DNA of 47,729 bases from Klebsormidium nitens (GCA_000708835.1 DF236958.1:379938-427666), one strand, 5' to 3'; positions 1-47,729 are shown, counted from the stretch's first letter. Notes: generated by a model from the sequence alone, not told the origin. Program-made: numbers and translations.

Positions 1-1074
1 GGCTAAAATTCCGATTGGCAGGGTGAAGGACGGGAGAATTTACCAGAAGGGTCTTCTCTTCTCTCCTCCCCTTCACACGAACACACCTCCTCTCCTCCTT
101 CAACCACCTTCCGCCGCCGGAAAGGGGTTTTAAAGTTACAGTTATTGCTTACTGAATCAGCTCTTCACAGCAAAGAAAGCGGAGTAGCTAGTTGCAATGG
201 GCTGAATGAGAGCTTTCCAGAGGTAGTTGGATGAGGATTTTTGGTGGAGGAGCGAGGGAGATCCGAAAATAACACCATGGCAGCCATGGTCGCCTCGGCC
301 GCCTAGTAGCTGCAGAGTCGCGCGCAGACCATCAATCCTTTCACGATCGAGACTTGGAACTAAACGCCGTCCCTATAACATGGACGCGCAACGTACACTG
401 CTTAACCTTATATAAAACCTGGCAAGTCGACAATGTTGCAACCAGGTGTTTGATGAACCCTTACCAAGTTTCCAGCAACATCCGAGGGTTGGATTGAAAA
501 GAGAGGGCCGGTTTAGGATTTGGCCACATGACGTCAAGTTTGAGTGTAGCGCATGGAGGGGCCACGCACATCACGATCATGTAGACATTGTTGAAGCTGC
601 TCAAGCCTTAGTGAAATAAGTATACTATGTAAGCTCGCTCTCCATCAAGGTTCAGTGTCATTGGCAGGCGAATATACTATCGTAAGTAGAGGGCACCATT
701 CAAAAACAAACTCAGCTTGGCCTTAATCGTCGGGAGTCCGGTTCTAGCACTGTTTTGAACTTTAGCTTACATTACAGCATTCGTTTTGAAAATTTCCATG
801 GGGCCCAGGGCACCCCAGTCCTATGTTTCCTTTCAATCAGGCCACGGCGACTTTCTCAACATCGAAACGCCTTCTTTTTCGTCCTTTCTTGTTAGCTATC
901 ACCACTTCCCTACAATCAGCTATATACCACGAAAGGCTGCTGTACACCGTGTTTAAGATGTTATCAACCGTTTGTCTGTGCTGCTCTGTTCGACAATTGC
1001 TCCCACCCTGCCCCTGCGTGCCTTTGCTACATAAACATCATCCGTGAAAAGATCGAGCACCTTTGTACAGGAAC

Positions 1075-4000
1075 CTAGGGCCGCACCTCCTCCAAACCCC
1101 CGCCGCTGCTGGCAGGGGGCTGGTTGCTTTGTCGTGAACGGTGTGAATCAGAGTCGCCAGCAGCTGTGTCAACTGGATCAGAACGAAGTTGGTCTGGCGA
1201 GTCAATACCCCTTTCCACCATCTCTTCCCCTTGATTTGCAGCAATGCCCATCCCGTGCGGCACATCGAGAGGCTCGCGTGTTCGGCTGTGGTAACGGCGC
1301 ATGTCCCGGATGACCGAATACACTACGATCGTGCCGACCGTCCCCACGAAGCCACCAATGAAACACGCCCCGACACCGCCCACGTGGCCCTGAAAAATGG
1401 AGACCAAGCATGAGATGTTCAGTAGAGCGCTCATTGTTGCACAATCACGCTTCTCTTCCTTGATCAAAAGCGCTGCGCGGCAACCCCGCCTTCTCTGTGC
1501 AGCCTTTGCGAGTTGCACGGGAGTGAACAACGAGTTCGACCTGAAACGGACGCTCCTACAGATTCAAGGATGACCTTTGCACAGCAAACGTGCTGCGTAC
1601 AATATTATTCAAAGTTGCTAACAAGGCTTCCTCATACACGGACGCGCTTTGGAATAGTCGGATTGAACTTCCTGTTTCCGTCCACAATACGCCCGATACC
1701 TGATGATGATCTGATAGACAAACGCATCCGTCAATTCGGACCCGCTCTCACAATATGTTTTCAGACTAGTAGAGGGGCCTGTAAAGTCGCTATTCTCACC
1801 AACGAGAACGTGAGCTGCGCCACGATGACCACGAAAAAGAACTGCATGAGCCCCAGGCCCCAGAGCTTGCTTGGATCCGTCCTGGCCGCAATGGTTATCG
1901 TCGTGACGGCCAGGATGAGAGACGCGGGGATCGACACCGACACCGCGTCCTTCCCCTGTTGCGACACCTGGCGGGGGCAGCAGATTGCGTTAGCGCACGT
2001 TCTCTGCAATCTTCGAAAGATTGTTGACAGAAAATGTGGCGGCTTGTCTTTCGAAAACGAACGCACAAGGCACGTGGCCGAGCGAGAAACGAATCAAGCG
2101 GCTTGGAACGAGCCCGAGAAACATTGGGCGAACAAAATGGAAGCAGTCCGACACAGCTGCTTGCGCTCTGCCTTGCTTCGCGATCGTGCTGACAGGATTC
2201 AAATGATTTGAAGCTTTGCCGCGCAGAGGATAAACTTGACAGAAGACAACAGTCGGGCGGCCGACAAGTGACTCGACTCCCTCAAATACGGCAAACCTCG
2301 AGGAAAGATCTGAGGCTGGAGCAGGGATCCAGACAGCCGAGCGGAAGCAAAGAAACTTAGGAATTTGTCGTATGAGGGGAGGGTTTCTGTGCCCGCGTGG
2401 GGGGGGTGCCCCCGGACATGGGGAGCGTCCAAAGCCGGGTTTGACAGCAGGTTAGGCAAACGGCTTGTAGAGGGGTTGGCGGGAGAATTTGTGAGGGGGT
2501 TGGTGTGGAGGTTAGGCGGCTAGACGCTCGGGCTCATGAAACGGCCAAGCCCCTCTACTCACCAGCATTTGCTCGAAGAAACAAAAGTACGCCACTGCGG
2601 CAGCGATGAAGACCATTGGAACGTCGCGGTACCGTCGCGGGAGGACCGTCTCATCCGCAGCCGCGGCCCCTGCTGTCGCTGCGCCGCTGCCGTCGGTGGT
2701 GCCGTTCTCGCCTTCTCTTCGCCGCTCGAGAATCACGGGCAGGTTCTCCACCTCCGAGCCGCACACTTCGCACAGCCTGACAAGAAAGAGAACGAAGAGG
2801 AGCGCTTCAGTTTAGACGACTCCTGTACGCTGTTCTTCGTTGCCAGTTCCGTTGCAAAGGCATCGATGCCAGAGCCGTGACCTCGTACAAGATGCGCAAA
2901 TCACGGGTGCCATACCTCGTATGCGTGCAGTTACGGAAACAAACGAGAGAAGCTCGTGACGCCTTATTATACAGATTGTGCTGGAACAAACGTCGGTGAC
3001 AGATTGCCAGCACGAGCTGTGGGTTCTTTCAAGCAGAAATTTGTTGAGCGGACGACCGTTTCAAGACCTCAATTGCAGACAGTGATCAGCAGAAGGCACA
3101 AGTCGTGGCGGAACTGAATCCACGCCCACGGCTCTTGTCCGGAAACAAGCTGACACGTGCAATCTTTCGTCGTTTGTTGACCCTACCCATCTTCCCACCA
3201 ACATTAGAGAGCTTCAACAGGCAGGTGAAAGGATTCGTTTGTTTTCCGTTTGTGAAAAAGAGACAAAAGAGCCCCCTGCTGTTCAAGCCATCGAAGCATG
3301 CGTCTCTAGAAGACTTGCTTGATTTTGGTCTTCAAAATCGATTACCTCAAGTTCTCCACTTAGTCCCCAACCCCTCATCCGTTCCCCGAGTTTCGATCAA
3401 GACTGCGCTTTCTGTATAACCTCGACATCCTCTCTGTCCTCCTCTTTACAGCTTCCGTTCTTCCGCTCTACTAAGAGTCGGAGGTGAAAGCTCGCTTGCG
3501 TTTCTCGCCCCCTCACCTGTTGCCCCGCAGATTGAACCAGCGAAGCGCGCACTGCTCGTGTGCGAGAGCCATGTCGCCCTTGCACTGGCACTCGAGGCGC
3601 CACGTCTCGCCCTCCGTCAGCTGGTCGAAACAGATCCGGCAGATTGCTTCGTCCAGCATCACGGGCTGCCGCTCACGCTCGTCGACCTTTCCGCGCTGTG
3701 AAAGGCTGCTGAGGGACATGCTTAGGGACCTGCAATCAGGATTTCCAACACATCTCGACAATGTACATGAATTTATGTTTTCGAGACTGTCGTCATTTCA
3801 ATAACTACAGACTGTTTGTGAGGCGTCAGAGAAAACTCATGCTTTGACTCTGTTTTGAACGGTCGGACATGTGGCAGAATTCATATGGCCGCTCAGATGT
3901 GTTCAGAGACCTGCACAAACCGGGACGTCTGCTAAATCCTTTGAAAGGAGACCACCTTGTGGGCAGGTCGTGACGAGATAAGCTCTACAAGCTCTTCGCA

Positions 4001-5356
4001 ACAGAGCCTCGACGATTTCAAAACCTGCACCCGAAAGTTTCACATCTTGGTGATGAATACTTATGAGCACAGGATGAGTGTCAACTTGTATCAGGCCTGA
4101 ATTACTCAGGCCGATTGACATACCTCTACTGGCAGTTGAGCATCTGACAGAGAGAATCAGTCTGGATGACATGCTTTCGGATATGCTAGATGCTTTCAGC
4201 TTTTAAAGGAGCAGGCGACTTCTAGGACTAGCTTGGCCAAAAAGCAACACAGCAAGCCGAAGTGCCTGAAAGCACTTTCATGATCATTATGTTAAAAAGG
4301 GGCGCACCTGGCGAGAGAAGCCCCCAGGCCCCCCAACACAGAACCCCCGGGCTCTCGTTTGCTTTCTTCCCCAATGTCAATCACGCGTTCCGGCCGCGGC
4401 AACACGAGCACCAGATCCGACGGCTGGCGTTGCAAAGGGGGGCGTTTGGCTATTGAGCGGATTCTCCAGAAGTGGTGGTCCGGAAGGGGGGGCTCGGCAC
4501 CGTGAACTGTGGACTCTACAGGGGGTGGTCGGGAGGCACCTTCCCGCTCCGACCTGCTTCCTTGTGAGCTGGAGGGGGAGTCGGGGATGCCAGCCATGGG
4601 GCTGGACAGCTGGCGGCGGAAGGAAGGCCGGGGCACAAGGGGCTGCAGAAGGGAACTTGGCATCAGGCGTGATGACATGAGGTGACAGTGGCAGGGGGAA
4701 GACGCGAGACAGAGTTTGTTCAAAGGCTGAAGTAACAAGGGGCACCTGACTGGACCTTAATGTAGGGTGTCTTCGTTCAGCCATGCTCAATAGAATCCAC
4801 TGCAGATTCCGGAGCACAGTATGTACAGGGGGACAGCCACCTCGCCTCAGTTCCTAAAGCCCCAAACTATGGCCAGGACAGACTATCCCCCAGGACCCAA
4901 ACTCCTGAGGTTGCTCCAAAGATTTCACAAGTCCTGTTTTTATAGACTTTCTTGCCCATGAATCTAGCACTCCCCACACTCGAATCCCTGTGTGTACTGA
5001 CACAAGAATGACGATATTAAACACAAGTACTGCATGAGAAATGCCGCCATAAGTCCATCAGTTTCCATAGAACCAGAAAGAAGGTCGATGGCTAGTGTTT
5101 TCAAATTGCTTCTGACTTTACATCTGCTTACCTGAGTTGCGGTTTCGTGTGTCCCCAACCACTTTCCACTGCTTTCGATGCGAAGCTGGCCCTCAGACAT
5201 AAGCCTTTTGTATGACTGCCCCCCATGCCATGTCTCTCCATGCATCTGTGACGGCCTGCGCGTCTCATGGTCCATTCCGCCAAGGAGTGTACGCTCGGAG
5301 TCTGCCCCTTCGCCCTCTGTGACCTCCTTATCTTCTTGCGACGAGTTACTCTGCAT
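1075..5356 (-). CDS. RING-CH (RINGv, C4HC3) membrane E3 ubiquitin ligase, plant MARCH-like family; 6 exons
   Basis: Exons 5356-5132, 4642-4308, 3729-3517, 2776-2563, 1967-1800, 1389-1075 have GT-AG ends and compatible phases. The spliced product contains CRICFDQLTEGETWRLECQCKGDMALAHEQCALRWFNLRGNRLCEVC (C4HC3). Hydrophobic segments follow (FIAAAVAYFCFFEQMLVSQQGKDAVSVSIPASLILAV..., GACFIGGFVGTVGTIVVYSVI), as in plant RING-CH proteins. The Ser/Pro-rich N-terminus and start codon are less certain. Confidence 0.9.
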
Positions 5357-5644
5357 TATCTCCAAGCTAGTACAATGGGATGAAATTCAAATAAGACACA
5401 AATGTACGTTGATTGTGCCAAGGGTTTCCAGAAGCAGAAGCTACATTCCGCCTTCCTCCTTCAAGAGCAACAGCTTGACGAATTCACTGATGCAAACTCG
5501 AAGAGTGTATCCCTTGCAGAATCCAATCCACTCCCACTCCCTGTTTACAGCGCCCTGATTCTTACCATATTGAGCATTTCACGTCAAATCGTGAAGCTGA
5601 AATTCTACACTTGTGATTGACTGCACAGCTGGCTGAACCCTGCA

Positions 5645-5666
5645 GCAAAACCCTTGCAAAACCCTA
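5645..5666. promoter_or_regulatory. Tandem GCAAAACCCT repeat (telo-box-like AAACCCTA) in a divergent promoter
   Basis: gcaaaaccct at 5645-5654 and 5656-5665, followed by atat. It lies between the start codons of two divergent genes (5356 and 5809). Function is inferred only. Confidence 0.3.
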
Positions 5667-5808
5667 TATCCACTATGAGACGTCCTGTCTCTTGCTTTCT
5701 CTTTGAGCTGATTTGAGCCGCATTGCGCTTATGGTGCACGAACTAGAGTACAAAGACGCTTGCAACTATCTCCCAATCTACTTTGGGTGGTTTCTAAGAT
5801 CTAAAGAG

Positions 5809-8361
<2,553 letters not shown>

Positions 8362-9626
8362 TAGAGCCCCATCCGGAAAAGGTAAGCGTGAGGCATTCCA
8401 GGCGAAAGGCATTCCAGGACAGAGTTTTGATCCGAGCGGCATGTAATGGTGTATAAAGACTGTTTCCTGTTTAAAACGAAAAGAAACGATCGGAAGAACG
8501 AATCACAACCTGTCTGAGGTCGCTTGAAAAATTTTGAAATCTCGAGGGCGTCTGCGCCGTTCCAGGTGGTGAGAGGGTGTAAAGGGTCGCGTTTTATCTT
8601 CTTTTCAGCTTGACGTGGATCTGTTATTTTCGTAATGGCTAACCTTTTTGCTGCACTACCCAAGTTGATCTGAACGGGCCGACGTATGAGAATTTCCCGT
8701 CACTGGGCGGTAGTCATGAAAAAGCGTCTCTTGTGGGGACGCTGCCGCTCAGCCTTATCTGCATAAGTTGACTAAACTCCCAGGCCACGGCTTCCTTCAT
8801 AGGTGGGGGCTAGTTCTCAAATGTTGCGCTGATCTGCAAGTGAGCAACGGGCTTGCCACAATTGGGCCCTACGTGCATCAGATCTTTTCGAAACAACACT
8901 ACGAGATTACGTGGCAGATAAGCGGGAGGCAAGCACGAGAAAGACTCCGCATTTCAGACGCCTCAATCATTCTGAGGCGACGTTATGGTGTATGACTTCA
9001 CGATGACTGGGGCAATCATCCAAAAACCTGTTTCATTGAGTACTCGTTGACTCTTACGCAAAGGCTACTTCTGCATTCAACCTGACTCTTCGTACGAACC
9101 TGCAGGTAGGGAGGGCAAGGTGGTCAAGAACGGTTGCCGAGCATCGTTTTCGGGAACGGACCACCGCGGCTTTCGAAAGCTGCGAGGACCAAACCCTACA
9201 AAAGTGAGCTTCCTTCTGTTCCACGATTTCTTCCTGTAGAGGCGCATACGTCAACCTAAAACGTAGATAACGTGAACGATCGCAAGAGCAGCTTCTCTCA
9301 TAAGAAGGTTGTGTTCAGACCTCGCAAACTTGGCTGGTAAGTCGCTTTGCCTGGGGCCATCATGACGCAAGGTCTACTGGCATCCTTACTGGACTCTGAT
9401 CGAACCGTTCATCGGCTCGCTAAGGCATGCCGGCCAAGCATAACCGTACGATGAGCCTCTGGCTGATGTGGCAGACTGAAGCGGTTGAGAATTCGAGATC
9501 CGGGGTTGCGCACCGGCAGTTCACGAAGACCGGTCACGGTTAACCATGAAACTTGAATCCTCCGAGGATACTCCCGGCTAGTTACGGGTTCAAGATGCTA
9601 CCCGGTTGGCCGATATGAGCCTGGTA

Positions 9627-10094
9627 GGAATACTTGTACCCATTATCGGCCACCTTCACTTTGGACATCAGAATTTCGATGTCAACTCAGTTTTCTGTAT
9701 GAATGTTATATATGGATAGAAAGCTCGTCGAAGCCTCTTTCCAAGGATATAAAGAACATTTATCAAAAATGACGATTTGAAGACTTTGTATAAGATGGTA
9801 ATTTTTGGCCCATTTTTTAACCGTGTTCCTATTATCGGCCACCTGGGTAAGCTAGGAAATTACAGCAGACTTGGTCAAATTGAGTTCGGTTTTTGATGGG
9901 AGGTAGAGATTAACCATGCCCTCAAGAGTACCAAGTTTGGTCGCCAACAAGTAAGTTTTTAACAGGGCGCTGGACACTCCTTTGCGCCTGCTAAAGTGGC
10001 GAAAGTTCGGCCACGAACCGAGTTTCGTTCGATCGAGACTCGAATTCGAGGTGGCCGGTAATAGGAGCTGGCCGATAATTGGTACAAGTATTCC
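9627..10094. mobile_element. Non-autonomous DNA transposon (MITE), Tc1/mariner-type by TA target duplication
   Basis: 29-bp terminal inverted repeats: ggaatacttgtacccattatcggccacct (9627-9655) and the reverse complement of 10066-10094 (ggaatacttgtaccaattatcggccagct), 27/29 identical. TA flanks both ends (9625-9626, 10095-10096). No transposase ORF inside. Confidence 0.85.
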
Positions 10095-10339
10095 TACACC
10101 GTTGATAGGCATGGCGAAACCTGAAACCTGATTTGCGGCACACGCAGCCTGTGGTTCTCTTTCAGTAGACGTATTCACAGTGCACACTGCCAGTCATGCA
10201 CTACGCTTTCCTGCAATTCGGGTGTGAACTCCTCCTCAGAATATTCATCAAGGGCTTACACGTGGCAGTACAGAGTTGCTTGGGCTGCTCCGTCACAACT
10301 GGGGTTTGAAAGCGACGGATCGAAAAAAAACGGAAGTTT

Positions 10340-10595
10340 NNNNNNNNNNNNNNNNNNNNNNNNNNNNNNNNNNNNNNNNNNNNNNNNNNNNNNNNNNNNN
10401 NNNNNNNNNNNNNNNNNNNNNNNNNNNNNNNNNNNNNNNNNNNNNNNNNNNNNNNNNNNNNNNNNNNNNNNNNNNNNNNNNNNNNNNNNNNNNNNNNNNN
10501 NNNNNNNNNNNNNNNNNNNNNNNNNNNNNNNNNNNNNNNNNNNNNNNNNNNNNNNNNNNNNNNNNNNNNNNNNNNNNNNNNNNNNNNNNNNNNNN
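10340..10595. other. Assembly gap (N run)
   Basis: Run of N. The right flank starts with two copies of atgcgttac. Confidence 1.
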
Positions 10596-11510
10596 ATGCG
10601 TTACATGCGTTACATATATACATGTCAGTCTATGTGATTATTCGATTTCGACGTCGATACAGCATGCGTGACTGATATGTGACAATACCAACTTCAATAG
10701 GTGCTTTTGACTTGCTGTCCAGAGAAACCCAGGGCCATAGTACCAGTACATACAGGTACCGTTGCATAGGTTCGTAGCAGCAGCTCTCACATGGGCGTCG
10801 TTTCTTGCAGCCAAGGGGTGCTTCGAGACAGAGAGAAGCATGCTGGGCAGCCCGCAGTGGGGGCCTGGTTGGCCTTCAACAATAGATAGATAGCAAGCTG
10901 TGCGTTTCAAGACGATTGACCGCATGGTGCAGGCACTTAGTGCAAGCTCACAGGAAAGGTAGCAACTAGAGCTGTCATCAGAGTAAATCAGAGACGAGGA
11001 AAGGTGCTTTGATTCCTCACAAAACAGCGGGCCAGATAACCATCCTTGGCATATTATTTGCTCGCCAATATGTGTCCGCTAAACAGCGATGTCTTGCTAT
11101 CCATTCTTGAGCAGGTCAAGGGCTGTTCGGCTGACCTCAAAGCATGTGCTTCGGGTAAGCTTGTAGTGCTTGAATGCTTTTGCGCCATTATGCAGTATTG
11201 CTTCGATGTCCCTTCCTAGAACTTTTTGAGCAACGTGGCGTAGCCAGATGTCTTGAGAGCAGCGCCACTTTCCCAGAAAAATCAGTCACGGTGACTGGAA
11301 CGGCTTGAAATGTTTGGAAAGACTTGCCACTGCTTGTTCTCTTGCTGTAAGAAGATACTTGAAGATTAGGGAGTGGCATGAGTACTTAGGTGTGATGGTC
11401 ACGCCCGGTTTGTGTGCCTGGCTTGATGGTGGTGCAACAATGTTTTTCTGCGCGACCATTGGTCCTTTCTTTCTGTGACTTAAATCTTTAGTGTCGCTTT
11501 ACTAGTACAG

Positions 11511-13968
11511 ATGCCCGCACTTGATTGGTTTAAAGGCATTGAATCAGGTTTACTGAAAAGGATGAAGTCCTCAATAATGGCACCTGGACGTTCTGAATTT
11601 TATGCTAATGACGCCCCTTTTTATCTGGCAGTATCTCGCACATGGCGCGACCTGGCCTTTGCTGCTAAAGGCAGCCTGAAAGTGACAAGCGGACCAACAG
11701 TTGCTGAGGTAAGTAACACGTGCGCCACTTGAATAGAAAGTGGCTTATTCCTTTGTTTATTAGACGACGTTGGTGGTGGTTGAGAGAAGAAAGAATTCGC
11801 ATTTTTAAAGCGATTCTTCGCAGCAGAAAGGAATGGCAGGAAGAGCGTCAATATACACGCAGTACCACCATCTTGGCAATCGGGGTTTATAAGTTCCAGT
11901 GCCTCTCTCCCTACTTTTTTTGAATACCTGCTTGGTGGCAGCCGCGCATGTGGACCGCGATTAGAAGCACAGTCTAGGAACCTGATTAGTAGGTTCGAGG
12001 GATGCAGACAATTGAGGGGATGTCAACGTTGTTGATCACCATTGGTTGCCAACATTTTGGTCCGCTTCAACCATTGCAGAGACTCTCTTTTGACATGCGT
12101 CTGCGGCCCTTTGCAGGTATTGAAGCTGTTGGCAGACTACCCCAGCATTCACACCGTCTGCCTCTACGCACTGGAAGAGATTGACGTGCTGCTCATGTCC
12201 CAAGGCATTGCACGCGAGGCCGTCGATGTGAAAACTCTCCATCTTGTCTCGTGCAAGGCGCTGTGCTCCATGGGGACGTCAGGTCAGTACAACGGTGATG
12301 CAGTTCCTCGATTTCATTGCTCCCTTGGATATCTGTGGTTTCTCAATCGCGTTTATTTGTCATACTTGCTTCCTTTCGACTTTGATGACAGGCTTCAGAG
12401 GCGTCCAGTCATTTCCTGGCTCTTCTTTACTGTATCGAGAGGTCTGAAAGTCCGCTGGCTGACTTGTACATGTGTTCGGGGACGTGTTCGACAATACGTC
12501 TATGAGATTTCTATGCTCATAACGCCTCTCAGTCCCAAGTTGTTGTTGCGATAGCTTTACAAAAGAATCGTGAGATCTGACTGAATTCGAGTGTGGAAAA
12601 TCCTCCTAAGAATCACCAGAAGGTGCGCCACACGTGTCTTGGGCATGGTTACAAGGGGGGTTCCAACTTGCAAAAGCCTCAGCTTGTGATAGATAGATGC
12701 TGATTTGATCGCAGTGCTTCGATTTCACGAAGAAAATTCGAATCGTTTTCTGCGTTCTGCAGGTTTGCTGGTGACGTTTTCGATCAGTCAGCAGGGCCAC
12801 GTGGCTGACTACCAGCGGTTCTCCATTGAGCGCTCAGTCAAAGGGCAGCGGTCTGTCAGGTGGAGACTGCGGGAGTTGCTCCTCAGCGGCTCCCCCCTGG
12901 ACGACCACCAACTGCAGGTGCATTCCATTTTCATGGCACAACGAGATGCCCTTCTTTGCTTTCAGACGGTTTCTGGTTGACCAGCTTGGCGGTTCTTCGA
13001 CTCTTCATGCCTTTCTGGGGTGGAAAGAGGCGAGAAAATTTTGGGTTTACGCGCGTCGGTCCAGCATCAGGACTGAAAGAAGTGCAACACCAGAAGATGG
13101 AAGCCGGTACTCTGGAAGCCGCTTACGAGATCTCCCAAGCCCACAAAAGTAACTCCGTGTGAACGTGCCCTTCAGTGTCGTGCTGTTCACGCTTTTACCA
13201 ATTTCAAGGCTTTTACCAATTCAGACATATGCTTTGAGCAAAGGAGTGAATCCTTCATATGGTTCTTCTAGGGTCCTCACTAGAACTCTCTTCTCGCATC
13301 TTTTAAAGCGCGCCTTTCTTATCGCATCACGTTTGATTTTGCAGGCGCTCCTCGATAGCGGTCGTGGCAGCCACCTCGAGCGTCTCACTCTCTGCCGCTG
13401 CCCCAAGCTGCGCGGGTGGGGGCTCAGCCACGTGTTTGAGAAGTGCTGCCCGAACCTACAGTCCCTCACTCTCGCCGACATGGACCACTTGAGTCGCCCC
13501 AACCCGCGGCTACCCCCGGCCGAACAGGGCCCTCTGCAAAGCCTGCGGGCGCACAGGCTTGCCAGCGGCCTTTCTTCAGGCCTATTGACGGGCCTTGTCG
13601 CGGGAGTGAGTACTCTCCCGCCGTCCCTCAAGACCCTGGCCCTGCGGGGCCTGGGCGCGGCGTCGCTTCTGCCCGTCGCCGCGGAGCTTTGCCCGCAGCT
13701 GAGAGCCCTTTATGTGAGTGTGGATTGTCAGGCCGGCCATTTTTCCATTGGTGACGTGGCACGAGGACAGCTTGCGAAGCTGGAAGTTTTGGGGGTTGCG
13801 GAGACGGTTCCACGCGCCGCTATGGCTAGCTTCCTTGTAGCACACCCGGGAGTTAGAGTGGTTAACGAGAGCGGACCGCTTTTGGGGGGTGCGGAAGAAT
13901 GGGGCCTGCCGAAGGCAGCCGGCGGTCCAGGATTTAAAGGCGGGTTGAAAGTCAGGGATCGCCGCTGA
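11511..13968 (+). CDS. F-box-like / RNI-type leucine-rich-repeat protein; 4 exons
   Basis: Exons 11511-11708, 12117-12282, 12763-12917, 13345-13968 are phase-consistent. The N-terminus DWFKGIESGLLKRMKSSI...FYLAVSRTWRDLA resembles a degenerate F-box. LxxLxL units follow: LRELLLSGSPLDDHQLQ, LERLTLCRCPKL, LQSLTLADM, LKTLALRGL, LRALYVS, LAKLEVLGV. Confidence 0.75.
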
Positions 13969-15401
13969 GAGGCTCAGCGAGCCTAGCCATTTTGCCAGTC
14001 TAACTACTAGTTAATTGTGTGTTTGAAACCGGCCCAGCAGTGGCTTGGTGCGGAGAGCTTTGCTGAGAACCCCGAGGGAGCTGCCATTTTTGCAACGTAG
14101 TTGAGGGCAGCTGTTCTCGGGTACGGTTAGAGCGCTTGTACAAGCAGGACTTCGTACGCGTTGAGACAGCAAATGTAAAGAGTGGTCTCTGCGCCTGAGG
14201 AAGTTTCGGCTAGATTGAAGGTGTCCCTGATGCCGCAATTTCCCCTCGGTTTTAGGGACAGTTTGTGCATTTTGCAGAATATCTGATTTCGTTTCTAGAG
14301 TTCAGCGCTTTCGAGCATGTCAAGCCTAGCTTGAGACAGACATCAGCTTTGGGCCCACTAAGTGAGACGTGGGTTCCAGCGGGACCTGAGAGTTTAGACC
14401 AGACGGACCTGCGCACTTTTAGTAAGCAAAGAAACCAGGTAGCTGCCAGTTTTGCTAATCGAGGGCAGCGGCTCCTGAAGAGAGTGCGTTGACAAAAGTA
14501 TTGAATTCGGAGTTTACATCGTTGTCTTTTCTTCAGCGGCTCACCTAGCCAACATCTTTTTGATCGATTTGATCCGGCAGGGGCGAAGCTGAAATGCAAG
14601 CGAAAATAATCAGTATGGCCTCCTATTTATGTGAAGCATGCAGATGTTGCAATTGATTTGAAGGGCCCGAGTGACTGCAGGCCCCCATACAAAGCAATCA
14701 TTGTGCTATAACCCAATCAGCCAGACTGTAATGGCGTATAGTTCGAGGATCACGTACGTAGACTAGTCGATTTGGATTTGAGTCAAGTTTGTGGAAAGAA
14801 GCATGCAGACATGGCGGCCTCCTCTAGATTATGGCCATGACTCATGTGCGCATGCATTCCCCATCCTCCTGTATAAGATTCACTCAACGGTATACGAGTC
14901 TGATGACAGCAGACAATAAATGTCGGCAACCAATTGCTATAGAGCATTTCAATTTGTATGCAATCGGACAATGGGCCTCGACTACCGCCATAGTGTGCAT
15001 GAGCAAATTAGGTATGCGCATATTGCAACCCTAGAGTATACAAGCAGCGCCCACGTCCTAAAATGTTGCAGCAACATGTGGCCGCAAACGCGACATGACA
15101 GAGTGACTGCCAGTGCAGACGGCATCGTGTATCTTGCATTGGAGACTCCTCGCCGCGTATAATGTTTGTACCGGGAATGATGACCACCCGAAGACTAAAA
15201 GGATATCACTGATGATTGGTGACAAGGTGCGGGCTGCAACGGCCGACAAGCTTATGCAGTAGCAGTGCTTGAATCTAGATTCGTGCATAACTTCCACATC
15301 TATTTGACAGCCGAGTTGCTTAATCAACATTCAAACCTCAACGCGCATCAATATGCCCGCAATCCAGCAAAGAGCTCTTATGATTCGCGAAGGTGTTTCT
15401 G

Positions 15402-18400
15402 TCAGAAAATCTCACTCTCATTCCAGTTCGTTGGCGTGCTAACCGGCTGCTCTTTTGCTTCTCTGGGGGGTTCGTTCCGGAAGGGTCCCTTCCTGCTGAC
15501 GTTCGCTTGCGTCAGCCCCAGTCGGTTCATTTCTTCGTACAGGACGTCCGCATCTTGGACAAAGCCTTCTCTCCGCAGAGCGTCCGCCATGGTCCGGTAA
15601 ACGATGAAGTCGGGAGGAACGCCCTCCCGCCTCATCTCTTGAAACACCTGCAGATATCCGAGCTTTTTCAAAGTTGACAAGCTTACTACGGTTGACTGAG
15701 CCTGCGACTCACCAGCCACTTTCGGCGCCTATACTTTTGAGATGCACGGTACACTTAAGCTTGAAAGCAGGAAGTTCCCAAACTGACGCAGACGACACTT
15801 CATCTTGGAGCAAGACCTCACTTCGGTTAAGAATACCGACAACCACTGAAGCTCAAGACAATCAGCCTTCTTCCCCCCGCCAGGATTCACCTCCTTTCCA
15901 AGAAACGATGGACCCGCTGACCTCGGTTGTACCACTCGTAAAATTCCCCTTCTTTGATTGCTTTTTAGAGGGCTCTTTAAGTGCGACACACTTCTGCTTG
16001 CAATCGAATTGCAAGACAGTAGCACCCGCTGTCAACGATGTCACACCTTACACGCTTTGTCAAGCCGGTTCCCTGTCACGTGTGCATGATGGAACAAGTC
16101 GACCAAAAGCGCCACCTGCTACCGTTCAATGGCATTGGGTGTTCTGACAAGCTCGTTTCAATCCTAAATACGCATGAGAGAAGTCGACGTCAACTAGTTT
16201 CGCATGTCGGCCGCGCACCTCGAATGCTTTGTCGAGCTCTTTCCGCTTGCAGAACGCGCTTATCAGGATGTTGTACGAGACCACATTGGGCGCCAGTCCC
16301 GAAGCCTTCATGGTGTCAATCAAGTTCGCCGCCTCGCCGAAAGCGCCCTCGGTAGCGCACACCCGCAGGATATTGTTGCAAACAACTAGATCGGGGGCAA
16401 TGCCGGCAGCGATCATCTGCAGGAACCAACGGGCGTACAGATTACGTCAGAACCCTCAAGTAGGCACTGTATCACCGGATCGACTGACAACTTTTCGCTC
16501 ACTCGTTTTTCACGATGGCATCAAGCCCCTTCTTTGCTTAGTCCCGACGTCGGGCAACCCTCTACTCACGCAGTTCCTCTTTGTCGGTGGTGCCTAGAAT
16601 TGTTGCAACTTCCGACTTTGAAACTGCTTTCGCTGCTTTCCAGCCTCTTCGTCCCGCATCCTTTGCTGGAGTCGCATGTTGAAACGATATGCGGAAGCAT
16701 GTAGAGAAAACCTTCCATCCGCAATGTAGCGCACGCAGAGAATCCAAACTTTTACAGAGCACGTTTTGAGAAGAATTCAAGCCTTGTCTGGTTAGCCACT
16801 GCCGGTCTCTGCCCCGAGCTTCTTCCCTTTTACACGAACCAAATATTGATTGTCAGAGATACCTCTCAGCAAGTTTCGAGTTAGTACCTCCAATATCGTT
16901 TTCCGTTGGTCAGAAAGCTGTGTGAATCAGGGGTTCAACCGCCCACCTGTCGGAATAGCCCTAGCGACTGCTCGAGCCCAATCCTCCCCCGTGCGCAGGC
17001 ATCGATAACGGTACTGTAAGTATACACGTCCGGAGTGAACCCGCTTTTTGGATCCTGGACTTCGTAGAACAACTCAAGCGCCGCATGGTAGTGGTGGGAT
17101 CGGACCAACGCAGCCAGCATCACATTGGCGAGGATGGCATCACGGGGAATCCCCCGCCGAGACATGTCCTCCCAAAGGTGGATTGCAATCTGTCGGAAAA
17201 CGTGAAGACAAACTCATGTTTTCTCAAAAAACGGGAGAATTGCACAAGCTCGTGTTTCCTGACTGCGATGGGTCAACTTTAGATTTGAAGAGCTGAAGCG
17301 AGAAGAAACATTCAATCATTAATGCTAAATGCCAGGGCGGAGGAGTGAAACTTCATACGTGGGGTCCGATTCGCCATTTTCGAGAATATAATTCAAGATT
17401 ACGAAGTAGCATGTACATTGCTCGTTCAAAGAAACCGCCTGTGGCTGAATCAAACCTCAATGACACAACGCTTGCTCCATTCCAATCGTTGCGGCTCAGA
17501 ACTCCATCCTTTTTCATGCCAAGCAGACGGGCCCAGCGTTGCAGCCCATTCCGAACCTTGAACGCTTTCCACATTGATAAGCTCTCGATATCGAGAGGCT
17601 CAGAAAGAAGAAGCATCTTTCCATGCGCGCCCTTCGTACAGTCGTTAGAGTTCGGACCGTTTGAGGCGCACCTCGAGCTGTCCGGCGCGTCCGAGGGTGT
17701 CGATGATTGCGGTGTAGACGCGGTTGTTGGCCTTGGCGGGGTCGTGCGACTGCAGCCACAGGAACGTCTGCAGCGAGCGCACCCAGCCCACCTGCCGCTC
17801 CTGCTGCGACATCTGCTTGATGATCTGGCGGAACGGAATGGAAACGGAACGAGTGAGCGGAACGCCGGTCAATGTAGTGCGCGGCTGTTTGACCATGTGC
17901 CTTTGCCAGCTGCTTGATAATCTGGCAGCGACATGGGAACGGGCACGCCGGACTATATTTTGAACGGGACCTGTGAGATTTGACTAGCGAGTTACCCGTT
18001 GCTTCTGCTTTGCCAGCTGGATTACGAGCTGAGGACGGGAAGCGAGGGGGAGCGTTATATCACACAAAGACGAGAGCGGGGTGAGAAATCTCTGATGCAG
18101 AATGACCAGGAACAGTAGCTGAAGTACTTCACCCCAGGCTTGCTAAACCCTTGCAAACATGCAATTCCTTAAGTTTTCATCACCTGTCTGGTTCTATAGC
18201 AAAAGTGAGTCCCGTCTTGGCGGAATCTAATCGTCCATAATGGTGCAACTCGGCTGCGTGCCTAATTGGAAGACGAATGACCAAATTCTGGAACATCAGA
18301 GGTCAAGGATCCTTTTCGGACCCCATGAACAAGGAAGGAATTGACGGCAATGGAAGATTGAAATGATCGACTTCAACAGGCCAGGATGCGAGATGGCCGA

Positions 18401-20321
18401 AGACCACGCTGTTCCGAGTAGCGTGTCGCTCAAAAGGAGATCCTAAGAATGTTTGGAAGACAGCAGGCACACGAACTTGCCAACCTCCTCCCACCGCAGT
18501 TGGGCCCTCGTTGGGCCCTTCCTAATATCTGTTTACTCAAGTTGGATCACCAAACTCACTCAGCCTGAGACTCGAGTCTGGGACGATTAGGTCAAGCTGC
18601 GACGTGTCCGGAGACCCTAACCAGAATCTCTCGCCCTGCAAGCGCAAATATATCGACGACCTAAATTACACCGTAGATTCGCGCATCACAGTTTGCAACC
18701 TTGAATTGGAAAAAGTCTAACTTTATTTCCGGCGAACTTCTAAGTGAGAATCTAAATGGATCTGGGCCCTGGTCCGGGATGCCAGGAGTCCCAGGCTAAA
18801 TCGTAAATAGGGGAACACACTTGACGGTCTTACCTGCGTGAACTCGAAGGGCCCTAGGTCTGGTCCCATCTCATTGAGCAGCTCCCAGGGAGAAACGTGC
18901 TGCCCCAGCAGCAACAGCTCTTGCAATAGCAAGCGCCAGAGGTCGTTTCGCATTTGCCTTTCCGCCTGCCTCTCTTCCGACCTGTCCTCCAGCAAGAACT
19001 TCCCAACCCCGGGCCGCCACACCTCCTTCACAACCTTTCTTTCTAGGGGGTACACGTTTTCTACTGGGGCATGGAGCGAGGAAGCGGGGCGGAAGAAAGC
19101 GCCCTCGCCAGCTGTCATCGCACCTCTGCCACCTGTTGCGGCATCTTCCTCTTCCGAGCTTTCATCTCCTAAGGCAAACGAAGTCAGAGAGTCAGCCATC
19201 CCAATGTCTTCTTTGAGATGTTCACTGGCCCCTAATCTTTCAAGCGGGAAAGCGCCACTTCGGTTTGTTGTCGCACGCTTCCCCCATTGCCCCTTTCCCC
19301 AGCTGGCTGTGGTTCCTTCGAGCTCCAGCTTTTGGCTGTCTATCTCGCCCCTCATCCTCACATCCTCTTGTTTTGGTTGGAATGCAGACAGTGTCGGGGC
19401 CCCAAGAGCACGGAGCTGCGCCCAGCTCTGCACCTCACGTGGCTCACGTTCCTCCGAACCCCCCGCACCGTAAGATCCCCGTCCTCTCCCCCCCACTCTT
19501 TCCTCAAACTGCCCTCTCCCCCGCCCGCCCGAATCTGAGCCATACCCCTGCCTCTCATGCTCATCAAACGTGCCTCCCCTCCCTGACCGGCCGCCACGCC
19601 CCCTGTTGAACATTCTGCCCCCGGATCTGCCACCACCCCTGCCAGTTCGGCCGCCTCGTCCAGTCGGGCCGTCAAACTGATCGCCACGCTCCCTCTCGAA
19701 GTCAAATGACTGTCCCCTTCCGAAAGATTCTTCCGCCCGGCCCCGACCTCTTCCCCGACCTCTCCCCGATGGCCGCCCGCCTCGGTATGCACCTCTGCCA
19801 GATCTCCCGCGCGCCGGCCTCCCGTCAGATTCGTCTTGTGCCTCCCAGGGCGCATCGCTCCCGTCTCGCTCGCCATCAAAAGTGCCCCTTCTTCTCCCAT
19901 ACCCAGACTGCCTCCTGTCAAAAAACTCGTCGACGTTCCGCATACCACCACCTCCATCAGATGCTGGATAGCGCTGGCCCCGGGGCGCTTGACCGTCTTT
20001 GCTGCTTTGGCGATACCTGCTCTCATTGTCTCCATTTTCTGGCTCCCACCCTGGCGCACGGGAGAAGTAAGCGAGCTTCTGGAGCTGCCTGAATGAGCGG
20101 CCAGCAGAACCAAGGCGCAAGCTCCCGGTCAAGCCACCACACCACCTGCAATCAGCAAATGGTGGTGGCTGCAAAAACCAGCGTTTTGTGAGTGCAAGAG
20201 GCGGCTGATGTTCGCTCCCAACTGCCACCCTGGTGCTCAACAGATTGGGAGCATCGCCCTGCCTGGGCAATGCTGGCACTGAGGACCACATTGCATGGGT
20301 GGTAGGATGCACCTCCAGCAT
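15402..20321 (-). CDS. P-class pentatricopeptide repeat protein (PPR-1) with a long RG/RGG-rich N-terminal region; 5 exons
   Basis: Exons 20321-18834, 17824-17672, 17189-16947, 16416-16219, 15647-15402, all phase 0. PPR motifs include NRVYTAIIDTLGRAGQLEIAIHLWEDMSRRGIPRD, DVYTYSTVIDACARG, NVVSYNILISAFCKRKELDKAFEVFQEMRREGVPPD and FIVYRTMADALRREG. Confidence 0.9.
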
Positions 20322-20800
20322 TCAACTGCTTGCTCTTTCAGCTGTGGATCACGGCTGTCAATTCGCGAGCGCCAGAATGTCCGCGCTCTACAAACTGTGT
20401 GAGCGCCTTTATGCGGTTGATTGCAGCACAGGCAGGGCAATGTGGCAATGTGGCAAAGAATATGCCACAGATTGAACTACGTACTTCTATTTGATGTAAC
20501 ATGAATCAATTCACGCTCGGCCATGCCGGGCGGCAACAAATGTTCGGAGATTAGTCGAGAGCTCTTATGGAAACTGACAACGACAGTGTTATTGCCGCAC
20601 GATTTCTAATACAGCCGTGCGAATTGACACAATAGTCGGTCGTCAAGGCTTTATAGGACTGCTATATTGGCATTCCCCGGGAGCTGCCCCCCGAGACGGG
20701 GCCCCGGTCGTATACCCATTGCAAGTCTGCCTCTCGAAGGCAGCTTGAATTCGTCAACTGTCTCGGACTCTGTCAACAGCAGACTTAGCGTGAAGGAAGC

Positions 20801-23800
20801 ATGGCGGCCACTGGCGCCGCTCTGGTGGCCCCCACATATGCTGGGCCTTTGTGCTTTTTGCCCAGCAAGCTGACATCAGCCAAGGAGGTCTTGTGTGGCA
20901 GCCCATTGCATCATCGGGGTTTTGCGGCGTTGGTTAAGAAAGCGGTGGGAAACGAATGTCGGAAGTCTAGTTTTCAGCCAGCGCCAGTGGCGTCCGCCGA
21001 CGTGGAAACACGAGCAGCTGAGGGGGAGGCTGCCAGTTCCAGCTCAAGCGGCTCTGCCAATGCCAATGTCATGAAGAGGTTCAAGACGAGGGAGGTGTGG
21101 CGGAAAGACCCCGCCAAGGTCACCTACCTGGATTCGCAGTACACCAGGTTTGCGTTCATCAACGAGGTGCGCTTCAGCACGGACCTGAACGCCGTGTTTG
21201 CCAAGTACGGGAACTTGGACTTGCGGGAGATTGTGCACATTCTGTACCGGCTCCAGGAGCGGCGGGAGGGGCGTGCGGCGCTGAAACTGATCGAGTTTCT
21301 TGAGAGCAGTCCAGTGTACTCGCAGCAGCTCGACGAGGCGACCTACAGGGCCTGCCTGGCAGCCATTTCAAACTATCCGCAAATGTTGGCCAAGGCGACC
21401 AAGCTGTTTGAGGCCGCAAAAAAGAAGGGCGTTGTCAGGATGACTGAGACGTACAACATGTACCTGGCTCTTGTCAGCAAGCGGGGGGCAGTGGACGTGA
21501 TGGAGGACGTGTTGAAGCAGATTGACGCGGTGAGAGTGGCCGCAAGCTGACCAACCTTAGCTTCCGATTCTATTGTTGGCATTACTATATTACGATGCTG
21601 GTGGTGGCATTCCGTATGTTAATTTCCTACTATATTGTCTGCCGTTCTTCATTTGAAAGCTTGGATTCGCTCGCTGGACTGTCTTATCTATTGCTGCCAC
21701 CACATCAAGATGGATCATCTAATCACTTACTCTAAGCTGGAGAGAATGCTGGTTGCAAGTCGCTGGTGGTCCACCATTACCACTGCGCAAACAGCAAAGG
21801 ACCAAGTTGTGATTGCCGTGCAGTCGTTATTTTTGATTCTGCGAGTTTTGAAAGCTGCCTGGACCTGCAAAGCTCTGCAGTTGCCCGCTTGGCTAAAGCA
21901 GAGGAGTCCTATGCCAGTGTCAGTGATTGCTTGATTGAAGCTGATTCTCAGCTTCAGTCAAGCCTTTTCAGGTACCGCTGAAGCGGGTCGCTGTGTGTGG
22001 AACGGTTGACTGCTCCCGTAGCAGCCACTGTCGTCAGAGACTCGCATGCATCAGACCTGAAGTGAATTCCACGTCAACCAGCGTGGAAGAGAAATTGTAA
22101 ATGCAATTTCTCAGTCAGCATGTCAAAATCTTGAAGCAGTAATGTCGGCCCAAGGCTGTACCTGGACCGTTTGGCAACAGGCTGCGCTCATGTTTCTATA
22201 CCTCTGCGGCCGGATTGCACATGCGGCACAACTATTTCCAATTCTAGTTCAGCTTTGACTTGACCTTCACATCAATTATTTGCCCTCGTTTCTGCAGGCT
22301 GGTTTGAAGCGCACCGTCGAAACCTGGAACTACGTGATCCAGGGGTATGGCAAGAAGCGCGACCTCGATCGCGCGGTTGCGGCCTTCACAGAGCTGCAGG
22401 CTGCGCGGCTGAAGCCTACAGCAGAAACGTACCGCGTGTTGATAGAGGCGTTCTCGAGCGCGGGCCGGACAGAAGACGGGGAGAGGATGGTTCGGGAGTC
22501 TGGGATCCAGCTTACTGAGGTTCAGTATAACGTGAGTAACTGTGAAGTCTGCTGGGCTTGGTCTTGGCAAGGAAACTTGGAGGTTGTGGTCTCCGCAACA
22601 TTGTGCAGGGCAAGGGGACCCTATTACTTCAAACAAATGGCGCACCCCCCACGTATTTGGGGGGTCGAATTGGTCGAGAAATGCGTTGGAGCTGTTTGAT
22701 GCTCTCTTCTTTGGCATTCACTCTAGTGTTCCCTTGGAAACACTTTATTGGAGTTTGTGGCCGACGGCCAGCCGAGTCAAGATTTGGTGGGAAAAGGTCA
22801 TACTTAATACATAAACTTCCACATGCAGCCTCTCAATGTGACAAGGCACGCTACGCAATCAGTGCCAGTTGGTTGCACTGCCGATGCCTATTACAAGCTT
22901 GATGACCTTCCTCGCTCTTAGCAAGACAAACCCTTTTTTCACCCTTTTTTGTCCGCGGCTGGTTTCCCGTGTTCGTCTATTCAAGCATAGGCTCCATTTA
23001 CAGGCCATCATGGACGGGTATGCCAACGAGAAACGCCCCGAGAAGGTGGGGGAAACTCTGAAGGAGGCGCAGGCGGCAGGGGTTGAGCCAAACAACGACA
23101 CATTCCTCATCTTGCTGAAAACGTTCGCTGGCGTTGGGGATGCAAAGGGGGCCTGGGAGACCTATCGTGCTCTCCGGTCGGCTGGGTAAGCGACTGACGA
23201 GGCTGGGTCGAAGATGCGACAGCAAGGCTTTTGCTTCTTCATTTGTGTTTTGGAAATGTCATCCGGCACTGAAAGTTTTCTTGTTCTGAGGCATCCTACG
23301 CACGTGGTACTCGGTTTGCACGGATTTTGTTCTGAAGGCAGTCTAATTCCTCACCAAGGGCATCAGATCCAGTATACCCCACGTGGCTGCATGGGGGCCT
23401 CGAAGCATGGGCTCTGAATGAACCGTTGCTACCAAATCCCTGTCGTCAAAAGGAAGAGAGTTACCAAAACCGCTGAACACGGGTTTCTATTTTGCTGAGA
23501 TAGATCATGTTTCACAGCGCCCTCCATAACCAATTTCGAGCCCTCTTCCTCTCCTTGCCGTCCACCTGTCTCTTCTGCCTGCCCCCCACATTCCGGGTCA
23601 CCTCCAGATGCGCAAGTCTTTCTTGGACTAGCTAGTTAGCTGGATCTGGCCAACTATTTCGGTAAACCCCACAGAGTTCCATTGCACCTGCTCATCCGAT
23701 CTCGTCGAACCTCATCCTCGGAGCACCTTCCGCTTTAGCCCTCCCAGAGGCTTCTTCGCTCACTCTTCCTCCACCGATCCAGGCACCCCCCGAGCGGATA

Positions 23801-26800
23801 TGCATTCCAGCTGCTAGCTAGTGCACGGAGAAAGGACAAACGCCTGGCGGGGGTGCGCGTGCGGCACGTGGTAGAGCTGCTTGAAACGATTGGCGAGAGC
23901 CGGATCCGCGTGAAGGAGGTGATGGAGCGGCGCACGTGGTCCGTCAAGTGGGTGCTGCCCGAGGTCAAGGGGATCCTGCGCGCACTGGCCAAGGACAAGA
24001 AAGACGACCTTGCGGAAGAGGTGGGCACGGCAGCAGTCCGACAGGCTTGAGTGTGGATCTTAAAGCCCTTTTCTGTGTGTCGTGGCGTCTGGACGGGATG
24101 CGTAACTTTGAGGAAAGGATACCGTCCCACTCATGAAAGGCGTAGATACCTGTGAAGTTTGAGTTGCAGAAGTACCGCTTTGAATGTTAGTAAAGATTCG
24201 ATGTACTTCTTTCTATTTCCGCTCTTGCATTGCGATCTTGAGGCAAAACTGAGCAGCCTATGCGCATGGGTGGAAAGAGTTTCAAGAATGGCAGACTCCT
24301 TGTGCAGAGGCCTCAGGATGGACTTTGTATGTCCTCCCAGAAAGTTCAGGTTTTGCTTCGAGTTTTCACCATGTGGCACAGACGGGTGTAAACCGAACCC
24401 TTAAAAGCCATGTCCTGTAAGATAAGTAGGAATATCAACGAACACCTGAGCCTCCCTAGAGTTTCTGGCTGCGCTGCAAACTGCACGCCGCTCCTCCAAA
24501 GTTCCGTCCTAAATAAGTTTCGCAGTTGGTGGAGCAGTGTTACCCGCGATTGGCGGAAGAAAACGTGCTGATAGCAATGAGCATTTGAACCTTGCAAGAT
24601 TCGGTGCAAATCGTATGCCTTCAAAACCCCGCTTGCATACGCTTTGCAGTTGGTTGAGTGGTGTTTTTCGCGGCCCGCGGAGGAAAGGATGCTGCCGGAC
24701 GAGGAGGCGCTGGCCGTTCTGATCCAGGCGAAGGGCGCGGCTGGCCACGTGGACGCAGCGTGGCAGGTGTACAACATGATAGGAAAGGGCCGCGCCAAGC
24801 ACATCACGCCCACCAAGCGCGCGTTTGGCTCGCTCGTGCAGGCCTATGTGGCGTGAGTGACCTTCCATTTCTATATCATGGCTCTTTCTGGCTGTGCGCT
24901 CGTCGATAGGTTTGAAGATGTCCGTTCGTGCAGAATTTCGGTCATTTGCGGATGGCAGTAAGTGGTTAGAAAGGTTACTTCGATTGTGGTAGGATGGAGA
25001 GTTGGAGAGAGGGAACAAGGAACCTCGTCAAGTATTTCCAGACAAGCGCCCAGTCTGTTTCCAGTCGATGCAGGGCATTCAGAGCAAATAAGTTCGCTCC
25101 TGTCCGAAACAGGCTTATTGTGTTGTTGTTTGGTGGACTTTTATAGGTTGAGCTGCTCCAGAAGTGGGTGCGGTCCATTCTTGGCGAACTTTGAATTGGA
25201 CCCCTCCGGAAAGTTGCTTATAGTTGGCCCCCGTCGTACTGCCTGCAGGGCTGGCGATGTGGCTCGGGCGGAAATTATTCTGGAGGAGAGCGAAAAGCGG
25301 TCCGGGAACTGGCCCCAGGCCGACACCTACTCGTACTTTGCGCTTATGCGGCACTATGCAGAGAAGGGGGACGCACAGAAGGTCCAGGCGGTGAGCGAGC
25401 GCACGTTTTGCAGGATATGCTTTGGTCGCCTTTCGTCTTGGTCCATAGTGCGAAAGTGTTTCCGGGCTTCAGAGCTTGACCTGCGGTCGTACTGGGCGTC
25501 TCGTTTTGCATTTCGTTCCCTGAGGATTCGGAAAGCGTCCTTTTTAATATCCAGCACCCATATCAGTCTTGAGCGTCGGTGTCTACCAAAGTACCTCGGA
25601 GTGAAACTTCGCCTCTTGGCACCTTCCCTTTTCCGCCCATAAGTGGCTGCACTCCTCTCTTTGCCAACTGATCTCGCCAACCATAAAATATTCTTTTTTC
25701 CTCGGCACTGATTTTACATTATTGTTCTGCATCTTGCTTAATCAACGCTTCCGCTCGCTGATCCTGCCTTTTCTTGACGCACTCCCTCTCCGTCCGCAGT
25801 TGTTCGACCGTGCCCTCGCTGCGGAGGTGGCTCCCAACGCGAGCACGTTCATGATGTTGCTGATGGCGTATGACGTGGCGGGGCAGCGCGACAAGGCGCT
25901 CGAGGTTTACGACGCGCAGGGGACCAGCCACCTGGGGACGCTCACCGAGGGGGACGTGCGCAAGCTGACCGACTTCCTGCAGAAGCACGGCAGGCCGGAC
26001 GAGGCCAAGAACGTGCAAGATGTGAGTGCTCGCAGCCTGTGGGTGTCCCGGGAAATCTGTCTGAGGTAGCTTCGTACTAACTCCGAGCACTTTAAATCTT
26101 TCGAGAGCTTGAGGAACTTGCCGCTCATTGCAGCCCACTTGAGCGTCTTTTCTGTCAGTGACTGATGCGAGGAGGGAGGGAGGTCCACCTGATTGTGTTC
26201 GCCGGCGTTTCGAAACGCGTGCGCTCTGCTATGGTAGGACCGTTTTGTCCTTGCCTCGTGATTTGTCCTTGCCTCGTGAAGGCCTGCTCTAGATGACTCC
26301 TGGTGACAGCGGAAATCCAACATATGTAGTGAAGTTGCAGTTGGTCTGGTTTGATTTTGTGAACCGCATAGCCGCATAATTCGAGGGGCCTTTCGAGGGG
26401 AAAGGACGATGCTCTTGATCGGTCTCAAGACGAGCGGATTTGCATGCCTGTGCGGCAATACCGGGCGACCTCACCATTCCTACGTCGGCTGACTCACTTT
26501 ACATCTTCCCGTCGCAGACGTTCAAGAAGAAGCCCGAAACCTCGGTTCCCGCAAAAGCAGCAACTCCTGCACGCGCCATTATTCCCCCTGCGCTCGAAAC
26601 GGCAGAGCCCGATGAAAAGCCCAAGGTGATGGCCGATCTGCTGACGACCAACCTGCGCGGGGCGGAGCGGAGAAAGCTATCAGATGCTCTGATTAGCGGG
26701 GGGTACCTGCAATCGCAGGAGGACTATTTGCGGCTGGCGGAGGCGATCATGGATAAGAAGCTGAAGCAGAGCGGGGCTAGGGTGCTTGAGCTTCTGCCGT

Positions 26801-28501
26801 ACATGCGGAAACAAGGGTGGGCGCCGCAGCTCTTTGGGTGCTTGCTGACGTTCTGAACCTCGCGTTTTTTCGAAAAGGGCGCTGTGATGGAAGTTTTGTC
26901 CCTTAAGCTTGCCGTGATAGGATTCTGGCCAGAAGAGTAGTTTGACTTCTTCTGTTTCGCAGCTTTGATTTGGGGTTTGGTGCTTGCATCTCGACAAGAC
27001 CTTAGTGACAGGGTTGGATGGCCGCACAATCACCTTGCGATCCTGGGCTTCTTGCTGGCTTCTTGCGGGGCTGCGTCTTGCTTGGAAACGCTTGCGTGTA
27101 GTTTTCAAGTAAGGCGCCTTTAGACCGACAAGCCCCGATATACCGACACTGGTAAATATCATCCAACGAATCTTTCTCTAGTCCCTGCCCTCGCTGTTGT
27201 GTGACCTTTGCCCCTCTGACGTCTTCCCCCAGATTCGACATTCCGCATGACACGTGGACGCACCTGGTGCGGCGGGCGGACCGGGCAATGCAAGCGGCGT
27301 CCATGTTCTATGCCGCCAAGCGAGAGGCGGGGCCGGATTGGGACGACACGGTAGGGTCAAGGCTTGCGCGCACTGCAAAATCCAACTAGTGTGCTGACTT
27401 CGACTTATGTCCGGTTACTGGCGACTGACCCTCGTTTGCCGTGAGCCTGATGTTGACGAGGGTTTAGGAAGGCAGGTTGGGGGGGGTTTTGGCTGACCGT
27501 GCCGGATTAGAAGTGTCTTTTTCGGGGTTGTTTCAAGAGGACTTCTCTTATGATCGATGTCTCCACTTGATTCGTTGATTGTTTTTGTCGCTTTTTCACT
27601 GGCAGGCAAGACCTCACCATACAGCAGTACCAGCCTACATTACTAATGTGTGTAGGGTAGCATTGCCACAGCAGGCTCTCGGGCGCATCCGTTTGGCCGA
27701 TCTTAGTCTCCTGTTTTGTCAGCATCGAAGGAGTGCATTGCCAGAGCGTTGCACGAAGACTGCCTTGTCGTAATAATCTATTTTCAGGCAATCTGTCATT
27801 AGTGTGGATTGCCAGCCTCTTCGCCTGAAGGAAAGATGTTTCCTCTGTATGCGCACATTGCTTGACGCCCTTTTCGTTTTTCGTGCGGATGCTCAGGAGG
27901 CAGCCCAGGCCCTAGCCGAGGCTCGGCGGGTGGCCGGAAAACCGCGGTGGGTGAACCACGTGGTCTGGTGTCTGACGTCACTCGGGCTCTCTATCGAAGA
28001 AACCTTGAACCCCCGGCTATGGCCCGACGAATTCCGAGGTACGCCGCTGCTCTGGACGGAGTCCTCTTTGTTGGCTGGGCCGTCGAGCATCGGCTCACTG
28101 GCCTTATCCACTACGTCTTGTAAAGTATAACCCCTTGAAGTACTTTGACGGCGATTCCGAGGGCTTGGAAACTATTGATGTCGACCGTTAACAGAAATGG
28201 GCCCTGTGTTGAATCTGCAGACTGGAAACACGTGTGCTGTCCGTTTGATACTGGAAACTGAGATACGTTTTCTGCCTTTGCAGTTTCGGACGTGCCCGGC
28301 AGTGTTAGTACTCTACAACAATCAGGAAGACCGGAACAGGCGGCGGATCTTGAAGCACGGATAAGAGAAATAGCGCCGGAAACAGTGTTCGAGCGAAGCG
28401 GGGACCATACCAAAGGTGCCCCAAAAGAAAACGAAGTAGACCCAAAAGAAAGCGAAGTAAAAACGGTCGAAGGGGTTGCCAACATTCCATCGGATGTTTA
28501 A
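20801..28501 (+). CDS. Large P-class PPR protein (PPR-2), probably organelle-targeted; 11 exons
   Basis: Exons 20801-21529, 22298-22531, 23004-23185, 23783-24020, 24650-24852, 25249-25390, 25800-26021, 26518-26816, 27233-27350, 27897-28038, 28284-28501 join in frame. The Ala/Ser-rich N-terminus resembles a transit peptide. PPR motifs include TVETWNYVIQGYGKKRDLDRAVAAFTELQAARLKP, NNDTFLILLKTFAGVGDAKGAWETYRALRSAG and DTYSYFALMRHYAEKGD. Confidence 0.88.
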
Positions 28502-30379
28502 AACCGACGAGAATCTGTCGTCAGGCGATCAACCCGCGACGGTTCATGAACACGTCATGACTTTTGTAGTATGGCCGGTTGCGCCAGCCTGTCTTCCATT
28601 GCTGCATGCATGGCCGGAGCATCAAGCAGTTACGTTTGATGAGAGTGACCGTCATGTTCCAGCTCGGCCATGTTGGGGTAATATAGCATATAGCCGTTCC
28701 GACTTTCTGGGTTGGAAGCGGATGTCCACATAAGGAATAGATTTGTGATTGTCATGTGCTCAATGCGTTCGAACTTACGGTCTTTCCATCATGTTCGAAT
28801 TGCCACGTCGAAGCACGCGGTCTGCCTGCTTAGACTGAGACATATTTAAGTTCAACGTGCCAGGTGGGGACGCGGCTCAGGTTAGGCCGGGACCCCTCAT
28901 GCCGTGCGTGGCATGAGTTCAGATGCATAGCCAAAAGTGTACGTTGGCCTGGCGGTATCGCCATATCGGAATTTTGTGGGAGAGCAGGATGCATGATGAA
29001 ACTTACATGCGCAGACGGTTGGTCCTGATTGACTACTCGTTGGCGCTGTACGCTATACCAAAGGAAGCACTAAATAGTGCATGAGAAAATTTCCTTATTA
29101 CAGAATTGAAAACAGAGATGAAGCGGAAGCAGTGAAAGCGGGGATCCTAGGAAGACGTAATAGCACGCGGCAACCAACAGGACTCTACGGCCATTACGGG
29201 TCCATTTTACAGTAGGTTGGAGGAGAGGAGGAAGTTTGCTATATATCTATTCTGAAATAGAATTCTTCACGGCTGGCACATATTTCGGCTTGGAATTAAC
29301 CTAGCTTATGAGACTGTCGGTTTGAGTGTGAGCCCGTAATCGCACTTTTGAATCGGACTACAGAAGAGCCACTATGCTGACCCTTTGACTGGGGACCTGA
29401 TCCTGCAAGGATGTCTCAGGCAGGTCCCCCAGGTACCCCGCAGCATGCCCCGCAGTCCCCTCCTTGCGCGCTAAACTCGTCCGTTCAAGGCTAATTTTGA
29501 AAGACTCGACAAGGCAGCAGTCAGCCTGGTGCTCGTTCCTCGGGGAGTTGGTCCGAGGGGCGGACGCGGCTTAGTTCGACGGCAGTGTACGAGAGTGCAC
29601 CGCACAATATCTGCGACGGCAGAGCCACCTTACGGTCGCTGTGCTTCGGCCTCGGTTTCTACACTCCGACAGGTTTGATAATTGCCAATCGCGACAGACG
29701 CTTGGGCTTGTTCGAGAGGATCACTATGATCTGCCGAGCTCAGCCTCGACTTTTTGTGCAAGCTCGTCTGATGCCGTGTATATTGGAGAAAGCAGTTCGA
29801 TGATAAAACGGTCGTCGGACAGAATGCACGTGGGCTGCTGCACAGAAACGGGGAGGGAAACTCAGTCTCGAATGACTCTACATTTGAAACGCTAGCTGCC
29901 TGCGAATTCAAGGATCCAAGAGCATGCGATCCTCGTTTTCCAGGCTTAGGGGGCTTGGAGTACCGCGTTTCAAACAACCGCAAACGAAAGCCCAAGCAAT
30001 GCACTCTGTACTTTGCACTCCCTTGCGAGAGCTTCTGATTTCTTTTTCGCATCGGACGCCGCGGCCTTGATCCGAGGCCTTTCGAGTTCCAGCGAGCTGA
30101 ACTCACTTCGAGGCCTGAAGACCAGGCTAAAGTTCCCCTAAAAGTGAAGCGTGGCATCTGCATCCACTCTGCTCTCAACGTTGGACCCTACACGAAACAA
30201 CACAAGTGCCTGACCAGTTAGCATGGACCGTAGCGACCTGCCTGCCAGCATTGACCCCTGGCAAGCTCTGCAAGGCAAACCTTTGGGCTGAGAGTATTTT
30301 AAAGGTGACTTTTGACAACCACTTCCACAATCTGCGTACTCCGCTTTAGCTCCCTTGACTGCCCCTTTCGATTTGCGCT

Positions 30380-30392
30380 GCCTATAAAACGG
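30380..30392 (+). promoter_or_regulatory. Candidate TATA box of gene A
   Basis: cctataaaac about 140 bp upstream of ATG 30526. Confidence 0.4.
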
Positions 30393-30525
30393 GCCACAGA
30401 CTTTGGTCGCGACATCATACCACAACGTTAACCCCATTGCTTCACCTCTCTGCCTGCTTCTGGCCGCCATTTCTCGTTGCCGCGTCTTTCCCAGTGGTTG
30501 CCGCTCCGACGCCTGCGGTCTGAGA

Positions 30526-32450
30526 ATGGCGCTCAAGGCGCAAGTTGCCGTCACGGGGCTTCTGATGGTCCTGGTGCTGGCGAATCAGGTAAGCGCCGCC
30601 ATTGCCTTCAAAATCTTACAGATCCGTACATGTGAACTGATTTGTCCTGAGAATTTTCAGATCGAAAACGTTTCAACCAGGTGATGGTGTCGTGACTGTC
30701 AAGAAATAGAAGACACGTTGGGGAACTCGGTTGTCAGAAGCTTGTCAGGATATGGTCGCTTAGGTCAAAAGGGAGCTTTTGCACTTTTTTTGGATGCCCA
30801 GCAGCCAATAGCAAAGCTACGAATGGGGTCCTCCAAAGCTTAAAGCTGCCAAAACGATCTTGTCGATTAAGGGTACCCTTTTCGCCGTTCCTCCGGCAGC
30901 TTTGTATTTTCAAAGTCGTCTGCGTTCAAAAAACGAGAAATAAAACAGGAGATCGTTGCTTGACGTCAACGAGATGTATATAATCCTTTTCCTCACGTTT
31001 CGTTTTTGCAGCGCAGATTGACAAATTGTTCTCCCGTCTGCAGGCATCCGCATCGTGGATCAGCGAAGCGCTGTTCGCTTCAAACGGCTCGCACGAGATC
31101 GCCCACGCTTCCAACCAGCGCAGCCTGCTGCAAGCTCGTACGTTCAAGCACATGGTTTTTCCATCAGCAGTTGCAAGATCTTTGTTTTCCTTGTCGCCTC
31201 TTCGCAATTTCAGAACCTCGATTCCTAGACTCTCTCTCTTCGCGTGCAAGCCTGCGGAGTCAGCGAAATTCAGTTGGAGCGAACTCTCCTGAGCCGTTTC
31301 CTCATGGGCGAGCGGCAAGCAGGCGCTCTACTTGCGGATAGCTTTGACGAATATCGGAGCATGCTACGTCGCTTCTTCGGCAGATATTCAACCGCGCTTC
31401 CCTTAGTACACAGGCCTGTCAAACGCGGGCAATCTTATGCGGCTGCGTTTTTCACCTGACTCCGCTGTTTGCGCGCGGCTCACCTTCCGTGTCTCTTCTG
31501 TTTTTGTGCAGCCCAAACCTTCGTCTGCCCCACCTTTTTCGGCCTCTGCCCCTTCTTCGGGCTGGGCCAATTTGGCAACACGATCCCCCTCTGCTGCCCC
31601 TCCTTCATCGCCTGCCCCGGGACGCTCATCGCCATTCTGCTCAACTGCGAGGCGGCCCTGCCCGTTACCCCGGTGCCAACCCCGCCGGTGACTAGTCCCC
31701 CGGTCACGACACCCCCTGTGACCACGCCCCCTGAGACGACTCCCCCAATCACAANNNNNNNNNNNNNNNNNNNNNNNNNNNNNNNNNNNNNNNNNNNNNN
31801 NNNNNNNNNNNNNNNNNNNNNNNNNNNNNNNNNNNNNNNNNNNNNNNNNNNNNNNNNNNNNNNNNNNNNNNNNNNNNNNNNNNNNNNNNNNNNNNNNNNN
31901 NNNNNNNNNNNNNNNNNNNNNNNNNNNNNNNNNNNNNNNNNNNNNNNNNNNNNNNNNNNNNNNNNNNNNNNNNNNNNNNNNNNNNNNNNNNNNNNNNNNN
32001 NNNNNNNNNNNNNNNNNNNNNNNNNNNNNNNNNNNNNNNNNNNNNNNNNNNNNNNNNNNNNNNNNNNNNNNNNNNNNNNNNNNNNNNNNNNNNNNNNNNN
32101 NNNNNNNNNNNNNNNNNNNNNNNNNNNNNNNNNNNNNNNNNNNNNNNNNNNNNNNNNNNNNNNNNNNNNNNNNNNNNNNNNNNNNNNNNNNNNNNNNNNN
32201 NNNNNNNNNNNNNNNNNNNNNNNNNNNNNNNNNNACGACCCCCCCAGTCACCACGAAACCAGTGACTACTCCCCCGGTGACTGCTCCCCCCGTCACAACA
32301 CCCCCCGTGACTACTCCCCCGGTGACTACTCCCCCGGTTACCACTCCCCCGGTCCCAGAGACCCCCTCTCCCACGCCTTCCGGTTGTCCTCCGTGCCCGT
32401 GTCTTTCTCCCACACCCACGCCGTTTACACCGTTGCCTTCAAAGGCTTGA
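30526..32450 (+). CDS. Gene A: secreted chimeric Pro/Thr-rich (HRGP/PRP-like) protein with an N-terminal 6-Cys module; 3 exons, gap in repeats
   Basis: Exon 1, 30526-30588: MALKAQVAVTGLLMVLVLANQ (signal peptide). Exon 2, 31044-31137: ASASWISEALFASNGSHEIAHASNQRSLLQA. Exon 3, 31512-32450: FVCPTFFGLCPFFGLGQFGNTIPLCCPSFIACPGTLIAILLNC, then (PPVTT)n, ending PSGCPPCPCLSPTPTPFTPLPSKA*. Exon sizes and phases match paralog B. Confidence 0.85.
31670..32355 (+). repeat. Coding 15-bp minisatellite encoding (P-P-V-T-T/A/S)n, spanning gap 31755-32234
   Basis: Degenerate ccc ccg gtg act act units on both sides of the N run. Confidence 0.9.
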
Positions 32451-33473
32451 TAGTAAAGTGTACATAGGGGCGTCTGTAATGTCAAAGCTTAGCTCGAAGG
32501 AAACCCTCACTGTATTCCAACCGGGGTAATGTGCAGAAGACTTTCAATATAAGTCGTGCTTTCAACTTTTGTGTAAAGACGCGTTTCAAACATTCGACAG
32601 CCATCTACCATGAGCGGTACAAAGATAGTAGAGGAGAGTTTGTTGATTAGAGGACCGTTCATGCATCAGAAATCTGTGCAGTAGAAGTGAAGAAAAGACA
32701 CTTCTGTGCCGGTCAGCCCTTGACATAAGAATAATAATCGGACTACCCATCTTTCTAAGTCTTGATCAAAGGAGCAGTGACTGTATGTAGAATCGACAAC
32801 TGGGCTTCCAAACGTTACCAAGAAATCCGTAGCACTTTGCATCGATGCTTAGCCTAGTAGCTAATGCTATTGCACAAAATTGTACAAGCTATTATAATAC
32901 AGTCTTTTGACAGGCCACATGCTTGGCCTGTCGATCTGGTAGCTGTACATTCAGATCATCAATATGGCAATCACCGTCCAAGTCATGCCCGTCCAATATA
33001 CGTGACTCGCTCACATTCCCCTCCTAGGTCAACTTGAACATGGTCGCGCAGGCCTATGTTGCACATTCCCATGGTGATCCGGTTGCAAATTTTGAAATCC
33101 CCGATCGAGTTCCTGGAGATTGATGCCTCCATCATGTATGTAAGTTCCTTACAAGTGTGTGGTATGTGGCCCGATTCAGCCATGAATGACCAAATCAGGT
33201 AGGCGGTAGCAGCTCGAGCTTGATAACTACGAGTGGCAAGCTTCCGACAATTCGAGTAGATGGATCATTATGGTTCCTCTCGCTGAATCCAGACCTCGGA
33301 ACAGCCTTTCTCGGCACGGTTATGCTGGAAATGGGACGAAACTTCCCAGCCTGGCATGTACACGCCATGTATGCAACCGAATGTACCTAAGATTCATGTA
33401 ATGTTGGAAGCGTTGCAGTGGCCGGGCCATCTCATGATTTCTGGAAGGTGCCGAAGCATAGACGCAGACCCAA

Positions 33474-36147
<2,674 letters not shown>

Positions 36148-36890
36148 CTCCCTCGGTCTTGGGCAATCACCCCTATGCTTCAAGCTCCTTCATAAAATTG
36201 AAGAGCACTGGCGAACACTTTCTTCCAGATTGTAGCAGATTCGCAGAGCTTGGGGCCACTTCGTGTCGCGGTTTCGCAGCTTGGCCCAGCGCTCGCACCT
36301 GGCTCGCACGGGCTACGAGCATAAAGTAACTTGCAGGACAGCCTATACAAGGCAATGTTTGCCACCCTTCTAAGCTGCACGAGAGGGCAGTCACAGTGTG
36401 TAGGCCGTGTGCACCGCCATCGCAGCTGCATTGCCAACTGGCAATGCTAGCAAGCTGGCCACCCGCTGGCCATGAATCTGATGTGGAAATGATCAGCTTC
36501 TCCACACTGGACTGGTCGGATCGATCCAGATCGATCACCAAGAATTACCGATTCATTAGAAAGTTCATGTTGTGCTACAGACTTTAGAATACGGCAATCG
36601 CGCTTTGCATCCTTGCGCCAATTCTGTGCGACCTCTGAACAAGTAAAAACGCCCTCTTCTAAATCGCAACTTGGCTCAAGCTCAGGATTGGAACCAGGCC
36701 CAGGGCCATCGCCTGCAGTCTGCAGTGGTGCTCGAGAGAGGACAGATACCGGTATGACCTACACACGGACCTACAAAAGCGCCAGCATTCTACTGTTTGC
36801 AGCTCATGCCTCCTGAGGCTCTGGCACCTGAACAGAGAGTTCTTGTGAAAGGCGTCAATTTCTGAGCAGCTTCCCGTGACTGCCGTGAGG

Positions 36891-39800
36891 ATGGAAGCGA
36901 CGTGCCTGAGAAACGTATCCCGGGGCTCTGCAGCAGCGGCTTCTTTGATTGGCCCAAGAGAGGCCCAGAATCTTGCTACTACAGGCAATCTGCAGGTTGC
37001 AAACCACAGCCGACCAGATAGCCTGCAGAGGAGGAAGCAAGCTGCCTCAGCTGCTGCAGCACTTTCAGCATTGCCTGATAAAAGACAGGGGTACTGTCCT
37101 GCTTGCAAAAGCTTGAAAGTAGCAGGCTTCAAGTTGCTGGTGGTGCGGAGAAATGAAAGAGCGTTGTCCACAGCTGCTGCCTCCCAGGGTGGGGAATCTG
37201 ACAGACAAGCAATAGGAGCAGGTCATGGTGATAAGGTGTCAACAAGCAGTGTGAGGGAGGAGAATGAAGGTGGCGCAGTTGCACCCCAGCTTGAGCCCCT
37301 TCCTCTCAACGGAGTTGACCAACGTGCAAGAACTCTTCTTACTGGCGCTCCTAGGATCATATCAAGCATAGATGAGCTGATCTTGCTGCAAAAAGAGGCT
37401 GCCGGGGGGGCTGCTGCTGAAGTGCGGTCTTTGGAACAAACATCTGCCTTAGAAGAAACCTCCCCTGCTGAAAGAAGGGGGAATGCAGACGCTTCAGTTA
37501 GCAGCCAGCCACGAAGACAAGCAAACAAGACATGGATAAGAGACTCTACAGGGACGATGCGTCGAGCTGTCCAGCCAGCCAAACCCTCCACTTCTCAAGG
37601 TAGCCCCAGCAAGCCGCTCTCCCCCAGCAGGATGAAGCTTCCCCGACACGGAGCCCCTCGAGCTGCCGCGGTCATGCGAATCCTGTATGAGGCACGGGAC
37701 TTGACGACTGATGGAGTTCTTGACCAGTTGGCGGAAGCGGTGCAAAGGGCAGAGCTGAACATGGTGAGCAGATTACCTTTCACTCACACAAGTGAATCAG
37801 CCCGCTTGCCATTCTTGTGGAAAGCAATGAGAGCACTTCGACGATGTTCATGTGTCCCAGACTTTAAGGTTCCTTACTGCCACGATGCTATCTCGCCTTG
37901 TTGCTCGTTGTGGAAGAGCAGAGTACAGATGCGTACCAACACCATCAATGGCCTTTGAGGCAATTCACGCTCGATGCGCAGATCATAAAGGATCTTGGCG
38001 TCAGGGGCCGGACAAACAAGGCATTCGAGGTGAAATTTTTTGTCTTGCTGGGACTCTGCTGTTTTCTCTCAGAAATAGAGGACCGGAGTGACCTTGTGAA
38101 GTAACGAGAAATCTTTTCAGGGTCTAGGAGGAGAGATGGCTCCATCATCTTGGATCACCACTGGGAGACCTTTGTGTGCTGTGAGCAACTTGCTTGCTCT
38201 CCTCTTACAACTCAGCAGAGGCCAACACGAACAAATCCTGACGTACTCAAACAACTCTCATGCAACGCAGCAAGTCACCAGGCGCCACTTAGTTTCGAAG
38301 CATTTCTTGCATTGCCCAAGAATGCGTTGATCCCTCAGCAAGCCAAGCTCTCATTGTGCACAAAGTGCAGGTCTACCACTGGATGCTTCAGCAAGGCAAC
38401 GAGCGGCGTGCGCCAGACGAGATCACGTTCAACAGCATTATCACCGTCCTTAGCAAACACGGGCAGGTGGAGAAGGCCCAGCACGTCTTTGAGATGATGG
38501 ACATGGTGCGTGCCTGCCGACACCCTACTGTGCTTTTGAAATTTGGACGTCTGTGCTTCATGCTCGTGTTTCGTTGACTACCTTGTACCGTCCGTTTTGT
38601 GGTCGAGCATGTTCAGCGGAGGACAACGGTGAGGACGTGCTAAAGGAGCAAGAAGGCCTTAGGAGCGTACTTCAAGTTGTCGAGGTGATACCTTCTGACC
38701 ACTGGTTGAGTCTGTGTTGCAAAGCAGAGTCCGGAGTCTGGTCGATCGACTCAGCTTGAGTATTGAAAACGCTTTTGTTATCGTCCTCAGGTTGACGGGA
38801 TGAGAAAGGAGGTTAATTACGTGTTTTAGTCTAGTGCACAGCACGTTCAATCTCGTCTTCAAGTTCGACGTCAGTATCTTGCCTCGCAGGTGGCTTGCCG
38901 ACGGAACGTGTTCCACTACAACGCTCTCCTCAGCGGCTATGCGAAACTGGGCCTTGCCACAGACGCCCTGGCCCTATTTGAGCGGATGAAAGTGGAGGGC
39001 ATCGACCCCGACGGCAGGTGAGAGTACGAGTTCGAAAGACTAGCCGCCGTCTTATGAGAACCCTGACTATATTGCCATCAACAAGCAGATTCGAGCTTCA
39101 AGTTTCGAGTGCTACTCGGCCCCCTGAGGACCCCGTCTATGCTACAGCAGTTTATGCTTGGCACCTGGTCGCAGCCGTTGGTCCTGTCAGCCGTAGAAAC
39201 AGGACGGTCCAGCAAACCACCGATGCTCGCATGTTTCACGAGCATTATTCTGCCTCCTGGGACAGGTGAGTCCAACAAGCGCGCAACTTACCTGACTTCG
39301 CGTGCAGTTCGTACAATATCCTGATCAACGCGTGCGGCCGAGGGAAGCAGCTGACGCGGGCCCTAGCGCTCTTTGAGGAGATGGTGGGCAAGGGACTGCA
39401 AGCCACGCACATCACGTACACCTCGCTGGTTGGCGCGTGCGGGAGGGATAACAGGTGGGGCTGCTGCATCTGCTTAATCTGTGTGTATAGAAAAGCATCC
39501 TCAAAGGTCATAGACTGAATTTGCCAAAGCAAGGGTCACGCCAACCGGTTACTGAACTCATTCAGATGTTGGGATTGTAAACAATACCCGTCTACGGCTT
39601 GAGTCACCACTTTCCGTGCGAGGGGCGTGTGGCTGAACTTAGTCACCTTGAACGAGGCTGCAATTACTTTCGATTCCATTGCCAATGAGCCCGTTGCTTT
39701 TTGCGGAACAGATATGTATAAGGAAGTGGATTCACTCCCGTGTTTCCTCGGTGAAGAGCGAGTCGAAAGCTCTAAGGCAGACCATACTGAATTGAAGACA

Positions 39801-40938
39801 TCTCCTTGTGCTCGTGAGTTGTCCGTTTCGAGAACTATCTGAAGTTGCCGCAAAGCTTTTCGAGATCTGGCAGATTGCGTCGCTTTGATAAGTTACTGCT
39901 CCCGGCATGCCTTTGCTACGGTGAACTGTGCAGCCCTTTAAGATTGCTCCTCTGGATCGAACCTCAGATCCGCGACAGATGGATTCCTTTCTGGGGATTC
40001 GAGGGCCCATTTTTGCAGCTTTGCGTTGAGATTCTTTGCTTTGTGGTCATAGAGAGGAAGGGGCAAAAGCATACGTGAGGCGGTTACTACTACCGATTAA
40101 GCTTTGGGGGCGGGTCTGAGACCGCAAAGTTCAGATCTACTGTAACCAGAGATATCTCCAATCGACCTGAGATTTTGCAAACCGCTTTTGCGTGGCGCAG
40201 GCCCTTCCAGGCGCTGCGTATCTTCCAAGAGGCCATTTCCGGCGGAGTTCCGCCGGACCAGCCCATGTTCAACGCCCTCCTAGACGCGCTGGGGCGAGGC
40301 AGCTTGTTCGACGAGATGGCCGATGTGCGCAGCCAAATGGCGGAACGGGGCTTCGCACCGTCGCTGGTGAGTTGACGAGCTACTTGGGCTGCCTTTAGGA
40401 TCCGCAAGTGCCTCTATTCTTCTACCGCTCAAGTCCATTCCAAAAGGTGTGTAATCGTAACGGATTACACACCCTCACGTCAAACACGGTCGTCATGCAG
40501 CCTTTACGGGTTGAGCTTTTGTCCAGGGTTCTTCCCTTGCGACTTCAAACGCATTGAACTGCTGTCTTGATGTGTGCCGGATCTTGGACGTGCCTCAGTC
40601 GCAACGAGTGGGGGAGAAGCCGTCAGGTGATTGTGGGTTGTGTTCTCAAACAGTCGTTGGCGTGGATGCGAATGGGGATCCTTTGCGTGATCCTTCTCGG
40701 CGTGACAGCCTACTTGCGGACAACAAATTGTATCTTGATCGAGATGCACACGATCTGTTTGCTTCACGTGCTCTTGACTTCGAGCAGCCCATGACAAGGG
40801 TGCCGTCCTGTGCAGGATGCTTATCGGTCCATGTTGGCAAGCTATAAACAAGGGGAGCGATACCTCGAGGCCAAAGCAGTCCTCGACGAGATGCGGAAGG
40901 CGGGATACGATCCAGGTCCCGTAAGACTGCCGATATAG
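36891..40938 (+). CDS. P-class PPR protein (PPR-3), probably organelle-targeted; 7 exons
   Basis: Exons 36891-37763, 37982-38029, 38371-38505, 38890-39017, 39308-39454, 40201-40366, 40816-40938 join in frame. PPR motifs include DEITFNSIITVLSKHGQVEKAQHVFEMM, NVFHYNALLSGYAKLGLATDALALFERMKVEGIDPD, SYNILINACGRGKQLTRALALFEEMVGKG and QPMFNALLDALGRG. An unused gtaaga near 40921 makes the 3' end slightly uncertain. Confidence 0.88.
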
Positions 40939-42016
40939 ACGCAACGCTAAAGAGAACGGTCGATTAAGTTACCTCTGGCCCTTTGGCCCTTTGTCTAATT
41001 GCAAGCTAAAGAAGGTCATCATACAGCTACAAACCACTTCATCGTGTTTGAAGGTATTTAAGAAGCTTAAAGATCTGGTAAACGTGCTCGTCTGGAGACC
41101 ACGCAGTTTGTGCTGCGGCACTCTAAGCGACAGATAATGGACGCCCTCATCAATGACGTTTGGCGTGGACGAAACACATGCAATGCGTAACGTGATCAAG
41201 CTTACTCATCCCTGATCGGTCGAACCAACTTCGGTTTGCATGAGCCTATGCATCCGTGTACCAGTGCAGGATATGGCATGATGCACTGAATATAGACAAA
41301 TTTGAGGCAGCATACATGCCAGCTACACTACAGATACAGCGGCTGGGAACGTGCGCATGAGGCAGGCATGCCGCGGCGAGCTGGCTAGCTAGCGACGGGC
41401 TCAGCACCGTCACTGTATTTGGCCTGCGTGCACGCGTGCATAGCTAACCATACGTGTCATGGTCAAATGCACCCGTATAGGCTGTCCCAAAACCGAAACC
41501 TGATTTCCAAATGTCGCTATATACTATAAGACTCAAAGATGTGGCTTATTACCGTACCGTACGTGCATACGGTATGTCCGCGGCATGAGTTCCCGGTAAT
41601 CAGATCATTCCGAAGATAATGCAAGCAAGCCGGACGTGCATCAGATTTGGTAACCGAACTTGCTGTCAATGGCCGAAATTGAACGAGCAGGCTCGTAAAA
41701 CTCGAGCCATGGATAGGCGGCTGGCCGGGCACACTAAAACATGCTATAAGGAAATGATCGAGATTACAGGCAGTCGAAGTACAGCCCCTACAAATGTTCC
41801 AAGCGTCGGTTGATGCTACAATTGTCTGGGCAGAATGTTTGTTACTCCATGCTAAAGCAATATTTCATGGCGTATTTTACAGATAGCCCCGCAGCGCTTG
41901 CCGCTGTTCAGCCACGTCAGGCTCGACCAGCCTCTTTCGTCAATGGAAACGTATGGAACACTTTATCCACCAGCAAGCCTCCAAGCCCATTATCGTACAG
42001 CTTCCACCCCTCAAAC

Positions 42017-44774
42017 TTAACGGGACTTGGAACCTGGGCTTTTGCCGCTTGGGGACTTGGGTGGGGGGGGCGGAGGACTCTTGCCTTTCGGGGCTGGGGG
42101 AAATTTGGGTGGCGGGGGGGGAGGAAACTTTGCTTTTGGGGGCGGGGGGAATTTGGGTTGGGGGGGGGGAGGACCCTTCTTTTTTGGCGGCGGGGGTGGG
42201 GGGGGGATCTTGGGGATTGGGGCCGGCTTCTTGGGGGGGCGCCGGGGAGGGAATCTTCTTGGGGGGGTGTCGGGGAGGAAGTCTTCTTGGGGGGTGTCGG
42301 GGAGGGAGTCTTCTTGGGGGGTGTCNNNNNNNNNNNNNNNNNNNNNNNNNNNNNNNNNNNNNNNNNNNNNNNNNNNNNNNNNNNNNNNNNNNNNNNNNNN
42401 NNNNNNNNNNNNNNNNNNNNNNNNNNNNNNNNNNNNNNNNNNNNNNNNNNNNNNNNNNNNNNNNNNNNNNNNNNNNNNNNNNNNGGGGAGGGAGTCTTTG
42501 TGAGGGGGGGAACAGGCGTAGGGATGAGGGGAGGGGCGGGGGGAAGGATTGGGGCGGGCGTGGCACGTGTGGCCTGCTCGCAGTTCAGGAGGACCGGAAG
42601 GAGGAACATCGAGCAGTTGATCACCTTTGCGCAGCAGATCGGGACCGTGTTGCCGAACTGGTTCAGGCCGGTGAAGTTGCACAGCTGCGCGGGCTGGGGC
42701 GGCTCATTCTTGAACAAGACGATGTCGGTGCACTCGTACGGGGCTGGGGGGGGCGACCGGTGGGGGGTCAGAAAGGTGGACCCGCGAGAGGTTGATGAGT
42801 ATTTGAACTTCGTGCTAAACATGTACACTATCTCATCTCGCCCTCGCGGCTAGTGTACCGAGAGACATCCGTGGAAAGCGAGCAGAGAGCGACGAGGGCG
42901 CGGCAACTGCGCTCTGCTAGAAAGTAAGCACGGTGCCAGAAAGTCCACACTCGTAGTCGCAAAATGATGGCGTGCTGACCTAGAGACCTGGTCTCAAACC
43001 GCTTACCGGTCGTGCCTAAGAGCGAGAAATATGAGAGCGACATGGTCAGCAATGTCTCAAGCATTTCCACATGGTCGAGCAGCATCTTGAGTCAGCCAAA
43101 TTAATGAAACTCTGAAAAAGCTGCCCAGTCTCGTTGACGAGAGGCCGCTGACGGCTCACCTTCGGGGGTTGGCGCAGGCACGGCGGTGAGGGGAGGAGTG
43201 GGTGACGGGGTCAGGGTGGGGGCAGGAGTGACCGGAGCGACAGTTGGGGTGACCGGGGGGGGTTTGGAGGGGGTGGGAGTAGGGGTTGGAGCGGGAGTGG
43301 GAGCTTTGGAAGGGGTTGGGGTGGGAGTCGCCGGGGGAGTCGTGATCGGAGGAGCAGTCACCGAAGGAGCGGTCACGGGGGGAGCAGTGACCGGAGGGGT
43401 AGTGGACGTGGGGGGTAGTCGACGTGGGGGGTCGTGGAGTTGGGGGAGTAGGTCGACCGGGAGGGGTGGTCGACCGGGGGAGTAGGTCGACGGGAGGCGT
43501 GGTGGACCGGGGGGTCNNNNNNNNNNNNNNNNNNNNCGGACCGGGGAGGCGAGTGGACGTGGGCGGAGTAGTGACGGGGGGCGCGGTGACCGGGGGGATC
43601 GTGACCGGGGGGGTCGTGATCGGGGGGGCAGTCACCGGGGGAGTGGTGACGGGAGGAATGGTGACGGGGGGAGCAGTGATTGGAGGAGTGGTGACCGGGG
43701 GTGCAGTCACGGGCGGTGTGGGCACCCCGGGGACGGCCGTGGCCGCCGCGCAGTTGAGCAGAATGGCGATGAGCGTCGTGGGGCAGCCGATGAAGGCGGG
43801 GCAGCAGAGCGGGATCGTGTTGCCGAATTGGCCCAGCCCGAAGAAGGGGCAGAGGCCGAAGGCGACGCCGGGGCAGACGAAGGTTCCGGCTGCACGAAAC
43901 GGTACGTAAACGGAAATTGAGCTGTGCGCACTGAAGACAATAAGTGAAGAAGTAAAGTAATTGGTGGGATTTGTGGCGAAAAAGAGATGCTGAGTCTGGG
44001 CGCGGAAGAAGGCTAGATTGCTTGCTTTCGTTGTTGAGCTACGTGTAACCAGTGCCCACCAGTACCTGTCTTCTAACTTTAGTCGGCGTGTGGTTGCCCG
44101 TAAATTGAGACGGTGGCTCAACGGAGTCTCCGGCTTCGCTTAACTACTTCTGCAGACTCGACAGAGAGGATAAAGAAAATTTTGGGAACCTCGGATTCCA
44201 AAGAGAAGGCCTAAGGCGACAAAAAAAACGAAAACATATGTAGGTGCTAACGAGTTGAGTATGCGGGTGAAAGTACCTGCTTGCAACAGGCTGCGCTGAG
44301 TCAATGCGTGACCGATCTCGTGCGAGCTGTTGGAAGCAAACAGCGCCTGGCTGATTGTAGCCGCAAAAGCCTGCACACAGGACAGGAAAACACTCAAACA
44401 CAGCGGATAGGAAATGTGCGCCCAGATGAGTGAACAAAGCTCGATTGACAAGTGTTTCTTCTCTGCAAGAAATCGGCATATTTCATTCGTGGCTCTTGCG
44501 AAGGGCTACTGGGCAGCCATATGTCAACGTGCAAAGATCCGGTTTAAGCGAGCCAGTTCTTCTTTTCGACGTTCTCAAAAACGGCGAAGGGAGTCCTCAA
44601 ATCACCTCCTAACGAGTACAAACGATTCTGGCAAAGGAAGGCACTCCAAGCATCTGACTCTATGCAGAATCGATGCGAAGCAAGTCTCCAGGCCGGCTAC
44701 AAGGATGTTACCTGATTCGCCAGCGAGAGGAGCAGCAGCACACCCAGTAAGGCTACTCGGTCCTCGAGCGCCAT
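42017..44774 (-). CDS. Gene B: paralog of gene A with two 6-Cys modules, PPVTT repeats and a Lys/Pro-rich extensin-like tail; 4 exons, two gaps
   Basis: Exon 1, 44774-44712: MALEDRVALLGVLLLLSLANQ. Exon 2, 44370-44277: AFAATISQALFASNSSHEIGHALTQRSLLQA. Exon 3, 43889-43160: FVCPGVAFGLCPFFGLGQFGNTIPLCCPAFIGCPTTLIAILLNC plus PPVTT and TP repeats. Exon 4, 42743-42017: YECTDIVLFKNEPPQPAQLCNFTGLNQFGNTVPICCAKVINCSMFLLPVLLNC plus TPSPTPPKK repeats and a PPPPK-rich tail. Apparent frameshifts next to the gaps make the exact C-terminus uncertain. Confidence 0.8.
42250..42500 (-). repeat. Coding 27-bp tandem repeat (TPSPTPPKK), spanning gap 42326-42484
   Basis: Units such as cttcttggggggtgtcggggagggagt repeat up to the N run. 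Confidence 0.8.
43340..43715 (-). repeat. Coding 15-bp minisatellite (PPVTT/PPITA), spanning gap 43517-43536
   Basis: ggggg(a/c)gt(g/c)gtgac-type units on the + strand that translate to PPVTT variants on the - strand. Confidence 0.85.
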
Positions 44775-47459
44775 CTTAAAGCGCCAGCTTTGAAGCGAAG
44801 AACGGATAGCTGCCGCAAGTTGGACGGGGCGGCAGGAAGTTCGCAGAGAAACGGATGCTCAGAATGCAGTGAAAGGCTTGGAGGAAGTGATACGCCGCCT
44901 TGTTCAAGTCGTGGCTGCATTCGTAAGAGTGTGCTCCCTCTGTACAGGGATTGAAGGAAGTTGAAAGCGCGAGCAAGACTAGCAGGTCTTCGATCCAGCT
45001 TGATAAGCCTGCTGAGCTGCATCTTCTTTCAATAGTCATGCGGGCAACAGCGAGGTGCCTGTAAGACATGGAAGGATTACCTACTCAGTCACTTGACGAT
45101 AGCTTGCAATGCATCAGGTTTTACTGCTCCTCGAGTGCCTCGCTTCAGGTGAATGAGTAGAGCCCATGCTGAAATGCGGGCGTGTCTAGCCATCCAACGT
45201 TGAGAAAAGGGTGAATTGGGCACTCGCTCTTCAGTTCAGGACTTTTTGTCGTCTTTATCACGGCCTCGGAAAATTGTCTGCAGCTTGCTCGGACAGCTCG
45301 CGCATCCGGAATAATGGACCGCTGCAGAGTAGCCATCATTAGTCCACGGTGCGCAAGTTCCTAGAAGCTGCTAGAGCAACACGTCCTTAGTTTCAACTCA
45401 GTTTGTCTTCGTAAAGGTCCTGTCGCAATTTGCATAAGGTTTGGCAGCAAGGCGGCGGGACACGGCTTTACCTAAGCGCCACCGTGTTGCGATGATGGAT
45501 CATTGCATGGTTGCGTGCTTGACAACTGTCGCAAAAGGAGCGGCGAAATAGTCCAAAGCACACCAGAGCGGAGAAAGATGCTCGAGAGAATGGGATGTGC
45601 CTCCTGTGTCGAGAAATCCTCTTTCAAGCCGCTTTTGCATTCCAAGGCGGCGGCTTGGCAAGCGAAGATCTGGTCTGCATAGACAAGCGGCGGGCAGCAT
45701 AGGGGGGCACCCAAGCTCAGCCGTTCTATCTCCAACGTTGTTCAGCGCATTGCTTCAAAGCACAAGAGCTCACGACTCGGTTTTCGGCGCGGCTGCGAGT
45801 CCAAAGCTTTGACCGGCCCAATGGTTCGTTCAACTCGAGAGACACCGAGAACGTTAGGATCCGTCTCTCTAAGTCTCTCCATTTCTCGGCGTCTGCGGCG
45901 AAGACCAAACAAACCGGGTCAGGCTGGGGCGCGGTCAATGTCTAATTAAGGTCCGCGTTTCACTCGCTGCTTCAGCAGGATTCAATGCTCGTTATCCTGG
46001 AGCCTTTTTTAGAACCTCGAAACCAAGCACACGCCAAGTAGCCTATCTTTTGGACCAATCTTTTAAAGCTTTACCGGTTTTTCAGATGGGCGCGAAAGCG
46101 TAGGAAGCAACTTACGTCAGCCCGTGAGACCGCTCGCACCACTAGGTTGGGCGCCGGGAAAGACACCACGAAATGCTTCCCGCCACACAAGAATCGCTGT
46201 GCAACTCAAGAGCCCGGCTCGTGTGTGATGTTTAGACCCAGAAGGCGGCCATCGAGAGCCTCGGAACGAAGTAACGCTCTCTATAATGTCCTAGATCACA
46301 ACCATGCATCGGTGCTTACGGATTTTGTCCGGAAGTCAAGGAGAAAAAGCTCCCTCTGAGCTACTGGGACAGACAAATCCAGAATCTTGCTCACAATCTG
46401 TTTGCTGAGGTGGGCGGCCCCCGTCTCCAGAGTTGCTGTCAAGCTAGTACTCTTATATAGATAGGCCATCAGTGGTCTGAGGGCTGAAATTGATGTGCCC
46501 AGTCAGACGAGAACTTGACATGGACGTAGCGATCTAGAAACTTGCCCTCTGAACTCCTCTGACTCTCGAAGGTGACCGGTGTGATTTTCTTTGCCGGTTT
46601 TCTAGCTTCACAGTCAAAAGCGGGCCGCATCAACGGCTTCGTATAAGGACTTTGAGGGTCTCGGCAGCCAAAGTCGATGGCCGTCAGATCCGGATACGCG
46701 TCGGAAGCAGCGCCGTTTCGCGATTATGTCCGTGCATCTGATTGGTGGTTCAGAAGCGCTCCTTATACTCCCCCGTTTTGCCCGGCGGCATAATCTAATA
46801 TGCCCATGCAAACTTGAAAGCAGGCAATCGCAACGTTATGTTTCCAAGGGATCGCAACGTACATTTGACTTCGGTCAAACAAGTAGAGTCCATGCATCCA
46901 TTTGGGGTCAATACATCCATCATATCACTTCGATGGCCCACAACAACCAACGAATGTCTGAAGTGCTGAGATCTGTTGACAAAGTTATTGAATTCCAAAT
47001 GACAAGGAAGGTCTGACCTTACACCAGGCTTGGGTTGGATAGAAAACATGGATACGAAGAGGGACGGATTTCTGAGCAATGCGGACAAACGCACCTATAT
47101 GGAGCGAAAAACATCCGATAAGAGCACTTTTTGGTCCATAGAAATTGTTCCTGCAGAAAATTTCTACATTGTCCTTGCCGGCCCCGTAAAGAAACTAGTT
47201 ATCCGCACTTGGCCGTTTTGTCTGAGAACGCGAAGAATCTCGAACGCGACGGGATCATAAATTCTGCATGATGACTGAGTCTGCCTATCTGGAAGGTTGG
47301 AATTGAACGACGCCGGTCCATTCTGCCTACACGTTAGAAGACTCCAAAATCCGAGTCCTTCCACAGTCTGCTTGTTCGATTGTTCCCTTTGTCAACTTTC
47401 TGACGATCGGAGGCTCTCTTTTACCATTTTGCTGAGAGAGAAGAGGGGCTTTCAAACGG

Positions 47460-47729
47460 CTAGTAGTACCCGCCGGTTTTCTTCGGAGGAGGGGAGCCGG
47501 TCTTCTTCGGCTTCGGGGGAGGGGGGCCGGTCTTCTTCGGGGATGGGGAGGGGGGTTTCTTGGTCGGTGTGGGCGCGGGCGTCTTTTTGGTGGGGCTGGG
47601 AGATGGAGTCGGGGTGGGAGTGACCGGGGGAGGTTTGGAGGGGGTGGGAGAAGGAGTTGGAGCGGGAGTGGGAGGTTTGGAAGGCGTTGGGGTGGGAGTC
47701 GCGGGGGGAGTCGTGACCGGGGAGTGGTC
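47460..47729 (-). CDS. Gene C (partial): 3' end of a third family member, truncated by the window edge
   Basis: Stop-free frame ...PVTTPPATPTPTPSKPPTPAPTPSPTPSKPPPVTPTPTPSPSPTKKTPAPTPTKKPPSPSPKKTGPPPPKPKKTGSPPPKKTGGYY* with TAG at 47460-47462. It is absent from the ORF track because it has no start in the window. 47620-47720 differs from gene B 43249-43349 at about 7 of 101 positions by my count. Confidence 0.8.
   Translation of the reverse strand, partial: DHSPVTTPPATPTPTPSKPPTPAPTPSPTPSKPPPVTPTPTPSPSPTKKTPAPTPTKKPPSPSPKKTGPPPPKPKKTGSPPPKKTGGYY

Follow-up and report, generated by a model that had tools for sequence, protein, structure and literature searches.

A gene cluster for secreted proline-rich chimeric proteins carrying an undescribed six-cysteine module in Klebsormidium nitens

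Scaffold DF236958.1 of Klebsormidium nitens carries five neighboring genes (A to E) that together encode six copies of a cysteine-rich module within about 27 kb. The stretch of this scaffold analyzed here (the window; 47,729 nucleotides) holds genes A and B, with a methyltransferase gene and a PPR gene between them, and the tail of gene C; the cluster is wider than the window, as the head of C and the divergent paralogues D and E lie beyond its end. The strict cysteine pattern of the module occurred three times in the window (A, B1, and B2) and in none of 100 shuffled windows. Gene A corresponds to KFL_000090650 (NCBI model GAQ78219.1) and gene B to KFL_000090690 (GAQ78223.1); both are listed as “hypothetical proteins,” each a singleton at 90% clustering, and neither gene identifier was named in the literature searched. 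Four database gene models within the cluster were corrected by our analysis.

Gene A is preceded, 143 nt upstream of its start, by a TATA-like box (TATAAA; 30381-30388, +) that is a consensus match only. Its exon 1 (63 nt; 30526-30588, +) encodes the n and h regions of a signal peptide, and exon 2 (94 nt; 31044-31137, +) encodes an AxA signal cleavage site and a propeptide with an N-glycan sequon and an RSLLQ site. Exon 3 (31512-32450, +) encodes module A (31526-31648, +; C-x6-C-x14-CC-x5-C-x10-C, GRAVY 1.29, zero charged residues), a PPVTT rod of 15-nt period (31649-32353, +) with an assembly gap inside it (31755-32234), and a tail ending at the stop codon (32354-32450, +) with an SGCPPCP motif that was also found in a second genome. 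At this motif (32377-32405, +), a third cysteine is added in K. nitens, giving CPPCPC, which is a possible oligomerization hinge.

Gene B lies on the opposite strand and begins with a 63-nt signal peptide exon (exon 1; 44774-44712, -) and a 94-nt exon encoding a propeptide, sequon, and RSLLQ site (exon 2; 44370-44277, -). Exon 3 (43889-43160, -; phase-1 donor at 43159) encodes module B1 (43875-43750, -; C-x7-C-x14-CC-x5-C-x10-C, GRAVY 1.34) and a rod of PPVT repeats followed by a TP/AP linker (43749-43160, -), which contains a gap with error-prone flanks (43517-43536). A fourth, unannotated exon with a phase-1 start (42743-42017, -) carries a second module, B2 (42732-42580, -; C-x16-C-x14-CC-x5-C-x10-C, GRAVY 0.6, two sequons), and a basic Lys/Pro-rich tail (42579-42017, -; gap at 42326-42484) that ends in KSPGSKSR and a stop codon, as does the tail of its ortholog (P0004). 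One DNA contig (42518-43199) extends from the end of exon 3 across the intron and through module B2. The 119-amino-acid database model after the exon 3 gap (43516-43156, -) appears to be in the wrong frame, judging by its end position.

A first-pass annotation of this DNA had proposed that A and B share exon sizes and phases and that both encode a signal peptide, propeptide, cysteine module, and Pro/Thr repeats. Both proposals held: exons 1 and 2 measure 63 and 94 nt in either gene and are 73 to 74% identical, with near-random introns of common phases (0 and 1), the heads of the two NCBI models agree with our exon calls, and all four parts were recovered from the sequence of each gene (signal peptides were judged by hydropathy and the AxA pattern). 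The third paralogue tail that it had placed at the window end was likewise confirmed as gene C (47729-47460, -), which matches B at 91% identity across 112 nt and consists of a TP/SP linker and PPPK/KKT basic repeats ending in GGYY and a stop codon. A DNA contig (43831-47547) links the head of B with the tail of C. On the public scaffold (L001 4491-6018), the head of C has the same 63- and 94-nt exons, a module with 86% identity, and at least 30 PPVT units. Opposite gene C, the database places a gene of 312 amino acids (L001 5294-7776; window 46999 to past its end, +), which is probably an antisense mis-model, C itself being unannotated on its own strand.

In each of the outer paralogues, D (KFL_000090710) and E, a signal exon is followed by a propeptide with RxLLQ and a module that has diverged. 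Against a profile of the A, B, and C modules, E scored 11.9 bits, above all 1000 cysteine-fixed shuffles (maximum, 11.6). The score of D was weak, being reached by 40 of 1000 such shuffles, so its membership in the family rests mostly on architecture and position. Gene E starts at an ATG of its own (L004 13809) and has exons of 63 and 64 nt; a 155-amino-acid database model (L004 11689-14948, +) seems to merge the tail of D with it.

No contig spanned any of the three gaps in the cluster (31755-32234, 43517-43536, and 42326-42484). The gap in gene A, entered as 480 N, breaks the reading frame (its length must be 2 mod 3), and 480 is an estimate only; one DNA contig, running leftwards from 42099, reaches about 105 nt into it from the right, and the aligned parts of this stretch carry the same PPVT repeat. 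At the flanks of gap 43517-43536, the repeat period is noisy, 16 to 17 instead of 15, and the tail of B contains two frame shifts, both in C-runs. The K. nitens genome was assembled with Newbler from 454 and Illumina reads (PMC4052687), and the ortholog of this tail is one open frame; for these reasons, the frame shifts are probably assembly errors, as are the noisy gap flanks. Which head belongs to which tail is given solely by scaffolding, since A and B are near-repeats in inverted orientation. The two genes are convergent and flank the methyltransferase and PPR genes (32250-43600), and an inversion of this segment, by recombination or through faulty scaffolding, could swap the tails of A and B.

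As an independent line of evidence, a second, Klebsormidium-like genome (Logan contig L003) showed about 70 to 80% DNA identity to the cluster in the same order: B rod, B2 ortholog, PPR gene, methyltransferase gene, and the tail of A. In this contig, a phase-1 intron lies at the place matching the exon 3/4 junction of B, the B2 ortholog runs through an open Lys/Pro tail to KSPGSKSR, and the PPVT repeats of A pass in frame into SGCPPCP.

Contigs from 17 presumed-RNA runs, which can show presence and not absence, contained no spliced junction of gene B. Sequence words of gene B were next to none in 15 of the 17 runs; in the other two, a small share was found in short, unspliced, intron-containing contigs. 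The cluster genes were not listed in the portions available of the supplements of K. nitens RNA-seq papers. Expression may be conditional. That the cluster consists of silent or decaying repeats with no current role would fit the absence of spliced RNA from these contigs and the frameshifts near gaps, yet we consider it highly improbable: every cysteine, splice site, and tail end is intact and has been kept in the second genome, the frameshifts sit in homopolymers at contig ends, and GC3 of the module codons is 92 to 94%. In the module cores (31541-31648, 43857-43750, and module C on L001), 6 to 12% of same-amino-acid codons differ, versus 13 to 40% in exons 1 and 2; together with the GC3 values, this low divergence suggests that A, B, and C either share a strong codon bias or have undergone gene conversion. 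Also present in presumed-RNA runs was another contig of good coverage (1.7 to 2.0 kb, depth of ~25) whose proline repeats are of the TPT type; it probably represents another K. nitens proline-rich gene outside the cluster.

All five precursors (A to E) carry RxLLQ directly before the module. Since RxxL/RxLx is the motif of the site-1 protease SBT6.1/S1P (PMC13082318), the module is probably the mature N terminus, as read from sequence. Downstream, the rods are built of PPVT(T/A/I) units without PPVxK or tyrosine and have a PAST content of 66 to 84%; of the PPVx(K/T) wall motif named in the first-pass annotation, the threonine form therefore stands and the lysine form does not. Its reading of TP, SP, and AP dipeptides as glycomotifs agrees with our results, as these repeats correspond to the plant hydroxylation glycomodule (PMC11252719). 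Its extensin motif fared poorly: SP3-5 occurs once each in the tails of B and C and not at all in A, and the only tyrosines within rods and tails are the terminal YY of C. The extensin label is weak, repeated SP3-5 and tyrosine cross-linking motifs both being absent. The tails differ by gene: that of A bears CPPCP, which we take to resemble the IgG hinge; those of B and C are basic and Lys/Pro-rich, with the terminal YY added in C. No transmembrane segment or GPI tail was found in the sequence. A membrane anchor was rejected, since the best 19-residue window after the signal peptide (1.93) holds four cysteines and three prolines.

Plant chimeric PRPs and HRGPs include repetitive PRPs with PPVx(K/T) units and chimeric PRP/AGPs such as AGP31. 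The proteins of the cluster share with them the signal peptide, PPV pentapeptides, TP/AP/SP dipeptides, a basic Lys-rich part, and a Cys-rich globular domain; here, however, the domain is an undescribed one placed at the N terminus, the rods are Thr-rich and free of Tyr and Lys, and an RxLLQ propeptide is present. With a signal peptide, a proline-rich glycomotif region (TP/AP/SP and PPVxT), and a non-HRGP domain all found, the earlier description of these proteins as chimeric HRGPs is upheld, and to judge by their architecture, the family very probably consists of secreted chimeric proline-rich wall glycoproteins.

All seven module copies (six from K. nitens and the ortholog P0004) contain six cysteines with one CC, at spacings of 6-16/14-17/0/3-7/10-13. 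In the modules of A, B1, and C, GRAVY is 1.19 to 1.34 (0.97 to 1.15 without Cys), D, E, K, and R are absent, and 16 of the 41 to 42 residues are FILMVWY. By comparison, B2, its ortholog, D, and E have GRAVY values of 0.57 to 0.84, and the modules of B2, D, and E each bear one to three N-glycan sequons. The “very hydrophobic” head of the first-pass annotation is thus apt for A, B1, and C and not for B2, D, and E; with half of the K. nitens modules (three of six) only moderately hydrophobic and sequon-bearing, the amphiphilic character that it attributed to the whole family is limited at most to the A/B1/C subfamily. Positions L11, F14, L17, F20, and I24 stay nonpolar throughout the seven copies, and four of the five fall within a predicted hairpin and its loop or at their edge. 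At F15, V4, and some helix positions, nonpolar residues occur chiefly in the A type, where these extra residues probably face outward.

Database searches placed the module in no named domain, in agreement with the first-pass annotation, which had recognized none. Pfam returned noise and a sub-threshold Extensin_1 match on the rod (E = 1.3e-7, 32 bits; cutoff, 105) and nothing for the module, for which PDB sequences gave no meaningful match, an ESM Atlas feature search no usable match, and metagenome and viral contigs no match. Word-based protein searches over limited length ranges, which for A-type modules excluded about 106 to 132 amino acids, recovered only A, B, and D of K. nitens. An HMM scan run in full over 1.84 billion representatives, with a threshold below which D and E also fell and below which more distant relatives could be missed likewise, retrieved B, the ortholog P0004, and one Marinifilum repeat protein; the last was rejected as a relative because its match is a sum of low scores and lacks the Cys pattern. 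These searches yielded no relative outside the lineage, and on their evidence the module family would be known only from K. nitens and one Klebsormidium-like contig.

Structure prediction with AlphaFold gave a pLDDT of 69 from five sequences and five models of pLDDT 71 to 78 from seven. The best of these (pLDDT 78) has strands at 9-14 and 24-29 and a helix at 38-44, that is, a beta-hairpin followed by a helix, and the best model of the five-sequence run shares these elements. Searches by fold (PDB, VIA-wide, Atlas, and viral) yielded nothing above noise (best Z, 2.4; best TM, 0.52, in Atlas), and no known surfactant protein showed structural likeness to the module above that level. The class II hydrophobin HFBII (PDB 1r2m) was matched at noise level by the weaker pLDDT-69 model only (Z, 2.1; rmsd, 3.2; 39 aligned) and was absent from the matches listed for the better pLDDT-78 model. 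Like class II hydrophobins, the module is small, secreted, disulfide-rich, and nonpolar, with a predicted hairpin then helix; unlike them, it has six cysteines rather than eight, matches none in sequence, and is fused to a long glyco-rod. Hydrophobins have eight cysteines and four disulfides (PMC13621225), and hydrophobin identity was rejected on the six cysteines with one CC and the absence of Pfam and PDB-sequence matches. In the literature searched, “Klebsormidium” and “hydrophobin” occurred together only in work on another topic.

The combination of proline-rich repeats with a hydrophobic Cys domain of C-C-CC order is shared with HyPRPs and nsLTPs (8CM; Hydrophob_seed), and the module could be conceived as an 8CM shrunken by one disulfide pair, making these proteins reversed HyPRPs. 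The LLNC ending of the module, which we take to recall HyPRPs, also speaks for this. The 8CM pattern is C-Xn-C-Xn-CC-Xn-CXC-Xn-C-Xn-C, with four to five helices around a cavity, and the C-C-CC-C-C order of the module equals C-C-CC-CXC-C-C minus the C5-C8 or C6-C8 pair (PMC9832785). Nevertheless, we regard this derivation as very unlikely, since the module is 41 to 51 residues long, about half the 8CM length, lacks CXC, is placed before the repeats rather than after them, is predicted in both runs as two strands and one helix and not four helices, and matches no 8CM protein in Pfam, PDB sequences, or fold; on its six cysteines, missing CXC, and predicted fold, 8CM membership was rejected.

Six cysteines with a central CC are also the mark of inhibitor cystine knot (ICK) peptides, and the module might be an antimicrobial, membrane-active peptide, knottin-like or otherwise, that the rod displays or releases in defense. 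The C-C-CC-C-C order, the signal peptide and propeptide, and the local cluster of genes with diverged copies would be in keeping with this. We judge it improbable, if somewhat less so than descent from an 8CM. Loop 2 (14 to 17) and, in six of seven copies, loop 4 (5 to 7) fall outside the knottin consensus CX3-7CX3-8CX0-7CX1-4CX4-13C (PMC4942781), on which count the ICK assignment was rejected, and a helix is predicted in the last loop, between C5 and C6. Moreover, the module is fused to a rod, is uncharged and thus without cationic residues, and is followed by no obvious release site, and its A, B1, and C copies are near-identical rather than fast-diversifying.

The reading that we favor, tentatively, is that these proteins may be stalks anchored in the wall, each displaying a hydrophobic head toward other heads, lipids of the wall, air, or a solid substrate. 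A site-1-type subtilase would cut at RxLL, leaving the module, treated here as a predicted three-disulfide domain, at the mature N terminus. Hydroxylation and O-glycosylation would then turn the rod into a rigid polyproline-II stalk; as a polyproline-II helix extends about 0.3 nm per residue, such rods would measure tens of nanometers. The C-terminal end would be retained in the wall in a gene-specific manner, through CPPCP interchain disulfides in A, Lys-rich tails in B and C, and the YY of C. The uncharged A/B1/C head, with more nonpolar residues than a 41-residue core likely buries, could stick noncovalently to the surfaces named above, with B2, D, and E being milder, glycosylated versions of it, and the proteins would thereby help build a hydrophobic or adhesive outer layer.

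The main rival to this reading, which we hold to be less probable, is that the head is a specific binding module for a glycan, wall protein, or microbial ligand, carried on a stalk as in chimeric HRGPs, with the conserved F-x-G-L/I-G-x-F loop as binding site and the hydrophobicity of A/B1/C incidental. Consistent with it, loop and core are kept in all seven copies and overall hydrophobicity is not, and the module lies on a phase-1 exon and is duplicated inside gene B. Against it, the module bears no likeness to lectin or carbohydrate-binding families, A/B1/C lack Trp, Tyr, and charged or polar pocket residues, and the HMM scan retrieved no enzyme-fused copies.

A stronger form of the stalk-and-head reading, drawn by analogy, is that the A/B1/C head might be a green-plant-lineage analogue of hydrophobins, a convergent surfactant of undescribed fold that, borne on glycosylated rods, self-assembles into the water-repellent film of Klebsormidium; we consider this doubtful. 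The hydro-repellent surface layer of Klebsormidium to which the first-pass annotation appealed is itself documented: on solid medium, K. nitens makes a surface film of lipid and glycoprotein (PMC4927632), and in liquid, its cultures form a superficial layer (PMC4618304). Klebsormidium has no cutin, and Kondo et al. ascribed the layer to lipids on a glycoprotein framework and proposed amide-linked fatty acids on wall-protein lysines (PMC4927632); neither of the two studies identifies a protein of the film (PMC4927632, PMC4618304). With their uncharged hydrophobic heads, rods predicted to be glycosylated, and Lys-rich tails, the cluster proteins are reasonable, named candidates for this film. 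Were the head a surfactant, it would represent a protein route to surface waterproofing in a land-plant relative and, on the hydrophobin-analogue reading, a protein-based stand-in for the cuticle; were it not, the family would add one more lineage-specific wall-protein domain. In either case, the six-Cys domain is undescribed, and secreted proline-rich chimeras are already a known kind.

Several other features of the window were observed. Three PPR or PPR-like genes are present (15400-17850, -, judged by eye; 20801-28501, +; and 37632-40938, +), as is a Gly/Arg-rich single open reading frame of 532 amino acids without a Pfam match (18723-20321, -). A further open reading frame of 360 amino acids, also without a Pfam match (36876-37958, +), reaches well upstream of the annotated start of the third PPR gene (37632), and its region is kept in the second-genome contig (73.5% over 1261 nt); this PPR gene is probably longer than annotated.
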